Below, piece by piece: positions 1 through 64,000 of a DNA stretch of 64,000 nt; the first letter of the stretch is position 1, and every line of letters begins with the position of its first letter. The position numbers and the translations under genes were made by a program. The notes below the pieces were generated by a model. The model worked only from the letters and a program-made list of their open reading frames with translations. It was not told the origin of the DNA and did not search any database. Where the stretch lies: the IMG/VR virus record IMGVR_UViG_3300033233_000001, positions 186,001-250,000 of that record; one strand, given 5' to 3'.

Positions 1-55
1 GCAGGCTGCGGCGCCGACGCCGGATGCGCTGGCGCCCGAGTCGAAGTCGAACTGA

Positions 56-126
56 TCGTCGCGCCGAGAGTCGCACTCGGGTCTTCCGCGTGTCGGGCGG
101 GTACTCTTCTGTTGAGCTACGCGACG
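56..126 (-). tRNA. tRNA-Val(GAC), atypical T-loop
   Basis: Cloverleaf: acceptor CGTCGCG/CGCGACG, anticodon loop CC-GAC-AC, T-loop TGCGACT. Confidence 0.75.
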
Positions 127-198
127 TTGGTCCAGACTGATTGCGATGGCCATCGCTGCTCGGCCCAAGCCGGCCGACACGGAACGAGCCCAGCTGGA

Positions 199-270
199 TC
201 GGCGCAGGTGGAATCGGACCACCAACTCAACCTTATCAGGGTTGCGTTAAGACCACTTAACTATGCGCCG
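199..270 (-). tRNA. tRNA-Ile(GAT)
   Basis: Acceptor CGGCGCA/TGCGCCG; anticodon stem CAACC/GGTTG, loop CT-GAT-AA; T-loop TCCGATT. Confidence 0.85.
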
Positions 271-273
271 CGA

Positions 274-346
274 CGTCCTCGACAAGAATCGAACTTGTGG
301 CCTGCTTTTTAGGAAAAAGCTGCTCTTCCAGCTGAGCTACGAGGAC
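274..346 (-). tRNA. tRNA-Arg(CCT)
   Basis: GTCCTCG acceptor, TAGCTCAG D arm, loop TT-CCT-AA, TTCGATT T-loop. Confidence 0.9.
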
Positions 347-353
347 AATAAGG

Positions 354-426
354 GTGACCAGGGGGACATCGAACCCCTCATCCTCCGGACCACAACCGGA
401 TGCTCTACCTTTGAGCTATGGCCACC
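354..426 (-). tRNA. tRNA-His(GTG)
   Basis: GGTGGCCA start (G-1), loop TT-GTG-GT, GGTTCGA T arm. Confidence 0.9.
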
Positions 427-434
427 ATGAACCA

Positions 435-507
435 TGGAGTTAGCCGGGATCGAACCGGCGACCTCTTGAGTGCGATTCAAGCGCTCTCCCAGCTGAGCTA
501 TAACCCC
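435..507 (-). tRNA. tRNA-Ala(CGC)
   Basis: GGGGTTATAGCTCAGCTGGGAGAGC, G3:U70 pair, loop AT-CGC-AC. Confidence 0.92.
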
Positions 508-597
508 TCTTTCATTAAGACTGCGACGATCGAAGTGTTCCTCAGTCTTAGTTTTGCCGCATTTAGGACAGCGCTTTGTCCTCATCTTCAACCTCAT
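508..597 (-). pseudogene. Relic N-terminus of a Zn-finger (CxxC) endonuclease-type gene
   Basis: AT-rich spacer reading MRLKMRTKRCPKCGKTKTEEHF, then running into tRNA-Ala. Confidence 0.45.
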
Positions 598-618
598 CGG
601 GGTGCCCTCACCCAGTTA

Positions 619-692
619 CGCCCCCACGGGGAATTGAACCCCGCTCGACCCTGCTTGACAAGCAGGCGTCCACGCCAGTGGACTTTGGAGGC
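619..692 (-). tRNA. tRNA-Asp(GTC)
   Basis: Anticodon stem CCTGC/GCAGG, loop TT-GTC-AA, GGTTCAATTCC T arm. Confidence 0.88.
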
Positions 693-820
693 ATTGGTGT
701 GGCGGGTCCTACTCAGCGCGGACGCTGAGCCTTCGGTACCAAGGTGGACCTCACCACGATCACGCCGAGAGCTACCCGGCATGACTCGACGCAACACGGA
801 GAGCTACTCCGCCTTGGCCG
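693..820 (-). ncRNA. Candidate structured RNA between tRNA-Phe and tRNA-Asp
   Basis: Several adjacent hairpins, two with TAGCT loops; CCAAGG/CCTTGG closing helix; folded by eye. Confidence 0.35.
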
Positions 821-821
821 A

Positions 822-894
822 TGGGACGCCCTGGAGTCGAACCAGGTTCCGCGGCTTTTCAGACCGCTGCAATGACCGCACTTGCTCACGTCCC
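822..894 (-). tRNA. tRNA-Phe(GAA)
   Basis: GGGACG acceptor, loop CT-GAA-AA, GGTTCGACTCC. Confidence 0.88.
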
Positions 895-898
895 GTGA

Positions 899-969
899 CA
901 GGCCAGGCAGGCGTCGAACCTGCTCGACGCGCGATTTGGAGTCGCGCCGGCTACCTCAGCCTCTGACCT
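899..969 (-). tRNA. tRNA-Trp(CCA)
   Basis: AGGTCAG/CTGGCCT acceptor, loop CT-CCA-AA. Confidence 0.85.
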
Positions 970-974
970 AAGGA

Positions 975-1258
975 CTCCTGGGGCTGGAATCGAACCAGCG
1001 ACCACTCGGTTACGTACCACTTCGGCTTTCGCCGCCCGCAGGCGCGGTTCGTGGTCTGGACTATCCCATCGTCCTCGACTTGCAGTCGGTCGGACGTCGC
1101 CCCTCTAGTCTCTACACCTTCCCCCGAGGGGGCTTGGCTCGGGATTGCCACGTCTCTTGCGACGAGGGTTCCCCGAGTTTGGGCGATTTTCACCGGCCGA
1201 TTACTCGGTCGGGCTGCCAACGGACAGCCGAGCGCTCTTCCATCTGAGCTACCCAGGA
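975..1258 (-). tRNA. tRNA-Asn(GTT), split by an intron (exons 1258-1224 and 1012-975)
   Basis: Joined exons give CTCGG-CT GTT AA-CCGAG anticodon arm and TCCTGGG/CCCAGGA acceptor. Confidence 0.92.
1013..1223 (-). ncRNA. Group I intron (211 nt, IC3-like, no ORF) in the tRNA-Asn anticodon
   Basis: U.G at P1 (GGCTGT/GCAGCC); core elements AAACTCGGGGAA, AATCCCGAGCCAAG, GTGTAGAGACT, GATAGTCC; terminal G. Confidence 0.92.
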
Positions 1259-1300
1259 ATGTGGCTGGCGCCCGATGGCGCCAGCCGTCTTCTTCGGTTC

Positions 1301-1319
1301 CTATTCAGTTTTCAAAGAG
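1301..1319 (-). promoter_or_regulatory. rrn-type boxA antitermination-like element
   Basis: CTCTTTGAAAACTGAATAG on the tRNA-coding strand, upstream of tRNA-Asn. Confidence 0.6.
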
Positions 1320-1339
1320 GCCGCCGTGAAGCGGCTTCA

Positions 1340-1412
1340 TTCCGGGTCGAGGACTCGAACCTACGATTTTCTGAGTCAGAGTCAGACGGCCTGCCGATTA
1401 GCCGAACCCGGA
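1340..1412 (-). tRNA. tRNA-Gln(CTG)
   Basis: TCCGGGT acceptor, loop CT-CTG-AC, GGTTCGAGTCC. Confidence 0.9.
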
Positions 1413-1485
1413 TGGGATGGACGGGACTCGAACCCGCTTAGGCCGATGTAAGAAACCGGTGTAGTTCCTGATCTACATCCATCCC
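1413..1485 (-). tRNA. tRNA-Lys(CTT)
   Basis: GGGATGG/CCATCCC acceptor, loop TT-CTT-AC; unusual D arm. Confidence 0.75.
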
Positions 1486-1494
1486 GAAAAACCA

Positions 1495-1566
1495 TGGGAG
1501 CGACGGGGGTCGAACCCGCGACCGTCCAGTTAAAAGCTGGCTGATCTACCTCTGATCTACGCTCCC
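1495..1566 (-). tRNA. tRNA-Lys(TTT)
   Basis: GGGAGCG acceptor, loop CT-TTT-AA, GGTTCGACCCC. Confidence 0.88.
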
Positions 1567-1570
1567 GCTT

Positions 1571-1765
1571 TCACGCGGCAGCGCGTTTCTCCTCTCGTCC
1601 CTCGACGCCCAGCACGGTGCGCCGATCTGCTCCCGACATGAGCAGCCACAGGCCGTCGACTTCGTCCTGAAGCCGATCGACCTCGTCCTCTCCGCCGCGG
1701 GCGCGCGCAGCCCGAAGCCGCTCGCGCGCCAGCCGGTACCTCTCCACGATGTGCACGGTAGTCAT
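1571..1765 (-). CDS. Hypothetical protein (64 aa) inside the tRNA array
   Basis: ORF fills the gap between tRNA-Tyr and tRNA-Lys. Confidence 0.5.
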   Translation of the reverse strand: MTTVHIVERYRLARERLRAARARGGEDEVDRLQDEVDGLWLLMSGADRRTVLGVEGREEKRAAA

Positions 1766-1778
1766 GATCTTTCTCGAT

Positions 1779-1858
1779 TGGAGCCGGAGGGAATTGAACC
1801 CCCTGTGCCGTGAGGCGCCCGGTCTACAGCCGGGTGGGGACCATTCCCCATCGACTCC
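1779..1858 (-). tRNA. tRNA-Tyr(GTA)
   Basis: Loop CT-GTA-GA, long variable arm, GGTTCAATTCC. Confidence 0.88.
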
Positions 1859-2177
1859 AGAAATGCGAAGAGGGCGCTCGGTTTCCCGCGCGCCCTCGTA
1901 GTTTCTGGATGGTGGTCCGTACTTACGAGGGCGATCTGGGCTTCCGATTCTGGTGCGCGTAGAAGCCCGTCCAGGCGCACACGACTCCGCGATCGCAACC
2001 GCGGAGCGGCAGCGACATCGGGAGCATGGCGATGGAGGTTTTTGTCACGGAGGGCGGTTTCTCGTTCAGCGGGGAGTTATCCCCAGGTTCTCGTATGTCT
2101 GACATGCCGCTGGCAGGCGGGTCAAGAAGAAAAACGACAGGCAAGAAAAATCGTCGGAGACGCACCTACACACCGCA

Positions 2178-2531
2178 CTAGCGCTCCCGCTCGGCCCGGT
2201 CATACGCGCGCGCCAGCATCTCGACGTAAGGAAAGCGCTCTCCGAGATAGGTCTCGAAGCGCTTGAAGCTCGCGTCATCCACATCGCCGCGCCGATACGC
2301 ACGGCGCGCCGCACCCCAGACGTGCGCCGCCACCATCTCCTTGTCGCCGTCCAAGGCCAGAACGATGACCGGGTAGAGCATGCCGAGAAAGCGGCAGTCG
2401 AAGATCGAGAAGCTGTCGCCGTTCTCGACGCGCTTGCCGGGCGGTAGCTCGAACTCGCCCCACAGGCCGTCGGGTGCCTGCACGAAGATCGTGGGACCGC
2501 CGATCTCGATGGTGTTGGTCTCGACGTCCAC
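2178..2531 (-). CDS. Hypothetical protein
   Basis: ORF with native-looking codon usage. Confidence 0.7.
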   Translation of the reverse strand: MDVETNTIEIGGPTIFVQAPDGLWGEFELPPGKRVENGDSFSIFDCRFLGMLYPVIVLALDGDKEMVAAHVWGAARRAYRRGDVDDASFKRFETYLGERFPYVEMLARAYDRAERER

Positions 2532-2645
2532 GGCTCTTCTCCCCAGAAGCGAGGGGCCCGGACGTGAATCACGCCGGGCCCCGGACGGCGTACTACGCCG
2601 CTGCCTCCATGATGCACCATGTGGTAAGCACGCGCCACTCGACCT

Positions 2646-2981
2646 TCACGCGCTGCCCGCTTCCGCCTTCTGTCGGAGGCGACGGCAGATCTCGATCACC
2701 ATCTCGCCGTCCGCCACCGGCACCCCAAGTTCCGACGACAACTCGTCGAAGTACGAGCCGAAAGACGGGTGGCTTCGGCTGTGGAAGTCGGAGATCGACG
2801 ACATGTCGGACAGAAAGTCGACCCGGATATTGCGCACGCGGCCGAGCGCCTCGCAGATCGTCTCGACCTCTGCGGTGTAGTTCTCGATCGTGTCACGCGG
2901 GCCCATCTCGAAGTCGCCAGTCTCGCCCGCCTTGCGGATGGCAGCGACCGCTTCCTCGGGCTCCGGCTTCCGGCGCGTCAC
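2646..2981 (-). CDS. Acidic hypothetical protein
   Basis: GTG start overlapping the upstream TGA (GTGA). Confidence 0.65.
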   Translation of the reverse strand: MTRRKPEPEEAVAAIRKAGETGDFEMGPRDTIENYTAEVETICEALGRVRNIRVDFLSDMSSISDFHSRSHPSFGSYFDELSSELGVPVADGEMVIEICRRLRQKAEAGSA

Positions 2982-3223
2982 TTGAGCGCCTTCGCGCGAG
3001 ACGGACGTGTCGCAGGCTGCTTCACGCGCCTCCACCGGTTCTTCACGAGCCGCAGCGGCACGTCGTACAGCTGGCCGTTCCAGATGAGACGCGCGTACTG
3101 CGCCGTGAGATTGACGTCGCTCAGCTTGCCGCGCCTGATCAGGGCCGCCGGCACGGCGGACTTGTCGACGTAGAAGTCGTAGTACTCGCCGACGACCAAC
3201 GCGTTCGTGTACGTCGCCCTCAT
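2978..3223 (-). CDS. Hypothetical protein
   Basis: ATG at 3223 coupled to the upstream stop. Confidence 0.65.
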   Translation of the reverse strand: MRATYTNALVVGEYYDFYVDKSAVPAALIRRGKLSDVNLTAQYARLIWNGQLYDVPLRLVKNRWRRVKQPATRPSRAKALK

Positions 3224-3774
3224 TCCGTGTCCCTCACGCCCGTCCAGGGAAGCCAGACGTGGCTCTCGTTGAACGGCACGAACCCCAACGGTCGGTCGGC
3301 TGCGCTCCAGAGCGCCCTGGCGATCACGAGGCCACCGAGCCCGTAGTCCGGCCTGGTCGTTCGCGTCAGAAGAAAGCCGCCAGGACTCAGGTCGGCGACG
3401 AGTTCTCTCGGCGAACGCCAGCCGCCGACCTCGCACCCGTTCAGCGCGAACTCGAAGCCGTCGAGCTTCACGAGGCGCTGGTAGAACACGCGCGCGAACT
3501 CGTCGATGTCGCGCTCCTCGTCTTCACTGTTCGGACCGCCGTGACCGCAGAGATAGCTGTTCAGGCCCTCGCTGACATGCGGGACGACCGCGACCTCCCA
3601 GCCGACACGCTCGCTGTGCGACTGACGGGGCGGCTCGTTCTCGACGCCTACGTCGAGATAGACCGCGCGCGCGTACGGCACCTCGAACGGCGCGCGATCG
3701 AACGCGGCAGCAAAGCGGTCGGCCGCAGCGCGGTCGGCTCCGAAGTTCGCAGTAGCATGCCAGATGTACGCCAT
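3220..3774 (-). CDS. Hypothetical protein
   Basis: Coupled ORF in the minus-strand run. Confidence 0.75.
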   Translation of the reverse strand: MAYIWHATANFGADRAAADRFAAAFDRAPFEVPYARAVYLDVGVENEPPRQSHSERVGWEVAVVPHVSEGLNSYLCGHGGPNSEDEERDIDEFARVFYQRLVKLDGFEFALNGCEVGGWRSPRELVADLSPGGFLLTRTTRPDYGLGGLVIARALWSAADRPLGFVPFNESHVWLPWTGVRDTE

Positions 3775-4445
3775 CAGCCCGGTCCTTCCGCGACGCTCGC
3801 CTCGGCCAGTTGCCTCTGCTGCGCCGTCAGCCAGTCGTACAGCGCCATGTTCGAGATCGCCGTCGCACGAATCGCGTCGGAGGTCTCACCCGTGTCGACG
3901 AAACGCCACCACGGCGGGTTCGGCGGCGGCGTCTTTTCGATCTCGCGGCCGGTCACGCTGTCCTCGTCGCGAAGGTACATGCGTACCTCGATGTTCGCCA
4001 GGCAGTTGACGCCGGCATCCACGATGTCGGTAACAGTCCCGTGCGGCGGTCCCTGGTCGTAGTGGTACTCGGTGTCAAGGAACACCGAACCGAACTTCTC
4101 GCGCAGCCCGATGAAGCCCTCGTTCCCGTCGTAGACGCCGAGCCGGAAGTTGCGCGCGCGGATCTTGTAGAGGCGTCCCTTCACGCACTCCGAGATCGAC
4201 GTGCCCGCGCTCAGCGCCTTGTAGGGCGTAAGCCCCACCGGCGTACGCGGCCCCGCCAGCCAGTCCTCGAACGCGACCGCGACGCCTTCCTTCGTGTCAG
4301 CCACTAGGCGTGCGACCAGATCGCTGTTCGGGTTGCCGTCGCGGATGACGAGGACGATCCATCGCTCGTTGTCGCTCAGATGCGCGAACGCGCGATGGCC
4401 TTCACGCTCAGCGCTCATCCTACCGGTCGATTCTTTCCAGTCCAC
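3774..4445 (-). CDS. Hypothetical protein
   Basis: Coupled ORF, 223 aa. Confidence 0.75.
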   Translation of the reverse strand: MDWKESTGRMSAEREGHRAFAHLSDNERWIVLVIRDGNPNSDLVARLVADTKEGVAVAFEDWLAGPRTPVGLTPYKALSAGTSISECVKGRLYKIRARNFRLGVYDGNEGFIGLREKFGSVFLDTEYHYDQGPPHGTVTDIVDAGVNCLANIEVRMYLRDEDSVTGREIEKTPPPNPPWWRFVDTGETSDAIRATAISNMALYDWLTAQQRQLAEASVAEGPG

Positions 4446-4452
4446 TGGGTAC

Positions 4453-4755
4453 CTAGCCTTCTCCGTCGATCAACGCCGCGAGTCGTCGTAGAACTTCCGT
4501 CGCCTCCGCACGGTCGTGAATCGTCCTCATCAGGCTCATGCCAAGCTCGTTGTCTGCGTGACGCGGAATCGTAACCTCCATCACGAACCCGCCCGGCTCG
4601 TCGCCGCAGCGACCTACTTCGGCAAACTCGATACGCGGCAAATATCGAAAGTTTCCGTCACGTCCCGCTCCCGGATCAAAACGGTTCTCTGGCGCCACCG
4701 CCTTCTTCGCGTAGGCGAGGATCTGCTCAAGCTCTTCCGGAAGAGTCGTAGCCAT
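4453..4755 (-). CDS. Hypothetical protein
   Basis: ORF in operon. Confidence 0.7.
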   Translation of the reverse strand: MATTLPEELEQILAYAKKAVAPENRFDPGAGRDGNFRYLPRIEFAEVGRCGDEPGGFVMEVTIPRHADNELGMSLMRTIHDRAEATEVLRRLAALIDGEG

Positions 4756-4758
4756 CGA

Positions 4759-5079
4759 TCAGTCCTCCACCTTTGCAAGGCGCCCGTAAATGTGCGCCAT
4801 GTTGATCCAACCGTTCAGCCGTCCGTGGTTGTCTCCGACCAGGTACTTACCCTTCTCGGGATTCACTGCCTTGATCAGCCGCAGGTAGCAGTAGTTGCGC
4901 ACGCGACAGAACACGACATCGCCGATCACAGGAGTCTTCGCAAGTGGTTCGACCGTGCACAGCTGCCCGAACTTGATCCGCGGAAGCATCGAGCGACTGT
5001 GTGGCCGAAACGACGCGCTCTCGCCGCGGCGGAGCTTTTCCGCTGCCGGCTTGGCCCATCCAGCCGAAGGCGCAGCCAT
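4759..5079 (-). CDS. S24/S26 peptidase-like small beta protein
   Basis: SRSMLPRI..G..C.V.P....GDVVFC.V..Y.YL.LIKA....YLVG.N.G..NGW pattern. Confidence 0.55.
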   Translation of the reverse strand: MAAPSAGWAKPAAEKLRRGESASFRPHSRSMLPRIKFGQLCTVEPLAKTPVIGDVVFCRVRNYCYLRLIKAVNPEKGKYLVGDNHGRLNGWINMAHIYGRLAKVED

Positions 5080-5351
5080 CAGTCGTCGATCTCCGAGGAC
5101 AGCCGACGCTCTTCCTCTTCGCGTAGCCGCTTCGCCTCGTCGAACTGTCGCTGCGCCTTCTGCTTGCGATACCACTTCTTGAAGCGACGCCGGTAGCCGA
5201 TGTCCTCGTGGTCCGACACCGTCTGCCGGCAGCAGCAACAGAACTCGAACGGCGCGCAGCCGATGAGCCCCTCGCTGATACGAGCGTATGTCCACGGGCC
5301 GATGCAGATTTCCTGCTTGCAGACCGAGCACTTCTGAACGAGCCGCATCAT
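5079..5351 (-). CDS. Cys-rich hypothetical protein
   Basis: CxxC and CCCC motifs; coupled ORF. Confidence 0.6.
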   Translation of the reverse strand: MMRLVQKCSVCKQEICIGPWTYARISEGLIGCAPFEFCCCCRQTVSDHEDIGYRRRFKKWYRKQKAQRQFDEAKRLREEEERRLSSEIDD

Positions 5352-5614
5352 CGATAGTACCGCGGCGGCCTGTGTTTGTCGTCGTACGCGACTTCGTCGG
5401 CGGTCAGCTTCCGCGTCACGCCAGGCCCAACAGCGCGCTCGCAACGCGAGTACTCCTCCCGCGACAGCGGTGCCTGCGGGTGTCGCTTCGCGTGACAGGC
5501 TTCGCACGTAACGTGCAGCCAATCTTCGGTGCAGACCGCGTATTCGTCGCCGTTGCAGAACGCTCGCGGACCGCGGTCTTCGCTGCCAACGTCGCGGTGA
5601 TACACGCGCGTCAC
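5348..5614 (-). CDS. Cys/His-containing hypothetical protein
   Basis: GTG start overlapping the upstream stop. Confidence 0.55.
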   Translation of the reverse strand: MTRVYHRDVGSEDRGPRAFCNGDEYAVCTEDWLHVTCEACHAKRHPQAPLSREEYSRCERAVGPGVTRKLTADEVAYDDKHRPPRYYR

Positions 5615-6165
5615 TCGCCGCCGTCCTTCCGACGCAGGTCGGCCTCTACGACAGAGCGAAACACAGCCCACGTCTCTTCGGTGAAGAACGGCGAGAAGAT
5701 GCACGCGAACTTTTCGCCCAGGTACTGCGCGTGGTGTCCGGCCATCGGGACCACGGCACTCCCATGGCGACTGACGAACTCTGGGTCTACTCCGGCCACC
5801 GCCGCCAGCCGCAACAGGTTGAGGTGCTCGTTCATGAGCCCCGTGTGCTCGATGAAGCTGTGCACGCCTGCCGCGCGTGCCGCGTCGTAGAATGCGTTCG
5901 AGATACCCTTCAGTCGCGTGAGCTTCTCCTTTGAAGCCGCTAGGCCCTCGTCTGAAGCGCGGCGCACCTCGCTGCCGGTCCGTTCCGACGGCTTCGCCGG
6001 CCGCGATGAGCAGTACGGACACGCCTCGTCGCCACACTTGTCTTCGAGCCACTCGTCACAGAACGTGCACACGTAGGCGTCGTACACGGGGTCTCGCTCG
6101 ACCGCGTTGGTCTCGCAGTTCATGCACTTCGGCCTGCGCTTCGACGACGTCATGGTGTCAGACAC
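5611..6165 (-). CDS. Hypothetical protein with N-terminal Cys-rich region
   Basis: CxxC pairs; coupled ORF. Confidence 0.7.
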   Translation of the reverse strand: MSDTMTSSKRRPKCMNCETNAVERDPVYDAYVCTFCDEWLEDKCGDEACPYCSSRPAKPSERTGSEVRRASDEGLAASKEKLTRLKGISNAFYDAARAAGVHSFIEHTGLMNEHLNLLRLAAVAGVDPEFVSRHGSAVVPMAGHHAQYLGEKFACIFSPFFTEETWAVFRSVVEADLRRKDGGE

Positions 6166-6518
6166 TAGCGCCGTGCACGTCGGCCGGCAAACGTTTTCGA
6201 CGGCTCGGCGTGCGCACTCCGCTCGATGTTGATCTCGCGCGGCTCGGCTCGCGGCGCATGCGCGATGACGACGGCCGACTGCCTCGGGCTCGCCGCCTCG
6301 GCCAATTCCCGACGCCTGCGGGCTAGGCGCGTCGTATACCGCCGCGTGTACTGCTCGTCCTCTGCGTCGTCATCAGGTACGCCCTGTCCGCAGCCCGCGC
6401 ACACGTCGTAGTGACCGTCGTCGACGCCCTCGGGAATCACGGCCGACCGGAAAACCGGCAGGAAGCCGACGCGTACCGTCTGGCAGCAGACGCCGCACTT
6501 GACGATGACGTTAGCCAC
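6165..6518 (-). CDS. Zn-ribbon hypothetical protein
   Basis: GTG start; CGVC...CAGC. Confidence 0.55.
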   Translation of the reverse strand: MANVIVKCGVCCQTVRVGFLPVFRSAVIPEGVDDGHYDVCAGCGQGVPDDDAEDEQYTRRYTTRLARRRRELAEAASPRQSAVVIAHAPRAEPREINIERSAHAEPSKTFAGRRARR

Positions 6519-6849
6519 GAAGTCCGTCGAGACGCACCTCGTAGTGTGCGCCGGTCCACGCGTCGTCTCGCTTGTCGCCGTAGACCTCGATGCGGTAGTC
6601 GTGTGTCCGCGAGATCGCCAGGTAGCAGTAAAGCGCAGTAGGCACGTCCTCTGGACCGTCGCCACCTGTGGCCCAACCGCGCCGCGTCACGACGAACGGG
6701 TTGCCCTTGAGATTGACGAGTTCGCCGACGTCTGGCGCCTGCGGCAGTTGATAGCGCGCAAAGCGCACCTCGCTGTCTCGCGACGAGCCGAGCGCCAGCC
6801 GAAACTCGCACCAGACCAGCGTCGATGGCTTCGGATTTCGCTCGCTCAC
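6511..6849 (-). CDS. Hypothetical protein
   Basis: Coupled ORF. Confidence 0.65.
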   Translation of the reverse strand: MSERNPKPSTLVWCEFRLALGSSRDSEVRFARYQLPQAPDVGELVNLKGNPFVVTRRGWATGGDGPEDVPTALYCYLAISRTHDYRIEVYGDKRDDAWTGAHYEVRLDGLRG

Positions 6850-7772
6850 GTAGCCCTCCAGAAAAGCTCCTGCGCCTCGACGCAGAGCGCGTTCAGCTTC
6901 TCGACGTCGGGCGCGTGCCGCAGCGTGGAAGCGACGTAGAGCGTCTGCATCTCCGCGTCCTCACGCTCGGCCCACTCGACGAGCTTGTCGTACGACCACT
7001 CGCCATGTCGAATGGCGAGAAGCTCGGCAGCGTCCGGGCGCCGCACGATGACGCCGCGACCGTCGAGAATCTCACGGCACATTTTCAAGAGCCGAACTAG
7101 GTGCATCCCGTGTTTGCAATCGTATAGATGCTTCGCCTCGATCTCAGCACGCTTCGGATTCCTGTTGGCTTTCCAGTTCTCGTGCTGGTTCCAGTGGTTC
7201 AGTGCGGCACGATACCGCTTCTCCTGCTGGACCAGTTCCATCACGTTCGGATGAACCTGCTCGCCCTGGTCGACGAGCTTATCGAACGCGCCCATCATGT
7301 CGGGCGTGATCTTCGACGTCGTGCCGAGGCCGTATTCCGCGCGGCTCGGCTTGTGGTCCGGCGGGTTGAGCAGGTAGCCGCGGTGCGTGCGAATGCGCTT
7401 CAGCTGGGCAATCGCGTACCCCGAAAACGTGTGCCGCGCCTTCTTCGAGAGGAACAGGTCTCGATTGTCGCGGATGAGTTTGCCGGCCGGGTGCATGCGC
7501 AGCACGTCGAACTCGTCGACGAACAAGACCTCGATGACGTTGGGGTTGCAGTCGGCAGCGAGGTTGCAGAACTTCCGGATGTCGTAGACCACGCGATCAT
7601 CCGGGTCCTTGCTCTCGTGCTGCTCGAAGTTGTAGGCAAAGCCGAGGACGAAGTGCCTGGGCGCGACCGCGAAGCCACGAAGGTCGACGTCCGACTCGGG
7701 CAGACTCGTGCCATACGCGTGGCTGCCGTGCCGCGCGATATAGACCGTGTGCTTGTCGACGTCGAAGTGCAT
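6846..7772 (-). CDS. DNA-pol-beta-superfamily nucleotidyltransferase (RlaP/YcgL/NrdC.11-like)
   Basis: GSHAYGTSLPESDVDLRG motif, NPNVIEVL, C-terminal KHGMHLVRLL..C..IL. Confidence 0.88.
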   Translation of the reverse strand: MHFDVDKHTVYIARHGSHAYGTSLPESDVDLRGFAVAPRHFVLGFAYNFEQHESKDPDDRVVYDIRKFCNLAADCNPNVIEVLFVDEFDVLRMHPAGKLIRDNRDLFLSKKARHTFSGYAIAQLKRIRTHRGYLLNPPDHKPSRAEYGLGTTSKITPDMMGAFDKLVDQGEQVHPNVMELVQQEKRYRAALNHWNQHENWKANRNPKRAEIEAKHLYDCKHGMHLVRLLKMCREILDGRGVIVRRPDAAELLAIRHGEWSYDKLVEWAEREDAEMQTLYVASTLRHAPDVEKLNALCVEAQELFWRAT

Positions 7773-7778
7773 CGCCGC

Positions 7779-8099
7779 TTACAACATGATCTGGTACTTC
7801 CGACCGTCGATCTGCACATGCAGAAGAAGCTCGCCGCCTAGCGCGGCGCTGTACCTCGCTAGCGTCGAGAGACGGCAGTCCGCGCGCTTCTCGGCGCGCG
7901 ACACCTCGCTCTGGGTAATTTTCGCGCGCTTGGCGACCTGCTCTTGCGTCATGCCAATCGCGCCGCGCAGCAGCCGAAGCGAGTACTTGCGACGCGGCTG
8001 AACGCCACGACCAAGGTACTCCCACGTCGAGAAGTCGACCTCCGGCATCTCCGGAAGCTCGTCGTCGACATCAACGCGCTTCTTGGCAGTCTTCTTCAT
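7779..8099 (-). CDS. XRE/Cro HTH protein, putative antitoxin
   Basis: LR.AIGMTQEQVAKRAKITQSEVSRAE...D.RLSTL..Y..ALGG; coupled to BrnT. Confidence 0.85.
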   Translation of the reverse strand: MKKTAKKRVDVDDELPEMPEVDFSTWEYLGRGVQPRRKYSLRLLRGAIGMTQEQVAKRAKITQSEVSRAEKRADCRLSTLARYSAALGGELLLHVQIDGRKYQIML

Positions 8100-8443
8100 A
8101 GGGCTTCGCCTCCGGCTGCGTAACGCAGCGCCTCTCGCTTCTCTGCGAGACGCGCGGAGATGATCCTCGTTCTGGTCACGGATTCCCGCTCCGCATGAAC
8201 CACGTACAGAACGCGCGCAGCGTTGGACATGCCGATGACCACGAACCGCTCGTCGTCCTCATGAGGATCTTTCAGAGTCATCGCGCGATCATCATCGAAT
8301 GCCGTCGTGGCCTCCTCGAAGGTCACGCCGTGCTTCTTCAGGTTCGCCGCGGCCTTCTGAGGATCCCACTCGTATTCCTCGTGCTCCCCGTAGACCACCG
8401 TCTCCGTGGCAACGTTCTTACGCGACGTTCTCTTCTTTCTCAT
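8096..8443 (-). CDS. brnT: BrnT-family toxin with N-terminal basic tag
   Basis: YEWDPQKAAANLKKHGVTFEEA..AF.D...RIISAR; starts MRKKRTSRKN. Confidence 0.9.
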   Translation of the reverse strand: MRKKRTSRKNVATETVVYGEHEEYEWDPQKAAANLKKHGVTFEEATTAFDDDRAMTLKDPHEDDERFVVIGMSNAARVLYVVHAERESVTRTRIISARLAEKREALRYAAGGEAL

Positions 8444-8451
8444 GCCACCGC

Positions 8452-8480
8452 AACATACGCGCAAAGCGCTAGCACGTCAA
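8452..8480 (-). promoter_or_regulatory. sigma70-type promoter for brnT-HTH (near-leaderless)
   Basis: TTGACG-N17-TATGTT; ATG 8 nt after the -10. Confidence 0.7.
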
Positions 8481-8526
8481 GAGCCTTTTTTTCGGCGAGG
8501 CGCGCTACGAGCTTACGCGGACTAGA

Positions 8527-8883
8527 TCAGGACAGGTCTTTCGGATGCGGCGCAGCAGGCGGATGGAGATTGCCGCACTCCTCGCACGTGAACGGATCTG
8601 CCGACTCCAGTTCGAGTAGCGCCGCCTCGAACGCGGTCTCGACCGCGAAGTGGGTCTTCTCGACATCGCTGGCCTCGCGCGCCAGCCCTGACGTCGAAAC
8701 CAGCGAGTGGAGGCGCGCTTCGGCTGCGCGATATCGTGCCGCAGCCGCTTCCTTCCGCAGGTGCTCGTAGACGTAGCATCTGGCTTCCCACGGGAGCGTC
8801 TCCCAGAAGACGACGCTCGGATCGTCCTCGTCCAACAGATCGGCCGGCGGCGCGCCTGAATCGCCCTTCTTCTTCTCGCTCAC
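8527..8883 (-). CDS. Hypothetical protein with C-terminal CxxC
   Basis: Coupled ORF. Confidence 0.7.
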   Translation of the reverse strand: MSEKKKGDSGAPPADLLDEDDPSVVFWETLPWEARCYVYEHLRKEAAAARYRAAEARLHSLVSTSGLAREASDVEKTHFAVETAFEAALLELESADPFTCEECGNLHPPAAPHPKDLS

Positions 8884-9347
8884 GCGGACCTCGCTTTCTT
8901 CGCTACCATCTTCTTGAGCTTTCGCTGCGTCTTCGCGTCACCGACACGCAGCCCTGCGACTTCGAGCGTCGGCCTGTGCTTACGATAGCTGTTGTAGCAC
9001 GTCCCGCGTACTCGAAACCGGAACGGACCTTCCTTGCCACCCATGCGCGTGAACCAGTCTGGCTCGACCCAGCCGATCTTCACCGCAAGCGCCAGGGCCC
9101 GTTTCGGACTGACGCCGTAGAGGTCGAGCAACGCGCGACGAAGCGCGTCGTACGCGTCGCGACGCTGCCTGTCGTGGGCCATGTACAAGGCCGGCGCGGC
9201 CTCGCGGGCGAACGCCTCGTCCGGGCCAGCGGCCTCGTCGAACGCGCAGGCAACCGCGTGCAGCCGTACGACCGCCGCCTGGAGGTCGACGACTCGCAGT
9301 GCGCCGCGGAGCTTGCGCTTGATGGGCTTCATGACGTCGGCGTACAT
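8880..9347 (-). CDS. Hypothetical protein
   Basis: Coupled ORF. Confidence 0.65.
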   Translation of the reverse strand: MYADVMKPIKRKLRGALRVVDLQAAVVRLHAVACAFDEAAGPDEAFAREAAPALYMAHDRQRRDAYDALRRALLDLYGVSPKRALALAVKIGWVEPDWFTRMGGKEGPFRFRVRGTCYNSYRKHRPTLEVAGLRVGDAKTQRKLKKMVAKKARSA

Positions 9348-9796
9348 GCCGGACCGTGGCCGGCGTCCTCGTCATCTTTCGGCTCGCCGCACCACCTGCA
9401 CAGGCCGTGGCTATCTTGCTGGAACTCGTGATGGAAGGCGCCGCACTCGTCGCACTTCTCCGTGTCCCACTCGCCGTCGAGATCGTCCTTGTCGCCCATG
9501 CGCGACGAGGTCCCGTTCTGGGCGGCCCGTGCGAGCCGCTCCAGCGCCTCCGACCGCGTGTGCGCTGCCTCTACGGGTGTCACGCGCATGCCCATGCCGC
9601 CGAATGCGCCGAATACCGCCCCGAGTGCCTCGTCGGCGGTCCGCTTGGCCTCGCTCTCGATGAGCAGTTCGCCAGTCAGGTACGCCAGCACTTGGTCGCG
9701 CGTCAGCGGCCCCGTCTCGTACTTGTCGACGACGGTGTTCCAGACACGAAAGAGCAGCTGACCGTCGCGGCGCCGAGCATGTACGAACGTGGCCAT
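9329..9796 (-). CDS. Hypothetical protein with C-terminal Cys/His cluster
   Basis: ATG at 9796 after GGAG; CDEC..HH...CRWC. Confidence 0.65.
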   Translation of the reverse strand: MATFVHARRRDGQLLFRVWNTVVDKYETGPLTRDQVLAYLTGELLIESEAKRTADEALGAVFGAFGGMGMRVTPVEAAHTRSEALERLARAAQNGTSSRMGDKDDLDGEWDTEKCDECGAFHHEFQQDSHGLCRWCGEPKDDEDAGHGPACTPTS

Positions 9797-9878
9797 AACT
9801 TCCTTCTCCGCGATGACCGCGATGCCAACCGCACCGCGCGTAGCGGGAGTGTGTCGCAAGCTCTCGGCTACGTCAAGA

Positions 9879-10499
9879 TCAACGACGACGAATACGACGA
9901 CCTGCCACCGGACGGCTGCCACGCGCGCGTCGCTCACGGAACTTGACCAACAGCGCATCCCAGCGCGCTGTGTCTTCGCCGTCTTCCGAGTCGATGCTAG
10001 CGACCATTTCGCGGACGGCATCGGGATCAAAAATACCGCGTGTATACAGCTGCTTCAGGTCGTACTCGTCATCCTCGCGGTCCGACATGAACTTCATCAT
10101 GGCGAGCAGGTTCGGCTCGACGACATTGAGTTTGTCGCCGCCCTTGACGATCGGCAGCCTCATCGGAAACTCGGCCGCACTCAAGTCTGGCTCCCCAGCG
10201 TGGAACATCAGATCGATGCGTACGTCGGGGTCGCCGCCATGTTCCGGAAGCATCATGAAGTAGTGGAACGGTCTCATCGCTTCGCCGACCTCGTAACCGG
10301 CTGCGCGCAGCGCCTGTAGAACCTTATGACGGCCCTCTTCGGTGATGAAGACGTCTACATCTTCCGTGAATCTAGCGTACCCATGCGCGGCCATCGCCAG
10401 GGCACCGCCGATGGCGTAGTCGACGCCAAGCGGATCGATCACGTCACGCTCGACCGCCAGAAGATCGTTCACGCGCGGATCTGCCTTCACGCCTGCCAT
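9879..10499 (-). CDS. Nucleotidyltransferase (AbiEii/MNT-like)
   Basis: YAIGGALAMAAHGYARFTEDVDVF motif; K....R..D..D helix. Confidence 0.85.
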   Translation of the reverse strand: MAGVKADPRVNDLLAVERDVIDPLGVDYAIGGALAMAAHGYARFTEDVDVFITEEGRHKVLQALRAAGYEVGEAMRPFHYFMMLPEHGGDPDVRIDLMFHAGEPDLSAAEFPMRLPIVKGGDKLNVVEPNLLAMMKFMSDREDDEYDLKQLYTRGIFDPDAVREMVASIDSEDGEDTARWDALLVKFRERRARGSRPVAGRRIRRR

Positions 10500-10522
10500 G
10501 TCATCACCATCCCGTTGGAGCG

Positions 10523-10551
10523 AGTATGTCGCAAGCTCGGCCGGCTGTCAA
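10523..10551 (-). promoter_or_regulatory. sigma70-type promoter
   Basis: TTGACA-N17-CATACT upstream of 10499. Confidence 0.7.
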
Positions 10552-10784
10552 CCGAGCGGGAAGCGCTTTGCGAGCCGCGACGCGATGAACGGATAGGCGG
10601 CGAGCACTTCGGCCTCGGCCGCCTCGTACGTCGTCGCCGACGCCATGAAGACGAGCGCCGTATCATCGTCGCCGTGCGTGTGCGTCGGCGACCACGGCGG
10701 CTCTCGACAGAGCCGGACGCCGCGTACGTGCAGGCGATCGCCCTTCTCGCCGCCGAGGAACACGATGAGGTAGCAGGTGATCAC
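10548..10784 (-). CDS. Hypothetical protein
   Basis: GTG start near the upstream stop. Confidence 0.5.
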   Translation of the reverse strand: MITCYLIVFLGGEKGDRLHVRGVRLCREPPWSPTHTHGDDDTALVFMASATTYEAAEAEVLAAYPFIASRLAKRFPLG

Positions 10785-10788
10785 GCCG

Positions 10789-11145
10789 TCACGCGTCCGG
10801 CCATTCATGCCGCAAAGTCGTCGCCATGACGAGGAGCGCCATAGCCCGGCCATGGGCGGCCCTGTCGTCATCCGTCATCGGTCGGACCGTATACGCTGTA
10901 AAACGACTGATCGACGGATAGTGGCGGAGCACGACGGTGTCCGGCACGCGCGCCGGTCGACGAGTCAGGTCTCGTTCGCACACGTTGCACAAAAAGAATG
11001 TCGGCGGCTCGTCCGGATCGAAGTGCCGCCGCAGCACAGCACGTCTCACGTCCATCGTGTCCGCGCAACCGGCGCACGTCAGCGTAGTTTGAGGCCCCTT
11101 TCGCTTCGGTCTGCGGCGTCTGATGCGCAGAGTAACGTCAGGCAT
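10789..11145 (-). CDS. Zn-finger hypothetical protein
   Basis: CAGC...CNVC. Confidence 0.6.
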   Translation of the reverse strand: MPDVTLRIRRRRPKRKGPQTTLTCAGCADTMDVRRAVLRRHFDPDEPPTFFLCNVCERDLTRRPARVPDTVVLRHYPSISRFTAYTVRPMTDDDRAAHGRAMALLVMATTLRHEWPDA

Positions 11146-11847
11146 TTATCGACTCCGTCGCTTTCTTGGACGCGACGTCCGCTTGACCGGTCGCGGCAGA
11201 CGAGCCTGGACGAGGGCGAGCGACTGCCGCAGGTCGTCGACGTCAGGATCGCGTGTCTTGAGCGCCCACGCGATCGCGGCAGCGAGCACGGACGCGTCGA
11301 CGTGCTCGGCTGTCTGCTCGATCGCGGCGTGATCCTTTGCTCTGTCGGCCTTCGCCTTCACGAGCAGCACGCCACCAAGCGGCGCGACCGGGATGACAGT
11401 GTCTTCGAGCTTCCGCATTGCAGCCGACTCGATCATCCGCTTCTCTACTGGATGTTGCGCCGCGAGAATTTCCACCGTGAGCCCGAGCGGATTGCGCAGC
11501 GGAATCAGTCGGCGCTGTTGACGAACGACGAACAGCACCTTGTCGTCCATCGTGTGCTCTTCCGGCCTTTTCGCGATCTTGTAGTTGCCGTAACGGTCCG
11601 CCTTCAACGGCGTCCAGTCGAAGTCGTCGACCAGCTTCTCCGCAATGGCGAGCAGATCTGAAGCGGGCACCATGGCATCCAGATCGAGGGTATGTCGCGG
11701 CACGCCGTACGCACGAAGCGCTTGACCACCAATGAGTGCCCAGTGGATATCCATCGCATCGAGAGCACGCCGCAAGTCTTGCAGAGCAAGAGTCACGGCC
11801 GCCGGGCTCGGCGGCTCAGACGCGTCGCTGGTGTTTCTGCGGACCAT
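11146..11847 (-). CDS. Second AbiEii/MNT-like nucleotidyltransferase with C-terminal basic tag
   Basis: WALIGGQALRAYGVPRHTLDLDA; ends PVKRTSRPRKRRSR. Confidence 0.82.
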   Translation of the reverse strand: MVRRNTSDASEPPSPAAVTLALQDLRRALDAMDIHWALIGGQALRAYGVPRHTLDLDAMVPASDLLAIAEKLVDDFDWTPLKADRYGNYKIAKRPEEHTMDDKVLFVVRQQRRLIPLRNPLGLTVEILAAQHPVEKRMIESAAMRKLEDTVIPVAPLGGVLLVKAKADRAKDHAAIEQTAEHVDASVLAAAIAWALKTRDPDVDDLRQSLALVQARLPRPVKRTSRPRKRRSR

Positions 11848-11853
11848 CGTTAG

Positions 11854-11883
11854 ATGATATCATGTATCCAACGCGTCTGTCAA
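11854..11883 (-). promoter_or_regulatory. sigma70-type promoter (extended -10)
   Basis: TTGACA-N18-TATCAT with TGn. Confidence 0.65.
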
Positions 11884-11890
11884 GTGCGAT

Positions 11891-14854
11891 TTACGCGGTC
11901 GGCTCGCGGTGCGCAATCGCCCACTCGACGACGTACTTCTGCGCCTCGGCCACGGTCGGCAGCGTCTTACTCGGCGGGCCGCCTTCGTACGTGTACGCGT
12001 AGCCCGTGCCATCGCGTTCCTTCTCAACCTTCACGTCGAGCGGGCCGGCGCGGCCACTGCCCTCGCCCTGCGTCACGCGCCAGTCAGACGGATTGAGTCT
12101 CCACGTGTTCTCGTACGGAATCCACACAAGATTATCGCCGTACCGACGGTGGATGCCGTGCTCTTTCTCGTACTCGCCGATCGCGCCTGGCGTCATGTCC
12201 TGGAGCTTGTTGTACGGGCCGTAGCCGTAACCGCCGACGTCGGCACGCATGACCTCTTCACCACGCTGCCCGACGTAGCCGGTGCGCAGTGTGTACCAGT
12301 ACGCGTTTCCTGTGTCGATCGCCTTCGGACCCTTGATCCAAGTGTAGACGCCGACATCGCTCGGCGCCTCGATGCGCGCCCGCGGGTCAGCCGGCAGACT
12401 CGCCCACGCAAGACTGGCAAGCTCACGCGCCTGCTCATCCGTGACGTCGCGAAGCACACCGGTCGCCAGCAGCGCGTCATGGAGTTTCAGGGCGGTCTTC
12501 GGCTTCATGACGAACTCGGCACGCTTCGGCGGATGCCGGCGGAAGTCCGTCAGTGATTCGAGCGGGTTGATGTAGTGGCGTTCAAGGTCAGCGGCCACTC
12601 GCTCTGGAGTCGCCTTGCCGCCCTCGATGTCACGCATCCCGCTCCACGTGAAGCCGTCCCACGCTTGCAGTGCGTACGCGACGCGTCCGACCACGACATC
12701 CCACGGCACCTCGGCCTTCTCGATCTGCCCTGCTTTACGCGCTGCGCCCTCCTCGCGCGCCTGGACGTTCACGGCCTTCAAGATCTTCTTCGCCGCGGCC
12801 TTCATGCCGAAGGCGATCTTGATGTTCTCCGTCAGCGCATACGCGTACGCCTGGTCATGCAGGCCGTAGCCCTGCATGTGCGTCACTTCGTGGATGACCG
12901 ACGCGCAGAGTTCTTCGAGATCGCGCTCGCTCCCGAGATCGAAGTGGTCACCCTCTTCCTCGTACTTGAAGTCGCCGAGCGCCTTGAGCTTGATCGGATT
13001 CAGGAGCAGCCAATCGACACCGCCGTGGCTCAACGAACCAGCGCCTACGACCAACTCCTTGCCCTCCGGGTCCGTCTCGGTGTCGAACACCCAGCCAACG
13101 CCGAACGGCTTGAACATGCCCAGCTGGATGAGCGCGTACTTGCTGAGTTCCGCCCAGAGCCGGACGAGCCGCAGATACTTCGGCTGCATCGTCGCAGGGT
13201 CGAGCTTCTTCGGGACCTTGTAGCCCGGCAACGTCTGCTCGATCAGGAAGTCCGGCTTCCACGCCGCCATGCGGATGGCGCCCGCGACCTGCTCGACCTT
13301 CATGAGTTCAACGCCGCCGAGAACAGCGCGCACGGCTTCCACGTGCGGGCTCAGGTCGACTTCCGCCGCTCCAGAGCCAGAGGCCGACGCGAAGCTGCCG
13401 CGCTCTTTGGCCTCGGTGACGATCCGAATCGCAGTATCGAGCACTAGCTCGTTGATCGAGAAGCTCCTGCCGGCCTTCTTCGGCTGCATCTCGGTGACGT
13501 CGAACTTCTCCAGCGTCTTGGCGGCAACTTCGGCGGCGATACCCTCGCGAGCGTCGAGCGCGCCAGTGCCCTCGATAACGCGGCGGAAGCACGCCTCTTT
13601 CGCACGCTGCGCCTTGAGCGCAGACATCGGGTCAACAGACAGCTTCTTCACGAACTGCTTGACCGTGTCGCGGGCGCTCGATTCCCAGGAGAGAGCATCG
13701 CGCTTCTTCGTGAAGACCGAGCGTGGCGGAGCTTTGATGTCGACGTAGACGACACCCTTGAAGCCGCCCTTGCCGTCCTCGTTGCCAGACTCCTCGAACA
13801 TGAAGACGCCGTTGCCGCGGATGTAGACGCCGTGGCGGCGCGCGCGCGGCTGATGCCAGATCTCCATCGACCCGATCTCGCGCCGGTCGCTGAGCACGAT
13901 AGGGACGTCCGCGATCTTCGTTCCGCCCCGCAGGTCGGCGTCTACGCGCTTGCCGTTGACTGTCGTAACGATGCCAGGAAGGTAGCTGCGTTCGAGGATC
14001 GACATCGCGAACTCCGGCGATGTCGTCCGGTTCATGGGCATCCAGACCTTGACCTCCGTGCCCTGGATGGACTTCTGCCCGCCCTCGATGCCGGGCATGA
14101 ACAGGTCTTCGTGCCGACCACGTGCGACGAGGTCTCGCGTGCGCACCTCGTAGCCGAGCCACGGCGTCAGGATGAGTTCCTTCGCGTCGCCGAAGCCACC
14201 GACAGAACCCGCCTCCTTCACGGAGCCGCCACGCGTGAAGAACGCGGCCTTCAGCGTCGCCTCGTCCATACCAGTACCGTTGTCGCGCGCGATGACGACC
14301 ATCGCAGGCGTGCTCTCGTTCGTGTCGGGGTCGGTGAATGTCCCGGCTTCGCACGTCCAGTCGAAACGCGTAGCGCGCGCGTCACGCGAGTTCTGCGCGA
14401 CCTCGCGCCACCAAGCGAGTTCCCATTTGTCGTACGACTCGATGCGCCGTGCGTAGTAGTCGCCGGTCGTGCCCCAGCCGATCGTCGGCGGGTTCTCGCG
14501 GAGACGGTAGTACTCCTCTTCGGTCATCTCGCCGGAGAGGCCGAGCGCGGCGCTCGGCACACGCGGTTCCGAGAGCACCTCGAAGTGGTAGACGCTACCC
14601 TCGACGAAGAAGGTCTCCTCGCCGGGCATGACCAACGGGTGCCATTCGAGTGCCTTCGCGACGCCGTAGGCCTGCTGCCCGGTAGTAGTGTAGTAGGCGC
14701 CCGGCTTGCCGAGCAGAGCGCTTATGTCGCTGATGACCTCGATGAACGTCGGGTCGTTCGGGCGCGCCTCGTTGCCGACGAGCTTCGGGTTCCCGCGGAG
14801 GCGCGCGCGGCGAGAGGTACGCTTGGCCGGACGTGATGTTCGCTTCATGGTCAT
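11891..14854 (-). CDS. 987-aa GHKL (HATPase_c) ATPase with downstream HExxH motif and N-terminal basic tag
   Basis: REVAQNSRDA, DNGTGM, GGFGDAK, GTEV boxes; SVIHEVTHMQGYGLHD; starts MTMKRTSRPAKRTSRR..GNP. Confidence 0.85.
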   Translation of the reverse strand: MTMKRTSRPAKRTSRRARLRGNPKLVGNEARPNDPTFIEVISDISALLGKPGAYYTTTGQQAYGVAKALEWHPLVMPGEETFFVEGSVYHFEVLSEPRVPSAALGLSGEMTEEEYYRLRENPPTIGWGTTGDYYARRIESYDKWELAWWREVAQNSRDARATRFDWTCEAGTFTDPDTNESTPAMVVIARDNGTGMDEATLKAAFFTRGGSVKEAGSVGGFGDAKELILTPWLGYEVRTRDLVARGRHEDLFMPGIEGGQKSIQGTEVKVWMPMNRTTSPEFAMSILERSYLPGIVTTVNGKRVDADLRGGTKIADVPIVLSDRREIGSMEIWHQPRARRHGVYIRGNGVFMFEESGNEDGKGGFKGVVYVDIKAPPRSVFTKKRDALSWESSARDTVKQFVKKLSVDPMSALKAQRAKEACFRRVIEGTGALDAREGIAAEVAAKTLEKFDVTEMQPKKAGRSFSINELVLDTAIRIVTEAKERGSFASASGSGAAEVDLSPHVEAVRAVLGGVELMKVEQVAGAIRMAAWKPDFLIEQTLPGYKVPKKLDPATMQPKYLRLVRLWAELSKYALIQLGMFKPFGVGWVFDTETDPEGKELVVGAGSLSHGGVDWLLLNPIKLKALGDFKYEEEGDHFDLGSERDLEELCASVIHEVTHMQGYGLHDQAYAYALTENIKIAFGMKAAAKKILKAVNVQAREEGAARKAGQIEKAEVPWDVVVGRVAYALQAWDGFTWSGMRDIEGGKATPERVAADLERHYINPLESLTDFRRHPPKRAEFVMKPKTALKLHDALLATGVLRDVTDEQARELASLAWASLPADPRARIEAPSDVGVYTWIKGPKAIDTGNAYWYTLRTGYVGQRGEEVMRADVGGYGYGPYNKLQDMTPGAIGEYEKEHGIHRRYGDNLVWIPYENTWRLNPSDWRVTQGEGSGRAGPLDVKVEKERDGTGYAYTYEGGPPSKTLPTVAEAQKYVVEWAIAHREPTA

Positions 14855-14919
14855 GCTCTGGCCTTTCGCGACGCGCGCCTTTGATTCGTGGGCGACTCTT
14901 TTCTGATCGAGATCTTCAT
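14851..14919 (-). CDS. 22-aa minigene consisting almost only of an Asn plus basic tail
   Basis: AGGAG RBS; MKISIRKESPTNQRRASRKARA; TGA overlaps the 14854 ATG. Confidence 0.4.
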   Translation of the reverse strand: MKISIRKESPTNQRRASRKARA

Positions 14920-15010
14920 CGCACTCTCCTAGCGACGGCGACGGCTGCGCTTCTTCCGGGTGGCTTCTTTGACTCGACGACGAGTGCGAGTGCGAGTGCG
15001 AGTGACTTGT

Positions 15011-15367
15011 TCACGCGTTCTCCAGTCCGAGCGATTTACCCAACTCTTTGACTAGATCTTTCGCGTACTCGATCGCCGCGACGGATGCACCCTTGTGAAC
15101 GCCATCCTCGTACGCCGCCCACAGGCCCTCGGGGTCCTTCGAGTCGTTGATCTCTTTGGCGAAGAACTCGAACGGAGAGAACTGCCGAAAGTTCTCGCTC
15201 TCGTCCGCTGACGCGTCGGCCACCAGTCGATCGATCAGCGAATCGCGGCCGGCCTCCTTTCCACGGACACCCTCTAAGACCCATTCCCTGTAAACGTCGT
15301 CCGCGGAGCCTTTTGCGATTTCGTAGCCGTTCTCGTAGCCCTGCTTGTAGACGTCGCGCTTGTTCAT
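15011..15367 (-). CDS. Hypothetical protein (basic tail continues out of frame to 14929)
   Basis: Native ORF; adjacent frame reads TRTRTRTRRRVKEATRKKRSRRRR*. Confidence 0.7.
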   Translation of the reverse strand: MNKRDVYKQGYENGYEIAKGSADDVYREWVLEGVRGKEAGRDSLIDRLVADASADESENFRQFSPFEFFAKEINDSKDPEGLWAAYEDGVHKGASVAAIEYAKDLVKELGKSLGLENA

Positions 15368-16443
15368 GACGACACTCCAACACAGCTGAAAATCAGGTTC
15401 CGCCCATCCCGTCCATGCAGCGCGAGTCGCCCGGCCCGTACCTTCGCGGTCGCGAACGCCTCACCCTCTTCGCCGACAGCCTGCATGATCCACTTATCGA
15501 CGCCCCAGCCACTCATCATGGAGCACCAGGCGTCCAGCATCCGTGATCCAGAGCCCTTCTTCTTCTCGTGCGCCGAGATGAAGAACAGGACTCCGTACGG
15601 CGGCTCGCCGGCCTTGCGCTTGACGTAGCCGCTGATGTAGCCGTCACCCTTGACGTCGATGGTCGGGATGCCCCAGCGCTCGGCATGCGAGAACGGATCG
15701 ATGCGGCCGGTCATGCCAGTTTCAGTGGGCTTGCCGATGTGGACCTCGCAGACGTCAACCTCGCGCTGCTCGACGAGGATCGTGTACACCACGCCCTGGA
15801 CGTCTTCGTTCCATTCATACCGGCAGCGCTTGTCGAAGAAGCCCGCGAACGGGGGATCGTCGGTGCTGACGATCTCGCCGTCGGCGTAGCTGCCGCCGGC
15901 CTCTAGCTGGGCGAGGCACTGCGCGTAGACCTCGCGCGCACGCTCGTAGAACACATCGCGCTCTGGCGAGGCGCCGCCGGTCAGTGCCCTGATGTACGCC
16001 TCGGGGTCGCGCTGCGCGATGAGCTTGGTGGCCCAGGTCTGCGCCTGCTCTTTCAGTTGCTTTGACGCTTGTCGACTCGCCCGCTTCTGTCGCTGCTCGC
16101 CCCGGGCCTCGCGCTGCCCCAGCAGCTTCGCGAGTTCCACCTCGCGACCGAGCGTGCGGGCCGCCTTCGAGAGCAGGATGTTCGCGGTGTCGATCATCGA
16201 CTGCGACTTCCGGTCCCGCCAGTCGCCGAAAGACTTCTCCTGCTGCTTGAGCATCTGCTTGGAGAAGTGCCAGCGGAGCTTCCCCTCCTCGACGATGAAG
16301 TTCCCCCACGAATCGCGGTGGTAGCCCTTCGCAGACAGCCAAGCCGAGACGACCGGCTTTCCAGAGCCCAGCGTGACCTTCCGGCCGTCCCACGCGCGGA
16401 GGACCGCCTCGGCAACAGCCGTGTCGAGGGTGTCGGAAGACAT
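15364..16443 (-). CDS. Hypothetical protein, possible C-terminal GNAT-like fold
   Basis: KKKGSGSRMLD resembles acetyl-CoA motif A; weak. Confidence 0.6.
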   Translation of the reverse strand: MSSDTLDTAVAEAVLRAWDGRKVTLGSGKPVVSAWLSAKGYHRDSWGNFIVEEGKLRWHFSKQMLKQQEKSFGDWRDRKSQSMIDTANILLSKAARTLGREVELAKLLGQREARGEQRQKRASRQASKQLKEQAQTWATKLIAQRDPEAYIRALTGGASPERDVFYERAREVYAQCLAQLEAGGSYADGEIVSTDDPPFAGFFDKRCRYEWNEDVQGVVYTILVEQREVDVCEVHIGKPTETGMTGRIDPFSHAERWGIPTIDVKGDGYISGYVKRKAGEPPYGVLFFISAHEKKKGSGSRMLDAWCSMMSGWGVDKWIMQAVGEEGEAFATAKVRAGRLALHGRDGRNLIFSCVGVSS

Positions 16444-16492
16444 AGGGCGAGCCTAGCACGCCGGACCGCTCGCGTGCTAGGCTCCCCGGACC

Positions 16493-16774
16493 ATGAAGCG
16501 CAACAGCAGGGCGCCCAAGCGCACGAGCCGCCGGCAGGTGATCGATGTCGTGCTGACCCGTGACCCAGGGTCCGGCTGGTGGATCGGGTCCACGCCGACG
16601 CTCGCTGGGGCGTATGGGCAGGGCCGCACACAGGCCGCTGCGAAGCAGAACCTCATGGAAGCGGTCGAGGACCATCTCGAAACGTATCGCCTGCTCGGCG
16701 AGAAGCCGCCGCTCGTGCGTCGCGTGCACATGGAGCGAGTGGTTCGCAAAGCGTCGAACCGGGTAGTGTCCTAG
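16493..16774 (+). CDS. hicB: HicB-family antitoxin with N-terminal basic tag
   Basis: P.LAGAYGQGRTQAAAKQNLMEAVE..LE; inverted repeat CCTAGCACG/CGTGCTAGG upstream. Confidence 0.85.
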   Translation: MKRNSRAPKRTSRRQVIDVVLTRDPGSGWWIGSTPTLAGAYGQGRTQAAAKQNLMEAVEDHLETYRLLGEKPPLVRRVHMERVVRKASNRVVS

Positions 16775-16882
16775 ATGACTTTCCGTCGCACAAAAAGCCA
16801 ACGAACGCGGGAAGTGCAGCTTCCGCCTGGCCTGTACGACTGGTCGGCCTTCGAGGAGACGGTCCTGCTGCTACCGGGCGTG

Positions 16883-17128
16883 TCAGTTCGGGGCGGGCGC
16901 GGCCGGCTCGGTGTCGTTGAAGGCGCCGCACATCGAGCAGCGAAAGACCGTCCCGCGCACTTGATCCGCGAGCAGGCTCTTCGCGAGCTTGTGCCCACAG
17001 CTACCGCAGACCAGATCGTACGAGCCCTTCCCGACGTAGAACGGCGTGGCGTCCCCGTCGCTCCGCGAAAGCACCGCACGCGTGCCGTCAGGAGGCTGCG
17101 GAATGACGCGTAGCTTCTTCTTCGGCAT
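16883..17128 (-). CDS. Small Zn-ribbon protein
   Basis: CGSC...CSMC. Confidence 0.65.
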   Translation of the reverse strand: MPKKKLRVIPQPPDGTRAVLSRSDGDATPFYVGKGSYDLVCGSCGHKLAKSLLADQVRGTVFRCSMCGAFNDTEPAAPAPN

Positions 17129-17183
17129 CGCTGCCCCGCCTACGATCGACACGAGTTTCTGTCCAACGGAAACTCGTCGCTGT

Positions 17184-17501
17184 TCAGTGAAGCCGGCGGC
17201 GCTTCGGCTTCGACTTCGTCGTCGACGTGGCGGCGAGCCAGATCAGGCCGAGCGTGCCGGTGACACCGACGGCGATCGCCGCGACGCCGATCGCGTTCGG
17301 CCCGTGCGCCGTGATGGCGGGGGGCGTCATCGTCCATCGCACCATGTAGAGGTCGTCCCGCGGCGGAACGTGGACCGTGGCGGTCGGGCTGCGACCGCCG
17401 ATCAGATTCGGGTGGAATGGTTGGTCGCCGAGGCCGACGCGTGGATGGACGAAACGGGTAACGATGGTGCTCACTGCGCACTCCGGGGCTGTGGGTGTCA
17501 C
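17184..17501 (-). CDS. Small membrane protein, C-terminal TM plus basic tail
   Basis: AIGVAAIAVGVTGTLGLIWLAA then KSKPKRRR. Confidence 0.6.
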   Translation of the reverse strand: MTPTAPECAVSTIVTRFVHPRVGLGDQPFHPNLIGGRSPTATVHVPPRDDLYMVRWTMTPPAITAHGPNAIGVAAIAVGVTGTLGLIWLAATSTTKSKPKRRRLH

Positions 17502-17589
17502 GGTGCTCGTCGCCGTCGGGTAGGTGGTACTGCCCGGCGTCGCATCGGCTCCGCGTGTCGGCCTCGCCGACCAACGCCGCTGAGGCGGC

Positions 17590-17913
17590 GTGAAGCCGCG
17601 GCCTGCGGACGCCGCTGAGGTCGCACGCCTTCTCGGATGCCTGCGCGATCTGCACGGCGTCCAGGGGCGTCACGTCGGGTCGGTACACGTTCACGAGACG
17701 TTCCGAGGGCAGACCGCGTGGGAGGGCGACGTGGAGGTGTTCGACGTGCAGGGGCATCCGCAGACGACACGCGGCTACGCGTGGCCGCACGAGACGGATG
17801 TCGGAGGTCGGCGCTACGTCGCCGTGCTCGAAATCCCGCCGGTCACATCGGCCGAGACGGCGGTGCGCGCGGCGATCGTGAAGGAAGCGCGCGCTCGTCG
17901 AACCGGCAACTGA
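17590..17913 (+). CDS. Conserved-looking hypothetical protein
   Basis: VWEG.VEVFD..GHP...R.YAW...LEIPPV.SAETAVRAAIV pattern. Confidence 0.7.
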   Translation: MKPRPADAAEVARLLGCLRDLHGVQGRHVGSVHVHETFRGQTAWEGDVEVFDVQGHPQTTRGYAWPHETDVGGRRYVAVLEIPPVTSAETAVRAAIVKEARARRTGN

Positions 17914-17972
17914 GCAACGTTCGGGCCAGGACAGCGGCTTCACCGGCGCGACCGGCAATTTAGGACACTACC

Positions 17973-18083
17973 GTGAACCGTCGTGACTTGATCCGTCGCC
18001 TGCTGGTCAACGTGCCACGGCACAACACCATCAAGAAGCCGCTCGCGATGCAGCTGATTCGAGACGCCTGCGACGACCGGTAG
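17973..18083 (+). pseudogene. hicA: Internally deleted HicA toxin
   Basis: VNRRDLIRRL|LVNVPRHNTIKKPLAMQLIRDAC aligns with both ends of HicA 34778-34963; GGxH core absent. Confidence 0.7.
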
Positions 18084-18133
18084 CTGTTGGATCGATCTTG
18101 CGCGAAGCGGCTCCGCGCGCTAGAGACAGACCG

Positions 18134-18316
18134 ATGCCCGACGACGAGATCGTCCGCCTCCGAGCGGAAAACCTAGCCCTGCATCACGAGCGAGAGACGC
18201 TCATCGCCCTGGTGAAGCGCGCCAGCCGAGAGGTTCCCGGCGCCTTCAAGCGCGACCTGCTCGACGACCTCGACACTCTCCTCCGAGAGTCCACGGTCGG
18301 CAGGTCGCGGTCGTGA
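18134..18316 (+). CDS. Small coiled-coil hypothetical protein
   Basis: Coupled to the DUF192 gene. Confidence 0.5.
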   Translation: MPDDEIVRLRAENLALHHERETLIALVKRASREVPGAFKRDLLDDLDTLLRESTVGRSRS

Positions 18317-18705
18317 GAGCGGGCCCGCGCACCGCTTTTCTCCGCACGCCACATGGCAGCCTGCTCCACTGCGTCCTCGCCGAGACGCCAGAGCAGCGCG
18401 CGGTCGGCCTGAGCCGGGCGCACGAGGTCCCGCTGCACGGCATGCTCTTCGACTTCGGCGAGCCGGAGATCGTCAGCATGACGATGGCCGAGACCACCAT
18501 CCCGCTCGCGATGCTCTTCATCGACGAGAGCGGACGCGTCAGGCACGTCGTACCGCACGCAAGACCACACGATCCAGCGCCATACGACTGCCCGAGCCAT
18601 GTCCGCTGGGTACTAGAAACCAAGCCCGAGTACGTCGAGCGGCTCGGCGGTCTCATCGGCAAGTCGGTCGTGGTTTTCCTTCCCCACGGTCGCGCGGCGG
18701 CGTAG
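18313..18705 (+). CDS. DUF192-family protein
   Basis: LAETPEQRAVGL....GMLFDF......MTM..T.IPL..LFID..G.V...VLE. Confidence 0.85.
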   Translation: MRAGPRTAFLRTPHGSLLHCVLAETPEQRAVGLSRAHEVPLHGMLFDFGEPEIVSMTMAETTIPLAMLFIDESGRVRHVVPHARPHDPAPYDCPSHVRWVLETKPEYVERLGGLIGKSVVVFLPHGRAAA

Positions 18706-18715
18706 GATCTGTCGC

Positions 18716-18925
18716 ATGTCATCCCGACCCGAAGTCCACTTCCCGATGACCAGCGCGGTCGCGCAGAGTCAGTTTCTTCAGCAGCTTGCCCTGGCGATGG
18801 GCCTGCCGTCGAACGCGAGTGACGCGCAGATCCTCTCGCGCGCCACTGGCCTGTACAACACGATGGTGCTGATCGCCGCAGGCACGGCTGGCCAACCAGA
18901 AGCGATCATCGCGCTCACCAGCTGA
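18716..18925 (+). CDS. Hypothetical protein
   Basis: ORF in the plus-strand cluster. Confidence 0.5.
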   Translation: MSSRPEVHFPMTSAVAQSQFLQQLALAMGLPSNASDAQILSRATGLYNTMVLIAAGTAGQPEAIIALTS

Positions 18926-18939
18926 GGCTTTCGCGTGCT

Positions 18940-19170
18940 ATGTCTTGCCACGTAAAAACGGATGCTCCGATCCTTCCACTCGGAGACGAGGCCAGCCGCT
19001 TCGAGAGCGTCGACGAGGCGACGCTCGAAGAGGTGCCGTGCGCAGCATGCCACGGCGCCGGCTGGGGCATGCGGGACCTCTTCAACGGCGGCGACATCGA
19101 GGCCGCCGAGTGCGAGGCGTGCCGCGGGAGCGGGAAGAGCTACCAGTCGCCGACGCCCTCGTCGACGTAG
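18940..19170 (+). CDS. Small CxxCxGxG Zn-finger protein
   Basis: CAACHGAG...CEACRGSG. Confidence 0.6.
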   Translation: MSCHVKTDAPILPLGDEASRFESVDEATLEEVPCAACHGAGWGMRDLFNGGDIEAAECEACRGSGKSYQSPTPSST

Positions 19171-19478
19171 TTGCCGATGCCGTGCAGCGGCGTCGGCGGC
19201 ACGAGGCCGAGGCCAGCGCGCTCCATACAGCGATCGTAGGTCCACTTGGCGAAGTGACGTGCCGAGTCCGTAATCTCGAAGTCGCTCCAACCAGAGAAGT
19301 CACGCAGGCTAGCCACTATCCTTTCGTACGCGCGCTGCGATTCCTTTTCGCACTCTGCCTTGTGGCGTGCTCGGACGTCGTCCAACGTCCTCGTGGTCGG
19401 TGAAAGACCAGCGCTCCTCGGCAAAAATCCACGACCTCGCCGCTCAGCCGTCTGTCTCATGCTCATCACGCTTCTCAT
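19140..19478 (-). CDS. GLG/GIGNYV-motif protein
   Basis: Ends RAGLGL..HGIGNYVDEGVGDW, a motif shared with 59645 and 61510. Confidence 0.6.
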   Translation of the reverse strand: MRSVMSMRQTAERRGRGFLPRSAGLSPTTRTLDDVRARHKAECEKESQRAYERIVASLRDFSGWSDFEITDSARHFAKWTYDRCMERAGLGLVPPTPLHGIGNYVDEGVGDW

Positions 19479-19570
19479 AAAGACTTCCCCTCGCTCCGCC
19501 CGCCTCGGTGCCCAATCCGCAGCATCCCGAGCGTACGCCACCCCCCCCCAGTGGCGAGGTCAAGCCGTTC

Positions 19571-19954
19571 TCAGTCGAGCCTGAAGCCCAGCATCGAGAG
19601 CGCGAAGGTCACGACTTCCCGCGCCGACTTCTCGCCCTCGGCCGCCCGCTGGCTCATGAGGCGCAGGAACGTGTAGAGCACTTCCAGGTCCCGAAAGATC
19701 ACCCGCACGTGTCCGTCCTGGTGCATCGCGATGATGCGGTCTTCCGCGAAGCAGAACTCCAACAGACACCGCGCCGCCTCTCGACCAACGACCCGAACAT
19801 CCTCGTCGTCATCGAGCGGCAACGTGAACATGTCCGGCGGCGGACAGAGCGCGCTGTCACCATGCTCCATGTAGAACCAGACCTGGCGTACGAACGTCGC
19901 GTAGGCCGGAAGCTCGCCAGCCTTCAACGGAAAGAGGAGCGCGCTGTCCATCAC
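19571..19954 (-). CDS. Hypothetical protein
   Basis: Coupled to the J-domain gene. Confidence 0.65.
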
Positions 19955-20565
19955 CCAGCCGCTTTCCGTACGCTGAGCATCGCATCGCGAGCACGCGTGA
20001 TCTCCTCGAAGCGAGCGCGTGCCCGCTCCTTCACCCCGTCAGGTGAGCCAGGCGGCACCATGTCCGGATGGCACTCATGCGCGAGCTTGCGGTACGCCTT
20101 CTTGATCTCGTCCTCCGAAGCGTCGATCGAGATGCCAAGCACCTCGTACGGACGAGGCCCGAACGGCATCCCTGAAGCCGCTTGCTGCGCGGCCTGAGCC
20201 GCCCGCCGAGCGCCGGCTTGCGCGGCCGTTTGAGCGGCCTGACGCGCCTGCTCTTTGGCGCGCTCGCGGAGCTTCGCGGCACCGGCATCCCAGAGAAACT
20301 TGTAGCACTTCTTGCAGGTGCCGTGGCCGTTCGTCGGGTGGACCTGCTCCATCTCGCTGATGGAGAACTGCCGCTGGCACGGAGCGCACGTGAAGGTCGA
20401 CTGAAGGTACTCGGGCGGCAAGGCAGCGATGCTCGTCTGGTTGAAGCGCTGGGCGGCCCGGAAGCCGCCCTGCTCGATGAACTCGAAGCCGCGGTCGACG
20501 AGATGCTCGACGCCGGTCTCCATCACGTCGCCGAGGATGTCTTCGATCCGCTTCTGCCTGGGCAT
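19951..20565 (-). CDS. C-terminal J-domain (DnaJ-like) protein with Zn finger; start uncertain (ORF open to 20658)
   Basis: PYEVLGI...[18 protein letters not shown]; CAPC/CKKC. Confidence 0.85.
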
Positions 20566-20621
20566 GCTCCTGGTATCGCCGAATTCGGGTCCGAGGTCAA
20601 CGGGAAGGGACTGGCCGGCGC

Positions 20622-20649
20622 TTGCAAACGGGGGGGGGCCTGATAGGAT
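20622..20649 (+). promoter_or_regulatory. Putative promoter with a G9 run in the spacer
   Basis: TTGCAA-N16(G9)-TAGGAT, TGn extension, ATG at 20657. Confidence 0.45.
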
Positions 20650-20656
20650 TTCGGCC

Positions 20657-21004
20657 ATGTCATACTCAGGACTCGGACAGGTCGATTCGGTTCCGGCAGG
20701 CGTGCGCGAGGCTGCGCTCGCGTCACTGCGAGCGGAGGGCCTCCCGGCTCCGGCGCCGGAGGACTTCGCCGCTGCGCGACGAGCGTATGATCAGGGCGTG
20801 GCTCCAAGCCCAGGCTGGACGCCGACACGGCTGGCAGAACGCGGCGCGCAGCTGTACGCACAAACACTACGCGGCGCGGCGATGAATCGACTGCCAGGTC
20901 CGTTTCTGGGCGGCGTCAGTCCGTGGTTTTGGCCGCTGCTCGGCGTGTGTGTCGCAGTGCCCGTCGCGGGCTACGCATACTATCGGCAGCGACGGGCTGG
21001 CTAA
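20657..21004 (+). CDS. MSY-GLG membrane protein on the opposite strand
   Basis: MSYSGLGQ...[25 protein letters not shown]. Confidence 0.75.
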
Positions 21005-21080
21005 GCGGACTGCGCGAAGCGCTCGCCACACTCTGCGGTGGGTCTAGGGTCCGAGGTCAACGGAAAGGCGAACCTACGTG

Positions 21081-21536
21081 CTACTGGAAGCCGCGCATAA
21101 GATGCGAGAGCAAGACGTACGTTCCGGCGCCGACTCCGGCACCAACCGCTGCCCCGCCGAGTCTCGACTTCGAGTGCGCCCCGGCGGCTCCTGCGAGGAC
21201 ACTAGTGAAGGCGATGAAAGGCAGCATGGGATACCGCTGGCCTATCCAGGCCCATCCCGCCGCCGGAGGCGGAACGTAGTTCGTTTGCACCTGCATGCCG
21301 ATGGGAGGCGCCGCGACTAGACGAACGGCACCGCACGGACCGCCGGTCGGCGTGTACATATACCCGGCCGGAGCAGGCGCGCGCGGCGCCTCCGACGGGC
21401 ATGGCATACAATACGCCTCGGCAGCTGTATGCCCGGGAACGAACATCGTGCCCGACGAACAGTCGGCCTGACTCGTCGGGACAGTCGCTGCTGGCACGAT
21501 TCCGAGCGACGTTCGATAGCACGTTCGATAGCTCAT
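21081..21536 (-). CDS. MSY-type Cys/Pro-rich membrane protein
   Basis: MSYRTCYRTSLG; C-terminal TM segments. Confidence 0.7.
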   Translation of the reverse strand: MSYRTCYRTSLGIVPAATVPTSQADCSSGTMFVPGHTAAEAYCMPCPSEAPRAPAPAGYMYTPTGGPCGAVRLVAAPPIGMQVQTNYVPPPAAGWAWIGQRYPMLPFIAFTSVLAGAAGAHSKSRLGGAAVGAGVGAGTYVLLSHLMRGFQ

Positions 21537-21805
21537 CGCCTTCTCTTTCGTCGCCTGCGGTTCATCGTGAGCATCACGCCCGGCCGAACACCGCCGTAGC
21601 CGTACTGCATGCCGTAGCTTCCGCCGCCGAGCATCGGCGTCGGGTACTTGTACGCGAGCCAGCCAAGGCCGCCGAGGACAGCAAACGTGCCGATCCCGAT
21701 GCCGTACTTCCAGGCGTCCGAAAGCTCCGACATGCTGGCGGTCGGCACCGTCTCGGTACGCGTGACCGTCGTGATCGTGGACTGCCCGAGGCCGCGATAG
21801 CTCAT
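21533..21805 (-). CDS. MSY-GLG membrane protein
   Basis: MSYRGLGQ, TM, MNRRRRKRRR. Confidence 0.8.
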   Translation of the reverse strand: MSYRGLGQSTITTVTRTETVPTASMSELSDAWKYGIGIGTFAVLGGLGWLAYKYPTPMLGGGSYGMQYGYGGVRPGVMLTMNRRRRKRRR

Positions 21806-22212
21806 CGGTGACCTCGGCCGCCGCGCAGCATTTCCTTGGTCCACAGGCGGTTCTGGCCGACAGCGCTGCCGACCACGAGGGCAATGACGCCGCCGATGAT
21901 GCCGGTCCACATGACCGCATCCGGAAGGCCGAGACCACGGGTCGCAGAGGGAACCTGACCGAGAGCAACGGGCAACGGCGTGTTCGTCATCTGACGAGCG
22001 AGCGAGGTCCCAGTGTACCAAGACGTGTTCGATCGTACCGCGTCCCATCCGGCAGCGTGTTGCATGCGCGCGACCATCAGGCCTTTCATCGCCGTGCCCA
22101 TCTCCGTCGAGCCACCTGGCGTCATCATGTCCAGATAACGCTCGTGCGGTGTCCTCCGGTCCATCCGGTAGAGACGTGCCATGAGAGCATCGAGGTAGTC
22201 GTTCGGGCGCAT
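21802..22212 (-). CDS. GLG membrane protein
   Basis: ALGQ/RGLG then TM. Confidence 0.7.
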   Translation of the reverse strand: MRPNDYLDALMARLYRMDRRTPHERYLDMMTPGGSTEMGTAMKGLMVARMQHAAGWDAVRSNTSWYTGTSLARQMTNTPLPVALGQVPSATRGLGLPDAVMWTGIIGGVIALVVGSAVGQNRLWTKEMLRGGRGHR

Positions 22213-22219
22213 CGTGGCG

Positions 22220-22843
22220 TCAAGGCGGTAGGATCTGCGCGATTGCAGAGAGCTTCAGCCCGTTCCCCGCGCCGCCGCCGGTGTTGTCCGCGACGAGGTC
22301 GAGCACGTCGCCGCTGGCGAAGGCCACGGCCACCGCGGACACCTGCTGTGCGAGCGAGCCGGCGGGCACGGTGACGGTCATTCCCGTCGGCGCCGCGTTC
22401 TTGAAGATCGTGAGCACCGTGTCGGTCGTAAGCGTGCTGAACACCGGCTGCACCGTGATCTTGCTGAGTGTGCACGCCGGCATCGGATAGGCGACGGACC
22501 CGTGGATCGAGTCGCTGGCATTCTCGCTCAACGAGTCGGTAATCACGACAAGTACCTGCAAGACGTTATCGCCCTGGAACTGTCCAGAGAACTTCAGCAA
22601 GCTCGGCACAGCGCCGACAGCTGCAATCGCAACCCAGACAGCCGCGCCGGGCGTCGGGTCCGTACAGACGTACAAGGACGCCACGTCAACGACCCAGGCA
22701 AGATCGCCAGCCTGAATCTCAGACGTATACCCGCCATCCGTGAACGCCGCGGTGTTTGGCAGCTGCGCAGCGGTATTCCATTGTCCCCACCAGTGGTGAA
22801 AACGCCATGGCGCGACGGGTCTTTGGCCTGCAATGAACGTCAT
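22220..22843 (-). CDS. Putative spike/receptor-binding protein
   Basis: AGDLAWVVDVASLYVC...W fibre-type segment followed by a beta-rich domain. Confidence 0.5.
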   Translation of the reverse strand: MTFIAGQRPVAPWRFHHWWGQWNTAAQLPNTAAFTDGGYTSEIQAGDLAWVVDVASLYVCTDPTPGAAVWVAIAAVGAVPSLLKFSGQFQGDNVLQVLVVITDSLSENASDSIHGSVAYPMPACTLSKITVQPVFSTLTTDTVLTIFKNAAPTGMTVTVPAGSLAQQVSAVAVAFASGDVLDLVADNTGGGAGNGLKLSAIAQILPP

Positions 22844-22848
22844 GGTCC

Positions 22849-23367
22849 CTAGCGCTTTCTACGCCTACGATTCTTCCGTGCCCGGCGCCGGCCGCGGTTG
22901 TTCGCAAGGCTCGTGCTCTGATGCTTCTCGGCCATGAGACCGCCGAGCACGGCAAGACCGAAGACGCCAGCGGCGACTACCCCGAGCGCCGCGATCGGAC
23001 TCATTGGCGTCGCTGCCTGGCCGAGGCCACCAAGCTGACGACGGCCGGGTCTCCACCCGGCGTGGCCCATCCGAAGAGCAGGGCTGACGTGCGTCACTCT
23101 GGACGCCGATCCGCCCAACCGACGAGCGCAGTACGCCTGTCCTCTGTTCTTCAGCATGGCGCGCGCCTGAGGCTCGGAGAGCATAATCCCGTCGAGCCGG
23201 AGGTTGCGCAGCACTCCACGAATCTCCGAGGTATACCCCTCGAAGTTGCGTCGTACGGCATGGCACAGGTGGGCTGCACCGTAGGCCCGAACCCACCACA
23301 GCACCAACAGTTCGGCAGGCGACCTGGTTTCGCCCACCGCGTACATGTCCTGCCCCATGCCGTACAT
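22849..23367 (-). CDS. GLG membrane protein with basic tail
   Basis: MYGMGQ, GGLGQ, TM, ANNRGRRRARKNRRRRKR. Confidence 0.75.
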   Translation of the reverse strand: MYGMGQDMYAVGETRSPAELLVLWWVRAYGAAHLCHAVRRNFEGYTSEIRGVLRNLRLDGIMLSEPQARAMLKNRGQAYCARRLGGSASRVTHVSPALRMGHAGWRPGRRQLGGLGQAATPMSPIAALGVVAAGVFGLAVLGGLMAEKHQSTSLANNRGRRRARKNRRRRKR

Positions 23368-23376
23368 TTGAACCTC

Positions 23377-23913
23377 CTACATCACGACGAGCGAGCCGAG
23401 CCCGGAGACGGCCGGCGGCGGCACAGGCGTCGCGACGACAGGCGGCGGAGCCGACGGAAGCATCACCGGCATCGCGTGCTGCCGGCCCTGCCACCAGCGG
23501 TAGGCGAGGTAGCCGCCGCCCGCGAGAAGGAGCCACGTCATCGTGTCCGGGTTCCGACGAAGACGATGGTGCCCGCGGTTCCGACGGACGCTCTTGCCGC
23601 TCTTGCTGCTGCGCTTCTTGCTGTGACGCTTCCTGCTGGCCATGTGCTCTCTCCTGTTCGTTACTGCCTTCGACCGTGGCTTGCGACCGTGTCGCCAGCC
23701 TTCCTGCTGTTCCAGTGCCTCGCTGTTGTTGACGAAGTCGTCCGCCGTCAGGCGCGCTCGAACGCCCCCAGGCAGCGAGATCGAGTAGACATGGGCGCCG
23801 GACCCCTTCCGGCTCTCGGACGCGACCATGCCGTTCTTGCCGCGGTGCTTGCCGCCGATGATGGTCACGCTGTCACCGACGTAGGTGATGAAGCTGCGGC
23901 GCGGCGTCGTCAC
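23377..23913 (-). CDS. KOW/SH3-like domain, basic tract, RRNP, TM (possible internal start MASRK)
   Basis: VGDSVTIIGGKHRGKNG; internal AGGAG RBS. Confidence 0.65.
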   Translation of the reverse strand: MTTPRRSFITYVGDSVTIIGGKHRGKNGMVASESRKGSGAHVYSISLPGGVRARLTADDFVNNSEALEQQEGWRHGRKPRSKAVTNRREHMASRKRHSKKRSSKSGKSVRRNRGHHRLRRNPDTMTWLLLAGGGYLAYRWWQGRQHAMPVMLPSAPPPVVATPVPPPAVSGLGSLVVM

Positions 23914-24293
23914 ACGCGGCCTCCAAGCGACTGCATGTCGCCTTCGTACTGCCCGTGATCGTAGTTGCCGATACCGACGACATCGCGCATCGGCCCAATG
24001 TTCGCGCGCGCACCGGGAATGCGGCGATAGGCGAACGCGATGTCATCGCGAACCCAGCGGCTCCCGAGCCCGCTGAGCACGATCGGCGTCCGCTCATAGC
24101 CGATGTGGTGCATATAGTTGAGCGGCATCCCGATCATCATGTCGGGGCCCCAGCCGTACGGGCTGTAGATCGAGCCACGCGGCGACAGGCGCGCCGCGTA
24201 CGGATCGACCGCCTCGGCAAACCACGAGGTCGACGTCGTGCCGGGCGACACGAAGCCCATCCCTGGGCGGCGCAGCGGTCGACGGTAGCTCAT
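23910..24293 (-). CDS. MSY-GMG/GLG protein
   Basis: MSYRRPLRRPGMGF...SGLGS. Confidence 0.7.
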   Translation of the reverse strand: MSYRRPLRRPGMGFVSPGTTSTSWFAEAVDPYAARLSPRGSIYSPYGWGPDMMIGMPLNYMHHIGYERTPIVLSGLGSRWVRDDIAFAYRRIPGARANIGPMRDVVGIGNYDHGQYEGDMQSLGGRV

Positions 24294-24601
24294 CGCACGC
24301 CCGCCTGTCGAAGCGCATCGCCGATGCCGTCGAGGACCATCGCCATCTCGCGCGATACCGCTTTCCATTCGCGCGCGACCGCGCTGTCCTGCTCAGCGGC
24401 GACGGCAATGCCGCTGCTGCAAGCGAGGTCGGAAGCCATCATGTACGCCGCGAGAGCCTTCAACACGTGTCCAGTCTCCAGTTCGTCCTCAGCCGTCGAG
24501 AGGATGTGGTCTACGTCGCGCAGAGTGCGCGCAGCGCTGTTACGCACGAGCGAGCGAGGCCGGCGCGAGGGCGCTCGTCGACTGGTGCGCCTGCGTCTCA
24601 T
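24290..24601 (-). CDS. Basic-tagged small helical protein
   Basis: MRRRRTSRRAPSRRPRSLVRNS then a helical domain. Confidence 0.7.
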   Translation of the reverse strand: MRRRRTSRRAPSRRPRSLVRNSAARTLRDVDHILSTAEDELETGHVLKALAAYMMASDLACSSGIAVAAEQDSAVAREWKAVSREMAMVLDGIGDALRQAGVR

Positions 24602-25392
24602 TCGTCATCCGCCCACTTCAGTTCGTCTTCCACCTCGTCGACCCACAGCATCGGGTCACTCGCCTTGACCGAGCCACCGCCCATGCCGTCCGGAAACTTC
24701 TTGCTCTTGATCGGCGCGGTGCCCTTGTGCTCGTAGATCTCGACCGCTACCGCTCGCCCATCACCGCCATGCTCGGCGTAGTACACGCGCTGGTCATAGA
24801 AGACCGCGTCGTAGTCCTTGCCGTTCGCCGTGAATCCGGCCGTCCAGATGCCGTGCGATGTGCCGCTTTTCGCATGCCAGCCGAGCTTACGAAGCTCCTC
24901 AGTCTGGTCGTCCGACGCGAGTGACCACGCACGGATGAGACTCAGGTCTTTGCCGTGGACCTCGTCGGCGCCCCACTCGTCACTGGCGACAAACGGCGGA
25001 CTGTACTGGCCCTTCTGACACTTCAGTGTCGTGTGGCCGATGAGTGTCAGGTCCGCCTCGGCAGCATCGCGTACCTTCTCCGCGTTGCGCTCCGAGAGAT
25101 CGTGGATGCCACCGGCAGGCCACTCGACGCCGAGATCTTCGGCTGCGGCCTTGTAATCGCTCTCGTCGAGGAACGTGAAGATGCCGCACTTGCCCTCGTC
25201 GTCCAGGTAGTCGACAGCGTACTCGAAGGCGTCGTCGAAGCTGCCAGCCCACACGAGCAGTCGCAGCGGCGCGTGCGCATCGAACCACATGAGAAAAAGC
25301 TCGCCGCTGTCGGCATCGCTCCCGTTGACGATGGCGAGGTCAAGCAGATCGAAGTCGCCTCGGGCGTTCTTGCGTGTGCGCGCCATGGTCAA
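24598..25392 (-). CDS. Acidic hypothetical protein with short basic leader
   Basis: MTMARTRKNA; coupled ORF. Confidence 0.75.
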   Translation of the reverse strand: MTMARTRKNARGDFDLLDLAIVNGSDADSGELFLMWFDAHAPLRLLVWAGSFDDAFEYAVDYLDDEGKCGIFTFLDESDYKAAAEDLGVEWPAGGIHDLSERNAEKVRDAAEADLTLIGHTTLKCQKGQYSPPFVASDEWGADEVHGKDLSLIRAWSLASDDQTEELRKLGWHAKSGTSHGIWTAGFTANGKDYDAVFYDQRVYYAEHGGDGRAVAVEIYEHKGTAPIKSKKFPDGMGGGSVKASDPMLWVDEVEDELKWADDE

Positions 25393-25931
25393 CCCAGGTT
25401 CCTGGCCCGAGACTCGAAGCTGCTCTCGAACTGCCGAGCCGGCGAGCGGTCGCCGTAGACCTCGGAGTAGTCCTTGGCGTACCCGAAGTGGTGCTCGACG
25501 GCCTCGCGCGCCGTGTACGGGCCGGAGTCGAGGAACTCACGAAGTGTACTGAAGTGGAAGTAACCGACGCCGTTGATGACCTCGACGATCTGCTTGGCGG
25601 TGTCGTCCCAGGACTTCTCCGGCGACAGGCGCCACTTGTAGTCCTTCTTGTCGAGTTCGGCGACGAGCCCGACCTTCTCGAAAGCGCTCTCAACGGTCTC
25701 TTCGATCGAGGCCATGTACGCGTCATGGTACCAGGCTTCGAGGTCTGACTCGGCCTGCATGGCGAACTGCTCCGCCTCTTCGCCTTCGAGGCCCTCTTCC
25801 GCCGCCTGCCGTAGCGCGTAGCCGTAGACGTCGCTCTGGTCCATGTTCACGCTGTCCTCGAAGGACGGCAGCTTGAACGCGCGCAGGACGCTGTCGAACT
25901 CGACGATGATGGGTTTTGCTCCGCGTGCCAT
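25389..25931 (-). CDS. Acidic hypothetical protein
   Basis: ATG at 25931 after GAGG. Confidence 0.75.
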   Translation of the reverse strand: MARGAKPIIVEFDSVLRAFKLPSFEDSVNMDQSDVYGYALRQAAEEGLEGEEAEQFAMQAESDLEAWYHDAYMASIEETVESAFEKVGLVAELDKKDYKWRLSPEKSWDDTAKQIVEVINGVGYFHFSTLREFLDSGPYTAREAVEHHFGYAKDYSEVYGDRSPARQFESSFESRARNLG

Positions 25932-25938
25932 GGCTGCC

Positions 25939-26787
25939 TCAGTAGTTGAACGCGACAGACACGAGGTTGTTCGTCGGCGCAAATGTCGGCACTCCGTTGG
26001 CAGTCGCGATGAGCGCCTGTCCACCGTTCAAGTTCGGCAAGATGCCAGGCGCAAGCGGCGCAGCGCTAGTTGCAGTCCAGCGGTCCGACGTCTTACCAGC
26101 GATGGCCGCGACTTCCGCGTTGTTGCGTGTGTCCTTGAACCACTGATCGATCTCGGCCGCAGTCAACGCGAACGCACCGCCGGCCACGCCGTTGACCGAC
26201 GGGAAGATCGGATCGAGCGTGCCGAAGATCTTGAGAACCGACGCTGGCACCGCATAAGGCGCCACCGTTGCAACAGAGAACGCCTGTACGTTGTCCACGT
26301 AGAACGTTACGCGGGCGCCAGCACCTTCCGAGACGACCGTGACCAACCCGACCGTCACAGTGTCCCAGTCGTAGTTGAGCACGCCAGTCGACGCTGGCAG
26401 CCCAGTCCCAGGAAGCATGAATGGCGACTCTGCGTCGTTGCACGTCAGCACGATCAGCTGCTGATTTTCCGTGTCGCCTGGCGAAACTGTCTCCGTCAAG
26501 AATGCGGCCACACTTGCGAACAGACCGTCCGGCAACCCGGTGCCTGCGGTAACAGCAAACGCGGCTCCGAACGCCGTCGCGGTCGTCGTCACACAGGCGA
26601 AGCCGAACCACAGCGGCATTGGTCCCTGCGAGAACGACGGCGCAACAAGCGGGGCCTCGTAGTTCCAGAAGTCAGCGAACGTGTCTGCGCCGAGGTTGAA
26701 GAACCACATGTTGACCGGCGACTGCGGGCTTACGCCCTTTCGCCGGCCCCACGGACTCTTCCAGAGCATGCCCTTCTTGGCGGTCAT
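25939..26787 (-). CDS. LamG/concanavalin-like beta protein (vertex/spike candidate)
   Basis: W..V...........TFYVDNVQ...ALTAAEI..WF pattern. Confidence 0.55.
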   Translation of the reverse strand: MTAKKGMLWKSPWGRRKGVSPQSPVNMWFFNLGADTFADFWNYEAPLVAPSFSQGPMPLWFGFACVTTTATAFGAAFAVTAGTGLPDGLFASVAAFLTETVSPGDTENQQLIVLTCNDAESPFMLPGTGLPASTGVLNYDWDTVTVGLVTVVSEGAGARVTFYVDNVQAFSVATVAPYAVPASVLKIFGTLDPIFPSVNGVAGGAFALTAAEIDQWFKDTRNNAEVAAIAGKTSDRWTATSAAPLAPGILPNLNGGQALIATANGVPTFAPTNNLVSVAFNY

Positions 26788-26912
26788 GTGTACCGGGCTG
26801 ATCGACGACTGAAGGTGAGGTCTGGACCCTGCTACGGCTGGGCGCCTCGACGCACGGAGTTCCTCTGGGCTGGAAATCGTCGTCAGATCCAGACCCCACC
26901 TTCAATCGTCGT

Positions 26913-27590
26913 TCAGGTACCTCCTCCGCTAAGTCTGTTGAGGATACGGTCTAGCTGGAACTCTGGCACCACGAAGCCGTTGATCTCGACCGAAAGTAGC
27001 TTGGTCTCGAACGGTGGCGCGCGCAGCGCAATGGCGTTCGCTTCGATCGTCTGGCCGGGTCGCACGTAGCTCGCGAAGTTCCGCAGGCCGACCTGTGAGT
27101 CGCCGCCGAACGGATAGAAGCTGCCGCCGCCAGGAGTCGGCGGCGACGCCGGGAAGCCCTGCGGTGTCAAGATCACAGCGCCCTTGACGGTCAGGTTCGT
27201 CTGATAGTCGAGCGTGCCCCTTCCGCCGACCTTCAGCTGAAAGCCGAAGACGGTGACTAGGCGCGTCGGATCGACCTCGACGATGTCCTGTGGATCGATG
27301 CCAGAGTGTTCATAGACCTTGAAGACGGAGTTCTGGAGGACGATGCAGGCTTCCTTCGGCGCGACCAGCCGAAGGAGGTTGATCGGCCGCGGGTACGGCG
27401 GCGTGCCGCCGAGGGCCACCGGAATCGGATACTGCGCGAAGAACGGACGCTGGAAAAACGTCAGCTGCTGCGACGGCAAGAACTGAAAGTAGGCGTCGAG
27501 AACGCGGACGTTCTCCACCGTCGGCGCGACCTCTTCTTGAGGTAGCGGCGACGGCGCCTGGCTATGCAGCCTGCCGGGACGACCTACCAT
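26913..27590 (-). CDS. Putative minor capsid (jelly-roll-like) protein
   Basis: Beta-rich, Pro/Gly-rich, ends V.INGF; position after the MCP. Confidence 0.5.
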   Translation of the reverse strand: MVGRPGRLHSQAPSPLPQEEVAPTVENVRVLDAYFQFLPSQQLTFFQRPFFAQYPIPVALGGTPPYPRPINLLRLVAPKEACIVLQNSVFKVYEHSGIDPQDIVEVDPTRLVTVFGFQLKVGGRGTLDYQTNLTVKGAVILTPQGFPASPPTPGGGSFYPFGGDSQVGLRNFASYVRPGQTIEANAIALRAPPFETKLLSVEINGFVVPEFQLDRILNRLSGGGT

Positions 27591-27600
27591 GGCCGTCCGA

Positions 27601-28536
27601 TCAGACCGCCGGGCTCTCGGCCTGGAGGATCTTGTAGCCGCACATCGTGAAGTACACGGTGCCGCCGAGGTTGACGGCGAGCCGGCCGACGTTGTTGGCC
27701 GCCGACGGATCTGGCGCTGGAACTAGCTCGCCCTCGGCAAAGCCGAATCCAGGCAAGAAGCCGCCTCCCGGAAGCGTAGCCCAGTTGACCTCGGCGATGC
27801 CGATCTCGTGCATCAGCGTCATCTTCCAGGTCACGGTGGAGCCGCGCTCGAAGAAGTCGCCGACAGGCAGATAGAACGGCCGATCGAACTCGCTGAAGAT
27901 GTAACGAGACGGGATTGGGATCTGATTCTGCCGGTTGCGGTTCGAGGCGTTGTCCTGGATCTCGAACAAGTAGTCGATCTCGCCAGGCCGGAACGTCTGG
28001 ACCGCTTGCGCGCCAGCAACCGTGATGGGACCAACGCGCGCACCGATGTACGCCCCGGAGAACGGATCTGCGGTCGATGCGACCGGGCGGAACCGACCGG
28101 TGAGCGGCGTGATGACCTCGGTGCCTGCCGGCGGGTCACTCGGCCGACCGTCGTACGGTCCCTGCGAGTACGTCCGCATCAGAAACGCGCTCATGTAGCT
28201 CGTGCAGACGAACGGTCCGTCCATCGACACCTGCTTGTTGTCGAGCAACTGCGTGCCGGCGACAGTCAAGCCGGGCTCAGTCGGGCCCGGAATGTCGATG
28301 GAAAAGTTCAGGAAGTACGGGACGCGCTTGCCGGGAATGTCCTCGATGTACCGGATGCGCTTCTGCGACTTCGAGAGCGCTTCCTGCATCCGCCGAAGCT
28401 CAAGCTGCTGGGACTCGTAGTCGGTCGCCAGCTTGCCGTAGCGTTCGTTGAGAACCTTCGTGCGTGCAAAGAGCTTCCGGTGTTGCTCTTCCATCTGGCG
28501 GAGAACCGCCGCTGTTTCCGGGTCGTGAATCGGCAC
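27601..28536 (-). CDS. Putative capsid-associated jelly-roll protein with N-terminal coiled coil
   Basis: Coiled coil, then beta-rich domain ending VYFTMCGYKI. Confidence 0.55.
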   Translation of the reverse strand: MPIHDPETAAVLRQMEEQHRKLFARTKVLNERYGKLATDYESQQLELRRMQEALSKSQKRIRYIEDIPGKRVPYFLNFSIDIPGPTEPGLTVAGTQLLDNKQVSMDGPFVCTSYMSAFLMRTYSQGPYDGRPSDPPAGTEVITPLTGRFRPVASTADPFSGAYIGARVGPITVAGAQAVQTFRPGEIDYLFEIQDNASNRNRQNQIPIPSRYIFSEFDRPFYLPVGDFFERGSTVTWKMTLMHEIGIAEVNWATLPGGGFLPGFGFAEGELVPAPDPSAANNVGRLAVNLGGTVYFTMCGYKILQAESPAV

Positions 28537-28616
28537 TTGCTACCGTCCTTTGGCCGTTGGATTTCTCCCTGTGGCCGTTGGGCTGGTTGTGGTGCGCCGA
28601 CTCGGACGTCGGCGAC

Positions 28617-29675
28617 TTATTTTGGAACGGCCCGAACCTTCTCTGGCCTCTCCACGTCGCAGGTTGCCTCGTTCACCATCGAGAGCGACCTGCCGAACCT
28701 CTTCGCGATCTCCCGACACGGTACGCCTGACCCTGCCAGCGATCGCCACTCGTCTACTTCGGAACGCGGAACTCGTTTCTCCATGGGGAAGCGCGGTTTC
28801 GTAACCAGACCAAGCTCTTCTGTCGATCTGTTCGATGTCGGAACGATGTCTTTGACGACCGCATGCACTACCGAGTTAGCACGCCCGTAATGCCTTCCGA
28901 TCGCCACGATCGACGCACCATCTGTCCTGAGCCTTCGCCACTCTTCTTGGATCTCGTCCGTCAGTCCCGAGTTGACACCCGACCAGAATGACGACTCTCC
29001 TCCAGCTGCCCGGCGACCAGTCTTAGGTTGAAAGCCAGAGTCGAGAAGCGCCTTCCACTTGAGCGACCGAAGCCATTCCCCAATCGCCGCGACGTGGGCC
29101 TGACGATCGACGATGACGTAGTTCATCTCTTTCTGAGACGGCGGCGCCGAGATACGCGCGCTCCACCCTCTCGCCCTCAGAGCGCGGCGCACCCACCCGA
29201 TCAAAACGCCTGGCTTCTGAGCGAAGCCGAACTGCGCGCCATTGCTCGCGGACCGCTTCTCTGTCTTTCTAAGAAACCAGCCGTCCGTTTCGACCAGCGA
29301 CTTCAGGAAGAGCCTTGTGCACTCTTCGTCGTCATCCACCCACCGTGGCGGCGGTACCATCAGCTTATCGGCACCAGCACCGATGTACTTGTGAGCGACG
29401 CCGAAGTCGCCAATCACGTCATGCGTCGTCCAGTAGATCTCGAAGAAGTCACCGAACTCCTCGGTAAGCGCCTTCATGTGCTTCTGGTACACGTGGTACC
29501 CACCGTAGACGAGCGTGAACAGTTCTTTCACGCGCATCAGCCATGCTGGGTACTTATCGCCTACGGTGACGGCCACCTTCCAGCTTTGCTTGCCGCGCTG
29601 CTGGATGTAGCCGTCACCGAAGACGGCGCCCAAGAGTTCCGCTTTATACCCGTTCACGCACCGCTCGCTTGACAT
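28617..29675 (-). CDS. Free-standing two-motif LAGLIDADG homing endonuclease with C-terminal HTH-like repeats
   Basis: LLGAVFGDGYI and FLKSLVETDGWF; lower GC3; two HTH-like segments. Confidence 0.85.
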   Translation of the reverse strand: MSSERCVNGYKAELLGAVFGDGYIQQRGKQSWKVAVTVGDKYPAWLMRVKELFTLVYGGYHVYQKHMKALTEEFGDFFEIYWTTHDVIGDFGVAHKYIGAGADKLMVPPPRWVDDDEECTRLFLKSLVETDGWFLRKTEKRSASNGAQFGFAQKPGVLIGWVRRALRARGWSARISAPPSQKEMNYVIVDRQAHVAAIGEWLRSLKWKALLDSGFQPKTGRRAAGGESSFWSGVNSGLTDEIQEEWRRLRTDGASIVAIGRHYGRANSVVHAVVKDIVPTSNRSTEELGLVTKPRFPMEKRVPRSEVDEWRSLAGSGVPCREIAKRFGRSLSMVNEATCDVERPEKVRAVPK

Positions 29676-29737
29676 CGGCTCACCTCTCGTTGAGAGGTAG
29701 CACCTTCTGTCCTGCGCGCTAAGTACGCGAAATCAGG

Positions 29738-31280
29738 CTACAAAACGTCCCTTGAATGAATGCCATCGAGCACGTACTTGATGTCCTTCTCGATGTCGTC
29801 CTCGCCGGGAACCGAGAGGCCCGTGCCCGTCGCGATGCCGGTCGTGAGACCGGAGCCGGTGATGATCGCGTTCGGGCTGTTGTTCGGCACGAGGCCGTTC
29901 AGCTGCTCGATGACGCTCGCGCCGGGCGTCTGCCCGATCGGCGAAGCGATCGCGATGACCTGGAAGCCCTGACGCGGCGGGATGAGAATCGGCCTCGCCA
30001 GACGCATCAGCGCGGACGACGTCGGAACGCCGTTGTTCGCGCGCGGGAGACGGCTGTCCGAGAAGAAGCCATCGAGACCACCCGCCATCGGGGTGTACGC
30101 CGTGAACGTGGTCAGCTGCGGCTTGTCGCCCGCCACCATCTGCCAGAAGAACTGGTTCTGGCTCTGGTGGTAGAGCTTGTGCACGCGCATGATACGGTCG
30201 GGGAACACACCGTCGACCGAGCCGATCGGCTGGGCTCCCGGAGTCGGCTGTGCGATCACGACCGGTGCTTCCGGGTTGAACCGGAAGTACGTCCAGACGC
30301 GCACCGCGAGGGTGATGTACGTCTGGTCGGACGGGAAGAAGCCACCCGTCGTCAGGTTCGACACCGAGATGTCGGCGCCCTGACGAACGAACAGCTGCGC
30401 GCGGTTCGGGACTGCCCCGAACACGCCCTGGTTGGTGTTGCGGAGGTCCACGTCACCGTCGACTCGGATGAGCGAATCGTAGACTTCAGTTACGCCAGAA
30501 GTTTACTCTGGCTCTCCGGATTTCTCCGGAGTGTCGGACTATATCACCAACCGTCAGTTGACGGTCGCCGGGCGCTCTTGGGTCGGATTATCGTTGGAAC
30601 TCACCGACCTAGTCTCTACACCTTCTACCGGCACATCAGCCATTCGATGTCCACCGATAGCTTGGCTCGGGATTACCTCGCGGAGAATCGCTTCTACCTC
30701 CACAGGGGCTTCCCCGCCGTTTCGCTTGATGACCGCCATGGTATCTAGGACAACAGCGTCTAGCTTCGTCTGTCGATACATGCGCACCAAGCAGGCGCGT
30801 GTCAGGAACCAGTCAACGACCTCTGCCTCTGTCTTCTTGGCTGTGAGGTGCGGCAGCAAGATCCTAGTGATCTTGAGCACGTCGTCTTTGCGTGCGACGT
30901 GCAACCAATACTGCCAGCGGGTCGCCTTCTTGCCCTTCCACACGCGACGGATTGGCTGGTGATGCACACCAACGTCCGTCAGGATCCGACTCACTCGATC
31001 GACCATCGCTTTCGAGGTGTTGCAGATGACTAGCCACAGCTGGTAGCTCGTCTTCTTTCCCTTGGCCTTCCCGCTCTTGCGGACGATCGGGCGCTTCACT
31101 GCGAAGCATCCCTCTCCATCCACAATCCCGGCCAGCCAGGCGACGTCGGTCTCGTTCATCTTCTCCTTCTACCACGAAACGGTTTGATTCACCCAGTTGT
31201 TCACCGCTGAGTTACCTCAGCGGGCCGCCCTACTTCGACGGCTGATGAACGCGCTCACGGGTACCTACGATCTTGGGCAT
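29738..31280 (-). CDS. Putative major capsid protein, vertical jelly-roll type, 262 aa after splicing (exons 31280-31238, 30483-29738)
   Basis: Spliced frame MPKIVGTRERVHQP-F-YDSL; LF...SNL...G.FPSDQ; NNGVP..L.RPI.IP; LDG..SRDV; strong RBS. Confidence 0.65.
30484..31237 (-). mobile_element. Group I intron (754 nt) in the capsid gene
   Basis: P1 GCCGT/GCGGC; P3 CTGGGTG/CGCCCGG; AATCCCGAGCCAAG, GTGTAGAGACT, GATATAGTCC; ends in G; removal restores frame. Confidence 0.92.
30554..31159 (-). CDS. Intron-encoded single-motif LAGLIDADG endonuclease
   Basis: VAWLAGIVDGEGCF; own AGAGGAG RBS. Confidence 0.92.
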   Translation of the reverse strand: MNETDVAWLAGIVDGEGCFAVKRPIVRKSGKAKGKKTSYQLWLVICNTSKAMVDRVSRILTDVGVHHQPIRRVWKGKKATRWQYWLHVARKDDVLKITRILLPHLTAKKTEAEVVDWFLTRACLVRMYRQTKLDAVVLDTMAVIKRNGGEAPVEVEAILREVIPSQAIGGHRMADVPVEGVETRSVSSNDNPTQERPATVN

Positions 31281-31495
31281 TTCTCTATCTCTCTTTGTTG
31301 ACTCTCGGTGCCACCCTAGGGTTTCTTCCACCGAGATTTCGTGCGATCCACTCATCGCACTACCCGCTGATTCAGACGGCCCTTATCCCTTGATCGGGAT
31401 TTAGGCCGTCTCCGTGTTCCGAAACCTCCCAGCGGTAGGAGGCTTTTACCCGTCGGCTACCGGAACACGGAGAAGTCTTTGCGTTGCTACACCAT
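31281..31495 (-). promoter_or_regulatory. Highly structured leader upstream of the capsid gene
   Basis: Stems CTCCGTGTTCCG/CGGAACACGGAG, GACGGCC/GGCCGTC, GTGCGAT/ATCGCAC, TCTCGGTG/CACCGAGA. Confidence 0.55.
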
Positions 31496-32104
31496 TCAGC
31501 TTCCAGCGAATAGGTTGCGTGCGTAGAGACCGCCCGCATAGCCACGGCCGTCCGCGGCCGCGAACGGTTCACGTACCCGTCTGATCTGCTTTTGGAACGT
31601 CGCTGGCAGTGCGAGGTCCATCGGGATGACGGTCGAGACCGCCGGAGGCTGCATCGGACCACCGAGTCCGAGCATCCCCTGGTATGGCGCGCCATAGTGG
31701 GCGACATCCACCATCGGGTCTCCAAACCCAGACACGTTCGACGACGCCGGCATCGCAGCGGCCTGAGCCGGCGTCGCTTGCACCATCGCCATCGCCCGCG
31801 GCAGGTACGGCATGATCGCCGAGATCCCCATGCCAGTCGCGAGAGCCTGACTGACCTCGTCCGACATCCCGATCCCACCGCCCATCACGAGCGCCAAGGC
31901 CCCACCGCCAGCGCCAGTGATCGCCATGAGCATCTTCGGATCCTGCCCTACGAGCAGGCGACCAACCACGTTGTCGCTCAGCCACGAAGCGAGCAACATG
32001 CCGCCCGCGCCGACGAGAGACGGCACGACGAGACGATGGACGATGCCCGTCGTCGGGTCACCCTCTGCGTTTCGGCGCAGCCTCTTGTTTCGGCGCTTGC
32101 TCAT
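31496..32104 (-). CDS. Virion membrane protein with basic leader
   Basis: MSKRRNKRLRRN, several Gly-rich TM helices, ends GRGYAGGLYARNLFAGS. Confidence 0.8.
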   Translation of the reverse strand: MSKRRNKRLRRNAEGDPTTGIVHRLVVPSLVGAGGMLLASWLSDNVVGRLLVGQDPKMLMAITGAGGGALALVMGGGIGMSDEVSQALATGMGISAIMPYLPRAMAMVQATPAQAAAMPASSNVSGFGDPMVDVAHYGAPYQGMLGLGGPMQPPAVSTVIPMDLALPATFQKQIRRVREPFAAADGRGYAGGLYARNLFAGS

Positions 32105-32133
32105 GAAGTGGCTTTCCTGTGCTCAGGTAGCGC

Positions 32134-34356
32134 TCAGAACATGCCGGCGAAGAGGTTCCGCGCGAAGAGGCCTCCGGCGTAGCCGCGACCTTCGGGGGTC
32201 ACGAGCGACGACGGGATCTTTCGCTCGTACGGCATCTCGCCCGTGATGAGCTTGGCGCCCTCGACCGGCGTCTGGATCGACGCGAACGGGGGCTCCATGC
32301 GACCGCCCTCCGTCATGCTGCCCGGACGAACGAAGTCCGGGTGCTTGCCGTACCAGCCGTCGATGTCCGTCTCCTCGATGTACTCGCCGACGCCGCCGAG
32401 GCCGGCCGCCGCGTAGTACGTCTGACCGACGCCCGCCGCTGCCTCCATCACCGTGTTCCCCGTGGCCTCCATCACGTCCATGAGGCCGTCGACGCCCTCC
32501 TGATTCGCGGGATCGATGCCCTCGTGGTAGCCGGCCGCCGCGTAGTACGTCTCGCGACCGAGTCCGGCCGCGGCGTAGTACGTCTCGCGACCCATGCCGT
32601 GGCTCGGGTCGTCGACGTACGCGCCCAGGCCCTGCATCGGCTGCTCGACGTACTCGCCGAACGCGCCCATCGGCTGCTCAACGTACTCGCCGAGGTACGA
32701 CGCCATGCCAGTGCCGCGGAGTAGACGCGCGATGAGCGCGAGGCCCATGCCGGTCAGCACCGGTGTCGCGTTCTCCGTGATCATCGACATCTTGCCTGCG
32801 CGATGCGCCCAGGCCGAGAGGCCGAGAGCGCCAGCGATGACCGCCGCGTTCACGATGCTCTTCGTGGCGAGCGCCGCATCTGCCGGACGGCCCGCATCGA
32901 GCACGCCGCGGACCTGATCGCTGTTCGCAGCCAGGTTCGACAGCGCATTCGCTGCCAGGAAGCCCGCGGTTGCGTAGCCAGCCGGCATCGCGATGTCCGT
33001 GATCACGTCCTTGCCGTAGAGCTTGAAGAAGTTCCGACGAAGCCGGTGGCGGCGACGGTTCTTCGACATGCCCGTGGTCTGCGGAACGTAGATCGGGTTC
33101 CGGCGCGAATGCCGGCGGCTCTTCTTGCTCTTCCTCTTGCGGCCCATCGAGTGCCTCCTTGCGTTCTTCGTTACGGCCTTCTTCGAGCCGCGTGCCTTCT
33201 TCGACTTGCGTGCCGCCCTACGCGGCTTGCGCGAACGAGCCTTCGCCTGGATCATCCGAGCAAGCTCGGGACCCCACGATCCACGCTTCGAGTGCGCCCG
33301 ACGTGCGACGCCACCGAACGTGAACTTGCGCGTGTAACCCTTCACGCGACGGCCGCCGACCGAGACGGTCGACTTGCGGCTGCTGCCCGGACGGTAGAGC
33401 ACCGTCTGGCGGGCGCCGGTCAGAAAGTTCGGGTGGACGCGACGCGACCGGCGACGGCGGCTGCCGCGACGGCTGTTCCGACGCGAGCGGCGGCGATTGC
33501 CAAAGAGCCCGCGCGACGCACGACGACGACTGTTCCGGCGCGGTCGACGCGAGTGCGCACGACGTGACGTGTTACGGCGTGATCGACGGCGATGGCGGTT
33601 CGCCGCCAACTCGTGGAACAGCGGCGAGCCGTACATGTGATGCGACGAGCGGAACGTCGGCGTACCAGAGACGTGCGACTTGCTCGCGCGCTTCTTCGAC
33701 GAGCGCTTCTTCGAGCCGCCCTTCGACCGGCGCTTCTTCGATGCCTTCTTCTTGCTGGCGGCATTTCGCCGCGAACGACGACGACCGTTGCGACGTGATG
33801 CGCGGCGGCGGCCACCACGACGGCTCGTGTCTCGCCGCGAGCGCCTGCGACCGGCGTTTCGACGACTCCGACGGCGCGCGCTCCGGCGCGACGCGCGACG
33901 GCTGCCTCGGCGGCTCGTGTCCTTCCTCGATGCCCGACGGCGCGTACGCCTGTTCGCCGCGGCCTGCATCAGCGGGTTGCGGCGCGAAGCCTTGCGCGAA
34001 CGGCGACGCTTGCGACCGGCGCCATGGGCGACGACGCTCATCAGTCCGCCACGGTTACGGCGGACCGACGCCGTGCCAGGCGCGTGCGAACGACGCTTGC
34101 GGGAGCCACTCCTCTTCCGCTTGCGGCCAGCGTTGGCACGCATCGCAGCGCGCAGTCCCGGGTAGTTGTACGCCATCGAAACTCTCCTGCGACTAGGGTT
34201 CTTGGATCCGACGAGCGGAGAGCCGTGCGGATGCTTCGGTCGGCCTGGATTCACCACGGCGAGATGCGTTACGCCGCCCGGATTGGGCGCCATGCCCGGC
34301 GTTCGGTCGTACGACCTCGCCGCGCCTTCGCTGCTTCTCCGGTAGATCAAGGCCAC
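32134..34356 (-). CDS. 740-aa Arg/Ser/Lys-rich core-like membrane protein
   Basis: Long RRxRRN-type tract, TM region, YYAAAG repeats, ends GRGYAGGLFARNLFAGMF. Confidence 0.8.
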   Translation of the reverse strand: MALIYRRSSEGAARSYDRTPGMAPNPGGVTHLAVVNPGRPKHPHGSPLVGSKNPSRRRVSMAYNYPGLRAAMRANAGRKRKRSGSRKRRSHAPGTASVRRNRGGLMSVVAHGAGRKRRRSRKASRRNPLMQAAANRRTRRRASRKDTSRRGSRRASRRSARRRSRRNAGRRRSRRDTSRRGGRRRASRRNGRRRSRRNAASKKKASKKRRSKGGSKKRSSKKRASKSHVSGTPTFRSSHHMYGSPLFHELAANRHRRRSRRNTSRRAHSRRPRRNSRRRASRGLFGNRRRSRRNSRRGSRRRRSRRVHPNFLTGARQTVLYRPGSSRKSTVSVGGRRVKGYTRKFTFGGVARRAHSKRGSWGPELARMIQAKARSRKPRRAARKSKKARGSKKAVTKNARRHSMGRKRKSKKSRRHSRRNPIYVPQTTGMSKNRRRHRLRRNFFKLYGKDVITDIAMPAGYATAGFLAANALSNLAANSDQVRGVLDAGRPADAALATKSIVNAAVIAGALGLSAWAHRAGKMSMITENATPVLTGMGLALIARLLRGTGMASYLGEYVEQPMGAFGEYVEQPMQGLGAYVDDPSHGMGRETYYAAAGLGRETYYAAAGYHEGIDPANQEGVDGLMDVMEATGNTVMEAAAGVGQTYYAAAGLGGVGEYIEETDIDGWYGKHPDFVRPGSMTEGGRMEPPFASIQTPVEGAKLITGEMPYERKIPSSLVTPEGRGYAGGLFARNLFAGMF

Positions 34357-34424
34357 TCTGCACGCACTTCTCCCTGCCAGACCCGTAGCAGGGAGGAGCG
34401 GCGGCGCCCCGGTCTTCGATGGTC

Positions 34425-34453
34425 AAACTACAGGGGCTCTCGGTGCAGGTCAA
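34425..34453 (-). promoter_or_regulatory. sigma70-type promoter for the core/capsid operon
   Basis: TTGACC-N17-TAGTTT with A-rich upstream tract. Confidence 0.6.
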
Positions 34454-34523
34454 CAACTTTTTTCGCGTCCCATGTCGATTTTTGGATCGACCTGTTTTTC
34501 AGGCACATTGATGCGAATACGGC

Positions 34524-34714
34524 ATGCCGTCCGGTCCGGTCCGACGCTGATCTCGACGCAGTGCTCGCGCAGATCGAGCGCCTGTGGGACGCGCCAGAAG
34601 GCAGCCCAAGGAAAGCGCGCTCGCCGCGCTCGTCGAAGCCTACGAGGACGAGCACTATCCGATCGATCCGCCGACCCTGATCGAAGCACTTCGATTCCGT
34701 CCGGCTCGAACAGT
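34524..34714 (+). pseudogene. higA: Frameshifted HigA-type antitoxin relic
   Basis: RPVRSDADLDAVLAQIERLWDAPEGSP / LAALVEAYEDEHYPIDPP..IEALRFR in different frames. Confidence 0.75.
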
Positions 34715-34777
34715 CCACCGCGCTCTCAAAAGCGCTGTCCGTTCTTACGCGCACGTTGGCCATCAAGGGCTAGCAAC

Positions 34778-34963
34778 CTATTTCAGATCGGAACACGCGT
34801 CGCGGATCAGCTGCTTCGACACGTGCTTCGAGACCTCACGGTGCCGAGGTACCGACAGCGGGGCCTTCGTACGTGGGTTTTCGTACAGCGTGTGCTCTGC
34901 TCCTTCGCGAACGAGCACGGCTCCGCATGCGACGATGCGTCTGATGACCTCTACGCGTTTCAC
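34778..34963 (-). CDS. hicA: HicA-family toxin
   Basis: R.GAEHTLY.NP......VPRH.E. Confidence 0.85.
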   Translation of the reverse strand: MKRVEVIRRIVACGAVLVREGAEHTLYENPRTKAPLSVPRHREVSKHVSKQLIRDACSDLK

Positions 34964-35232
34964 GCCGCACCAACACGCTCAATCCGAACACGGTGCACCG
35001 CGTGCTGCGGACGGCCACGTTCCGCCTGCAACGCGAGGATGTCGTTCACGGCCGAGATCACGTTTTTGCGCGCGGCAGCCGGCGTCCGGCCCTGCCCATA
35101 CGCGCCCGGAAGAGCAGGAACTTCCGCCGACCACCACCGATCGCTCGCATCGTAGACCAGGACGATGTCGTAGGACTTCAGAAGCCGGCGGCTCGTACGC
35201 TTCGACGGAGTGTTTCGGCTGGTCCTCTTCAT
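34960..35232 (-). CDS. hicB: HicB-family antitoxin with N-terminal basic tag
   Basis: MKRTSRNTPSKRTSRR; W.AEVPALPGAYGQGRT..AA..N. Confidence 0.85.
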   Translation of the reverse strand: MKRTSRNTPSKRTSRRLLKSYDIVLVYDASDRWWSAEVPALPGAYGQGRTPAAARKNVISAVNDILALQAERGRPQHAVHRVRIERVGAA

Positions 35233-35269
35233 GTCGAAGACAGTACCACGAACCGAAGTCGAAGTCGCT

Positions 35270-35491
35270 TCAGGCCGGAACGAGCACTTTTTTCGTGATC
35301 TCGTCGTCCGGATCCACCCCCTTCGGCTCCTCCGGCGGCAACTTCGGCTGCACGTGCCGACCGCTGACACGCGGCAGGCCGCGCTGCGAGTCCTTCACGC
35401 CGCGCGCCGCCTTCCGAAACGCGACCATGGCCTCGCGCATCTCGGCGACTTCCTTCGGCTCGGGGATCTTCGACTGACGTGCCTCGGACAT
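35270..35491 (-). CDS. Hypothetical protein
   Basis: GGAGGG RBS; in operon. Confidence 0.6.
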   Translation of the reverse strand: MSEARQSKIPEPKEVAEMREAMVAFRKAARGVKDSQRGLPRVSGRHVQPKLPPEEPKGVDPDDEITKKVLVPA

Positions 35492-35495
35492 GACT

Positions 35496-35837
35496 CTACC
35501 TCCCTCGCCGCGGCTGCGGCGCCTCGTATCCACGAAGCAGCTTCTCGATCTCGTGCAAACGACTGTCCATGCGCTCCATCGTCTCGACCAGATGCTCCGA
35601 CGCGCCTTCGGTCTCGGTCGCGAGGCGCACCTGCTCTTGCAGGGCTTCCGAGAAGTCGTGCGTCGCCGTCAGCAGCGTGTCGCGCACTTCCTTCGCGTCC
35701 TGCACGCGGAGCGCCTGTACCTCGTTCAACTTCTGCGTCTGAAGCCAGGCGTAGCGAGCGAGCGGAACGAGCACGAGCAGGAACACGGCGCCGAATGCGC
35801 CCCACTGCTGCACGATCGCATCGGCCGCTTCAGGCAT
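35496..35837 (-). CDS. Single-TM plus coiled-coil protein (holin-like candidate)
   Basis: QWGAFGAVFLLVLV then coiled coil. Confidence 0.5.
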   Translation of the reverse strand: MPEAADAIVQQWGAFGAVFLLVLVPLARYAWLQTQKLNEVQALRVQDAKEVRDTLLTATHDFSEALQEQVRLATETEGASEHLVETMERMDSRLHEIEKLLRGYEAPQPRRGR

Positions 35838-38290
35838 TACCCATCAATCCCGTCCTTCAGGACCCTTAGCCCGCCACCGCACATGATGGCTAGGAAGCCC
35901 TCGCTTCCGTCCTCCTGCGGCTGCGGCGAATAGATCGCGAGCATCTTCCCGTCCGGCGCACAGAGCAGCCAGCAGTCGCGCGCCGACTTCCGTGAGTCGA
36001 TCTCCTCGAACTCGCCATCGTTCCGGCGAAGCTCGCCTCCGAGATACTTGCCGAGTCGTGTCCATGCCTTCGGGTACGCACGCGGAGGCCGCGTCGTACC
36101 GTTCTTACGCACGTCATTCGGGTCAGCCAGCTGCGCGTTCTCGTAGAACAACACGCCCTTGCCAACCTCGTACGGCTGATCCTCGCTCTTGCCGTGCAGG
36201 TGCTTGTAGTCGATGTCCTTGCCGTCGGCGTACCACTTGTCGGTTCTGTAGCTCACCGACAGCGCATCGCCGATGCAGACGAGACGCGCAGGCGGCTCGT
36301 GCCCGACGTCGACGACCTCAAGCGGCTTCTTCGAGTGGAACGTCTCGTACTTGTCCATCGCGGCGTCGATGTCATGACCGCGAGCGCCGCTGAACCTGTC
36401 CGGATCGACCTCTCGGCCTGCGACGCGCCCCATCACGCCCGGCCCAAGCCTGCGCTCCTCTGTCTCTCCGGTGCGATTCCGCCACAGCGGCTTGCTGATG
36501 CGCTTGGCACCCGGATGCCCGCTCGTGCGCTTGCCGTTTGCCGCCGGTCGGCTCGTGCGCTTGGTGACCAGCGTCCCGTTCGGACGGCTCGTGCGCTTCG
36601 CATCCACCGGCCGGCTCACGCGCTTCGGCGGCCGAGAGCGGCGCTTCTCTTGGATCTGCGCGTTGATCTGGAACCGATCGCCGTCGGACTCGTCGCGCGC
36701 GACCACGCGCGCGATCTCCTCGACCTGCTCGGGACTCGCGTCGGCGCCCTCGGTGTTCACGCGCATCGCGGTCCGCAGATGTGACAGCGGGTTGTTTTCC
36801 ATGGTCGATCCTTCCGGCGGCGCACTGCCGCCAGGCCGCTTCAGCCGGCTCACTCGCTTCTTCTTCGGCTCTTCCGGGCCAACAGGAGTCACACGGCTCA
36901 GTTCGGTTTCCTTCTGGCCCCGGAACTCGCCGTGCTTCTTGATCGTGGCCTTTACCCGTACGTGCTTCCCAGCGGCTTCAGACGGCCGGAAGTCCTCGAA
37001 CGGCCAGCTGGAACCGAACCACTTGAAGGCGTACTTGGCAGCATCGCCGGTGCCACGGAAGGAGCAGAGGTACGTCGTGCCGTAGTTACCCTCGATCGGC
37101 CGCACGCCGAGCATGTCGAGTTCCAGCACGATGCGCTCGTCGACGGTTCCGAAGTGCCCGTCGACTACGTCTCCTCGTACCTTCTCGGCTTCGCGCGCCA
37201 TCGCGCGCTGATATCCGGAAGCCAGGGACGCGACCACGCCTGCGCTCCGACCGGTCACGACGCCTGACAGCAGTGCCTGCCGCACGTTGTAGCCGTAGTC
37301 GGTCAGCGTCGTGACGTCCGCGTCGACGAACTCCTTCGTCGCCCACTCGATCGTACGCTTGGCGGCCTCGTGCTCCTGCGGATCTGGCTGCTGCTTCTTC
37401 GCGACCTCGAACCCGAGTTGTCCCCGGCGGCTGGGCATGCAGATGTCCCAGGCCTCGTCGGCCGTCGAGCGCTTGCCGCCTCCGCTCTCGTACGCCACCG
37501 ATCGCGACACCCAGCCGTACTTCGAGATCACGTGGATGACGACTGCGAGGTACTCCTCGATATCGACAGCCATCGTGAGGCGGCTCGCTCCGCCGCCCAG
37601 GCCCTCCCAGTCCTCCATGCCGCGCGCGAGGTCGAAGATCGCGAACAGCGTTTCAGCAACATCCGCGATTTTCTTCGGGTCACCATGACCGCCCAGGAAG
37701 TCCGTCAGACACGTCCTGCCCACCGCCGCGTACTTACCATCCTCATGCGCGAGCACGAAGACAGTAGCTCGATCCCTCTTGGTCAAGCAGTGATCACACC
37801 GCGTCGGCTCGACTGTGCGGAACTCTGCCGGCAACACCTCGTCGGGCACGACGCGCAGCCAGGGCCCGCCGTGCGCCTGCTCCTCGTCGTAGTCGAGACA
37901 CGCGATGAGCCGCCAACCCTTGAGGCGCGGCTCCTCGCCCGCAACGAGCACGGGTGTCACCTCGCTCTTGATCGTGCGCTTCTGCTCCGTGTACGCGGTG
38001 CCGCCGTACGCGCCTTCGATCGCCTTGAGCGTCGTCGACGGCACGTTCGTGTAGTACGGCTCGCCCTTCTCGAACACGAGCGGCTTCAGCCCGAGGCGCC
38101 GTGTCCGCTTCTGGAGCTTCTCGATCGCGTGCGAGAGCGCCTGTAGCTTCATCGCCGGGATCCAAAACAGCCCGACCTTGTAGCCGCCCGCTTCGAGCGC
38201 AGCTTTCCGCTCGACGAGGCGCGGGTCATCGCGCTTCTCCATCTTGTCGTCGGAGACGTTCGAGCGCAGGGCTGCGGACGTGTAACTCAT
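35837..38290 (-). CDS. 817-aa multidomain protein: MSY leader, Zn/OB-like phage domain, KRTSR repeats, C-terminal domain
   Basis: CDHC...VGRTCL.DFLG; GHFGTV...FKW...KATIKKH; five KR(T/V/I)S repeats. Confidence 0.8.
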   Translation of the reverse strand: MSYTSAALRSNVSDDKMEKRDDPRLVERKAALEAGGYKVGLFWIPAMKLQALSHAIEKLQKRTRRLGLKPLVFEKGEPYYTNVPSTTLKAIEGAYGGTAYTEQKRTIKSEVTPVLVAGEEPRLKGWRLIACLDYDEEQAHGGPWLRVVPDEVLPAEFRTVEPTRCDHCLTKRDRATVFVLAHEDGKYAAVGRTCLTDFLGGHGDPKKIADVAETLFAIFDLARGMEDWEGLGGGASRLTMAVDIEEYLAVVIHVISKYGWVSRSVAYESGGGKRSTADEAWDICMPSRRGQLGFEVAKKQQPDPQEHEAAKRTIEWATKEFVDADVTTLTDYGYNVRQALLSGVVTGRSAGVVASLASGYQRAMAREAEKVRGDVVDGHFGTVDERIVLELDMLGVRPIEGNYGTTYLCSFRGTGDAAKYAFKWFGSSWPFEDFRPSEAAGKHVRVKATIKKHGEFRGQKETELSRVTPVGPEEPKKKRVSRLKRPGGSAPPEGSTMENNPLSHLRTAMRVNTEGADASPEQVEEIARVVARDESDGDRFQINAQIQEKRRSRPPKRVSRPVDAKRTSRPNGTLVTKRTSRPAANGKRTSGHPGAKRISKPLWRNRTGETEERRLGPGVMGRVAGREVDPDRFSGARGHDIDAAMDKYETFHSKKPLEVVDVGHEPPARLVCIGDALSVSYRTDKWYADGKDIDYKHLHGKSEDQPYEVGKGVLFYENAQLADPNDVRKNGTTRPPRAYPKAWTRLGKYLGGELRRNDGEFEEIDSRKSARDCWLLCAPDGKMLAIYSPQPQEDGSEGFLAIMCGGGLRVLKDGIDG

Positions 38291-38612
38291 CGACGCCTTC
38301 TACTCGTACGCTTCCGGCGCCGATTCGCCTTCGGCAGCGGCCGCGCGAATCCCTGGATCAACGCCAGCGACAAGGTCACTGGCCACAGGCCCCCCCCATC
38401 CACCAGAGAATCCCCCAGCCAAGCGAGTCATTGTGCCTCTTGTAGCCGTGGTAGCCGAGCGGCAGCGCTGAGAGCATGCCGAGGCGATAGACCATGAATG
38501 CCATGTCCGTCTGTGAGACGCCCGCGCGAGACATGCTCTCTGAGAAGGACGTTGGCGCCGTTGATGGATAGGCCATCGGGGCGGAGCCGCCCCCTCCGCT
38601 CAATGAGTGCAT
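38287..38612 (-). pseudogene. Membrane protein frameshifted at a G8 run (38390-38397)
   Basis: One extra G gives WWMGGGLWP...KANRRRKRTSRRRR* with the stop overlapping ATG 38290; paralog of 61152. Confidence 0.75.
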
Positions 38613-38938
38613 CAGCCGTACTCCTTTAGCCACCACCACATCAGCCCGGCTCCGACGGCCGCGCCGATCGCGTACTTCACGACGCTGCTATCGCCCGGCT
38701 CGTCGAGCCCGAGAGGCAGCCCGCCGGCACGGCGGATCTCGCCGCGCGCCATATGATCGTACCCGACGAAGCGCGTCCCGCCCGGAAGCGTCTTGACCTG
38801 TGTGTCCGGGTCAGCGCCGATGGGCCCGACCTTCGCCGGCCGAGGCGGCTTCGGATCGTCGCCGACCGAGACAGGCGTGCTGTCTTGGTAAACAGCGTAC
38901 GCGTTCTTGTCCCAGTTCCACACCGAATAGAGAGCCAC
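38612..38938 (-). CDS. Small membrane protein
   Basis: GGAGG RBS + GTG; PLGL; C-terminal TM. Confidence 0.7.
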   Translation of the reverse strand: MALYSVWNWDKNAYAVYQDSTPVSVGDDPKPPRPAKVGPIGADPDTQVKTLPGGTRFVGYDHMARGEIRRAGGLPLGLDEPGDSSVVKYAIGAAVGAGLMWWWLKEYG

Positions 38939-38946
38939 GATGCCTC

Positions 38947-39150
38947 CTAAGCTGCCGTCCGGCGTTCTCGCCTCGCGCTCACGTACACCGGCACCGCCTG
39001 CTTCGCGTACTCCTCGATCCGGAACAGCGTCTTCCCGCTCTGGTCGAAGGCGCGCACGACGACAGGATAGCGCGACCTGCTGTCGACGAGCCAGTGGAAT
39101 TCGTGGCTCTTGGACGCTGCGATCCGCGTGCTCATCATCGCGCCGCTCAA
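38947..39150 (-). pseudogene. Orphan C-terminal gene fragment left of the putative inversion
   Basis: Native codon usage only from about 39150 downward. Confidence 0.4.
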
Positions 39151-39184
39151 AGCGCACCAGCAGGAGAGCGTCTCGGCGCTAGCC

Positions 39185-39698
39185 ATGTCTCGTCGCCGCA
39201 CCAGCCGCAGGCCACGTCGTACGTCGCGGAACCCGCGCCGCAACGTGACGCCTATCTTGAGTGCTGTCCAGCACGAATGGATGCGTGCCGAGGTCGTTGG
39301 CGCGCTTACGTCGAAGTGGAAGCGCACGAATGCTGTCGTGCGGGCCGTGCAACGTCGCTACTCCTGGGCACCAGAGAAGGAGTTGTGGCACATCATCAAC
39401 GTCTTGCAGGATGACGGTCTCGCGGAAACGCGCTCGGTGCGGGATGCTGAGGGTGTGTTCCGTGGCGAAGTGCGGGCGGCCAAGGCAGTCTCGAACCCGC
39501 GCGGTCGCATGGGCGCGTCCAAGGAATTCGCAGTCTACGACGCGATCGCCTCCGTGCGTGCCGAGCATCCGGCCGAGCAGCTGGGATTTCTGCCGCCGGG
39601 CTTGGCCGGCAAGCTCAAGGGCAAGCCGCCGGGTCTCTACTCGTACGGCTTCGGCCAGCGCGGCGAGTCGCTGCGGCCGTACAAGACCGACAGCTTTG
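39185..39698 (+). pseudogene. Basic-tagged domain segment lying on the opposite strand (inverted block)
   Basis: MSRRRTSRRPRRTSRNPRRN; native codons until about 39694, then reads antisense into the neighbour. Confidence 0.55.
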
Positions 39699-40219
39699 TT
39701 CGCTCGCGGCCTGACACGCACGACCTTGATGCCGAACAGCCGCAGCGCGCGGTCCTTCACGGCATCGAAGTCGTCCTCGTAGCCGAGCACGGCCTTGTGC
39801 CACTGGTCCCGGCCGGCGCTGTCCAGTCGCCGCATGACCTTGGCGATCGCGTCCCAAGCATCCGCCGCGCGCACCGTCTGGACAACCGCATTCTTCGCCG
39901 GCCGCTCGAACACGTCGAACGTACCTCCAGAGAAAGCGCCGCCCACCGGCCACCAGAGCCTCCCATGCTTGCCGCCTGCGAGCACAAAGAGGTAGTTCCG
40001 CGTATCGTTGTGCTTGAACGCCAGCGAGCCGTCCTCGTTCTGGTGCATCAGCTGGAACTCGTCGGCTTTTGCGTACCGGCGCCCGCCCTTCTCGGTCGGC
40101 ACTGAGTGCTCGCCGAGCGCGCGCTCTAGTCGCCCGAAGGCCGCGTCGATCTCGACGCGCGTGAACTCGTACTTCGGGTTTCGGCGCAGTCGCCTGCCTG
40201 TCCTCGCTCTACGCTTCAT
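39693..40219 (-). pseudogene. Basic-tagged multidomain gene, native frame ends at the inversion junction
   Basis: MKRRARTGRRLRRNP...RPRANK, then non-native codons. Confidence 0.55.
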
Positions 40220-41217
40220 CGGCGCCTCCGACTCGTCCGCTTCTTCTTGCGCCGACTGTTCCGCCGTGGGTGCATCGTCAGGTACAACCCGGTCTGCTTC
40301 TCGAAGACGTCGATCAGCTGGTCGCTGTAGATGTCGTCGAACGCCTTGACCAGCATGGCATTCGCGCCACGCACCCACCAGAACTCGACACGGTACGTGT
40401 CCGATGGCTCCAGCTTGATGACGAGCTTGTTGCCGGTCTCACGACGGCCGGCGAATCCGAACTGCAAGCCGTTCTCGATCGTGTAGATGTTCTTCGCGTT
40501 GAGCATCACCCGAAGCCGGCCGACGCCGCCAAGCTGCTGCGCGATGATGTTGCCGACGTCAGTGACGGCGTTTCGACGACTCTTTCTCCGACGATTGCGC
40601 GCGACCTTCGCCGCATACGCAACTGCCTCCGCCTCCGGCAACCAAGTAGTCCGATCTCGACCTTTCGTCGTGAAACGCACGCCGTAAATCGGACGTCCGC
40701 TGTCGTCCGCATCGACGCGAGAGATCGTCGCGGCCGTGTCAGCACGCAGGCGCCCCATGCCGATCCGATGGCCAGCCGGAAGCACGAGAGACTGGCCAAT
40801 GGCTAGCGCAGGATTCGCTGCCAGCCCCATGTCGATCGGCACGCCGCGAAACGCCTTCTTCGCGTGCTCGAACGCTGCCTCGCGCGAGACGAAGGCGCGC
40901 TCTCGCTTGTATGGCCCGCGTCGCCACGTGTCCGACTGCGCGCCATGATGCAACTGCACGTACCAAGCGTACTTGCCATGCTCGATCGTGATCTTGTCGG
41001 GCTTGGCCGTGTTCTTCCGGATCCGCGCTTCCTGCATCAGCTGGTACACGCGGCGCACTTCGGTCTTCGCTTTCGCGATGGCCGCGTCGTCGCCGGCCTT
41101 CTCTGCCTGCCGCTGCTCGAAGTTCACGCGATCCCAGTCGCCGTAGAGGTCATTACGCGTGAGCACGCGTCGTCGCGACGTCCTGCGCTTTGGCTTTCCG
41201 CTGGTTCGCTTGGTCAT
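40216..41217 (-). CDS. Basic-tagged polyprotein of small domains
   Basis: Tags at both ends; internal RN/KN/AN boundaries; last domain IAQQLGG...SDTYRVEF...DIYSDQL..FEKQTGL. Confidence 0.85.
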   Translation of the reverse strand: MTKRTSGKPKRRTSRRRVLTRNDLYGDWDRVNFEQRQAEKAGDDAAIAKAKTEVRRVYQLMQEARIRKNTAKPDKITIEHGKYAWYVQLHHGAQSDTWRRGPYKRERAFVSREAAFEHAKKAFRGVPIDMGLAANPALAIGQSLVLPAGHRIGMGRLRADTAATISRVDADDSGRPIYGVRFTTKGRDRTTWLPEAEAVAYAAKVARNRRRKSRRNAVTDVGNIIAQQLGGVGRLRVMLNAKNIYTIENGLQFGFAGRRETGNKLVIKLEPSDTYRVEFWWVRGANAMLVKAFDDIYSDQLIDVFEKQTGLYLTMHPRRNSRRKKKRTSRRRR

Positions 41218-41226
41218 CGTCTGACC

Positions 41227-41730
41227 TCAGAAGTAGAGCCCGCCGCCGTTCCAGCGCTCCATGATCTCGTCGAGCACGGCCTGCTCTTGCTCTCGGTCGG
41301 TGGCGTCCGGATCGGGCTCGTCGAGCTTCGGGATGCTTCGGCCACGCTTCGGATGCTTCTTGAGTAGAGCGTCGAGATCCCTCACGTGCATGTACGTGCC
41401 CGACTCCTGCTCCGCCTTGCCCTCCAGGATCATCTCGTTCAGCTGCTCGCGAAGGTCGTCGTCGTCCGCCACCTTCGGCGTCTCGCCATAGTCGAAATCG
41501 ATGAAGGTCAGTTCGTAGCTGGGCGTGATCTCTGCGACGTGAACATGCTTGTTCTTGTCGTACGCGTACACGCCGAAGATCTCGGTCGTCATGGCCTTGA
41601 TGTCGTCGCGCCAATGCTGGCGCTCGTCGAGCTTCACCAGACGCCAGTCTGGCTTTATCTCGGCCGGGTTGCGACGCACCGGCTTACGACTACCGCGCTT
41701 CGGCTTCCTGCTGGTCCTCTTCTTCGCCAT
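41227..41730 (-). CDS. Basic-tagged acidic protein (merged with the upstream gene in the ORF track)
   Basis: TGA-GGAGAAGG-ATG; MAKKRTSRKPKRGSRKPVRRNP. Confidence 0.7.
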   Translation of the reverse strand: MAKKRTSRKPKRGSRKPVRRNPAEIKPDWRLVKLDERQHWRDDIKAMTTEIFGVYAYDKNKHVHVAEITPSYELTFIDFDYGETPKVADDDDLREQLNEMILEGKAEQESGTYMHVRDLDALLKKHPKRGRSIPKLDEPDPDATDREQEQAVLDEIMERWNGGGLYF

Positions 41731-41740
41731 GACCTTCTCC

Positions 41741-42891
41741 TCAGTTCGCCACGAGCCGCGCCGCCTTCCGATGCCGGATGCCCTTGTGCTTCGCCGTCTG
41801 CGCGTGAGCCAGTCGGTACCCAGGCCATCCTTCCGCCACACGGCAGGGTAGTGCTTCATGATGAAACTGCGGATCGCCATGTAGTCGCCCGCGTTGCGCA
41901 CGCGTCCCATTCGGATGTACTTGATGGCGTCGCGCGCGCCCTGCGCGCTCTCGATCGGCCACGCGCGGTCCTTGGGGAACACGAACTTCGATGCTGGCAG
42001 CTTCGTGCGGCGCTTCTTCGAGAGACGCGGATTGTAGTAGAAGGTCTGGTTCGGACGCGACCGTCGTCGACCGTTCGACGCCACGGATGCGAGCATGGCG
42101 CGCGCCTGTCGCACGATACAATCGTCGCCGTGGCCGCACGGGCCACCGGGCGCGATCGGGCCGCGTCCATGGGAGTGGTCTCCGGTCGCTTCGTAGGCGG
42201 CGAGCGCGGTACGGATCGACACCGGATCGCCCGCCTCCATCGCCCGCACGAGGGCTTTGAACGCGGCGTGCTTTTCTGCGACGCGTGAGGGCGGGTTCCG
42301 GCGAGACGTGCGCTTGCCGTCGCGCATCGGCATCTCGGCGATGCTGGCGTTCGGGTACGCCCTCTTCGCGCGCGAGCGCCTCTTGCCCTTGAGGCCCCGC
42401 GACGAGCGCCGACGCCAGCCGTTCTTGCGCGACCGCCTCTTGCTACGATTCGCGGTCGCGGCCTTCGCCTTCGGCTTCTTGGTCACCATGAACGCCACGC
42501 CGATGACGCCTAGAACGCCAACCGCGCCAAGCACCGGCCAGTACCACTCGGTAGCGCTCGGCTCGACGTAGGGCGCGACGGGCCCGGCCGGCGGCGTCGC
42601 CGTCTGCCCGCCCTGCGTGGCCGTGATGATGCTCGCCGCGATCGTGCCTGCCGTCGTCAGCCCCGTGCTGACGTCCTGCGCCGTGTGGTCAGGCGCGCCG
42701 GGCTTGGTCTGACCGAGACCCATCATGCCGGCAAAGAGGTCGCGTGCGGGAGTCCGACCAAGGCCAGCCGCGCCCCACACCGGCGCATGCACGGGGATAA
42801 CGCGCGCGGTCACGCCCCTCGCCGTCACGCCCCTGGCCGTCACGCCACGGTACGCCCAGCCCAAACCGTTCATCGGTGCTCGGTAACTCAT
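41741..42891 (-). CDS. MSY-GLG membrane protein with basic linkers and extra domains; probable 1-nt frameshift near 41809
   Basis: GVTAR x3, GLG x3, TM; LP.SKFVFP..R.WPI domain; alternative frame ends KAARLVAN*. Confidence 0.65.
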
Positions 42892-43568
42892 TACCTTCTC
42901 CTCCGGCTACGCCGGTTTTGCTGCATCTCGCCCTGACGGCGCCGGTACAAAAAGAACCCCAGTCCGCCCACGATCGCCACGACTCCGACGACCCCAGTGA
43001 CCGCAAGCGCCGTCGTCATCGCCGCGGCTGCGGCGCCCTCGCTCTCTGGTGGCGGCGGACCCGAACTCGACGTCACGGGCGGCGCGCCCGTCGGCATCGG
43101 CGGCGGCGGCGGCACCGTGCCAGTAGGATACACGTAGAGGTTCGTGCCCATCGGCATGTTGACGCGGAAGCGCGTCATGACGATCTGCGACTGCGGACTG
43201 ATGCGCTGCGCACTCTGAAGGAGTGCGTCACGTACCATCGTCGCGTACTGCACCGCGGGCTGCGACGACAGCGGCCGCCATCGCGCATAGACGTAGCCGC
43301 CCGCGACCCACCGAATGTCGTCGACCACGTTACTCGTTGCGGTCAGCGCCGAGCGCACGTTGTCGATCACGCCGAGCGCTGCCTGCTCTCTGTTGACGTT
43401 CCGGACCACCAGGTTCGCGTCGAGCCATGGCACCGTCACGTGGGGTCCGAGCAGCCCCATCGCAGGCACGCCGGAGCCGACAGTGAACGACTGCACTGTC
43501 GCCGTGTTGCCCGACGGAATCGGACTCGGTGTCGTTCCGGCCAACGCCTGCGGCTGCCGGTAGCTCAT
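42891..43568 (-). CDS. MSY membrane protein
   Basis: MSYRQPQALAG, Pro-rich linker, TM, NRRSRRRR. Confidence 0.8.
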   Translation of the reverse strand: MSYRQPQALAGTTPSPIPSGNTATVQSFTVGSGVPAMGLLGPHVTVPWLDANLVVRNVNREQAALGVIDNVRSALTATSNVVDDIRWVAGGYVYARWRPLSSQPAVQYATMVRDALLQSAQRISPQSQIVMTRFRVNMPMGTNLYVYPTGTVPPPPPMPTGAPPVTSSSGPPPPESEGAAAAAMTTALAVTGVVGVVAIVGGLGFFLYRRRQGEMQQNRRSRRRR

Positions 43569-44260
43569 GACCGCCTGCCTTCCAACTTGCGGCGACGACC
43601 GCGACGACGCTTGCGGCGCCGTGGATTCCGACGCGTAGCCGCCGACGCGACTCCTGCCGGACTCCAGGCAACCGCAACCTTGCTCAGCGAGTACACGATT
43701 CCGGTCGTCAACAGAAGCCCGCCGCCGCCGATCAACGCCCACTGCCAGATGGGCAGGCCGAAGGGTCGCGGCTCCCGGTACTCGACTCCGACGGGCCCGA
43801 TGCCAGGCGGCGTCGGCTCGTGACCGGTTGCACGAAATCTCTCCTCGAACCGATTGTGTCGACCAGCAGCCTCTCGTGCGGCCAGCACCGCAGCGCTGCT
43901 CGACGTCGAGCCAACCCACGGAGCGTGGTACTGCCGCCACGTCGACAGGAAGCTCTCCGAGAACGAGCCGTACTCGCTCCGCAGCGGATTGCTGGCCGGA
44001 AGAGTTCTGGTGATATCCGTGTTCAGCTGCGAAATCGCGTTCAAGAGCACATTGTAGAACGCAGAGACCTCCGCGGCTGTCCAGAGCGTGTAGTCCGGAA
44101 TGGTGACCGCGCCGAGGCTCTCTTCGTAGCCGCGCGGCACTCGGCCCGCGCGCTCCTCGGCCACGATGTACCGGCCGCCGCCTGGACGGAGGAACGTGTG
44201 GCTAGGAACGTAGCCGCCAGGGCGCTGCCTCGTTCCTGAAGTAAGTGCTCGGTACGTCAT
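43565..44260 (-). CDS. MTY membrane protein with basic tail
   Basis: SLGA, GLPIWQW TM, RRNPRRRKRR. Confidence 0.8.
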   Translation of the reverse strand: MTYRALTSGTRQRPGGYVPSHTFLRPGGGRYIVAEERAGRVPRGYEESLGAVTIPDYTLWTAAEVSAFYNVLLNAISQLNTDITRTLPASNPLRSEYGSFSESFLSTWRQYHAPWVGSTSSSAAVLAAREAAGRHNRFEERFRATGHEPTPPGIGPVGVEYREPRPFGLPIWQWALIGGGGLLLTTGIVYSLSKVAVAWSPAGVASAATRRNPRRRKRRRGRRRKLEGRRS

Positions 44261-44272
44261 GACGCTCGAATC

Positions 44273-44956
44273 CTAGACGGCCTCGACCCGAAGGTCGACC
44301 TCGGTGCCGCGCTGAAGCGACTTGTTGTAGGCCCGGCGCGCGAAGGCCGCGGCCGCCGCTTCCGAGGGCGACCGCACGACCAGCGTCGGCAGCGCCTGTT
44401 TACGCATTGCGCGCTGCGTACCGTGCGTCGCGAGGCCTCGGACTACGAAGACGCGCCGGCCGGTCGAGAGAATCGCGGCGGCCTCGGGGGTGCCGTCGAC
44501 GGCCGCGCGGCTCGCGTTACGCTGCATCGCCGGCATCTGAAGCGTCTTGCTCACGGCACGCTGCGTCGGCACCCGTTCCGTCCTGGCCTCGCCGAGTGCC
44601 ATCTGGTGATCCCAGGTCTTCATCCGATCGATGCCCTCGTAGGCCGCCATCTTCCACTCGTGCGTCCAGACCTTCGGTAGCGGCTTCCAGCGATCGATGT
44701 CGGCGGCGACCGCGACGCGTACGCCCGGCACGTGCTCCCAGCCGAAGTACGCGACCGACTCGGCTTCCTGGCGCGTTCGTTGGTTCGGCACGCCGCTGAA
44801 CATGAGCTTGCCGGCTCTGTCGTAGAAGGCGTAGCCCCAGTTCTCGCGCTTGAAGAGGTCACCGAAGAAGCCGTTGCGGCGCGGCCGACTCGTCCGACGC
44901 GCGGGAGCGCGGCGACTGGTCCTCTTTGGCTTGCGGCTTGTACGCTTCACGATCAT
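44273..44956 (-). CDS. Basic-tagged two-domain protein
   Basis: MIVKRTSRKPKRTSRR..RRNG; internal QRN boundary. Confidence 0.8.
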   Translation of the reverse strand: MIVKRTSRKPKRTSRRAPARRTSRPRRNGFFGDLFKRENWGYAFYDRAGKLMFSGVPNQRTRQEAESVAYFGWEHVPGVRVAVAADIDRWKPLPKVWTHEWKMAAYEGIDRMKTWDHQMALGEARTERVPTQRAVSKTLQMPAMQRNASRAAVDGTPEAAAILSTGRRVFVVRGLATHGTQRAMRKQALPTLVVRSPSEAAAAAFARRAYNKSLQRGTEVDLRVEAV

Positions 44957-45657
44957 CACCAAACCAGCATCACGTCCTGCGGCCGGAACCACAGCGACTT
45001 GCCAGAGCGGTCTAGCTTGACGCGCACCGCGCCATCCTTCTTGCGCACGCTCGTAACGTTGCCAAAGCGGTCGCCCATCATCCAGCGGTCGGTTCCTGGA
45101 TGCAGCTGGACGCGGTCGCCTTTGGCGTGGTTCGCACGCATGCGGCGGACCTTGCGCTTCGGGTTCCGACTCGTGCGCCGTCGCGGATTCCTCGCGTACG
45201 GCGTCCCTTCCTCGTCGCCCTTCTCGGACAGGAACCGCTGCCACGCGTCCTTCGCCTTCGCACCCGTCATCACGCGCTTGGTCGACGGCCAGTAGAGCAC
45301 CTCGTCGCCCCGGCGTACCTTGTTGCCCTCGTCATCGACGCTGTCGAAACGCGCGGTGATCCAACGCGGGTCGCCACCGTAGCTGCGGCCGTAGCCGTTC
45401 CGATGGAGGCGCATCTCGGCCATGGCCCGGTCGACCTCGCCGGCACGCACAACCCTAGCGTCCACGACGCGAGCGCCCGACGCGCCAGCCACCAGCTTGG
45501 CGAGCTTCGCCTTGGACGGCGCGCCCCACTTCTGAAGCCATGAATCCTTCGAGACGCGCCCGTGCTCGTCGCGCGCCACGATGAACCACTTCACCTCGTA
45601 GCTGCGGCCGTTGCGGCGACTCGTGCGCTTCGGCTTCTTGCTGGTTCGCTTGGTCAT
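44956..45657 (-). CDS. Basic-tagged three-domain protein
   Basis: MTKRTSKKPKRTSRRNG; HRNG; ARNPRRRTSRNP..RAN; SH3-like last domain. Confidence 0.85.
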   Translation of the reverse strand: MTKRTSKKPKRTSRRNGRSYEVKWFIVARDEHGRVSKDSWLQKWGAPSKAKLAKLVAGASGARVVDARVVRAGEVDRAMAEMRLHRNGYGRSYGGDPRWITARFDSVDDEGNKVRRGDEVLYWPSTKRVMTGAKAKDAWQRFLSEKGDEEGTPYARNPRRRTSRNPKRKVRRMRANHAKGDRVQLHPGTDRWMMGDRFGNVTSVRKKDGAVRVKLDRSGKSLWFRPQDVMLVW

Positions 45658-46268
45658 GATCAGTATTCGTAGTCGCGAACGAGAATGCGCGCGAGTTCCA
45701 CCGCAGCGGCACGCGCCGTCTTGCCGGTAACCGCGCCGGCTACGTCGCCGTGCGCCATCCAGGTGTCTCCGCTGGTTCGCGCAGGGGTCATGAGCTTGTC
45801 CACAGCACCAGCGCGCTTGCCGTCGACGAGCACCGTGTAGAGGTTCTTGGTGACCTTTCGGAGCGTCACCTTCGCGCCGTCCACAGTCGTGTTCCGACGC
45901 GAGCGACGTTTGCGGCGTCCCTTGTTCGGCGTGGTGCTCTTGCCGAACGGCCACGTCGGATGCGACACCGAATGCCGCGCTCGCATATCGAGGCTGCCGT
46001 CCTTCTTGACGGCAAACTCGGTGTTCCGCAGCCAGTCCTGGTCATCGCGGAACTGGACTGGATACGTGCCGCCGCCCGGCATCGGCTCGCGGGCCCAAGA
46101 TGGCTTGTGCGTCCCCGTGAAGCGGTGCACGTACATGTTCAGCGCGCGCTTCTGGGTCGCAGGCGACAGTTGAGCGCCGGACACCATCCTGAACGCCGGG
46201 TTACGGCGTGCACGCGGCCTTCTGCTCGTCCGCGAGCGCTTCGGCTTCTTGCTGGTTCGCTTGGTCAT
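45625..46268 (-). repeat. Identical 33-bp repeats encoding MTKRTSKKPKR (45625-45657, 46236-46268)
   Basis: Exact nucleotide match. Confidence 0.9.
45660..46268 (-). CDS. Basic-tagged two-domain protein
   Basis: RRNP..YVHRFTG.HKP.W..QF.DD.DWL.NT.F; PNKGRRKRRSRRN. Confidence 0.85.
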   Translation of the reverse strand: MTKRTSKKPKRSRTSRRPRARRNPAFRMVSGAQLSPATQKRALNMYVHRFTGTHKPSWAREPMPGGGTYPVQFRDDQDWLRNTEFAVKKDGSLDMRARHSVSHPTWPFGKSTTPNKGRRKRRSRRNTTVDGAKVTLRKVTKNLYTVLVDGKRAGAVDKLMTPARTSGDTWMAHGDVAGAVTGKTARAAAVELARILVRDYEY

Positions 46269-47185
46269 CGCTCAGTACTCTTGCGACGCTTGCCGCGATT
46301 CGCCGTCACCGCAGTCGGCGCGCGTCGACCGCCGCCACGGCTCCACATGGAGTACCCGATACCACCTGCGACCACGACACTGCCGGCTATCAGCGCCGGC
46401 ACGAGCCAGCCCGGCATGTTGCCGCCCTCGTCGACGACGACAGGGTTCCCACTCGCATCCGTCCCGACCACGCCGGTCGTGTCCGTCGGCGGCGCATCGG
46501 ATGCACCGGGCACCTTGCCCGTCGACGGCGAAGTCCTCGACGATGAAGAGGCGGTCATGAGCGATGTCGACGTCGTGCGATGCGTGGGACGGGGCGGTCG
46601 ACCCGGGTCTGGGACCATCGGCAGCGCCGACAGCGCGTTCACGAGCGCGTGCGACAAGATCGCGCGCGACGAGTTCCGAGCGGTACCAGGGTCGTTCGAG
46701 ACCGCGAGGTCGCCCGGCGCCGCCGTCGGCGGCAGGATGTGCGCTGCCGCGCGCAGACCCGCCATCGTCAATGGGCCCACGGCGCCACCGACGTGAATCC
46801 GTGTAATCGCGCCGTTGTGCGCGTAGTAGGCATTCACTGCCCGCTGTGCCCACTGGCCGCTGACGCTCAGATTCGGGCCAGCCGTGCGCACGCTCACCGG
46901 CGCCCCGAGCGGTCGTCCGATCTGACCGAGACCCGCCATGTGCGCATACCCCGGACCCGAGATGGTGATCGGCACGCCGCGCGCAGCAAGACGCGACAGG
47001 CACGCGCCTGCATCCGCGTACTGAAGGCACTGCCGCGTCATCGCGTCAGCCTCGGACACACCGAGACCAGCCGCGCCCCACACCGGCGCTCGCCTCGCCG
47101 TCACGCCGCGCGCGGTCACGCCGCGACGCACAGCGGCGCCACGGTACATCGGAAGCGCCACACCCATTCCTGCTCGGTAACTCAT
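46265..47185 (-). CDS. MSY-GLG membrane protein with a peptidoglycan-binding-like segment
   Basis: QRAVNAY.......V.GAVGPLTMAGL; TM; TANRGKRRK. Confidence 0.75.
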   Translation of the reverse strand: MSYRAGMGVALPMYRGAAVRRGVTARGVTARRAPVWGAAGLGVSEADAMTRQCLQYADAGACLSRLAARGVPITISGPGYAHMAGLGQIGRPLGAPVSVRTAGPNLSVSGQWAQRAVNAYYAHNGAITRIHVGGAVGPLTMAGLRAAAHILPPTAAPGDLAVSNDPGTARNSSRAILSHALVNALSALPMVPDPGRPPRPTHRTTSTSLMTASSSSRTSPSTGKVPGASDAPPTDTTGVVGTDASGNPVVVDEGGNMPGWLVPALIAGSVVVAGGIGYSMWSRGGGRRAPTAVTANRGKRRKSTER

Positions 47186-47197
47186 GTCTTCGTCTCC

Positions 47198-47656
47198 TCA
47201 GTCCTGCGGCAACACTGGCCACCGCTTCGCGAGCTTCTTGTAGGTCGTCCACCATTCTCTATCGAGCGCCGCGCCGCCCCGATACACTTCGCCGCGCTCG
47301 TTCGTGAGCCGCGCCAACGCATGTGCCTCACCGGCCATCCTCTCGGAGGCCAGAACCCAGCTGAGTACGTTTCGTTGCCACGACAGTCTCGCATGCTCGG
47401 CGCCACGCGCATCCCGTCGCGTGCTGTCTCTTTCGGCTGCATCCAGTTGACCTTCGGCGGTCTTCAGGTACGAGGTCGCCTCTTGCCAGAGATGTCGTAC
47501 GTACTGGTCCCGCGAGTAGCGCTTCATGCCTGGACTGCGGGCCGTGTCCATCTGCATGTCGAAGACCAGACGCTCGCCGACCGGACCAGTCGTGAACAAG
47601 CCGTTACGCCGCGAACGACTCGTTCGCTTCGTCGGCCTGCTGGTCCGGCGGTACAC
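47198..47656 (-). CDS. Basic-tagged protein
   Basis: MYRRTSRPTKRTSRSRRNG. Confidence 0.8.
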   Translation of the reverse strand: MYRRTSRPTKRTSRSRRNGLFTTGPVGERLVFDMQMDTARSPGMKRYSRDQYVRHLWQEATSYLKTAEGQLDAAERDSTRRDARGAEHARLSWQRNVLSWVLASERMAGEAHALARLTNERGEVYRGGAALDREWWTTYKKLAKRWPVLPQD

Positions 47657-47658
47657 GA

Positions 47659-48093
47659 TTAGTTCCTCTTCCTCGAAGTGCGCTTGCGCTGGCGTGCGTT
47701 TTTCGATGTTCGCCTACGACTACGATTCGCCACCGGTGTCGCGACACCGTGACCGATCGCGATCACGGCCTCTTCGGCAGTGAAACCATGATCGCGCACC
47801 AGCAGATAGAACTGATGCGCGACATCGTCAGCAAAGTTCGCTACGTGCTCCGGGTCATTGGAGAACAAGGCGACGGTCTCCTTGTACGCCGTCTTCAGCG
47901 GTACACCCTCGTCGAGTAGCGTGTGCATGCGAGCAACTGCCTCGTTGCCGGCGTTGTTCAGGCTGGCCGCGCTCGCGCCGTGCTGTGTCACGTAGCTCCG
48001 CTTCCAGTCGCCAATACGGCGCGTAGCGGCCTCAGCATGACGCCGATGGCCGCCTGCCGGATTGCGAACGTGTCTACGTGCTCGGCGCTTCAT
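47659..48093 (-). CDS. Protein tagged at both ends
   Basis: MKRRARRHVRNP...VANRSRRRTSKNARQRKRTSRKRN. Confidence 0.75.
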   Translation of the reverse strand: MKRRARRHVRNPAGGHRRHAEAATRRIGDWKRSYVTQHGASAASLNNAGNEAVARMHTLLDEGVPLKTAYKETVALFSNDPEHVANFADDVAHQFYLLVRDHGFTAEEAVIAIGHGVATPVANRSRRRTSKNARQRKRTSRKRN

Positions 48094-48103
48094 GCTCGTC
48101 CTC

Positions 48104-48847
48104 TCAGACCGTCTGCCCGTCGTCCCTGAGATCGTCGATATAGCGCTCCCAAGCCCGACCACGCTTGCCTGTCGGATTCGGATAGAGGCCCACGACGCCG
48201 CTTCCGTGATCGGTCGCGGTGAGCCCTTCCTTCTTGCAGAGCTTTTCGAGGTCCGCCATCGGCAGCGTCGTGCTCGTCGAGCACTTCAGCGTGATGAGTG
48301 GCGAGACGGGCTTACAGTACCGCTTCGCTTCATCTGCATCCGTGTAGACCTTGATGTCCTTGGCCGGCAGCCCGCGCTTGCCGATGAAGCTCGTCAGCTG
48401 ATGGCCGAAGCGAGTGCGACTCGGGCTCCAGCCACCCTCGTCGGCCGGCGGCGGCGGAAGCGCCGGACGATCATCATCGTCCTTCTCGCCTTCGTTCGGA
48501 GTCGTCATGCCGTGCTTGTAGAGGTAGTAGCCTCCGCCGAGCACGCCGATCGTGATGAGACCCCAGCCCCACCCCGGCACTCCGGCATACCGCGCGGTCA
48601 AGATATTGCCGTCTGTCGCTGGCTGCACCGGTCCGGTCGGACCGATAGTGCCCGGCAGCACGCCCTGTGCGAGCGACAGCGGGTAGTACCGCTGGCCTTC
48701 CGGCGCGTAGTACTGCTGCGGCATCCCATCGATGCCCTGCACCGTCATCGGGTGCCCACCTTCCGCGAGCATCGCCTGCTCGCTCGCCGCTTGGCGCTCG
48801 AAGTACTCGTTCTCCATCTCATCGATCTCGTCCATGGTGTCCGGCAT
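48104..48847 (-). CDS. Membrane protein with internal TM
   Basis: GVPGWGWGLITIGVLGGGYYLY. Confidence 0.75.
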   Translation of the reverse strand: MPDTMDEIDEMENEYFERQAASEQAMLAEGGHPMTVQGIDGMPQQYYAPEGQRYYPLSLAQGVLPGTIGPTGPVQPATDGNILTARYAGVPGWGWGLITIGVLGGGYYLYKHGMTTPNEGEKDDDDRPALPPPPADEGGWSPSRTRFGHQLTSFIGKRGLPAKDIKVYTDADEAKRYCKPVSPLITLKCSTSTTLPMADLEKLCKKEGLTATDHGSGVVGLYPNPTGKRGRAWERYIDDLRDDGQTV

Positions 48848-48889
48848 GCCCAGCCTTTCGTGTGTGCCCAGTTATCGTTCCCAGAGACC

Positions 48890-49384
48890 TCAGCGTGAAC
48901 GCCGATGTTTGCGTCGAGCATTACGACGTGCGCGTCGCTTGTTTGCCGTTGCAGCCGGCGCTCGACGACCCGACATCGCAACGAAGCCGACGGTGAGCAC
49001 GACCGCACCGCCGATGAGGGCGATCGGGACCCAGGGGATCTCGCTCTCCGTCGCGCCGTACGTCATCGGCATGCCCGGCGCCGTCGGCCCATACGACGTC
49101 AACACCGTGCCACCGGTCTTGCCGCCCGTCGGAGCGTACGGCGAGTACGCCGGACCGCCGGTCGTCTTGGCGCCGCCTGTCGTCGGACCAGGCGCCGGAA
49201 AATCGGCGGAGATCGACGCCATCAGCGTGTCCTCCGACGGCGTCGTCGTCGACGGCGTCGTCTGCCCGAGCGGCTGCGCGTCGAACAGGTTCGCGCGGAA
49301 GATACCGCTACCGGTATCGTGACGCGGGCCCTGCCCGAGCGCCTCGCCGTTGAACAGATCATTCGTGAACAGTCCCTTACCCAT
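48890..49384 (-). CDS. LGQ membrane protein with basic tail
   Basis: GLF.NDLF..ALGQ repeat; IPW TM; TANKRRARRN. Confidence 0.75.
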   Translation of the reverse strand: MGKGLFTNDLFNGEALGQGPRHDTGSGIFRANLFDAQPLGQTTPSTTTPSEDTLMASISADFPAPGPTTGGAKTTGGPAYSPYAPTGGKTGGTVLTSYGPTAPGMPMTYGATESEIPWVPIALIGGAVVLTVGFVAMSGRRAPAATANKRRARRNARRKHRRSR

Positions 49385-49398
49385 ATGACTTCTTCTCC

Positions 49399-49692
49399 TC
49401 ATCGAGCCTCGCGGCTCGTCCTCTTGTTGCGACGCGGGCGCGACGTGCGCTTGCGGCCTCGGTTCTTCTTCAGTCCAGTCTTCTTCCACGCACGGAACTC
49501 GCCAGGCGTCACGTTGATGCGCTGCGCCGTTCTCTCGATGCTGCCCCAGCCTGCCTCGGCCAAAGCGGCCGAGCCCAGGTAGCCTTCATCGACGAAGCCT
49601 TTGACGCTGCCTCGCTCACCGAAGACGATCCATCCGCGTCGCGGGTTGCCGTTCGTGTCGTTGGTCGTCGCGATGTACACAGCCAGCATCAC
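49399..49692 (-). CDS. Small domain plus C-terminal KRTSR tag
   Basis: NDTNGNPRRGWIV; KKNRGRKRTSRPRRNKRTSR. Confidence 0.8.
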   Translation of the reverse strand: MMLAVYIATTNDTNGNPRRGWIVFGERGSVKGFVDEGYLGSAALAEAGWGSIERTAQRINVTPGEFRAWKKTGLKKNRGRKRTSRPRRNKRTSREAR

Positions 49693-50174
49693 CGTCTCCT
49701 GTGCTTGTTCGGCGTCGGCGCGGTCTCTTCCGGCGGCGGCGGCGCAGCCTCTTCCTCGCCACCCTGGTTACGGTTGGCGACGACGAGTGCGACCGCGGCC
49801 GCTCCGATCGCCCAGGTCATCCACGAGAAGCCGAGCGGACCCGTCACCGTACCATCAGGCTTCGTGGTCTCCAGAAAGGAAAAGAAGCCCTTCTTCGGCG
49901 TCGCGTTCGCGCTGGTCATCATCGGCATCGGCTGCGCCATCGAGCCATCCGGCATCTGCGTCGGAAGTGGCATCGAGATCGGCGGACTGATCGGGACAGC
50001 CGTCATCGGCGGCGGCGACGCGTCCACTGCCTGCGGTTGGGTGTACGCGTTAGGATCCGTCGTGAACTGCACCGTGGCCGACGGTGTAGTGTCAAACGGG
50101 TCGGTGGCGACCTCGGTCCCGAGACCATGAAGGCCGGGCAAGCGACGCGCGCGCGCTGGTTGACGATACGACAT
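49689..50174 (-). CDS. MSY-GLG membrane protein
   Basis: MSYRQ..HGLG; TM; TPNKHRRR. Confidence 0.8.
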   Translation of the reverse strand: MSYRQPARARRLPGLHGLGTEVATDPFDTTPSATVQFTTDPNAYTQPQAVDASPPPMTAVPISPPISMPLPTQMPDGSMAQPMPMMTSANATPKKGFFSFLETTKPDGTVTGPLGFSWMTWAIGAAAVALVVANRNQGGEEEAAPPPPEETAPTPNKHRRR

Positions 50175-50177
50175 GAC

Positions 50178-51005
50178 CTAGGCCTTCCTGCTCGTGCGCT
50201 TGTTACGGCGCGAGGCGCGCCTGCGCCGATTCGGAGTCGACCGCGCGCTCTTGCGCGTCGACATATACCACGCGCCGCCGCCAACTACGACAGCGCCGCC
50301 GATGCCGACGTACAGCCATGGGAACCCGCCACCGACGTTCTGGTTCGCCGTAGTCGGCGTCGACGGCGGCGGCACTAGGTCGCTCGTCGTCACCGGCGCC
50401 TCGGTCCCTGGCACCGGCGAGGTCACGAGATCGACATTCGTCTTCGTCGGCGGTGGCGGCGGCGCGTCCGGCGGTTTCGGCTGCGAGCCGAAAGTCGGCG
50501 TGTACTTCAAGAGCACCGGCGCCTGCTCCTTCGGCGGCGCCAAGAACGTCGACAGCGACTTGTACGCCGTCACGTTGATAGTGCCAGGCGCGGCGACCAG
50601 TCCACCGACAAGATCTGTCGCCAGGCTCTTGTACGTCGCGCCAGGCCAGAACGTCATCAGCGCCTCGTTCAGTCGGCGCTCGCGGTTCGCATTCGTGATC
50701 GCAAGGTCGAGCAGCGCCTTCACCGTGGAGCCCGCCACTACCGTGCCGCCCGTATACGCTCCGGAGGCCAGCCGCGTCATGTCCGTCGGCCTCATGGCAC
50801 GAAGACCGTCGCGCAGAGCCTTGAGCCCAGCCGCGTCTGCTGTCTCGTTGTTGATGGCCGCCATGCCCATGGCGCGGTCGGCCGCCTGCGCGAGCCGATC
50901 GCGATTCAACAGCGGCCAGGAGCCCTGCCCACGACCAGCTACGGGCGAAAACCCGCCGACGACAGCGAAGTCAATCGTTGCGCCAAGATCGTTCGTATAG
51001 CTCAT
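50178..51005 (-). CDS. MSYTNDLGA membrane protein
   Basis: GFPWLY TM; TPNRRRRASRRNKRTSRKA. Confidence 0.8.
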   Translation of the reverse strand: MSYTNDLGATIDFAVVGGFSPVAGRGQGSWPLLNRDRLAQAADRAMGMAAINNETADAAGLKALRDGLRAMRPTDMTRLASGAYTGGTVVAGSTVKALLDLAITNANRERRLNEALMTFWPGATYKSLATDLVGGLVAAPGTINVTAYKSLSTFLAPPKEQAPVLLKYTPTFGSQPKPPDAPPPPPTKTNVDLVTSPVPGTEAPVTTSDLVPPPSTPTTANQNVGGGFPWLYVGIGGAVVVGGGAWYMSTRKSARSTPNRRRRASRRNKRTSRKA

Positions 51006-52102
51006 CGCCGCCCTCTGCTCGTGCGCGTTCGGCGCCTGTTCGGCGTCGGCCCCGGTCGCAGCAACAGATACCCACCGACCGCAACCGCGCCGCCGACTCC
51101 GATGTACATCCACGGGACCCCAAACAGCCCCGCTCGCGGAGCCACCGGCGGCGGCACCAGTTCCTGCGGCGTCGGCGGTACGAGACTGCCTTCAGGCCGC
51201 TCGACCGTCACCTCCGGCGGCGGTGGCGTAACCGTGTTCGCAACGCACACGCCTGTCGCATCACGGTAGTAGCCGTCGTTGCACGCGATCTCCCTCGACC
51301 CCGAGCCCGTCACGTCCTGACCCTGGACCTTGCCCGCGTCGGTCCCGGCCTTCGCGGCCGCTTCGTCGGCGGCGACCTTCGCGGCAGCCGCTTCCGACGC
51401 ACTCTTCGCGTCCTCGGCCGCCTTCGCCGCCGCGGCCGCAGCAGCCGCGTCATCGGCCGACTTCGCAGCCGCAGCAGCTTCCGCGGCGATCCTCGCATCA
51501 GCCGCCGCCTTGGCCGCAGCCGCCGCTTCGGCCTCGGCCTGAGCCTGCGCCGCCGCGCTCGCCTGCTGGCGCTGAAGAGTAGCCAGGGCCGCAGCCAGAT
51601 TCGCCGCGCGCTGACGCAGCCGTTCTGCCGTCGCAGCCGCCTCTGCGGCAGCCTTCCGGCGCGCCGTCTCTGCGGCAGCAGCGGCAACAGCCGGATCGAA
51701 CTCCATGGCCGCGACTCTCGCCATCAGCTTCGGACCGCGAATCTGCCAGTTGATGTAGCCGATCCGCGCGGTGCCGCGGTACCGATCCGAGATCGCTCCC
51801 TTGATGAGATTGACCAGCGCACGCGTGTTGACCAGGCCCGCCGCGTTCACCGCGAGGACTCCGATCCAACTCGCCCCGTTGTTCAAGGCGGTCACGTCCG
51901 ACCGTGCCGTTGTGCCCTCCGTACGAGACCGAAGCGCCGCAGACCGCAGCATCGCAGCCGCCCGCATCGCACGCACGATCTCGTTGCGCTCTGCCGCCGG
52001 ATAGCCCGCACGGTAATCGACCCTGCCGGGCAGAACCGACTTGCTACTGAGTCCGGTGGGCGCGAGGTCCAGGCCGGCGCCAAGGTCGTTCGTGTAGCTC
52101 AT
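51002..52102 (-). CDS. MSYTNDLGA membrane protein with Ala-rich coiled stalk
   Basis: Long A/E/K-rich helix; GVPWMY TM. Confidence 0.8.
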   Translation of the reverse strand: MSYTNDLGAGLDLAPTGLSSKSVLPGRVDYRAGYPAAERNEIVRAMRAAAMLRSAALRSRTEGTTARSDVTALNNGASWIGVLAVNAAGLVNTRALVNLIKGAISDRYRGTARIGYINWQIRGPKLMARVAAMEFDPAVAAAAAETARRKAAAEAAATAERLRQRAANLAAALATLQRQQASAAAQAQAEAEAAAAAKAAADARIAAEAAAAAKSADDAAAAAAAAKAAEDAKSASEAAAAKVAADEAAAKAGTDAGKVQGQDVTGSGSREIACNDGYYRDATGVCVANTVTPPPPEVTVERPEGSLVPPTPQELVPPPVAPRAGLFGVPWMYIGVGGAVAVGGYLLLRPGPTPNRRRTRTSRGRR

Positions 52103-53067
52103 TCGAGACTTCCCTTCAGCGCTGTCACCAGCGCGGACATCGCGGAACTAGACACCGGAGTAAACGTCGTGGCAATCCCAGAACGGAAAACCTGCTTGTT
52201 CATCGACGACGGAAGCCCGAGAACAGGCGGCCGGATCGTCGCGGCCGCAAACGCCGCTCTCGCAGCATCGCTCGCACTCGCAATCGCCGTTCGCCGAACG
52301 ATCTGCCGTGGCGTCTCGCCAGACAGGACCGCCGCCAGCAGCTTCTCCGGAATCCGAATCTCATCACCGTTCGTGTTGGGACCGAAGTTGAAGCCGCCCG
52401 GCCAGTCACCATAGTCGAGGCGCGCCGCGCCGCTGTTCACGAGCGCTACTCCCTCGTCGTAGTAGGCCTTCAACGCCTGGGCCATCGCGCCATCGTCCTT
52501 CGTGCTCACCGGTGCCGAGGGGGACAGGTATCCACTCTGCATGAGTGCGTTTCGCAACACGTCCTTGTACAAGCTATCGGCCACGTACAGCCGCACGTAG
52601 CCATCCGGATTCACGATCCAACGAGGCACACTCGTGCTCGTCAGACGCTCGTAGAGCGGCCGAGAAATCTGGAGATCTTTGCTGGAGTTCGTGTTGGGAC
52701 CGAAGTCGGTACCCGTCGGCCACTCCGCGTCGTTCCGACCAGTCCTCACCCAGTACGAGCGCACCGCCGTGATGAACGGGCCGTCATCCCTGATCTCATA
52801 GTCGTGGCTGCCATCCCACTTCTGCACGTTGCGACGCGCCGTGAAGAGATGACTGTCAGCGTCGACGTTCCGACGATCGATCACGCCCAAGTCGGCCAGC
52901 CTCGACATCATGGCGTTCAGGACAGCCTCGTCTCCGATCTTCACGTAGTCCATGTCGCCATGCCGGAACGCGCTGGCCTGCATCGAACTCCACGAAGGCA
53001 GCGACGAGGGCGAGGGCGGCGTCTGTCCAAGACCGTTCCGCCGAACGCGAGGCATACGATAGGTCAT
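52099..53067 (-). CDS. MTY-GLG protein with two internal repeats (PG-binding-like)
   Basis: DFGPNTN/NFGPNTN; L..LG....DDG...A...Y pattern twice. Confidence 0.7.
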   Translation of the reverse strand: MTYRMPRVRRNGLGQTPPSPSSLPSWSSMQASAFRHGDMDYVKIGDEAVLNAMMSRLADLGVIDRRNVDADSHLFTARRNVQKWDGSHDYEIRDDGPFITAVRSYWVRTGRNDAEWPTGTDFGPNTNSSKDLQISRPLYERLTSTSVPRWIVNPDGYVRLYVADSLYKDVLRNALMQSGYLSPSAPVSTKDDGAMAQALKAYYDEGVALVNSGAARLDYGDWPGGFNFGPNTNGDEIRIPEKLLAAVLSGETPRQIVRRTAIASASDAARAAFAAATIRPPVLGLPSSMNKQVFRSGIATTFTPVSSSAMSALVTALKGSLE

Positions 53068-54518
53068 GACGTCCTCCTGCTCGTTCGACGAGCGCGACGA
53101 CGACGCGCGTTGGCGGTCGGAGCCGCAGCCCGCCGCTTACGCAGCGCGCGCACGGCGACCGCACCACCGACGACGATCGTCGCGCCGCCGCCCAGCCACG
53201 CGTACACGGGCACGCCGTTGAAGTCCTTCTGCCACCAAGGCAAACACGACTGCCCACGAGACTGGGCGTTCAGCGCCAGCTGCGAGTCGATCAGAGCCAT
53301 CTTCTGCACGATGGCGTCACGGTTCTGCGTGATCGCACCGGCCTTTGCTTGCGCGTCCGAGAACTGCAACGCCACCTGCTTCAACTGCGTGTCCAACGAG
53401 CGCTTGGCGTTCGAGAAGTACAGACACTTCATGTACTCCTTCGTCACCGCCATCGTGTCCTGCGCGACCGCGCCGTCTACGGCCTGAACGACCTCGTTGC
53501 GGATCGCTCTGACGATCGCGCCGCCGTCCGGGTTCGTCTCGCTCTGGACATACTGCTGAAGCCACTGCGCGCCGTCGAGCCCGCCCTGAAGCGCGGCCTT
53601 CGCGTTCGTAAGCGCAGCCGTGGTCGCATCGAGCGCCGCGACGGCCGCTGTGCACGCGTCGCCCGCAGCCGCATCGCGCGCCGCCGGGCCTGCAACCGCC
53701 GCCGCTGCGACGATCGCCTCTGTCTGTCCCGCCGCCGCCAGCGCCGCCGTCACCTTGGCCGCCGCGTCGTTGAACTGCCGCGTCGTCCGCGTGAGCGCAA
53801 TCGCCCTGTTGAGCGGGCTGCCGGAGAACGGCGCGGCAAGCGCCGCAAAGAACCCGACCGTCGCGCTCGCCGAGCGGACCGCAGCCATCTGCAACGCGTT
53901 GTCGCTCTGGTCCTGGGCGACCTTGACGATCCCGCCCTTGCCGATCGGACTCGGCAAGGTCGCCGATGCAGATCCTGCCGCCTGCACCGGCACGCCACTC
54001 GCCTTGCCGACGACGAGCAAGCCGAACGCACGAGCCGCGCTTGCCGAGACTGCGCCCGGCCAGGCAAACGCCACCCACAGCGTGCCGTGCGAGATCGCCT
54101 GATTCGTTGCAGCATCGCGCATCCAACCGGACGCCACGAAGTTGGGAGCCGAATCGACGATCCGATCGGTGATCGCCTGGCCGGTGGCCTGGATGAGTGC
54201 GTTGCCGCCGGCCCCACCACCGTAGATGCCGTCGAGCGCCGCCTGCACCTTCACGTCGTCGAGCGTCACGTACGGCCAGGCCATGACCGCGACCTGACCG
54301 GGGCCTGGGTTCTCCGTAGTTCCGAGCGTTTCGAGCCGCAGCGACTGGCAGCTGTACGGGATGATGTCCAACGTCAACTGTCGCTGTGCAGCAGCCGTTG
54401 GCGCCGCCAACTGAGGAGCAACGCGCACGTTCGTGATCACCAACGGCGCAGCCGGGCGCGTCGGGTCAGAGGATGTCCCCTGTCCCAAGCCGAAGCCGTG
54501 CTGTGCGCGGTAGCTCAT
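53064..54518 (-). CDS. MSY-GLG large membrane protein
   Basis: MSYRAQHGFGLGQ; GVPVYAW TM; TANARRRRARRTSRRTS. Confidence 0.82.
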   Translation of the reverse strand: MSYRAQHGFGLGQGTSSDPTRPAAPLVITNVRVAPQLAAPTAAAQRQLTLDIIPYSCQSLRLETLGTTENPGPGQVAVMAWPYVTLDDVKVQAALDGIYGGGAGGNALIQATGQAITDRIVDSAPNFVASGWMRDAATNQAISHGTLWVAFAWPGAVSASAARAFGLLVVGKASGVPVQAAGSASATLPSPIGKGGIVKVAQDQSDNALQMAAVRSASATVGFFAALAAPFSGSPLNRAIALTRTTRQFNDAAAKVTAALAAAGQTEAIVAAAAVAGPAARDAAAGDACTAAVAALDATTAALTNAKAALQGGLDGAQWLQQYVQSETNPDGGAIVRAIRNEVVQAVDGAVAQDTMAVTKEYMKCLYFSNAKRSLDTQLKQVALQFSDAQAKAGAITQNRDAIVQKMALIDSQLALNAQSRGQSCLPWWQKDFNGVPVYAWLGGGATIVVGGAVAVRALRKRRAAAPTANARRRRARRTSRRTS

Positions 54519-54530
54519 CTTCGTCGATCC

Positions 54531-54971
54531 TCAGTATCCAGGCCACCCGTATACGTACGACGGACACCAGGTTCCCATGCAGCGCTGCCAGTCGCTCGGG
54601 TCCAGGAATCCATCGCAGCGCCACTGCTCGCTGCACACCGGATAGTTACCACCGTAGTAGTAGCCGTCGCCGTAGTAGCCCGGCCAGCCCCAACCCCAGC
54701 CGCCGCCCCAACCGCGCCCGCGCCAACGACCACCGTGCCCATGGCCGTGTCCGCCGTGGCCATGACGAGGCGCCCCGCCGCCCATGAACCCGGCGCCGCC
54801 GCCGCGAGGCCCGAGGCCGCCGCCGCCAGGCAGATTCCGAGGCGCACCTGGCATACCGCCGCCGGGACCGCGCATGGGCATTCCGCCACCCATCCGACCA
54901 GCGCCGCCGCCCCGGCCACCGCCACCGCCGCCACCCTTGCCGAGACCGTATAGAGGCTGCCTGTAGCTCAT
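54531..54971 (-). CDS. MSY-GLG Gly-rich, Cys/Trp/Tyr-rich protein
   Basis: MSYRQPLYGLGK; poly-Gly. Confidence 0.65.
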   Translation of the reverse strand: MSYRQPLYGLGKGGGGGGGRGGGAGRMGGGMPMRGPGGGMPGAPRNLPGGGGLGPRGGGAGFMGGGAPRHGHGGHGHGHGGRWRGRGWGGGWGWGWPGYYGDGYYYGGNYPVCSEQWRCDGFLDPSDWQRCMGTWCPSYVYGWPGY

Positions 54972-55090
54972 GACTGATCTCCGTACTTACGTTCCCACGC
55001 CCTGGCCTCAGGGCTGTTTTCGTACCTGACCGCGGCGACAAACCAGAGCGCGAATGCGCCGACCGCCATCCACTTGAGTCGCTCAGACAT
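54968..55090 (-). CDS. 40-aa single-TM peptide
   Basis: Coupled at both ends. Confidence 0.5.
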   Translation of the reverse strand: MSERLKWMAVGAFALWFVAAVRYENSPEARAWERKYGDQS

Positions 55091-55431
55091 CAGCGCCTCC
55101 GCTTGTTTCGACGCGCCCTGCGACGACCACGATTGGCCGTGGGCGACGCCGCGCGCGCCTTCATGCGCGTATAGAAGAACCACAGCGACCATGCACTCAA
55201 CCCGAGACTCACGAACGCGACGTACTCCATGCGCCGCGCGCGCGCACGGTCTTCATCGATGAACGCGTCCTGCCCGAGATGGTCGTTCATCAGCCGCGGC
55301 GGATGCGTCTGAAACACCATGGGAGAGACCTGGCCACGAAGCCGCTGGGGCTGGCCGTAGTCGGCGAAGACCCATGGGTTCGTAACGCCCCACCTCTGGA
55401 AGCCGAGCGACCTGTCGACCTTGTAGCTCAT
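55090..55431 (-). CDS. MSY membrane protein with basic tail
   Basis: MSYK..SLGF..HLGQ; TM; TANRGRRRARRNKRRR. Confidence 0.78.
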   Translation of the reverse strand: MSYKVDRSLGFQRWGVTNPWVFADYGQPQRLRGQVSPMVFQTHPPRLMNDHLGQDAFIDEDRARARRMEYVAFVSLGLSAWSLWFFYTRMKARAASPTANRGRRRARRNKRRR

Positions 55432-55892
55432 CGAGATCTCCCGCTGGTCCGCTTCTTCGGCCGGCGGCTGCCGCGCTTCTTGCTGCCGCGCTTCTTGTTC
55501 GCACGAAGCGGCGAGCCGTGGATCTCGCCGTCGTCGACGTACAGGTCGAACATCCCAAACTTCTTCGCCGCTTTCGAGAGGCGCTTCTGGTTCTCTTCGG
55601 ACAGATCGTCCTCGTCCCAAAAACCAGTGCCATGACCGTTCCTGTTCAACCAGAAACGGTTGCCCGCGCGATCGTCGTCGATGCCGGCCTGATCGTCTGT
55701 CGCGCTCCAGAAGTACTCGTTGCCACCGAAGAACTCCTCGCAGTCTCGCTTCATCGCTGCGAGCGTCTCTGCTGCGATGTCAGCGGGTCCGTAGTGCTTG
55801 TCGAGCGGTTCGCCGCCAGACTCGTCGCTCTCGTCGTTCGTCGACCAGAGCGCCGCTTCGATGTACGCATCCGTGAACTTCTTGAGGCTCAT
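55428..55892 (-). CDS. Small phage-type domain plus C-terminal tag
   Basis: F.DAYIEAALWS...FWLNRNGHGTGFWD; RANKKRGS..KKRTSGRSR. Confidence 0.85.
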   Translation of the reverse strand: MSLKKFTDAYIEAALWSTNDESDESGGEPLDKHYGPADIAAETLAAMKRDCEEFFGGNEYFWSATDDQAGIDDDRAGNRFWLNRNGHGTGFWDEDDLSEENQKRLSKAAKKFGMFDLYVDDGEIHGSPLRANKKRGSKKRGSRRPKKRTSGRSR

Positions 55893-56572
55893 CGTGCCCT
55901 CCCGCTGGTCCGCTTCTTCGGTCGACGGGAACCACGCTTGTTCTTCCGGAACCCGTACACGCCGAGTTCCTTCGCGAGCACCACCATTTCTGCGTCCGTG
56001 AAGCCCTCGGGATGGAACGAACGGCGACGCTCTTCGCCGCGCTCGAAGTACCCCCGGTCCTGTACGACATCCGTCTCGGTGAACCAGCGCGGCACACCAG
56101 CAGAGGAGTCGGCTTCGAGTGAGCCGCCAGACTCGTACCTGAGCTTCTTTGCGGCAGCCTCAACCCAGCCGATGCCGTCGTCCTCGTCGAGGTCGTCCGG
56201 CGTGATGAGCATCGAGTCGTCCCAGCCGCGCTCAGCGACATCGCCCTCTTCTGCGCTCTCGGGCGTCACGATGTCGTAGGTCACGTTGATCACGCGGCAC
56301 TCGTCGCCGCCGGGACGCGTGACGGTCCACTCGGCCGCCGCGCCGCCGCCGCCCGTGTAGCTCTGGCCGGGCTTGAGTGCCTTGAGCGCCTTGACCTCGT
56401 CATCGCCGAGGCCCTCGCCGTTCACGCGCAGGAACTCATGCAGCGACGTCGGAGCCTCGCCTTGAGCCTCAGTGTCGCCGTAATCGGCAGGCGAATGGTA
56501 GGTGATCTCTCCATCGATCAAGATCGTGAAGTGGTCACCGGTCCTGCCGTTGCGCTTCGGGCGCCTAGTCAT
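55889..56572 (-). CDS. Two acidic domains, tagged at both ends
   Basis: MTRRPKRNG; VTYDIVTPESAEEGD; RKNKRGSRRPKKRTSGRAR. Confidence 0.82.
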   Translation of the reverse strand: MTRRPKRNGRTGDHFTILIDGEITYHSPADYGDTEAQGEAPTSLHEFLRVNGEGLGDDEVKALKALKPGQSYTGGGGAAAEWTVTRPGGDECRVINVTYDIVTPESAEEGDVAERGWDDSMLITPDDLDEDDGIGWVEAAAKKLRYESGGSLEADSSAGVPRWFTETDVVQDRGYFERGEERRRSFHPEGFTDAEMVVLAKELGVYGFRKNKRGSRRPKKRTSGRAR

Positions 56573-57009
56573 CGACGCCTCCGGCTCGTGCGCTTCTTCG
56601 GGCGACTCGTGCGCCTGCGACGCGGAACCGGGTTCCGACGCGAACGGCGGCTCCTGCGCTTCCCGCGATTCGCCGCCGTTCCATGCTGGATCCGGTACTC
56701 CGCCGCCCATTCCTCGGCCATGTCTTTCGCGACCTGCTTGCGCGTGGCCGGCGTGAACATCGAGTTCCACCGATCAGGCGTCCCCTCCTCACGTGCCCAC
56801 TTCTTGGCGCCCGCGTCGACGAGGTACTTGAAAGCCGCAGGCGCGCGCGCCGCGTCGAAGACGCCGCGCTTCATCTTCTTTTCGAGACCTTTGTGAACGT
56901 ACGTCGTCGTCGATCGATACAAGTCGCCATCGTTGTCGATGTAGAGCTTGAGATCATCCGCGCTGTACACGCGGTTACAACGAGAAGTACGCGTTGTTCG
57001 ACGGACCAT
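56569..57009 (-). CDS. Small phage-type domain tagged at both ends
   Basis: LKLYIDNDGDLYR..F.YLVDAGAKK; AANRGK..KKRTSRRRR. Confidence 0.82.
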   Translation of the reverse strand: MVRRTTRTSRCNRVYSADDLKLYIDNDGDLYRSTTTYVHKGLEKKMKRGVFDAARAPAAFKYLVDAGAKKWAREEGTPDRWNSMFTPATRKQVAKDMAEEWAAEYRIQHGTAANRGKRRSRRSRRNPVPRRRRTSRPKKRTSRRRR

Positions 57010-57011
57010 CG

Positions 57012-57353
57012 TCAGTCCTCGCTCTTCGTCTTGAACTTGAAGTGCTTGTTCTTCTCGAACTTCTTCTTCTTCGATCGCGCCTGCCGCGGCCGCCACCATC
57101 CGAAGTAGAACCACAGCGCGCCGATCGCAGTCGCGCCCGTTCCGAACCAGAAGTAGTTGGCCCGATAAAACGGCACAGCCTCCGGCGCGGGCGGAACCTG
57201 CCCGATGCCGTACAGCGGATATGGTGCCATCCCGGCCGCCTGCCGAGCGCCGCCGCTCGCACGGCGCGCCTGCGACGCGTACGAGAGCGGCGCGTCGCTC
57301 TCGTCACCGCCGATGACGTAGTCCTGTGCTGTCATGGTGCGTGCTGCGGGCAT
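57012..57353 (-). CDS. GIG membrane protein
   Basis: LYGIGQ; TM; KKKFEKN. Confidence 0.7.
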   Translation of the reverse strand: MPAARTMTAQDYVIGGDESDAPLSYASQARRASGGARQAAGMAPYPLYGIGQVPPAPEAVPFYRANYFWFGTGATAIGALWFYFGWWRPRQARSKKKKFEKNKHFKFKTKSED

Positions 57354-57356
57354 GGG

Positions 57357-58856
57357 TTAGTTCCTCTTTCCTCGACTGCGCTTCGAGCGCCGACTGTTCC
57401 GCTTCATCTTGCGCATCATGCGCCGCCAGCTGCCCTTGACGTTCTCAGTCACCTTCTGACCAGCTTCCGTCTGGGTCGCCGCGAGGTAGCCGACGCCGAG
57501 CACCGCAGCGCCGATGACGATGTTGCGCGGCGTCAGAAAGCCCGTCGGCGTCTGCCCAGCGGGCACAATCGCCGTCCCGTCCGGCGAAGTCTGCGCGACC
57601 TCGCCCATGCCGGCAGCGGCAGGAGAGTGGTAGAACGCTCCGAGGTCCGTCTGGAGCTTCTGCTGGTCGGCCACGAGCGGCGAAAGGTGGTCGCTTGCCG
57701 CCTTCTTCAACGCCGGCTGATTGGCTCGCACGGCCATCGCCATGCGGTCGAGACGCGGCAGACCGCCGCCGGCCTTCGCGCGGTCGGCAAGGTCGCGCAT
57801 CGTCGCGTGCATCACGCAGTGCGCGAGCGTGTCTTCGAGCGCCGCATCCGGCCGGTAGCCCATCTGGATCAGACGGTCCGCCACGAGCTTCGCCTTCTTC
57901 GACATCTGCGGCCCAAGAGCCTCGGTCGCAGTCGACAGGAACCGCGACCGCGTGTTCGGGTCGTGCATCATCTTGGCCTCCGCCAAGAGACACTGCGCAG
58001 CGCGCCGCCCGAATGCCTCGATGTGCGACTGCGGGCCAGTGCGATCCTTCGCCATCTTGGGCATCGCTCGACTCTGCCGACTCGGACCCTGCGCGTTGCC
58101 GTTCATGTACGGACTGAACGCAGCGGGCGGCGGATTCAGAGACGGCACGCGCTTGCTGAGGGGAACGCCAGAGGCGTTCACCTGCGTGACGGTCCAGTTG
58201 TCGGCAGTCGAGTCCCACATGGCAGACTGCTGAATCCCGTCCGCGTCCTCTTCTGCGATGTACGCTGGCTCTGCGAACTTGTTCGCGAAGATACCGTCGC
58301 GCACACGAAAGGTCACGCCCTCCGGCATGTCGAAAATGCCGGCGCCGATGACGTTCTGCTCGCTCGTGTCGTACTCGTAGGACGACCGGTCGTATTCCGT
58401 CAGCGGATCGACATCCTCCTGGGACGGCATCTCGTTCTGCTGCGTCGGCCGGAAGCGTGAAATCCGAGCCTCACCGTCGGGACTGACTGCGATGCTGCGC
58501 GGTGCGAGCGCGGTACCTGGACCTGCATCGCCAAGGTCCGACATATCCGTGTGCTGCTGCGAGAACGGACGGTAGCCCGTGTCGCTAGCGGTTTCCCACG
58601 GGTTCGCGCCGTAGGTCGTCTGGTTGATGCCAGGGCCATTGTCGACATCGTCCATCATCGTGAACGACTTCGTGCCCTCGATGTCTGTCGCGGGCGCAGG
58701 GCCGCCGCCCTTCTTCGGCACGGTCTCCTGAAGGTCATCGGTCAGGAAGTCGTCGTCCATCGACGAGCCCTGGTAGTCCTGCACGTCGAGATTGGCGTTG
58801 CCGCGCATCGTCGGCAGTTCCATCTCGTCATCGTTGAACAGATCGTCGTCGCTCAT
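57357..58856 (-). CDS. 499-aa membrane protein with acidic N-half
   Basis: AAGMGE; TM; KRNSRRSKRSRGKRN. Confidence 0.8.
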   Translation of the reverse strand: MSDDDLFNDDEMELPTMRGNANLDVQDYQGSSMDDDFLTDDLQETVPKKGGGPAPATDIEGTKSFTMMDDVDNGPGINQTTYGANPWETASDTGYRPFSQQHTDMSDLGDAGPGTALAPRSIAVSPDGEARISRFRPTQQNEMPSQEDVDPLTEYDRSSYEYDTSEQNVIGAGIFDMPEGVTFRVRDGIFANKFAEPAYIAEEDADGIQQSAMWDSTADNWTVTQVNASGVPLSKRVPSLNPPPAAFSPYMNGNAQGPSRQSRAMPKMAKDRTGPQSHIEAFGRRAAQCLLAEAKMMHDPNTRSRFLSTATEALGPQMSKKAKLVADRLIQMGYRPDAALEDTLAHCVMHATMRDLADRAKAGGGLPRLDRMAMAVRANQPALKKAASDHLSPLVADQQKLQTDLGAFYHSPAAAGMGEVAQTSPDGTAIVPAGQTPTGFLTPRNIVIGAAVLGVGYLAATQTEAGQKVTENVKGSWRRMMRKMKRNSRRSKRSRGKRN

Positions 58857-58902
58857 GTCCGTGTTTCCCGTCTTGTTTTTAGGCGCCCAGCCCGGTTTAT
58901 GA

Positions 58903-59634
58903 TCAGGAGAGAATCAGCCAGAGAATCGCGGTGACACCAAGGACGCCGCCGCCGACCATGAACATCTTCCTTCGCGTGACCTGTGCGTGCCCGGCAGCAA
59001 GCTGTGCAGCCTCAAGCTGTCGCTGAGCGGTCGCTGCCTGTGACGCCGCGAGTCTAGCCTGCGCTTCGCGCTGCTCGCGCGTGCAGTCCATCGCGCCGCT
59101 TGCGATACCGCTGCCGACGTCGGTGACACCTTTGACGATGGTGCCCCAGAATGGAACGATACTCGCGATGCCGCCGACGGTGTTCGCGCCGCCTGCAATA
59201 GAACAGCCGATGGCACGGTCGCCAGGAGCGAGATCGCCCAGGCCGGCGGTGCCGAGGGGCGTGTCGACCAGCACATCCCAGCCGAGGCGGTTGCCGACGC
59301 TGTTTCGGATCTGCCCGACGACTCGCTCGCGGACGCGGTCAGCGAGCGTCGAGCGGATCGCGTCGAACAGCGCCTGGTCCTGGCCGCGGTTCCGCGTGTT
59401 CTTCCGCAGCCGCCGCGCGACTTCCGGGCCGAGGCCCGGCTGAAGCGCATCGAGCTTCTGGCGCAGCACCAGAGACCGCGAGGCCGGCTGCGCCTTCGCC
59501 ATGGCGAGCAAAACGCCACTCGCGTCGAGCGAAGCGCGCGCGAGGATCGGATCTGCGGACGCGGCTTGCCCGACGGTGAGTCCGCCCGAAGCCACTTCGC
59601 CGAAACCGAGACCTCTCCGCGCACGATACGACAC
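58903..59634 (-). CDS. VSY-GLG membrane protein, paralog of 60028
   Basis: ADPIL..ASL.AS.VLL.MA; C-terminal TM. Confidence 0.78.
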   Translation of the reverse strand: MSYRARRGLGFGEVASGGLTVGQAASADPILARASLDASGVLLAMAKAQPASRSLVLRQKLDALQPGLGPEVARRLRKNTRNRGQDQALFDAIRSTLADRVRERVVGQIRNSVGNRLGWDVLVDTPLGTAGLGDLAPGDRAIGCSIAGGANTVGGIASIVPFWGTIVKGVTDVGSGIASGAMDCTREQREAQARLAASQAATAQRQLEAAQLAAGHAQVTRRKMFMVGGGVLGVTAILWLILS

Positions 59635-59644
59635 ACGAGCCTTT

Positions 59645-60019
59645 CTACCATTCACGAACGTAGTTGCCGATCCCGCGCATGGATACGCGCATCAGCGGGC
59701 GTACAGCGGGCTTTGTCATCAAGATGGAACGCGCGGCCGCCTGTGCCCGCTGCGCTTGCCTTGCCGTAAGCCAGGACGTATCGCCACCGACGCGCGTTCT
59801 GCGCGCTGCCTGCTCTCGATAGGATGCCGTGCGCGCTGCTTCGTAGCGGGCCCGCCTGGACTGCCTTTCCCGCTCCGCCTGATTTCGCTGGGATGCCGTA
59901 CGCGCCGCTTCGTAACGGGCGCGGGTGGCCTGTCTTTCTCGATCTAGCTGCGCCGCTTCGCGCGCTAGTTCTTCCGGCGAAACCCTCACCTTCAATCCAA
60001 CCTGTCCAAGTCCGAACAT
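59645..60019 (-). CDS. GLG/GIGNYV coiled protein
   Basis: MFGLGQ; ARYEAARTAS x2; ends GIGNYVREW. Confidence 0.7.
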   Translation of the reverse strand: MFGLGQVGLKVRVSPEELAREAAQLDRERQATRARYEAARTASQRNQAERERQSRRARYEAARTASYREQAARRTRVGGDTSWLTARQAQRAQAAARSILMTKPAVRPLMRVSMRGIGNYVREW

Positions 60020-60027
60020 CCTACGCC

Positions 60028-60711
60028 TCACTTCTTCAACACCGCGAACAACACGGTCGCGATCACTAGACCGCCGCCGCCGATGAGAAGGTAGCGCATC
60101 ATACGCGCCTCCTGAGCCTGCTGCATCTGAAGCTGCTGCATCTGAACGCTCTGCGCGAGTTGCGCCTGCGCCTGCGCCTGCCGAGTCTGAGCATCGATGC
60201 CAGCGATGTTGCAACCGCCGATCGTGCCACCCGTTGCCGAGGCCGACTGGACTGCGCCGATCTGTCCGGTCTGACCGCCGGCTCCGAACGCATCGAGGAA
60301 GCCCCCGACAATCGACGTGCCTCCCGCCACCGTACAGAAGCCGACACGGACGTCACTATCGGTGCTGCCGAGGCCCTGCGTCCCCTGCTGACCCATCTGC
60401 GCCTTCGTCAACGCGACGAGCCGATTCGCGATGGCCGCGCGCACGACGTCGAAAATGACTTGGTCAGCCTGATCAGCGGACTTCGTCGCGGCGAGACGCA
60501 GGAAGTCGGCGCGCGTCTTCGTCCCAAGACCTGGCGTCGCGGCGTTCAGCGTGTCCGTCATCACCCGAAGCCGCTTGCTGCGCGGGACGGCCGCCATCTT
60601 GAGCAGCACGTTCGACGCCGCGAGGCTGGCCGACGAGAGGATCGGGTCCGTCTTTGCCTGTTGGCCGGCCTGGATGGGCGCAGAGCCTGTGATCGTGAGT
60701 CCGAGAGCCAT
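60028..60711 (-). CDS. GLG membrane protein, paralog of 58903
   Basis: KTDPILSSASLAASNVLLKMA; QGLGS; C-terminal TM. Confidence 0.8.
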   Translation of the reverse strand: MALGLTITGSAPIQAGQQAKTDPILSSASLAASNVLLKMAAVPRSKRLRVMTDTLNAATPGLGTKTRADFLRLAATKSADQADQVIFDVVRAAIANRLVALTKAQMGQQGTQGLGSTDSDVRVGFCTVAGGTSIVGGFLDAFGAGGQTGQIGAVQSASATGGTIGGCNIAGIDAQTRQAQAQAQLAQSVQMQQLQMQQAQEARMMRYLLIGGGGLVIATVLFAVLKK

Positions 60712-60714
60712 GGA

Positions 60715-61155
60715 TCACTTCCTTCTGCGACGCCGACGAACGTTCGGGCTGACCGAGGCCGGCGCGGCCGCTCTGGCCGGAGCGGGCCTCATGGCCACCG
60801 TGATGAGCGCGACCGCAACGGCAGCGCCGCCGATGCCGATGTACGTCAGCGTGTTGTCCGGTGCGGGCACCATCGGCATGACCGGAGCCCAACTCGTCGA
60901 CGGCGAAGCCGACACGAAGTGCGAGAGGTCGGTCTTCGCCGGTTCCGGACGATAACCCGACGGCTTCGTCCCGCCCGAGGGCGCCGGTGTCGTCGTAGAC
61001 GTCGACGCCCCGGTCGTACTCGACGGCATCCCGATTGACATCGCCGTCAAAGACGACTCCTGTCCGAGCGAGCCCGTGCCGTGGTACTGCGGCACGCGAC
61101 CACGCACTCGGAAGGCCGCGAGACGGTCGAAGATCGGCGAGATCGCGTAGCTCAC
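60715..61155 (-). CDS. VSY-LGQ membrane protein
   Basis: GSLGQ; TM; SPNVRRRRRRK. Confidence 0.75.
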   Translation of the reverse strand: MSYAISPIFDRLAAFRVRGRVPQYHGTGSLGQESSLTAMSIGMPSSTTGASTSTTTPAPSGGTKPSGYRPEPAKTDLSHFVSASPSTSWAPVMPMVPAPDNTLTYIGIGGAAVAVALITVAMRPAPARAAAPASVSPNVRRRRRRK

Positions 61156-61499
61156 CGCGAACGCCTCCGGCGACGGCGGCTGTTGCGCTGCGTGTGCCGA
61201 ACTCCGAAGCCCTGGGCAAGGCTGATCGGAATCGCCAGCGGCCAGAAGGCGCCGCCGATGATGCCCCATACGAGGGCCCACCCGATCGAGTTGTTCCGGC
61301 GGTAGCCGTGGTACGCGAGGGCGCCGACAGATGCAGTGCCCGCGACGAGCATGAGCGTGCGCACGGGCTGCGAAAGGGTCATCGCCGTGCTCGTCTGACC
61401 GGTTACGACCGGAGACGGAGCAGGCGGAATCGTCTGCTGACCGAGTCCAGCCGCCGCGAAGAGTCCGCCGCCAGCGCCGTAATAGCCCATGCCGTTCAT
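61152..61499 (-). CDS. GMG/GLG membrane protein, paralog of 38287
   Basis: AYHGYRRNNSIGWALVWG..GG.FWP; QRNSRRRRRRSR. Confidence 0.8.
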   Translation of the reverse strand: MNGMGYYGAGGGLFAAAGLGQQTIPPAPSPVVTGQTSTAMTLSQPVRTLMLVAGTASVGALAYHGYRRNNSIGWALVWGIIGGAFWPLAIPISLAQGFGVRHTQRNSRRRRRRSR

Positions 61500-61509
61500 T
61501 GTCGTCTCC

Positions 61510-61980
61510 TTACCAGCCACGCACGTAGTTGCCGATGCCTGAAGTGGCTGGCAACGCCCTGTCCGCCGAACCTCGCTGCGTCGTCGACGAGGCCTGTGCG
61601 GCCGCCGCGATCTGCTGCGCCGCAGCCGCCGCCTGCGCGTTCGCAACCGCTGCTGCCTGCGGAGAGCGAGCGCGAAGTTCGAGCACCGCGAGCCAGCCCT
61701 GCGCGTCCCCGTGCACCGACGGACCGACGAGCGCGAGCCAGTCCGCGAGCGCGGCCGGCGACACGCTCTGCCCGACGACGACGACGTCCGCGCGGTTGAC
61801 CATCTCGGCAAAGTCCGGCTGCCATGCCGATCGCGGCTGCGAAAGCATCGAGGCGGCCTGCTGCTTGGCAGAGTCGTACCGCTGACGTCGCGCTTCGGTC
61901 GAAACCGCCATCCCAGGCGGGACCTGGCCGTCCGGTCGTCGACCAGTGAAAACGCTGAGGATTCTGTCGATGAAGTTCAC
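61510..61980 (-). CDS. GIGNYV protein
   Basis: Ends SGIGNYVRGW. Confidence 0.7.
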   Translation of the reverse strand: MNFIDRILSVFTGRRPDGQVPPGMAVSTEARRQRYDSAKQQAASMLSQPRSAWQPDFAEMVNRADVVVVGQSVSPAALADWLALVGPSVHGDAQGWLAVLELRARSPQAAAVANAQAAAAAQQIAAAAQASSTTQRGSADRALPATSGIGNYVRGW

Positions 61981-61995
61981 GTGTTCGTTTCCTTC

Positions 61996-62571
61996 TTACG
62001 CCGCCGACTGGACCGGGAACATCGAGTGCTGCTTCACGCGCCCAAGCATCGACGCCGTACGTCGGCCCGCGACCGGATCGAGAACCCACCAGGTCTTCGT
62101 GCGCGGGTCCTGCGCCGTACAGAAGACGTGCGTGTGGATCTTCTGCTCGCCAGGCCATCGAGGCTGAAAGCCGACGGTCACGAAGCGAACCGGCGCACCG
62201 ATACAGAGGCATCCGGTGCCGATTGCCACAGCGAGGTCGTCGCAGTCCATCGCCGCCCGACCAGAGAGCGCATCGTCGAGCAGACGCTCAGGGTCCCGGA
62301 TCAATTCCTGGTGCAACGGGTCTCGCGTATAGCGACCCGCGTTGCCCCACCATCGGCAGATGGCGATGATCTCGGACGTGTAGTCCTTCGGACGAATGTT
62401 CGCGATGATCTGTTCCGTGTGCCGCCGGACCTTGAACGATTGTTCGCCGCGCGGACCGAGCGCGACCTCGATCATCTTCGCGACGGTGTGATCGGTGCCT
62501 CGGTACGGCTCAACCGTACCGACCGCCGTGTTGTAGGCAGAATTGTAGGCGCTTGCGCGGAGCGACGGCAT
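61996..62571 (-). CDS. Transglutaminase-fold Cys hydrolase (candidate maturation protease)
   Basis: DCDD, HTHVF and VLDP give a Cys-His-Asp triad; first gene of the long minus-strand run. Confidence 0.85.
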   Translation of the reverse strand: MPSLRASAYNSAYNTAVGTVEPYRGTDHTVAKMIEVALGPRGEQSFKVRRHTEQIIANIRPKDYTSEIIAICRWWGNAGRYTRDPLHQELIRDPERLLDDALSGRAAMDCDDLAVAIGTGCLCIGAPVRFVTVGFQPRWPGEQKIHTHVFCTAQDPRTKTWWVLDPVAGRRTASMLGRVKQHSMFPVQSAA

Positions 62572-62714
62572 ATTTCTGCCGTGCCCGAGGCGCCCGGATG
62601 GAAGTCTCGCACATAGACCGGTCGATGTGCAAGTGCCGAAGCCGCCCGATCTCAAACCGCTGGCGTCGTTACCACGGCGTGCTAACGTCACGAGCAAGGA
62701 GCAGCGTTTGCACG

Positions 62715-62948
62715 ATGAACACCACCATCAGGAAGATCGGGAACAGCGACGGCGTCATCATTCCGGCGGCCGTCATGGCGCGCCTGGGCATGGAGACAGG
62801 CGATCCGGTTACTCTCGACGTCGAGGGTAGCCGACTCGTGATCTCGTCGAGGTCCGGCGCGGCCTCTGACAGCGGCGACTTCGAGCGCGCGGCCGTTGCC
62901 GTGACGAGGCGCTACGCGTCGCTTCTTCGTAAGCTGGCCGACTTGTGA
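62715..62948 (+). CDS. AbrB/MazE-family antitoxin
   Basis: IRKIGNSDGVIIP....LG...GD.V. Confidence 0.88.
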   Translation: MNTTIRKIGNSDGVIIPAAVMARLGMETGDPVTLDVEGSRLVISSRSGAASDSGDFERAAVAVTRRYASLLRKLADL

Positions 62949-63418
62949 GCCACTTCCGCTACCTCAGCGTCGACGAGGTTCTGGCTCTTCACGAGATAGC
63001 AATTCAGAATGGCGGCGGTGGCCCACTTGAAGTCCGAGACCCAGGCGGAGTCGAAGCTGCCGTTTTTCAACCGCAAGCCGGCTTCGGAGACATTCTATTC
63101 TACAAGACCGTCCCCGAGATTGCCGCTGCTTACGCGTATTTCATCGCACAACGGCAGGCTTTCGTCGAGGGCAACAAAAGGACCGGATGGCTTGCGGCCT
63201 GCACCTTCGTCGAGATGAACGGCGGCCTAGTCGAAGCCACGGACGACGACGCCATCCAGATGCTACTGGAGGTCTCAAAAGGCCTGTCGCTGGAAAGCGT
63301 GGCGGACTGGTTTGCCGAGCGCATCGTCCAACTGGTACACGAAAATCTCCCGAAACGGAACAGCAGACCAAAGCGCACGAGTCGCAGGTCGAAGCGCGCT
63401 AGCAGGCCGAAGCGCTAG
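62945..63418 (+). CDS. doc: Doc/Fic-family toxin with C-terminal basic tag; motif His replaced by Gln
   Basis: RQAFVEGNKRTG; VRD.GG.EAAV.QP; ends KRNSRPKRTSRRSKRASRPKR. Confidence 0.85.
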   Translation: MSHFRYLSVDEVLALHEIAIQNGGGGPLEVRDPGGVEAAVFQPQAGFGDILFYKTVPEIAAAYAYFIAQRQAFVEGNKRTGWLAACTFVEMNGGLVEATDDDAIQMLLEVSKGLSLESVADWFAERIVQLVHENLPKRNSRPKRTSRRSKRASRPKR

Positions 63419-63744
63419 CGCCGCGTCGTCAGCTTCACCCCGTCGCGCATGACGACCTTCGGCAACGGTCGCTCGACGACCGCCGGCCTCGATCCGGTGC
63501 GTTCAATGCGCACGTCGACGACGTTCCGCCCCTGGAAGACCGTCACCATGACGAACGGGTCACCGGGCACGATGCCGAGCGTCCGGAACGGCGCGAGCGG
63601 AAACGCGTGCAGCTGTCCGTCGAGCCAGCGCACCGACACGCGATCGCCCCGCGCTGACAGCACCATGCCGGTGCGACGCTCCTGCGTCAGCTTCTGCTGC
63701 TGCGGTTGCGGCAGTCGCCGATAGTTACCGATGCCGACCTTCAC
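63415..63744 (-). CDS. Hypothetical protein
   Basis: ORF convergent with doc. Confidence 0.6.
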   Translation of the reverse strand: MKVGIGNYRRLPQPQQQKLTQERRTGMVLSARGDRVSVRWLDGQLHAFPLAPFRTLGIVPGDPFVMVTVFQGRNVVDVRIERTGSRPAVVERPLPKVVMRDGVKLTTRR

Positions 63745-63755
63745 GCGCGCAGAGC

Positions 63756-63995
63756 TTACTCGTCCCCGCCGCCGCCCGCTACAGCCTCACGCAACAGCGC
63801 CATGGAATCCCTGATCAGGCGATGCCCGGCAGGCGTCGCACCCGCAGACCGCGGCTCGACCGCCTTGATGCCGTCGATGATTTCCTGGTCGCTCTTGGCG
63901 CAGATGCCTTCGAGAATCGCGGTCGGGAAGCCGCCTTCCATGACCTTCTCGACGAACTCCTCAGCCGTGTCGGCCTGGTTCACGGAGTCGTGCAC
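63756..63995 (-). CDS. Hypothetical protein (start near the window edge)
   Basis: Native-looking ORF. Confidence 0.5.
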   Translation of the reverse strand: MHDSVNQADTAEEFVEKVMEGGFPTAILEGICAKSDQEIIDGIKAVEPRSAGATPAGHRLIRDSMALLREAVAGGGGDE

Positions 63996-64000
63996 GAGCT

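What the first reader, a model, noticed from the sequence alone, without database searches (positions are those of the whole stretch)
30484..31237. Group I intron with LAGLIDADG endonuclease interrupting the capsid gene at codon 15
Seen: exact splicing (CAGCCGT|TCTAC) restores the frame and the QPFYDS motif, giving 789 nt. The ORF track misses exon 1. The endonuclease ORF appears looped out between P3 and P4 by an extra helix (CCGTTTCG/CGAAACGG), and its last codons run through the ribozyme core to 30554. Established: phage group I introns mostly sit in DNA-metabolism genes, with fewer cases in structural genes. Inference: capsid synthesis depends on splicing, and the J3/4 insertion site is unusual.
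Basis: partly seen in the sequence, partly recalled or inferred. Interest (0 to 1): 0.65.

Follow-up and report, generated by a model that had tools for sequence, protein, structure and literature searches.

The report
Mobile group I intron in jelly-roll gene
A 754-base self-splicing-type (group I) intron carrying its own homing-endonuclease gene splits codon 15 of a highly conserved jelly-roll protein gene in a 298-kb uncultivated phage; the intron call is sound and of a known kind, but the "capsid" label for the host gene is not proven.

Summary
On the minus strand, exon 1 (31280..31238) reads MPKIVGTRERVHQP plus one T. A 754-nt insert follows (31237..30484), then exon 2 (30483..29738). Joining them gives 789 nt.

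- **Junction:** dozens of intron-less homologs begin MPKIVGTRERVHQPFYDSLIRVDG, exactly the predicted join.
- **Intron anatomy:** U·G at the 5' site, a terminal G, an adjacent P10/P1 guide, P2-P9.1 and a P7.1 hairpin.
- **Covariation:** eleven related introns from metagenomes include ORF-less and ORF-remnant copies at the same site, and copies at two other sites of the same gene. They give 26 compensatory pairs of 65, and P1, P10, P3 and the extra helix also covary.
- **Endonuclease:** the ORF (31159..30554) is a single-motif I-CreI/I-MsoI-type LAGLIDADG enzyme. It sits in the loop of a hairpin between P3 and P4. Its last 54 codons run through P4-P8 and stop in the P8 loop.
- **Weaknesses:** Rfam scores are below threshold (23-37 bits against 50), and no RNA data exist.
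- **Host gene:** it has a jelly-roll fold with no Pfam or PHROG match. Its best structural match is a viral capsid protein at Z 7.4, which is not decisive.

This is a new member of a known kind, with an uncommon but not unprecedented ORF position.

The parts
31238..31280 (-). Exon 1 of the host gene: ATG plus 13 codons plus the first base of codon 15 (MPKIVGTRERVHQP + T). The last five bases, GCCGU (31242..31238), form the 5' strand of P1.
   Evidence: Translation. It is identical to the N-terminus of the intron-less homologs P0003-P0108. P1 pairing is shown.
30484..31237 (-). Group I intron, 754 nt. The first base is C31237 and the last base is G30484 (omega-G).
   Evidence: Boundaries come from the intron-less homologs and from ORF-less and ORF-remnant introns at the same site. 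Rfam RF00028 gives 23.2 bits.
31224..31233 (-). Internal guide sequence. GUAGG (31233..31229) pairs with the start of exon 2, UCUAC, to form P10. GCGGC (31228..31224) pairs with the end of exon 1, GCCGU, to form P1, with U.G at the splice site.
   Evidence: P10 changes with the exon in relatives: CCAGG:UCUGG, UGAAGG:UCUUCG, ACAU:AUGU, GUCG:CGAC. P1 changes at the other insertion sites (AGACGU/GCGUCU).
31204..31223 (-). P2 hairpin CCGCUGAG-GUAA-CUCAGCGG.
   Evidence: Read from the sequence. Recovered by the MFE fold of the L003 intron. Relatives carry other sequences that still pair, for example CUGACGCA/UGCGUCAG and UUGUCAGG/CCUGACAA.
31190..31196 (-). P3 5' strand CUGGGUG. It pairs with CGCCCGG (30574..30568) and forms a pseudoknot with P7.
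   Evidence: Relatives show CCGGGUG/UGCCCGG, CUGGGUG/UGCCCAG, UCGGGUG/UGCCCGA and CGGGGUG/CGCCCCG. The MFE fold of L003 recovers it.
31175..31189 (-). Conserved joiner AAUCAAA (31189..31183) followed by the 5' strand of the extra helix, CCGUUUCG (31182..31175).
   Evidence: The helix covaries: CCGUAGCG/CGCAACGG, CUGUUGCG/CGCAACGG, CUACAACG/CGUUGUGG, CAACCG/CGGUUG, AUGCGA/UCGCAU.
30554..31159 (-). Intron ORF of 201 aa: a single-motif LAGLIDADG homing endonuclease (WLAGIVDGEGCF). A Shine-Dalgarno-like AAGGAG lies at 31167..31162. The stop TGA (30556..30554) is in the P8 loop. The last 54 codons overlap P4-P8.
   Evidence: The profile matches I-MsoI, I-CvuI and I-CreI over positions 3-145. About 99 homolog clusters of the same length were found.
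30717..30724 (-). 3' strand of the extra helix, CGAAACGG. It also encodes ..KRNG.. of the ORF and directly abuts P4.
30620..30716 (-). P4-P6 domain. P4 is 30716..30712 with 30672..30668. P5 is 30709..30698 with 30685..30675. P6 is 30666..30664 with 30622..30620. P6a is 30660..30654 with 30631..30625. P6b is 30649..30645 with 30638..30634.
   Evidence: RNAalifold consensus of 11 introns, with compensatory changes in P5, P6a and P6b. The core motif GGUAAUCCCGAGCCAAG aligns to the Rfam model.
30537..30616 (-). Catalytic core.
- P7 5' strand GAGACUA (30616..30610, with a bulged A).
- P7.1 hairpin GGUCGG...CCGACC (30609..30581).
- P3 3' strand CGCCCGG (30574..30568).
- P8 ACCGUCA-AC-UGACGGU (30565..30550).
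- J8/7 UGGUGA (30549..30544).
- P7 3' strand UAUAGUC (30543..30537).
   Evidence: P8 shows compensatory changes. P7 and P7.1 are invariant, partly because a 20-mer covering them was the search probe.
30484..30531 (-). P9 CUCCGGA-GAAA-UCCGGAG (30531..30514), P9.1 CCAGA...UCUGG (30511..30495), and the 3' tail ending in G30484.
   Evidence: P9 and P9.1 have several compensatory pairs and the GAAA loop is invariant.
29738..30483 (-). Exon 2 of the host gene: the last two bases of codon 15, then YDSLIRVDG... to the stop. The spliced product is 262 aa with a predicted jelly-roll fold.

Best explanation
The 754-nt insert is a mobile group I intron.

**Splicing (inferred).** After transcription of the minus strand, the intron's guide sequence pairs with the last bases of exon 1 (P1, with U.G at the cleavage site). 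It then pairs with the first bases of exon 2 (P10). The core (P3-P9, with a P7.1 hairpin as in subgroup IA introns) binds guanosine and carries out the two transesterifications. This joins ...CAGCCGU to UCUACGA..., restoring Phe15 and a 262-aa jelly-roll protein.

**Homing (inferred).** The intron carries a 201-aa single-motif (I-CreI/I-MsoI-like, presumably homodimeric) LAGLIDADG homing endonuclease. The gene sits in the loop of an extra hairpin between P3 and P4. During co-infection the enzyme would cut intron-less alleles near the CAGCC(G/C)T|TCTACGA site, and repair would copy the intron in.

**ORF overlap (inferred).** The ORF's last 54 codons are read through P4-P8 and end in the P8 loop. 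A ribosome on the ORF and a folded ribozyme therefore cannot occupy the same RNA at once.

**Shown here:** anatomy, exact junction, covariation, presence/absence polymorphism and ORF decay series.
**Inferred:** splicing itself, endonuclease activity, and any coupling of translation to folding.
For: 1. **Junction.** Intron-less homologs at 70-94% identity all start MPKIVGTRERVHQPFYDSLIRVDG.
2. **Same site, smaller introns.** L003 has a 321-nt ORF-less intron. L004/L005/L006 have a 381-nt intron with an ORF remnant, a deletion derivative of the L027 ORF.
3. **Core covariation.** RNAalifold on 11 cores gives 65 pairs, 26 with both sides changed. It recovers P4, P5, P6/6a/6b, P7, P7.1, P8, P9 and P9.1.
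4. **Guide and peripheral covariation.** P1, P10, P3 and the extra helix all pair in 11 of 11 introns. Their sequences track the local exon at three different insertion sites.
5. **Independent fold.** The MFE fold of the ORF-less intron recovers the same helices, z = -5.0.
6. **Rfam.** Hits align the conserved J4/5-P6 and J6/7-P7 motifs (GGUAAUCCCGAGCCAAG, GUAGAGACUA, GAUAUAGUC).
7. **P1 codon.** All 10 intron-bearing alleles at this site use Pro CCG, which completes P1. Of 17 intron-less alleles, 12 use CCC.
8. **Endonuclease.** The HEG profile matches I-MsoI at 1e-7 and I-CvuI at 7.5e-7 over the whole nuclease domain. D14-G15-E16-G17 are invariant.
9. **Spread.** About 99 intact homolog clusters were found, and an intron-bearing allele at about 90% identity occurs in an unrelated wetland metagenome.
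Against: - There is no RNA evidence. No RNA run holds this DNA, so splicing is inferred.
- Rfam scores are below the gathering threshold (23.2 bits here, 26-37 in relatives, against 50).
- The window ORF is just under Pfam's LAGLIDADG_3 cutoff (19.7 against 22.5 bits).
- The relatives were fetched with a 20-mer from P7/P7.1. They are therefore a close family, and those two helices cannot vary in the sample.
- Many sequences share ancestry, so compensatory counts overstate the number of independent events.
- An inserted hairpin right at J3/4, which normally makes base triples with P4/P6, might impair folding.
Confidence: 0.88

Rival explanations
1. The insert is a dead or non-splicing relic, or a free-standing endonuclease gene that landed in the 5' end of the gene. 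The functional product would then be the 237-aa protein that starts at GTG 30451, as the gene caller annotated.
For: - The database entry for this genome (P0002, 237 aa) and five relatives of 240 aa are called that way.
- Rfam scores are below threshold.
- There are no RNA data.
Against: - The 240-aa calls are themselves intron-bearing genes with the same exon 1 upstream.
- Exon 1 is kept intact and identical at the protein level in every intron-bearing copy.
- P1 and P10 follow the exon sequences, and the core covaries.
- Residues 1-24 are nearly invariant. They form the first beta strands of the fold at pLDDT 80-94.
Confidence: 0.05
2. The intron splices, but its ORF no longer acts as a homing endonuclease. 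It could be inactive, or act mainly as a maturase that helps the ribozyme fold, as described for some LAGLIDADG proteins.
For: [quoted passage not shown]
- The hairpin at J3/4 and the long ORF/core overlap could make folding protein-dependent.
- ORF-less and degenerate copies exist, so ORF loss is tolerated.
Against: - The ORF is intact. Its motif acidic residues (D14, E16) are invariant across nine divergent copies.
- About 99 full-length homolog clusters exist.
- Related introns occupy three different sites of the gene, each with a matching guide sequence. Together with a patchy presence/absence pattern, this is the signature of ongoing mobility.
Confidence: 0.1
3. The insert is another kind of intervening element: an intein, a group II intron or a translational bypass element.
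For: The genome does carry LAGLIDADG inteins in three other genes.
Against: - Read-through from exon 1 stops after two codons (TAG at 31231..31229).
- There are no Hint or intein domains in the ORF.
- There is no reverse transcriptase and no group II match in Rfam.
- The insert has every group I hallmark.
Confidence: 0.01

Closest known systems
Mobile group I introns of phages with an internal homing-endonuclease gene (T4 td/I-TevI, SPO1 DNA polymerase/I-HmuI, Twort orf142); reviewed in PMC3984707
   Same: A self-splicing-type group I ribozyme with a P7.1 hairpin between P7 and P3', as in subgroup IA phage introns. The ORF is looped out of the fold and partly overlaps core sequence. It sits in a highly conserved gene and is patchily distributed among close relatives.
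   Different: Phage intron endonucleases are mostly GIY-YIG, HNH, PD-(D/E)xK or EDxHD (PMC3984707). This one is an I-CreI-type LAGLIDADG enzyme. The ORF sits in a hairpin between P3 and P4 rather than in a P2, P6, P8 or P9 loop (the usual positions are from my own knowledge). There is only one extra hairpin between P7 and P3', with no P7.2.
Introns in phage capsid genes: mycobacteriophage LittleE major capsid gene, lactococcal phage Tuc2009 (PMC3706429)
   Same: A probable group I intron with an endonuclease gene interrupts a highly expressed virion gene of a phage of high-GC hosts. The 5' exon ends in U and the intron ends in G.
   Different: LittleE's host gene is a proven HK97-fold capsid subunit, its endonuclease is an HNH enzyme on the opposite strand, and splicing was shown by RT-PCR and N-terminal sequencing. 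Here the host gene's role is unproven, the enzyme is LAGLIDADG on the same strand, and splicing is inferred.
Intron- and intein-rich jumbo phages (Jug phages, PMC12880540)
   Same: A huge phage genome in which essential genes are split by group I introns, homing endonucleases (a few of them LAGLIDADG) and inteins. This genome also has a tRNA intron and three LAGLIDADG inteins.
   Different: Jug introns average about 206 nt and most endonucleases there are stand-alone genes. This is a different lineage: 65% GC, from sediment and wetland samples. Only two group I hits were found in this genome.
I-CreI / I-MsoI / I-CvuI homodimeric LAGLIDADG endonucleases of algal chloroplast rRNA introns
   Same: A single LAGLIDADG motif near the N-terminus and a domain of about 140 residues. 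The profile match spans the whole domain.
   Different: About 55 extra C-terminal residues are encoded by the ribozyme core. The host is a phage protein-coding gene, not rDNA. Sequence identity is low and Pfam thresholds are not reached.
[quoted passage not shown]
   Same: Extra sequence is accommodated between P3 and P4 of a group I intron.
   Different: In aI5beta the insertion is not described there as an endonuclease ORF in a covarying hairpin, and the introns are unrelated.

Membership tests
Group I intron (Rfam RF00028) | The 5' exon ends in U, which is wobble-paired to G of an internal guide sequence (P1). | tested here: met
   GCCGU|/GCGGC with U31238.G31228. The pairing holds in 11 of 11 relatives and changes with the exon at the two other sites.
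Group I intron (Rfam RF00028) | The intron ends in G (omega-G), and the 3' exon pairs with the guide next to P1 (P10). | tested here: met
   G30484. P10 is GUAGG:UCUAC, directly 5' of the P1 strand, and it covaries with exon 2 in relatives.
Group I intron (Rfam RF00028) | A conserved core of P3-P9 with the P3/P7 pseudoknot, supported by covariation. | tested here: met
   RNAalifold gives 65 pairs, 26 compensatory. P3 covaries. The MFE fold of the ORF-less copy has z = -5.0.
Group I intron (Rfam RF00028) | The score reaches the curated gathering threshold of the covariance model (50 bits). | tested here: not met
   23.2 bits in the window, 26.1 for L003 and 37.3 for L004. The model lacks P7 and penalises the large insertion between P3 and P4. 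E-values are 0.006 to 2e-6.
Group I intron (Rfam RF00028) | Guanosine-dependent splicing, or a spliced RNA junction. | not testable with these tools
   No RNA run holds this DNA. Contigs of DNA runs show only the intron-bearing form at 85% identity or more.
Subgroup IA group I introns | Extra pairings P7.1 and P7.2 between P7 and the 3' strand of P3. | tested here: inconclusive
   One hairpin (GGUCGG...CCGACC, 30609..30581) is present and invariant. No second hairpin was seen. No subgroup-specific models were available.
LAGLIDADG homing endonuclease (single-motif, I-CreI type) | A LAGLIDADG helix with a conserved acidic residue, followed by the alpha-beta-beta-alpha-beta-beta-alpha core domain. 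| tested here: met
   The motif is WLAGIVDGEGCF, with D14, G15, E16 and G17 invariant in nine copies. The profile matches I-MsoI at 1e-7, I-CvuI at 7.5e-7 and I-CreI over positions 3-145.
LAGLIDADG homing endonuclease (single-motif, I-CreI type) | The Pfam family gathering score. | tested here: not met
   LAGLIDADG_3 gives 19.7 bits against a cutoff of 22.5 for the window ORF. Six of nine family members match it, all weakly (best E = 8e-4).
LAGLIDADG homing endonuclease (single-motif, I-CreI type) | Site-specific cleavage of the intron-less allele. | not testable with these tools
   This needs expression of the protein and a cleavage assay.
Mobile (homing) intron | Presence/absence polymorphism at one exact site among close homologs, with ORF-less and degenerate derivatives. 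| tested here: met
   Intron-less P0003 is 94% identical to the host protein. There is an ORF-less copy (L003) and an ORF-remnant copy (L004). Related introns occupy two further sites of the gene.
Phage or virus major capsid protein | Sequence membership in a known capsid family. | tested here: not met
   No Pfam, PHROG, NCBIfam or PDB sequence match. No hit in 50,697 phage records.
Phage or virus major capsid protein | A capsid-type fold (HK97 or jelly roll) with a convincing structural match. | tested here: inconclusive
   The AlphaFold model (pLDDT 77.5, pTM 0.80) is a jelly roll. Its best solved match is the SPV1 major capsid protein at Z 7.4, 133 residues, rmsd 3.3. Other jelly rolls follow at Z 5-6, including non-capsid ones. 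Homologs carry domain insertions in one loop, as surface proteins often do.
Phage or virus major capsid protein | Presence in virions as the main shell protein. | not testable with these tools
   The virus is uncultivated and no proteomic data exist.

The most novel reading that the evidence does not exclude
The interrupted gene could be the single-jelly-roll major capsid protein of a lineage of very large (about 110-300 kb) bacterial viruses that do not build an HK97-type tailed particle.

For this reading:
- The protein's nearest solved fold is the SPV1 capsid protein.
- Some relatives carry two tandem paralogs, as viruses with two jelly-roll coat proteins do.
- Six-frame searches of the whole 298-kb genome found no HK97 capsid, T4-type capsid, large terminase (four families), portal or tail sheath.

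The intron family would then be a parasite of the coat gene of an undescribed virus group.

Against this reading:
- The structural match is weak.
- The Pfam searches are insensitive for divergent jumbo phages.
- Contigs carrying the family are mostly labelled Uroviricota.
- No FtsK-type packaging ATPase was found either.
Probability: 0.06. Interest if true: 0.9.

Novelty: new member of a known kind. Interest (0 to 1): 0.42.

Why it matters
- **Annotation.** The database protein for this gene, and for at least five related clusters, is a truncated 237-240-aa call that lacks the invariant first 22-25 residues. Gene callers also miss exon 1 in every intron-bearing relative.
- **A natural series for study.** The family offers full ORF, ORF remnant and ORF-less copies, plus three insertion sites with matching guide sequences. 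It could serve to study the homing cycle and how a ribozyme tolerates a hairpin with a 600-nt loop at the P3/P4 joiner and 54 codons translated through its core.
- **Reagents.** It adds I-CreI-type LAGLIDADG enzymes, useful as rare-cutting reagents, from phage protein-coding genes.
- **Limits.** It does not change the picture of what group I introns do. Introns in phage virion genes and intron-rich jumbo phages are already published.

Tried and rejected
**Rfam and fold attempts**
- Rfam at gathering threshold on the whole window found only tRNAs.
- AlphaFold on the shallow alignment A1 failed (pLDDT 36). The diverse alignment A2 was needed.

**Naming the host protein**
- Pfam, PHROGs, NCBIfam and PDB sequence searches with a single sequence and with profiles found nothing.
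- megablast and tblastn against phage records, with the host protein and two distant relatives, found nothing.
- ESM Atlas by fold and by features returned only unnamed viral clusters.

**Looking for virion hallmark genes in the genome**
- Phage_capsid, Gp23, Terminase_6N, Terminase_6C, TerL_ATPase, Terminase_3, Phage_portal, Phage_sheath_1 and FtsK_SpoIIIE were all blank.
- The Tunturi_5 tail sheath used as a query was blank.
- PHROGs and Pfam on 30 window ORFs gave almost nothing.
- A blank here does not show absence.

**Context and relatives**
- The neighbouring 311-aa gene is not a detectable paralog of the host gene.
- The 817-aa neighbour resembles a RecT-like gene of jumbo phages and is not a structural gene.
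- A scan of viral contigs with the 20-mer found nothing, because the window's own record is left out.

**RNA evidence**
- No RNA run holds the stretch.
- DNA contigs laid on it showed no intron-less form at 85% identity or more.

**Literature on the ORF position**
- I found only a listing of an optional 'P3.1' pairing, without its place (PMC3873408).
- I also found the aI5beta insertion (PMC2396411) and a remark that endonuclease genes may lie in junctions (PMC2238919).
- I could not establish how rare an ORF at this position is.

**Left out on purpose**
- The joined (spliced) coding sequence or protein was never sent to any tool. Exon 2 was searched by reference, and the natural intron-less homolog P0003 (94% identical) stood in for folds and profiles.
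Full report
**Setting.** The window is bases 186001-250000 of a 297,749-bp IMG/VR virus record (about 65% GC, estimated 90% complete) from a sediment metagenome. Nearly all genes in the window lie on the minus strand. The finding concerns that strand.

**Observation.**
- The minus strand reads ATG (31280) CCC AAG ATC GTA GGT ACC CGT GAG CGC GTT CAT CAG CCG T, ending at 31238, followed by CGAAGTAGGGCGG....
- Reading on in frame gives TCG AAG TAG, so the frame closes after two codons.
- At 30483 the sequence TC TAC GAT TCG CTC ATC CGA GTC GAC GGT... opens a frame that runs to the stop at 29738.
- Exon lengths are 43 + 746 = 789 nt. The split codon T|TC is Phe15.
- The ORF table shows only a 237-aa GTG ORF from 30451, and the 201-aa ORF 31159..30554 inside the gap.
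- Every coordinate and string in the finding is therefore correct.

**The junction is right.**
- A protein search with exon 2 alone, given by reference, found 246 relatives.
- Those of about 260 aa all begin MPKIVGTRERVHQPFYDSLIRVDG, which is exon 1 plus F plus exon 2.
- In a 28-sequence alignment, positions 1-10, 12-19, 21, 23 and 24 are invariant.
- The relatives of 240 aa that begin MDGS... are not shorter proteins. Their contigs show the same exon 1, then an insert, then TCTACGATTCG.
- In L003 the insert is 321 nt with no endonuclease ORF. In L004, L005 and L006 it is 381 nt with a remnant of the ORF found intact in L027.
- Together these give the full homing-cycle series at one site: empty, full, decaying and ORF-less.

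**A family of related introns.**
- A scan of metagenome contigs with a 20-mer from P7/P7.1 gave 13 loci, one of which is the window's own contig.
- The introns fall at three sites of homologous genes.
  - Site A lies after HQP+T. It holds the window, L003, L004, L027, L037 and L038. It also holds L026, L031, L032 and L034, which sit in relatives whose exon 2 reads WDTLIR, WDSLIR or FDSLVR.
  - Site B lies after ..DTLVR (L028 = L033 = L035).
  - Site C lies inside SDQT-Y-VILAMRCW (L029).
- Each intron carries a LAGLIDADG ORF at the same structural place.

**Anatomy and covariation.**
- RNAalifold on the 11 distinct 3' parts (P4 to the end, all given by reference) predicts 65 pairs, 26 of them with both sides changed.
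- The helices are P4, P5, P6, P6a, P6b, P7 (with a bulged base), a hairpin between P7 and the 3' strand of P3 (P7.1), P8, P9 with an invariant GAAA loop, and P9.1.
- A script tabulated the 5' elements.
  - P1 is GCCGU/GCGGC here, CCGU/GCGG in several relatives and AGACGU/GCGUCU at site C. It always has U.G at the cut.
  - P10 lies directly 5' of the P1 strand and follows exon 2: GUAGG:UCUAC, CCAGG:UCUGG, CUAGG:UCUGG, UGAAGG:UCUUCG, ACAU:AUGU and GUCG:CGAC.
  - P3 is CUGGGUG/CGCCCGG here, with CCGGGUG/UGCCCGG, CUGGGUG/UGCCCAG, UCGGGUG/UGCCCGA and CGGGGUG/CGCCCCG elsewhere.
- The MFE fold of the ORF-less L003 intron finds P2, P3, the extra hairpin, P4-P6, P7.1, P8, P9 and P9.1 on its own. Its z-score is -5.0 against shuffles.
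- All ten site-A intron-bearing alleles have the Pro codon CCG, which completes P1. Twelve of 17 intron-less alleles have CCC. The sequences are related, so this is supportive rather than a formal test.
- The Rfam group I model hits the region at 23.2 bits (E = 0.006 in 3.4 kb, 1.2e-4 genome-wide). It hits the smaller relatives at 26.1 and 37.3 bits. All are under the 50-bit gathering score.
- That model omits P7 and has to absorb a large insertion between P3 and P4. The aligned motifs (GGUAAUCCCGAGCCAAG, GUAGAGACUA, GAUAUAGUC) are the classic core.

**The extra helix and the ORF.**
- Between the P3 5' strand and P4 lies the conserved AAUCAAA, then CCGUUUCG (31182..31175). Its partner CGAAACGG (30724..30717) abuts P4.
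- The helix is present in all copies and covaries strongly: CCGUAGCG/CGCAACGG, CUGUUGCG/CGCAACGG, CUGUUGCG/CGCAAUGG, CUACAACG/CGUUGUGG, CAACCG/CGGUUG and AUGCGA/UCGCAU.
- In L003 it closes a 7-nt loop.
- The ORF starts at 31159 behind AAGGAG and codes for 201 aa.
- A profile of nine intron ORFs matches I-MsoI (1e-7), I-CvuI (7.5e-7) and I-CreI over positions 3-145. That is the whole single-motif domain. D14, G15, E16 and G17 are invariant.
- Pfam LAGLIDADG_3 is just under its cutoff (19.7 against 22.5 bits).
- Residues from about 146 onward (NGGEAP..LREVIPSQA..EGVETRSVSSNDNPT..) are encoded by P4 through P8. The stop TGA is in the P8 loop (30556..30554).
- Their conservation follows that of the RNA: conserved over P4, P5, P7 and P7.1, and variable over P6a/b and P8. 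I read this tail as dictated by the ribozyme, which is an inference.
- A search with the ORF found 99 clusters of about 200-215 aa, all unnamed, on contigs up to 138 kb.
- Within this genome the family is single-copy (nhmmer).

**Direct evidence of splicing is lacking.**
- No public RNA run holds the stretch.
- Contigs of four DNA runs were laid on 1,701 bases. One wetland run has an intron-bearing allele at about 90% identity, and none shows a joined form.

**What the host gene is.**
- No sequence library names it, and no cultured phage has it.
- With a diverse alignment headed by the natural intron-less homolog P0003, AlphaFold gives a jelly roll (pLDDT 77.5, pTM 0.80). The N-terminal strands 8-12 and 15-22 have pLDDT 80-94.
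- Foldseek and VIA-align put viral jelly-roll coat proteins first. SPV1 leads at probability 0.98 and Z 7.4, with 133 aligned residues at rmsd 3.3. Next come the STIV turret protein, a satellite-virus coat, HHIV-2, HCIV-1 and P23-77 VP17 at Z 5-5.7.
- Non-capsid jelly rolls score alike, and Z 7-8 is the usual best score for unmatched models.
- Some homologs carry an Ice_binding-like beta-helix or another roughly 90-aa insert in the loop near residue 155. That suggests an exposed loop.
- One contig has two tandem paralogs.
- Neighbouring genes give no help. There is a 740-aa Arg-rich protein, a RecT-like gene and many unknowns.
- 'Capsid' is therefore possible but not shown.

**Known context.**
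- Introns in phage capsid genes are published: LittleE with RT-PCR proof, and Tuc2009 (PMC3706429).
- Jumbo phages full of group I introns, inteins and endonucleases, including a few LAGLIDADG, are also published (PMC12880540).
- Phage intron endonucleases are mostly of other families (PMC3984707).
- An insertion between P3 and P4 is known in yeast aI5beta (PMC2396411). GISSD notes endonuclease genes in junctions (PMC2238919).
- The element is thus a sound new member of a known kind, with an uncommon enzyme type and ORF position for a phage.

- The joined spliced sequence was not sent to any tool. Exons were searched by reference, and a natural intron-less homolog was used for the folds.
- Read laying was given 1,701 letters.

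Noticed in passing
window 975..1258 (-); intron 1013..1223 (-): A second group I intron of 211 nt (Rfam 36.4 bits) splits a tRNA gene in the anticodon loop.
- The 5' exon ends ..CUCGGCUGU and the 3' exon starts UAACCGAG.
- Splicing would give the loop CUGUUAA, which is tRNA-Asn(GUU).
- P1 is GGCUGU/GCAGCC, and the last intron base is G1013.
- ARAGORN and the Rfam tRNA model miss this tRNA.
- It lies in a cluster of 11 other tRNA genes (window 56..1859).
   Followed up: partly
genome G000:C1 87845-91210 (-), 113858-116566 (+), 275251-279627 (+); outside the window (loci L040, L042, L044): Three large genes carry Hint/intein plus LAGLIDADG_3 domains: a UvrD-like helicase, the RtcB RNA ligase and a ResIII/DEAD helicase. 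The genome is therefore rich in LAGLIDADG-type selfish elements of two kinds, introns and inteins.
   Followed up: partly
whole genome G000 (297,749 bp): Six-frame searches found no match to Phage_capsid, Gp23, four terminase families, Phage_portal, Phage_sheath_1 or FtsK_SpoIIIE. Most window ORFs have no Pfam or PHROG match. One has a weak hit to a head maturation protease (51002..52102, E = 7e-4). What kind of virion this virus builds is open.
   Followed up: partly
window 28617..29675 (-): A 352-aa ORF lies just downstream of the host gene. It has an N-terminal LLGAVFGDGYI string and HTH_38/HTH_23-like C-terminal parts. ORFs at the same place in L003-L006 carry faint LAGLIDADG_3 hits. It may be a free-standing endonuclease-like gene next to the intron target. 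It shows no similarity to the intron ORF family.
   Followed up: partly
window 32134..34356 (-) and 31496..32104 (-): A 740-aa protein has a long run of RRRSRRN-like repeats, followed by GRETYYAAAGLG and GEYVEQPM repeats. It shares a C-terminal GRGYAGGL(F/Y)ARNLFAG motif with the 202-aa protein next to it. In relatives (L028, L029, L031, L034) the gene upstream of the host gene also ends in a Gly/Phe-rich tail. Neither protein has a family match.
   Followed up: no
proteins P0122, P0130, P0138 (homologs of the host protein); locus L059 9021-10786: Some homologs have a whole domain inserted in the loop near residue 155. In P0122 it is an Ice_binding-like beta-helix of about 190 aa. One 63-kb contig carries two tandem paralogs of 262 and 261 aa.
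   Followed up: partly
window 31239..31241 (-) and the matching codon in L007-L025: The Pro14 codon is CCG in all ten intron-bearing alleles at this site, but CCC in 12 of 17 intron-less alleles. The G is the second pair of P1. CCC alleles might also be poorer targets for the endonuclease.
   Followed up: partly
genome G000:C1 48536-50179 (-) and 170291-171946 (-); loci L053, L051: There is an IS200-type Y1 transposase domain at the end of a 548-aa ORF, and a Cas12f/TnpB-like TNB domain in a 552-aa ORF. A Ro60/TROVE protein (174278-176161) and a NAMPT-type phosphoribosyltransferase (46608-48212) are also present.
   Followed up: no
window 35837..38290 (-): The first 470 residues of this 817-aa protein match phrog_2319 (4.5e-52). 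They also match unnamed genes of many jumbo phages (KVP40-like Vibrio phages, RsoM2USA). In Tunturiibacter phage Tunturi_5 the matching gene is annotated as a RecT-like annealing protein.
   Followed up: partly

What the first reader, a model, noticed from the sequence alone, without database searches (positions are those of the whole stretch)
32134..34356. 740-aa protamine-like core protein fused to a membrane anchor and YYAAAG repeats
Seen: several hundred residues dominated by Arg/Ser/Lys in iterated RRxRRN units. These are followed by hydrophobic helices resembling 31496, then GEYVEQPM x2 and (RE/GQ)TYYAAAG x3 with DNA-level duplication at about 32400-32600. It is the first gene after the promoter at 34425-34453. 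Inference: a genome-condensing protein tethered to the internal membrane and possibly cut into many basic peptides. It may be the source of the tag.
Basis: partly seen in the sequence, partly recalled or inferred. Interest (0 to 1): 0.6.

Follow-up and report, generated by a model that had tools for sequence, protein, structure and literature searches.

The report
Giant protamine-like virus core protein
A real, conserved 740-residue gene of an uncultured 298-kb sediment virus encodes a 400-residue arginine/serine/lysine thread (net charge about +150) held between two conserved end modules; it most likely binds and neutralises the viral DNA, and it belongs to a whole lineage of large viruses in which no known capsid or packaging gene can be recognised.

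Summary
ORF 32134-34356 (-) is a real gene. GC3 is 0.82 in its frame. It has 63 close and about 170 distant metagenomic relatives. Thirty relatives carry the same 42-residue N-terminal motif at residue 1, which confirms the GTG start.

Architecture:
- N-motif, residues 1-42.
- Polybasic thread, 43-442: 30% Arg, 14% Ser, 9% Lys, net +150, ten RRN.
- Three weakly hydrophobic helices, 443-553.
- Acidic Gly/Tyr repeats: GEYVEQP x2 plus degenerate copies, TYYAAAG x3.
- A 23-residue terminal peptide. In the whole genome it is shared only with the downstream 202-aa mini-paralogue.

No Pfam, PHROG, PDB or GenBank-phage relative was found.

The gene always precedes the two most conserved genes of the lineage, one of which models as a low-confidence beta-sandwich.

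Six related genomes, two with terminal repeats, show no recognisable terminase, portal, HK97 or PRD1-type capsid gene.

About 25 membrane proteins of the genome end in Asn plus poly-Arg tails with the same grammar.

Best reading (0.45): a virion-core DNA-neutralising polycation anchored by its ends. A membrane anchor, cleavage into peptides and "source of the tags" are not shown.

The parts
34425..34453 (-). Sigma-70-like promoter candidate, TTGACC-N17-TAGTTT, 69 nt upstream of the start codon
   Evidence: Sequence read. The class TTGAC-N16-18-TAnnnT gives 18 sites in the genome against 1-9 in shuffles, and 17 of 18 are intergenic. The strict consensus scan does not flag this site.
34367..34375 (-). 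Shine-Dalgarno-like AGGGAGAAG, 10 nt before the GTG start
   Evidence: Sequence read directly.
32134..34356 (-). Coding sequence of the 740-aa protein (stop codon included)
   Evidence: ORF list. GC3 is 0.82. There are 63 homologues and 170 cluster representatives at E<=1e-3.
34231..34356 (-). Residues 1-42: conserved N-terminal motif ending in a short hydrophobic strand and NPG
   Evidence: An HMM built from 13 seed sequences finds the motif at residue 1 in 30 family members of 680-960 aa. More distant members keep a related motif.
33031..34230 (-). Residues 43-442: polybasic Arg/Ser/Lys thread, net +150, with ten RRN and a few conserved islands (residues 61-75 and 318-352)
   Evidence: Composition. 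Islands seen by comparison with homologues. DNA-level 24- and 33-nt repeats. In relatives the length is 400-635 aa, net +104 to +250, and the length-charge correlation is r = 0.89.
32698..33030 (-). Residues 443-553: three long Gly/Ala-rich helices, a candidate membrane- or shell-association module
   Evidence: AlphaFold2 with 59 sequences gives helices at pLDDT 70-78. Invariant Pro, Gly and GMG columns. The helices are weakly hydrophobic. Foldseek finds only generic three-helix bundles, E>=2.
32206..32697 (-). Residues 554-717: acidic, Gly/Tyr-rich, predicted disordered region with GEYVxQP and TxYAAAG repeats and a conserved DGLMDVMEA helix
   Evidence: Repeat positions. DNA repeats. Copy number varies from 3 to 5 among relatives. 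pLDDT is below 50.
32137..32205 (-). Residues 718-740: conserved C-terminal peptide (core GRGYAGGLFARNLF) with a short terminal helix
   Evidence: Nearly invariant in 59 sequences. It occurs in only two ORFs of the whole genome. A short helix is modelled at low confidence.
31496..32104 (-). 202-aa mini-paralogue: short Arg tag, the same helices and the same C-terminal peptide, without the long thread and repeats
   Evidence: BLASTP E 5e-9. Family profile E 4e-6 for the helices and 1e-15 for the tail. Present directly downstream in six of seven related contigs.
29738..30451 (-). Main exon of the most conserved gene of the lineage (237 aa here, 61-72% identical in seven related contigs); beta-sandwich model of low confidence; always follows the basic protein
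   Evidence: Synteny. 246 homologues. AlphaFold2 pLDDT 59, best structural Z 5.4. Weak language-model lead to the PM2 P2 and PRD1 P3 capsid families, 0.75-0.77.
27601..28536 (-). Second highly conserved gene of the block (311 aa, 50-61% identical in relatives)
   Evidence: Synteny. No named relative.

Best explanation
The protein is a structural, genome-associated polycation of a large uncultured bacterial virus.

Shown:
- It is a real, conserved protein.
- Two sequence-conserved ends flank a 400-residue Arg/Ser/Lys thread.
- The thread's sequence and length drift by repeat expansion while its charge density is kept.
- The gene heads the conserved block that contains the lineage's two best conserved genes.
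- A mini-paralogue with the same ends follows it.

Inferred:
- The thread binds the phosphate backbone of the packaged double-stranded DNA and neutralises it. Each copy carries about +136 net, so a few hundred copies would cancel about a tenth of the 595,000 charges of the genome.
- The N-terminal motif, the three-helix module and the terminal peptide fix the thread to the inner face of the particle (lipid or protein shell), so the DNA is tied to the shell.
- The roughly 25 membrane proteins with Asn plus poly-Arg tails contribute in the same way.
- The many Ser-Arg-Arg units could be switched by phosphorylation. The lineage has a conserved Ser/Thr-kinase-like protein.
- The small acidic Tyr-rich repeat region may shield part of the thread before assembly.
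For: - Reality and start codon: GC3; 63 homologues; N-terminal motif at residue 1 in 30 members; full ORFs in related contigs.
- Charge kept while sequence drifts: thread of 400-635 aa, net +104 to +250, density 0.25-0.40 per residue, r = 0.89 between length and charge. DNA tandem units lie inside the thread.
- Module position: conserved order 740-aa protein, mini-paralogue, 237-aa gene, 311-aa gene in seven contigs, and the same triad in two distant contigs.
- Ends conserved.
- Terminal peptide restricted to the two paralogues.
- Same Asn plus Arg-run grammar on about 25 proteins with a transmembrane helix in this genome and in relatives.
- Kinase-like protein conserved in the lineage.
- Established knowledge, not tested here: Arg-rich proteins condense DNA in sperm, baculovirus (P6.9) and adenovirus (VII, Mu), and Ser phosphorylation controls P6.9 and the hepatitis B core tail (background in PMC5899202 and PMC7412469, found).
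Against: - There is no direct evidence that the protein is in virions or binds DNA.
- No RNA or proteome data exist for this sediment virus.
- The particle type is unknown: no capsid, portal, terminase or packaging ATPase family was detected. The 237-aa model is of low confidence.
- The helices are only marginally hydrophobic, and the complex prediction gave no verdict.
- A sigma-70-like promoter would equally fit an early, non-structural gene.
- By the positive-inside rule (own knowledge), poly-Arg tails of membrane proteins stay cytoplasmic. If a vesicle were pinched off the cell membrane inwards, as in PRD1-like assembly, these tails would face the shell and not the DNA.
Confidence: 0.45

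Rival explanations
1. Extended minor capsid protein (tape measure, cement or scaffold). The conserved ends and the short conserved islands dock on repeated sites of the shell. The basic linkers contact acidic lipid or the inner shell surface, and they set or stabilise particle geometry rather than condense DNA.
For: - Position next to the two most conserved genes.
- Mostly unstructured chain with short conserved islands and short strand-like units flanked by Asn: 46 units in 37 family members.
- Tandem short motifs (GEYVxQP, TxYAAAG) whose copy number varies.
- Own knowledge: tape-measure proteins of tectiviruses and giant viruses are extended and basic. Context in PMC13598248.
Against: - The thread length varies by more than 230 residues among close relatives and evolves by repeat slippage. 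This fits a ruler poorly unless particle sizes vary in step.
- A density of 0.3-0.4 positive charges per residue is far more than shell contacts need.
Confidence: 0.15
2. Not a virion component. It would be an intracellular nucleic-acid-binding or condensate-forming protein that compacts host or viral DNA, binds RNA, or builds a replication or assembly compartment. Arg-rich and Tyr-rich parts would act as stickers.
For: - A sigma-70-like promoter directly upstream.
- An Arg-rich thread plus a Tyr/Gly-rich acidic region in one chain. By own knowledge of FUS-type proteins, this grammar drives phase separation.
- Most of the protein is predicted to be disordered.
Against: - The invariable linkage with the lineage's best conserved genes.
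- The terminal docking-type peptide shared with a paralogue.
- The same tags on many membrane proteins of the same gene block.
All three fit a particle-building module better.
Confidence: 0.15
3. Polyprotein precursor. The chain is cut next to the Asn residues that bracket the Arg runs, releasing many 10-30-residue basic peptides that stay with the DNA. The same cut would trim the Asn plus poly-Arg tags of other proteins.
For: - Asn is enriched 3.0-fold just before and 2.7-fold just after basic runs in the proteome.
- Nearly all C-terminal tags start with Asn, in this genome and in relatives.
- The last RRN sits exactly at the border between the thread and the helices.
- Own knowledge: adenovirus Mu and VII are made this way, and several capsid proteins self-cleave at Asn.
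Against: - No protease family was found among the window's 84 proteins.
- No Peptidase_S78, ClpP or adenain was found. For adenain the control did not ring, so that search is uninformative.
- Asn is also a common helix or strand cap. Conserved units of the type N-P-x-Y-V-V-x-N suggest a structural role.
- There are no peptide data.
Confidence: 0.1
4. Not translated: a chance or antisense open frame in GC-rich DNA.
For: High-GC DNA produces long spurious frames. Three plus-strand ORFs of 161-254 aa overlap the region. My own codon-usage gene caller shortened the gene to 422 aa.
Against: - GC3 is 0.82 in this frame against 0.62-0.72 for the overlapping frames.
- Conserved motifs at both ends lie in a single ORF in many divergent genomes.
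- The family has 170 cluster representatives.
Confidence: 0.01

Closest known systems
Protamine-type DNA condensers (sperm protamines, baculovirus P6.9)
   Same: Arg-rich, interspersed Ser (21 [ST]RR units) and low complexity. The expected role is charge neutralisation of packed double-stranded DNA. Control by phosphorylation is possible, since a kinase-like gene is conserved in the lineage.
   Different: Seven to ten times longer. Arg is 30% rather than 40-70%. The polycation is flanked by conserved N- and C-terminal modules. There is no sequence relationship (no Pfam hit). The host is probably bacterial.
Adenovirus core proteins VII, V and Mu
   Same: Basic proteins that neutralise viral DNA inside the particle. 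Protein V bridges core and shell.
   Different: No homology. No adenain-type protease was detected, although that search was uninformative. Cleavage is not shown. The fused helical module and terminal peptide have no counterpart in adenovirus.
Arg-rich C-terminal domain of hepatitis B core protein, and SR-type domains
   Same: Repeated Ser-Arg-Arg units. In those systems, phosphorylation tunes nucleic-acid binding during assembly (PMC7412469).
   Different: Those domains are 30-40 residues long and attached to a folded capsid protein. Here the thread is 400 residues long and the folded partner is unknown.
Tape-measure and cement proteins of membrane-containing icosahedral viruses (PRD1 P30, PBCV-1 P2)
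   Same: Extended, basic, poorly structured proteins encoded with capsid genes that line the inner shell.
   Different: Their length is tied to capsid geometry. Here the length drifts by repeat expansion and the charge is far higher. A double jelly-roll capsid is not demonstrated.
Terminal targeting peptides (MinD/FtsA membrane-targeting helix; encapsulin cargo-loading peptides; scaffolding-protein coat-binding ends)
   Same: A short, nearly invariant peptide at the extreme C-terminus behind a flexible linker, shared by two otherwise different-sized paralogues.
   Different: The target is unknown. The helix is modelled at low confidence only. Docking to the neighbouring conserved proteins gave no verdict.

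Membership tests
Protamine / baculovirus P6.9 type | Small size (about 50-110 residues) | tested here: not met
   740 aa, with a polybasic part of 400 aa.
Protamine / baculovirus P6.9 type | Arg as dominant residue (about 40% or more) | tested here: not met
   30% Arg and 39% Arg+Lys in residues 43-442.
Protamine / baculovirus P6.9 type | Ser/Thr interspersed with Arg as phospho-acceptors | tested here: met
   21 [ST]RR units and 14% Ser. Phosphorylation itself is not testable here.
Protamine / baculovirus P6.9 type | Sequence membership in a curated family | tested here: not met
   No Pfam or PHROG family at E<=0.1 / 0.01.
Protamine / baculovirus P6.9 type | Condenses DNA in the particle | not testable with these tools
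   Needs purified protein or particles.
Adenovirus core proteins VII / Mu | Sequence membership | tested here: not met
   No Pfam hit.
Adenovirus core proteins VII / Mu | Precursor cut by a virus-coded adenain-type protease | tested here: inconclusive
   Peptidase_C5 was not found in six genomes, but the control genomes did not ring either. No protease family was found among the 84 window proteins.
Linker histone H1/H5 (one source names homologue P0050 so) | Globular winged-helix domain | tested here: not met
   No Pfam domain. Only a Lys/Ala/Ser-rich stretch (residues 198-226) resembles H1 tails.
Integral membrane protein (transmembrane anchor) | At least one segment of about 19 residues with favourable membrane insertion | tested here: inconclusive
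   The best windows sum to +4.8, +5.5 and +6.5 on the Hessa scale (values recalled from own knowledge). Clear transmembrane helices of this genome give -3.3 to +3. Some evident Gly-rich anchors of tagged proteins also score +4.1 to +4.4.
Integral membrane protein (transmembrane anchor) | Helical segments long enough to span a bilayer | tested here: met
   Modelled helices of 27, 24 and 19 residues, pLDDT 70-78.
C-terminal amphipathic membrane-targeting helix (MinD/FtsA type) | Short helix at the extreme C-terminus, conserved, behind a flexible linker | tested here: inconclusive
   Position and conservation are met. The helix at model residues 305-312 has pLDDT of only about 52. Lipid binding is not testable here.
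Capsid tape-measure protein (PRD1 P30 type) | Encoded with a double jelly-roll capsid gene | tested here: inconclusive
   The neighbouring 237-aa protein models as a beta-sandwich at pLDDT 59, with best Z 5.4 to carbohydrate-binding modules and weak rows for single jelly-roll capsid proteins. The language-model lead to the P2/P3 capsid families is only 0.75-0.77. The Phage_Capsid_P3_N search was empty, but its controls were silent.
Capsid tape-measure protein (PRD1 P30 type) | Length fixed by particle geometry | tested here: inconclusive
   The thread is 400-635 aa among 20 full-length relatives. Their particle sizes are unknown.
Twin-arginine (Tat) signal peptide | RR motif plus hydrophobic stretch at the N-terminus of the protein | tested here: not met
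   The RRNFF motif followed by a helix lies at residues 439-477, behind 440 residues. The residues after RRN are not conserved in relatives.

The most novel reading that the evidence does not exclude
The protein is the main genome condenser of an unrecognised lineage of large (about 115-300 kb) bacterial viruses. These viruses would lack the terminase-portal-HK97 machinery of tailed phages and the known double jelly-roll and packaging-ATPase genes. In this reading the DNA is compacted by polycations. These are this 740-aa thread, its mini-paralogue and some 25 membrane proteins with Asn plus poly-Arg tails, possibly trimmed at Asn and switched by a virus-coded Ser/Thr kinase. The DNA is then enclosed by a lipid layer and a shell built from the two conserved neighbouring proteins. 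That would be a mode of virion assembly not known for any prokaryotic virus of this size.
Probability: 0.2. Interest if true: 0.9.

Novelty: new variant of a known kind. Interest (0 to 1): 0.62.

Why it matters
Arg-rich DNA condensers are known from sperm, baculoviruses and adenoviruses. To my knowledge none is known as a conserved core gene of a large bacterial virus. Tailed phages pack naked DNA under pressure (PMC13598248).

This family is the hallmark of a metagenomic lineage: about 170 clusters at 50% identity, and contigs up to 298 kb, two of them with terminal repeats. Its structural genes match nothing known.

If the protein does neutralise and tether the genome, the lineage would pack DNA by a different physical principle than jumbo phages. 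The protein would then be a handle for three tasks:
- finding such viruses in metagenomes;
- raising antibodies or tags to identify their particles;
- studying polycation-driven compaction regulated by a viral kinase.

If it turns out to be a tape measure or a cytoplasmic condensate former, it would still be an unusual, easily testable protein.

Tried and rejected
**Searches for the 740-aa protein and its paralogue that found nothing**
- Pfam and PHROG scans.
- blastn and tblastn against 50,697 GenBank phage records, with the C-domain and with two distant relatives.
- Exact-sequence look-up of the protein.

**Structure work**
- Foldseek on the C-domain model found only generic three-helix bundles, E>=2.
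- For the 237-aa neighbour: a profile search against PDB sequences gave nothing meaningful. Foldseek gave E>=1. The wide structural search gave Z<=5.4. The ESM-Atlas shape search gave TM<=0.39. Its fold is therefore not assigned.
- Complex prediction of the terminal 70 residues with the 311-aa and 237-aa proteins gave no verdict (score 0.00). This is no evidence either way.

**Hallmark genes, all empty**
- Six-frame Pfam searches on the own genome for Terminase_6N, Phage_capsid, Capsid_NCLDV, Peptidase_S78, CLP_protease and FtsK_SpoIIIE.
- The same kind of search on six related genomes for Terminase_6N, Phage_capsid, TerL_ATPase, Terminase_6C, Phage_portal, Terminase_3, Gp23, Phage_sheath_1, Phage_Capsid_P3_N, Pox_A32 and Peptidase_C5.
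- For Capsid_NCLDV, Gp23, P3_N and C5 the control genomes did not ring either, so those four say little.
- Every ORF of 366 aa or more was scanned singly, apart from one 453-aa ORF (L010:17581-18942) and one 401-aa ORF (L013:16960-18165), which were covered only by the batch scan. None was a terminase, portal, capsid or sheath.
- phrog_2 and phrog_9 were searched, but the tool shows no family names, so I do not use these results.
- A Walker-A pattern scan of my gene calls found no convincing packaging ATPase. The scan is crude.

**Other checks**
- Rfam found no group I intron model at gathering score around the split gene.
- Sequencing runs: only DNA runs of sediment metagenomes hold the region and no RNA run does.
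- Literature searches found no description of this family or of large membrane-containing prokaryotic viruses.

**Readings considered and rejected**
- A Tat signal: the motif lies 440 residues into the protein.
- An antisense artefact: rejected by GC3 and by conservation.

**Housekeeping**
- Only genetic code 11 was used.
Full report
**Setting**

The window is bases 186001-250000 of a single 297,749-bp virus record (IMG/VR type). It is linear, CheckV completeness is about 90%, and GC is 65%. The region is held almost completely by one sediment metagenome run. No RNA run holds it.

The following point to a bacterial (or at least prokaryotic) host:
- bacterial-type features: GTG and TTG starts, Shine-Dalgarno-like sites, sigma-70-like sites and toxin-antitoxin genes;
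- IS-type transposases and a cluster of 11 tRNA genes.

Yes. The minus-strand ORF 32134-34356 encodes 740 residues.

- GC at codon positions 1/2/3 is 0.63/0.61/0.82. This is the pattern of neighbouring genes. The overlapping plus-strand frames show no such third-position excess.
- Residues 61-440 hold 30% Arg, 14% Ser and 9% Lys, with a net charge of +145. There are ten RRN, eight RR.RR and 21 [ST]RR motifs.
- Three hydrophobic segments follow at 451-473, 495-513 and 525-551.
- Next come GEY[VI]E units at 556, 567 and 657, a degenerate GAYV at 578, and TYYAAAG at 592, 603 and 646.
- The DNA shows the corresponding 33-nt and 23-nt repeats between 32368 and 32693.
- The promoter-like site TTGACC-N17-TAGTTT lies at 34425-34453, 69 nt upstream of the GTG. 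An AGGGAGAAG lies 10 nt before the start.
- The strict consensus scanner does not list this site. The looser pattern occurs 18 times in the genome against 1-9 in shuffles, and 17 of the 18 sites are intergenic.

**Is it a gene, and where does it start?**

- A word-based search with residues 425-740 found 63 proteins of 408-959 aa, 30-57% identical over the C-terminal 316 residues, on contigs up to 220 kb.
- A profile search of 1.84 billion cluster representatives found 170 at E<=1e-3 and 70 at E<=1e-10.
- Thirty family members of 680-960 aa carry the same 42-residue motif at their very first residue. The window protein is one of them, which confirms the GTG at 34356.
- In related contigs the N-motif and the C-domain lie in one uninterrupted frame of 731-924 codons.
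- My own codon-usage gene caller cut the gene to 422 aa. Automatic callers probably did the same for the shorter database entries.

**Anatomy**

1. Residues 1-42 form a conserved motif that ends in a short hydrophobic strand and NPG.
2. Residues 43-442 form the polybasic thread.
   - Among 20 full-length relatives it is 400-635 residues long, with net charge +104 to +250 and density 0.25-0.40 per residue. Length and charge correlate at r = 0.89.
   - Sequence is conserved only in a few islands. In the window protein these are residues 61-75 and 318-352.
   - Relatives also carry short strand-like units flanked by Asn, of the type N-P-x-Y-V-V-x-N: 46 in 37 proteins.
   - DNA tandem units of 15-33 nt inside the thread show that it grows by slippage. 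Selection therefore appears to act on charge, not on sequence.
3. Residues 443-553 model as three long helices at pLDDT 70-78, from a 59-sequence alignment. Pro, Gly and GMG columns are invariant.
   - The helices are Gly/Ala-rich and only weakly hydrophobic. The best 19-residue windows sum to +4.8 to +7 on the Hessa scale. Clear transmembrane helices of the same genome give -3.3 to +3. Some evident Gly-rich anchors score +4.1 to +4.4.
   - Foldseek finds only generic three-helix bundles, both soluble and membrane-embedded.
4. Residues 554-717 are acidic (the C-part has net -14), rich in Gly and Tyr, and modelled as disordered. The copy number of GEYVxQP and TxYAAAG units varies among relatives.
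5. Residues 718-740 are a nearly invariant peptide with core GRGYAGGLFARNLF. In the whole genome it occurs only here and at the end of the next gene.

**The next gene**

The next gene (31496-32104, 202 aa) is a mini-paralogue.
- A family profile matches its helices at E 4e-6 and its tail at E 1e-15.
- In relatives its N-terminus is a short Arg tag.

**Context**

- Seven related contigs keep the same order: a 108-aa protein, the C-domain of the 817-aa protein, the basic protein, the mini-paralogue (six of the seven), the 237-aa protein (61-72% identical, the best conserved), the 311-aa protein (50-61%), and a 201-aa protein; a 282-aa protein follows in three of them.
- Two distant contigs, found through remote family members, keep the triad of basic protein, 237-like gene (E 2e-37 and 3e-33) and 311-like gene (E 6e-16 and 2e-8).
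- The 237-aa family has 246 members, all unnamed.
- Its AlphaFold2 model is a beta-sandwich of low confidence (pLDDT 59, pTM 0.54).
- The best structural matches are carbohydrate-binding modules (Z 5.4). Weak rows include single jelly-roll capsid proteins of HCIV-1, P23-77, caliciviruses and picornaviruses.
- A language-model search points weakly (0.75-0.77) to the PM2 P2 and PRD1 P3 capsid families.
- These are leads, not findings. The particle type remains open.

**No known morphogenesis gene**

- Every ORF of 366 aa or more was scanned singly, apart from a 453-aa and a 401-aa ORF covered only by a batch scan. None is a terminase, portal, capsid or sheath.
- Six-frame Pfam searches were run on six genomes of the lineage. 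Four are at least 90% complete and two have direct terminal repeats. They found no Terminase_6N, TerL_ATPase, Terminase_3, Terminase_6C, Phage_portal, HK97-type capsid, sheath or A32-type ATPase. FtsK_SpoIIIE was searched in the own genome only and was also empty.
- The searches for NCLDV capsid, Gp23, PRD1 P3 and adenain were also empty, but their controls were silent.
- Very divergent or intron-split genes could still be missed.

**The tags**

- About 25 proteins, nearly all from genome positions 195-250 kb, end in a basic tail. Most have a transmembrane helix, a spacer of about ten residues, an Asn and then an Arg run. Several others begin with KRTSRR-type tags that end in RRN.
- The same design recurs in the related contigs.
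- Asn makes up 2.4% of residues. It is enriched 3.0-fold directly before and 2.7-fold directly after basic runs.
- The 740-aa thread reads like a concatenation of such units, and its last RRN is the border to the helices.
- The tags are encoded in each gene, so this protein is not their source. The shared grammar argues for a shared partner or a shared processing step.

**Mechanism**

I take the protein to be a genome-associated polycation of the particle. The thread neutralises and binds DNA. The conserved ends fix it to the inner face of the particle. The mini-paralogue and the tagged membrane proteins do the same on a smaller scale.

- Shown: gene reality, architecture, the conservation pattern, synteny and the restricted terminal peptide.
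- Inferred: DNA binding, presence in virions, and attachment to lipid or shell.

A possible regulator exists. A 260-300-aa protein is conserved in the lineage (own genome 86296-87078; orthologues at E 1e-35 to 1e-44).
- It scores below Pfam's kinase thresholds.
- Its five-sequence profile matches Ser/Thr kinases in the PDB (PERK, PKC-theta, RSK2, Aurora B, B-Raf; E 6e-6 to 4e-4).
- The match covers the catalytic loop to the DFG region. The Gly-loop, Lys, D..N and DxG columns are invariant.
- That this kinase acts on the SRR units is only an idea. It is modelled on P6.9 and the hepatitis B core tail (PMC5899202, PMC7412469).

One caveat applies. By the positive-inside rule (own knowledge), poly-Arg tails stay cytoplasmic. 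In a PRD1-like inward vesicle they would face the shell, not the DNA. In a wrapping or budding assembly they would face the genome.

**Rivals**

- An extended tape-measure or cement protein.
- A cytoplasmic nucleic-acid-binding or condensate-forming protein.
- A polyprotein cut at Asn into basic peptides.
- An untranslated frame, which comparative evidence rejects.

Each rival is treated in its own section, with evidence and a refuting result.

**Comparison with known systems**

The protein works most like protamine-type condensers and the adenovirus core proteins. It is a member of neither:
- size and Arg content do not fit;
- no curated family matches;
- the flanking modules are new.

One database source names a homologue 'histone H1/5', but no linker-histone domain is present.

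The terminal peptide resembles terminal targeting peptides in position only. A docking prediction gave no verdict.

**Verdict**

- The family is undescribed and is a new variant of the viral polycation theme.
- It is the signature gene of a lineage whose particle biology is unknown.
- Interest is 0.62. The most novel reading still open is a terminase-less, polycation-condensed, lipid-containing large bacterial virus. I give it a probability of about 0.2.

Noticed in passing
window 29738-31280 (-): The most conserved gene of the lineage is split here. A 14-codon first exon (about 31239-31280, beginning MPKIVG) is followed by a LAGLIDADG endonuclease ORF (30554-31159). The frame resumes with the conserved continuation at about 30475. 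Relatives without the insert have one continuous gene. L022 has the same endonuclease (63% identical) at the same place. This is probably an intron with a homing endonuclease. Rfam gave no group I hit, and exact splice points were not determined.
   Followed up: partly
window 28617-29675 (-); L001, L019, L024: A second LAGLIDADG-type ORF (352 aa) sits between the 237-aa and 311-aa genes. Related contigs carry endonuclease ORFs at the same or neighbouring junctions. Homing elements therefore repeatedly target this conserved block.
   Followed up: partly
window 34778-35370 (-): A HicA toxin (61 aa, Pfam 30 bits against a cut-off of 27) and an upstream HicB-like ORF (136 aa, below cut-off) are inserted between the conserved block's upstream genes and the promoter of the 740-aa gene. 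In the relative L001 the corresponding gap is only about 85 nt.
   Followed up: partly
window about 9800-63500; whole genome 195-250 kb; L001, L003, L019, L020: About 25 proteins end in a basic tail, most with a transmembrane helix, a short spacer, Asn and a poly-Arg run. Several others start with KRTSRR-type tags that end in RRN. Many proteins of the block begin with MSYR or MSYT. The design is conserved in related contigs. Its function is unknown.
   Followed up: partly
whole genome and records behind L018-L022: No terminase, portal, HK97 or T4-type capsid, sheath, PRD1-type capsid, A32 ATPase or prohead protease could be detected in six genomes of the lineage. Two of them have direct terminal repeats. 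The virion type of this lineage is unknown.
   Followed up: partly
genome 86296-87078 (L009:6296-7078, +), outside the window: A lineage-conserved protein of 260-300 aa with a Ser/Thr-kinase-like catalytic core. Its profile hits PERK, PKC-theta, RSK2, Aurora B and B-Raf at E 6e-6 to 4e-4. The Gly-loop, Lys, D..N and DxG columns are invariant.
   Followed up: partly
window 35837-38290 (-): The 817-aa protein has three parts. The N-terminal 430 residues match phrog_2319 and proteins of Vibrio, Aeromonas, Ralstonia and Tunturiibacter jumbo phages; one of these is annotated as RecT-like. The middle holds KRTSRP-type repeats. The C-terminal 200-265 residues are the part kept in synteny with the basic protein.
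   Followed up: partly
window 56-1859 (-): A cluster of 11 tRNA genes (Ile, Arg, His, Ala, Asp, Phe, Trp, Gln, Lys x2, Tyr).
   Followed up: no
window, several ORFs: Several toxin-antitoxin and defence-type domains occur among the window's proteins: BrnT, Fic/Doc, MazE and AbiEii. There is also a DnaJ-domain protein (19951-20658) that is syntenic in relatives.
   Followed up: no
genome outside the window (L009, L010, L016): Inteins with LAGLIDADG domains interrupt a UvrD-type helicase, a ResIII/DEAD helicase and RtcB. The genome also encodes Ro60/TROVE, NAMPT and several IS-type transposases. It has an adenylosuccinate-synthetase-like protein that matches a PHROG family named 2-aminooxy adenylosuccinate synthetase, a possible PurZ-type enzyme.
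   Followed up: no
whole genome: TTGAC-N16-18-TAnnnT sites number 18 against 1-9 in shuffles. Seventeen lie in the 18% of the genome that is intergenic, and most lie 7-100 nt upstream of a gene start. This suggests that host sigma-70-type transcription is used across the genome.
   Followed up: partly
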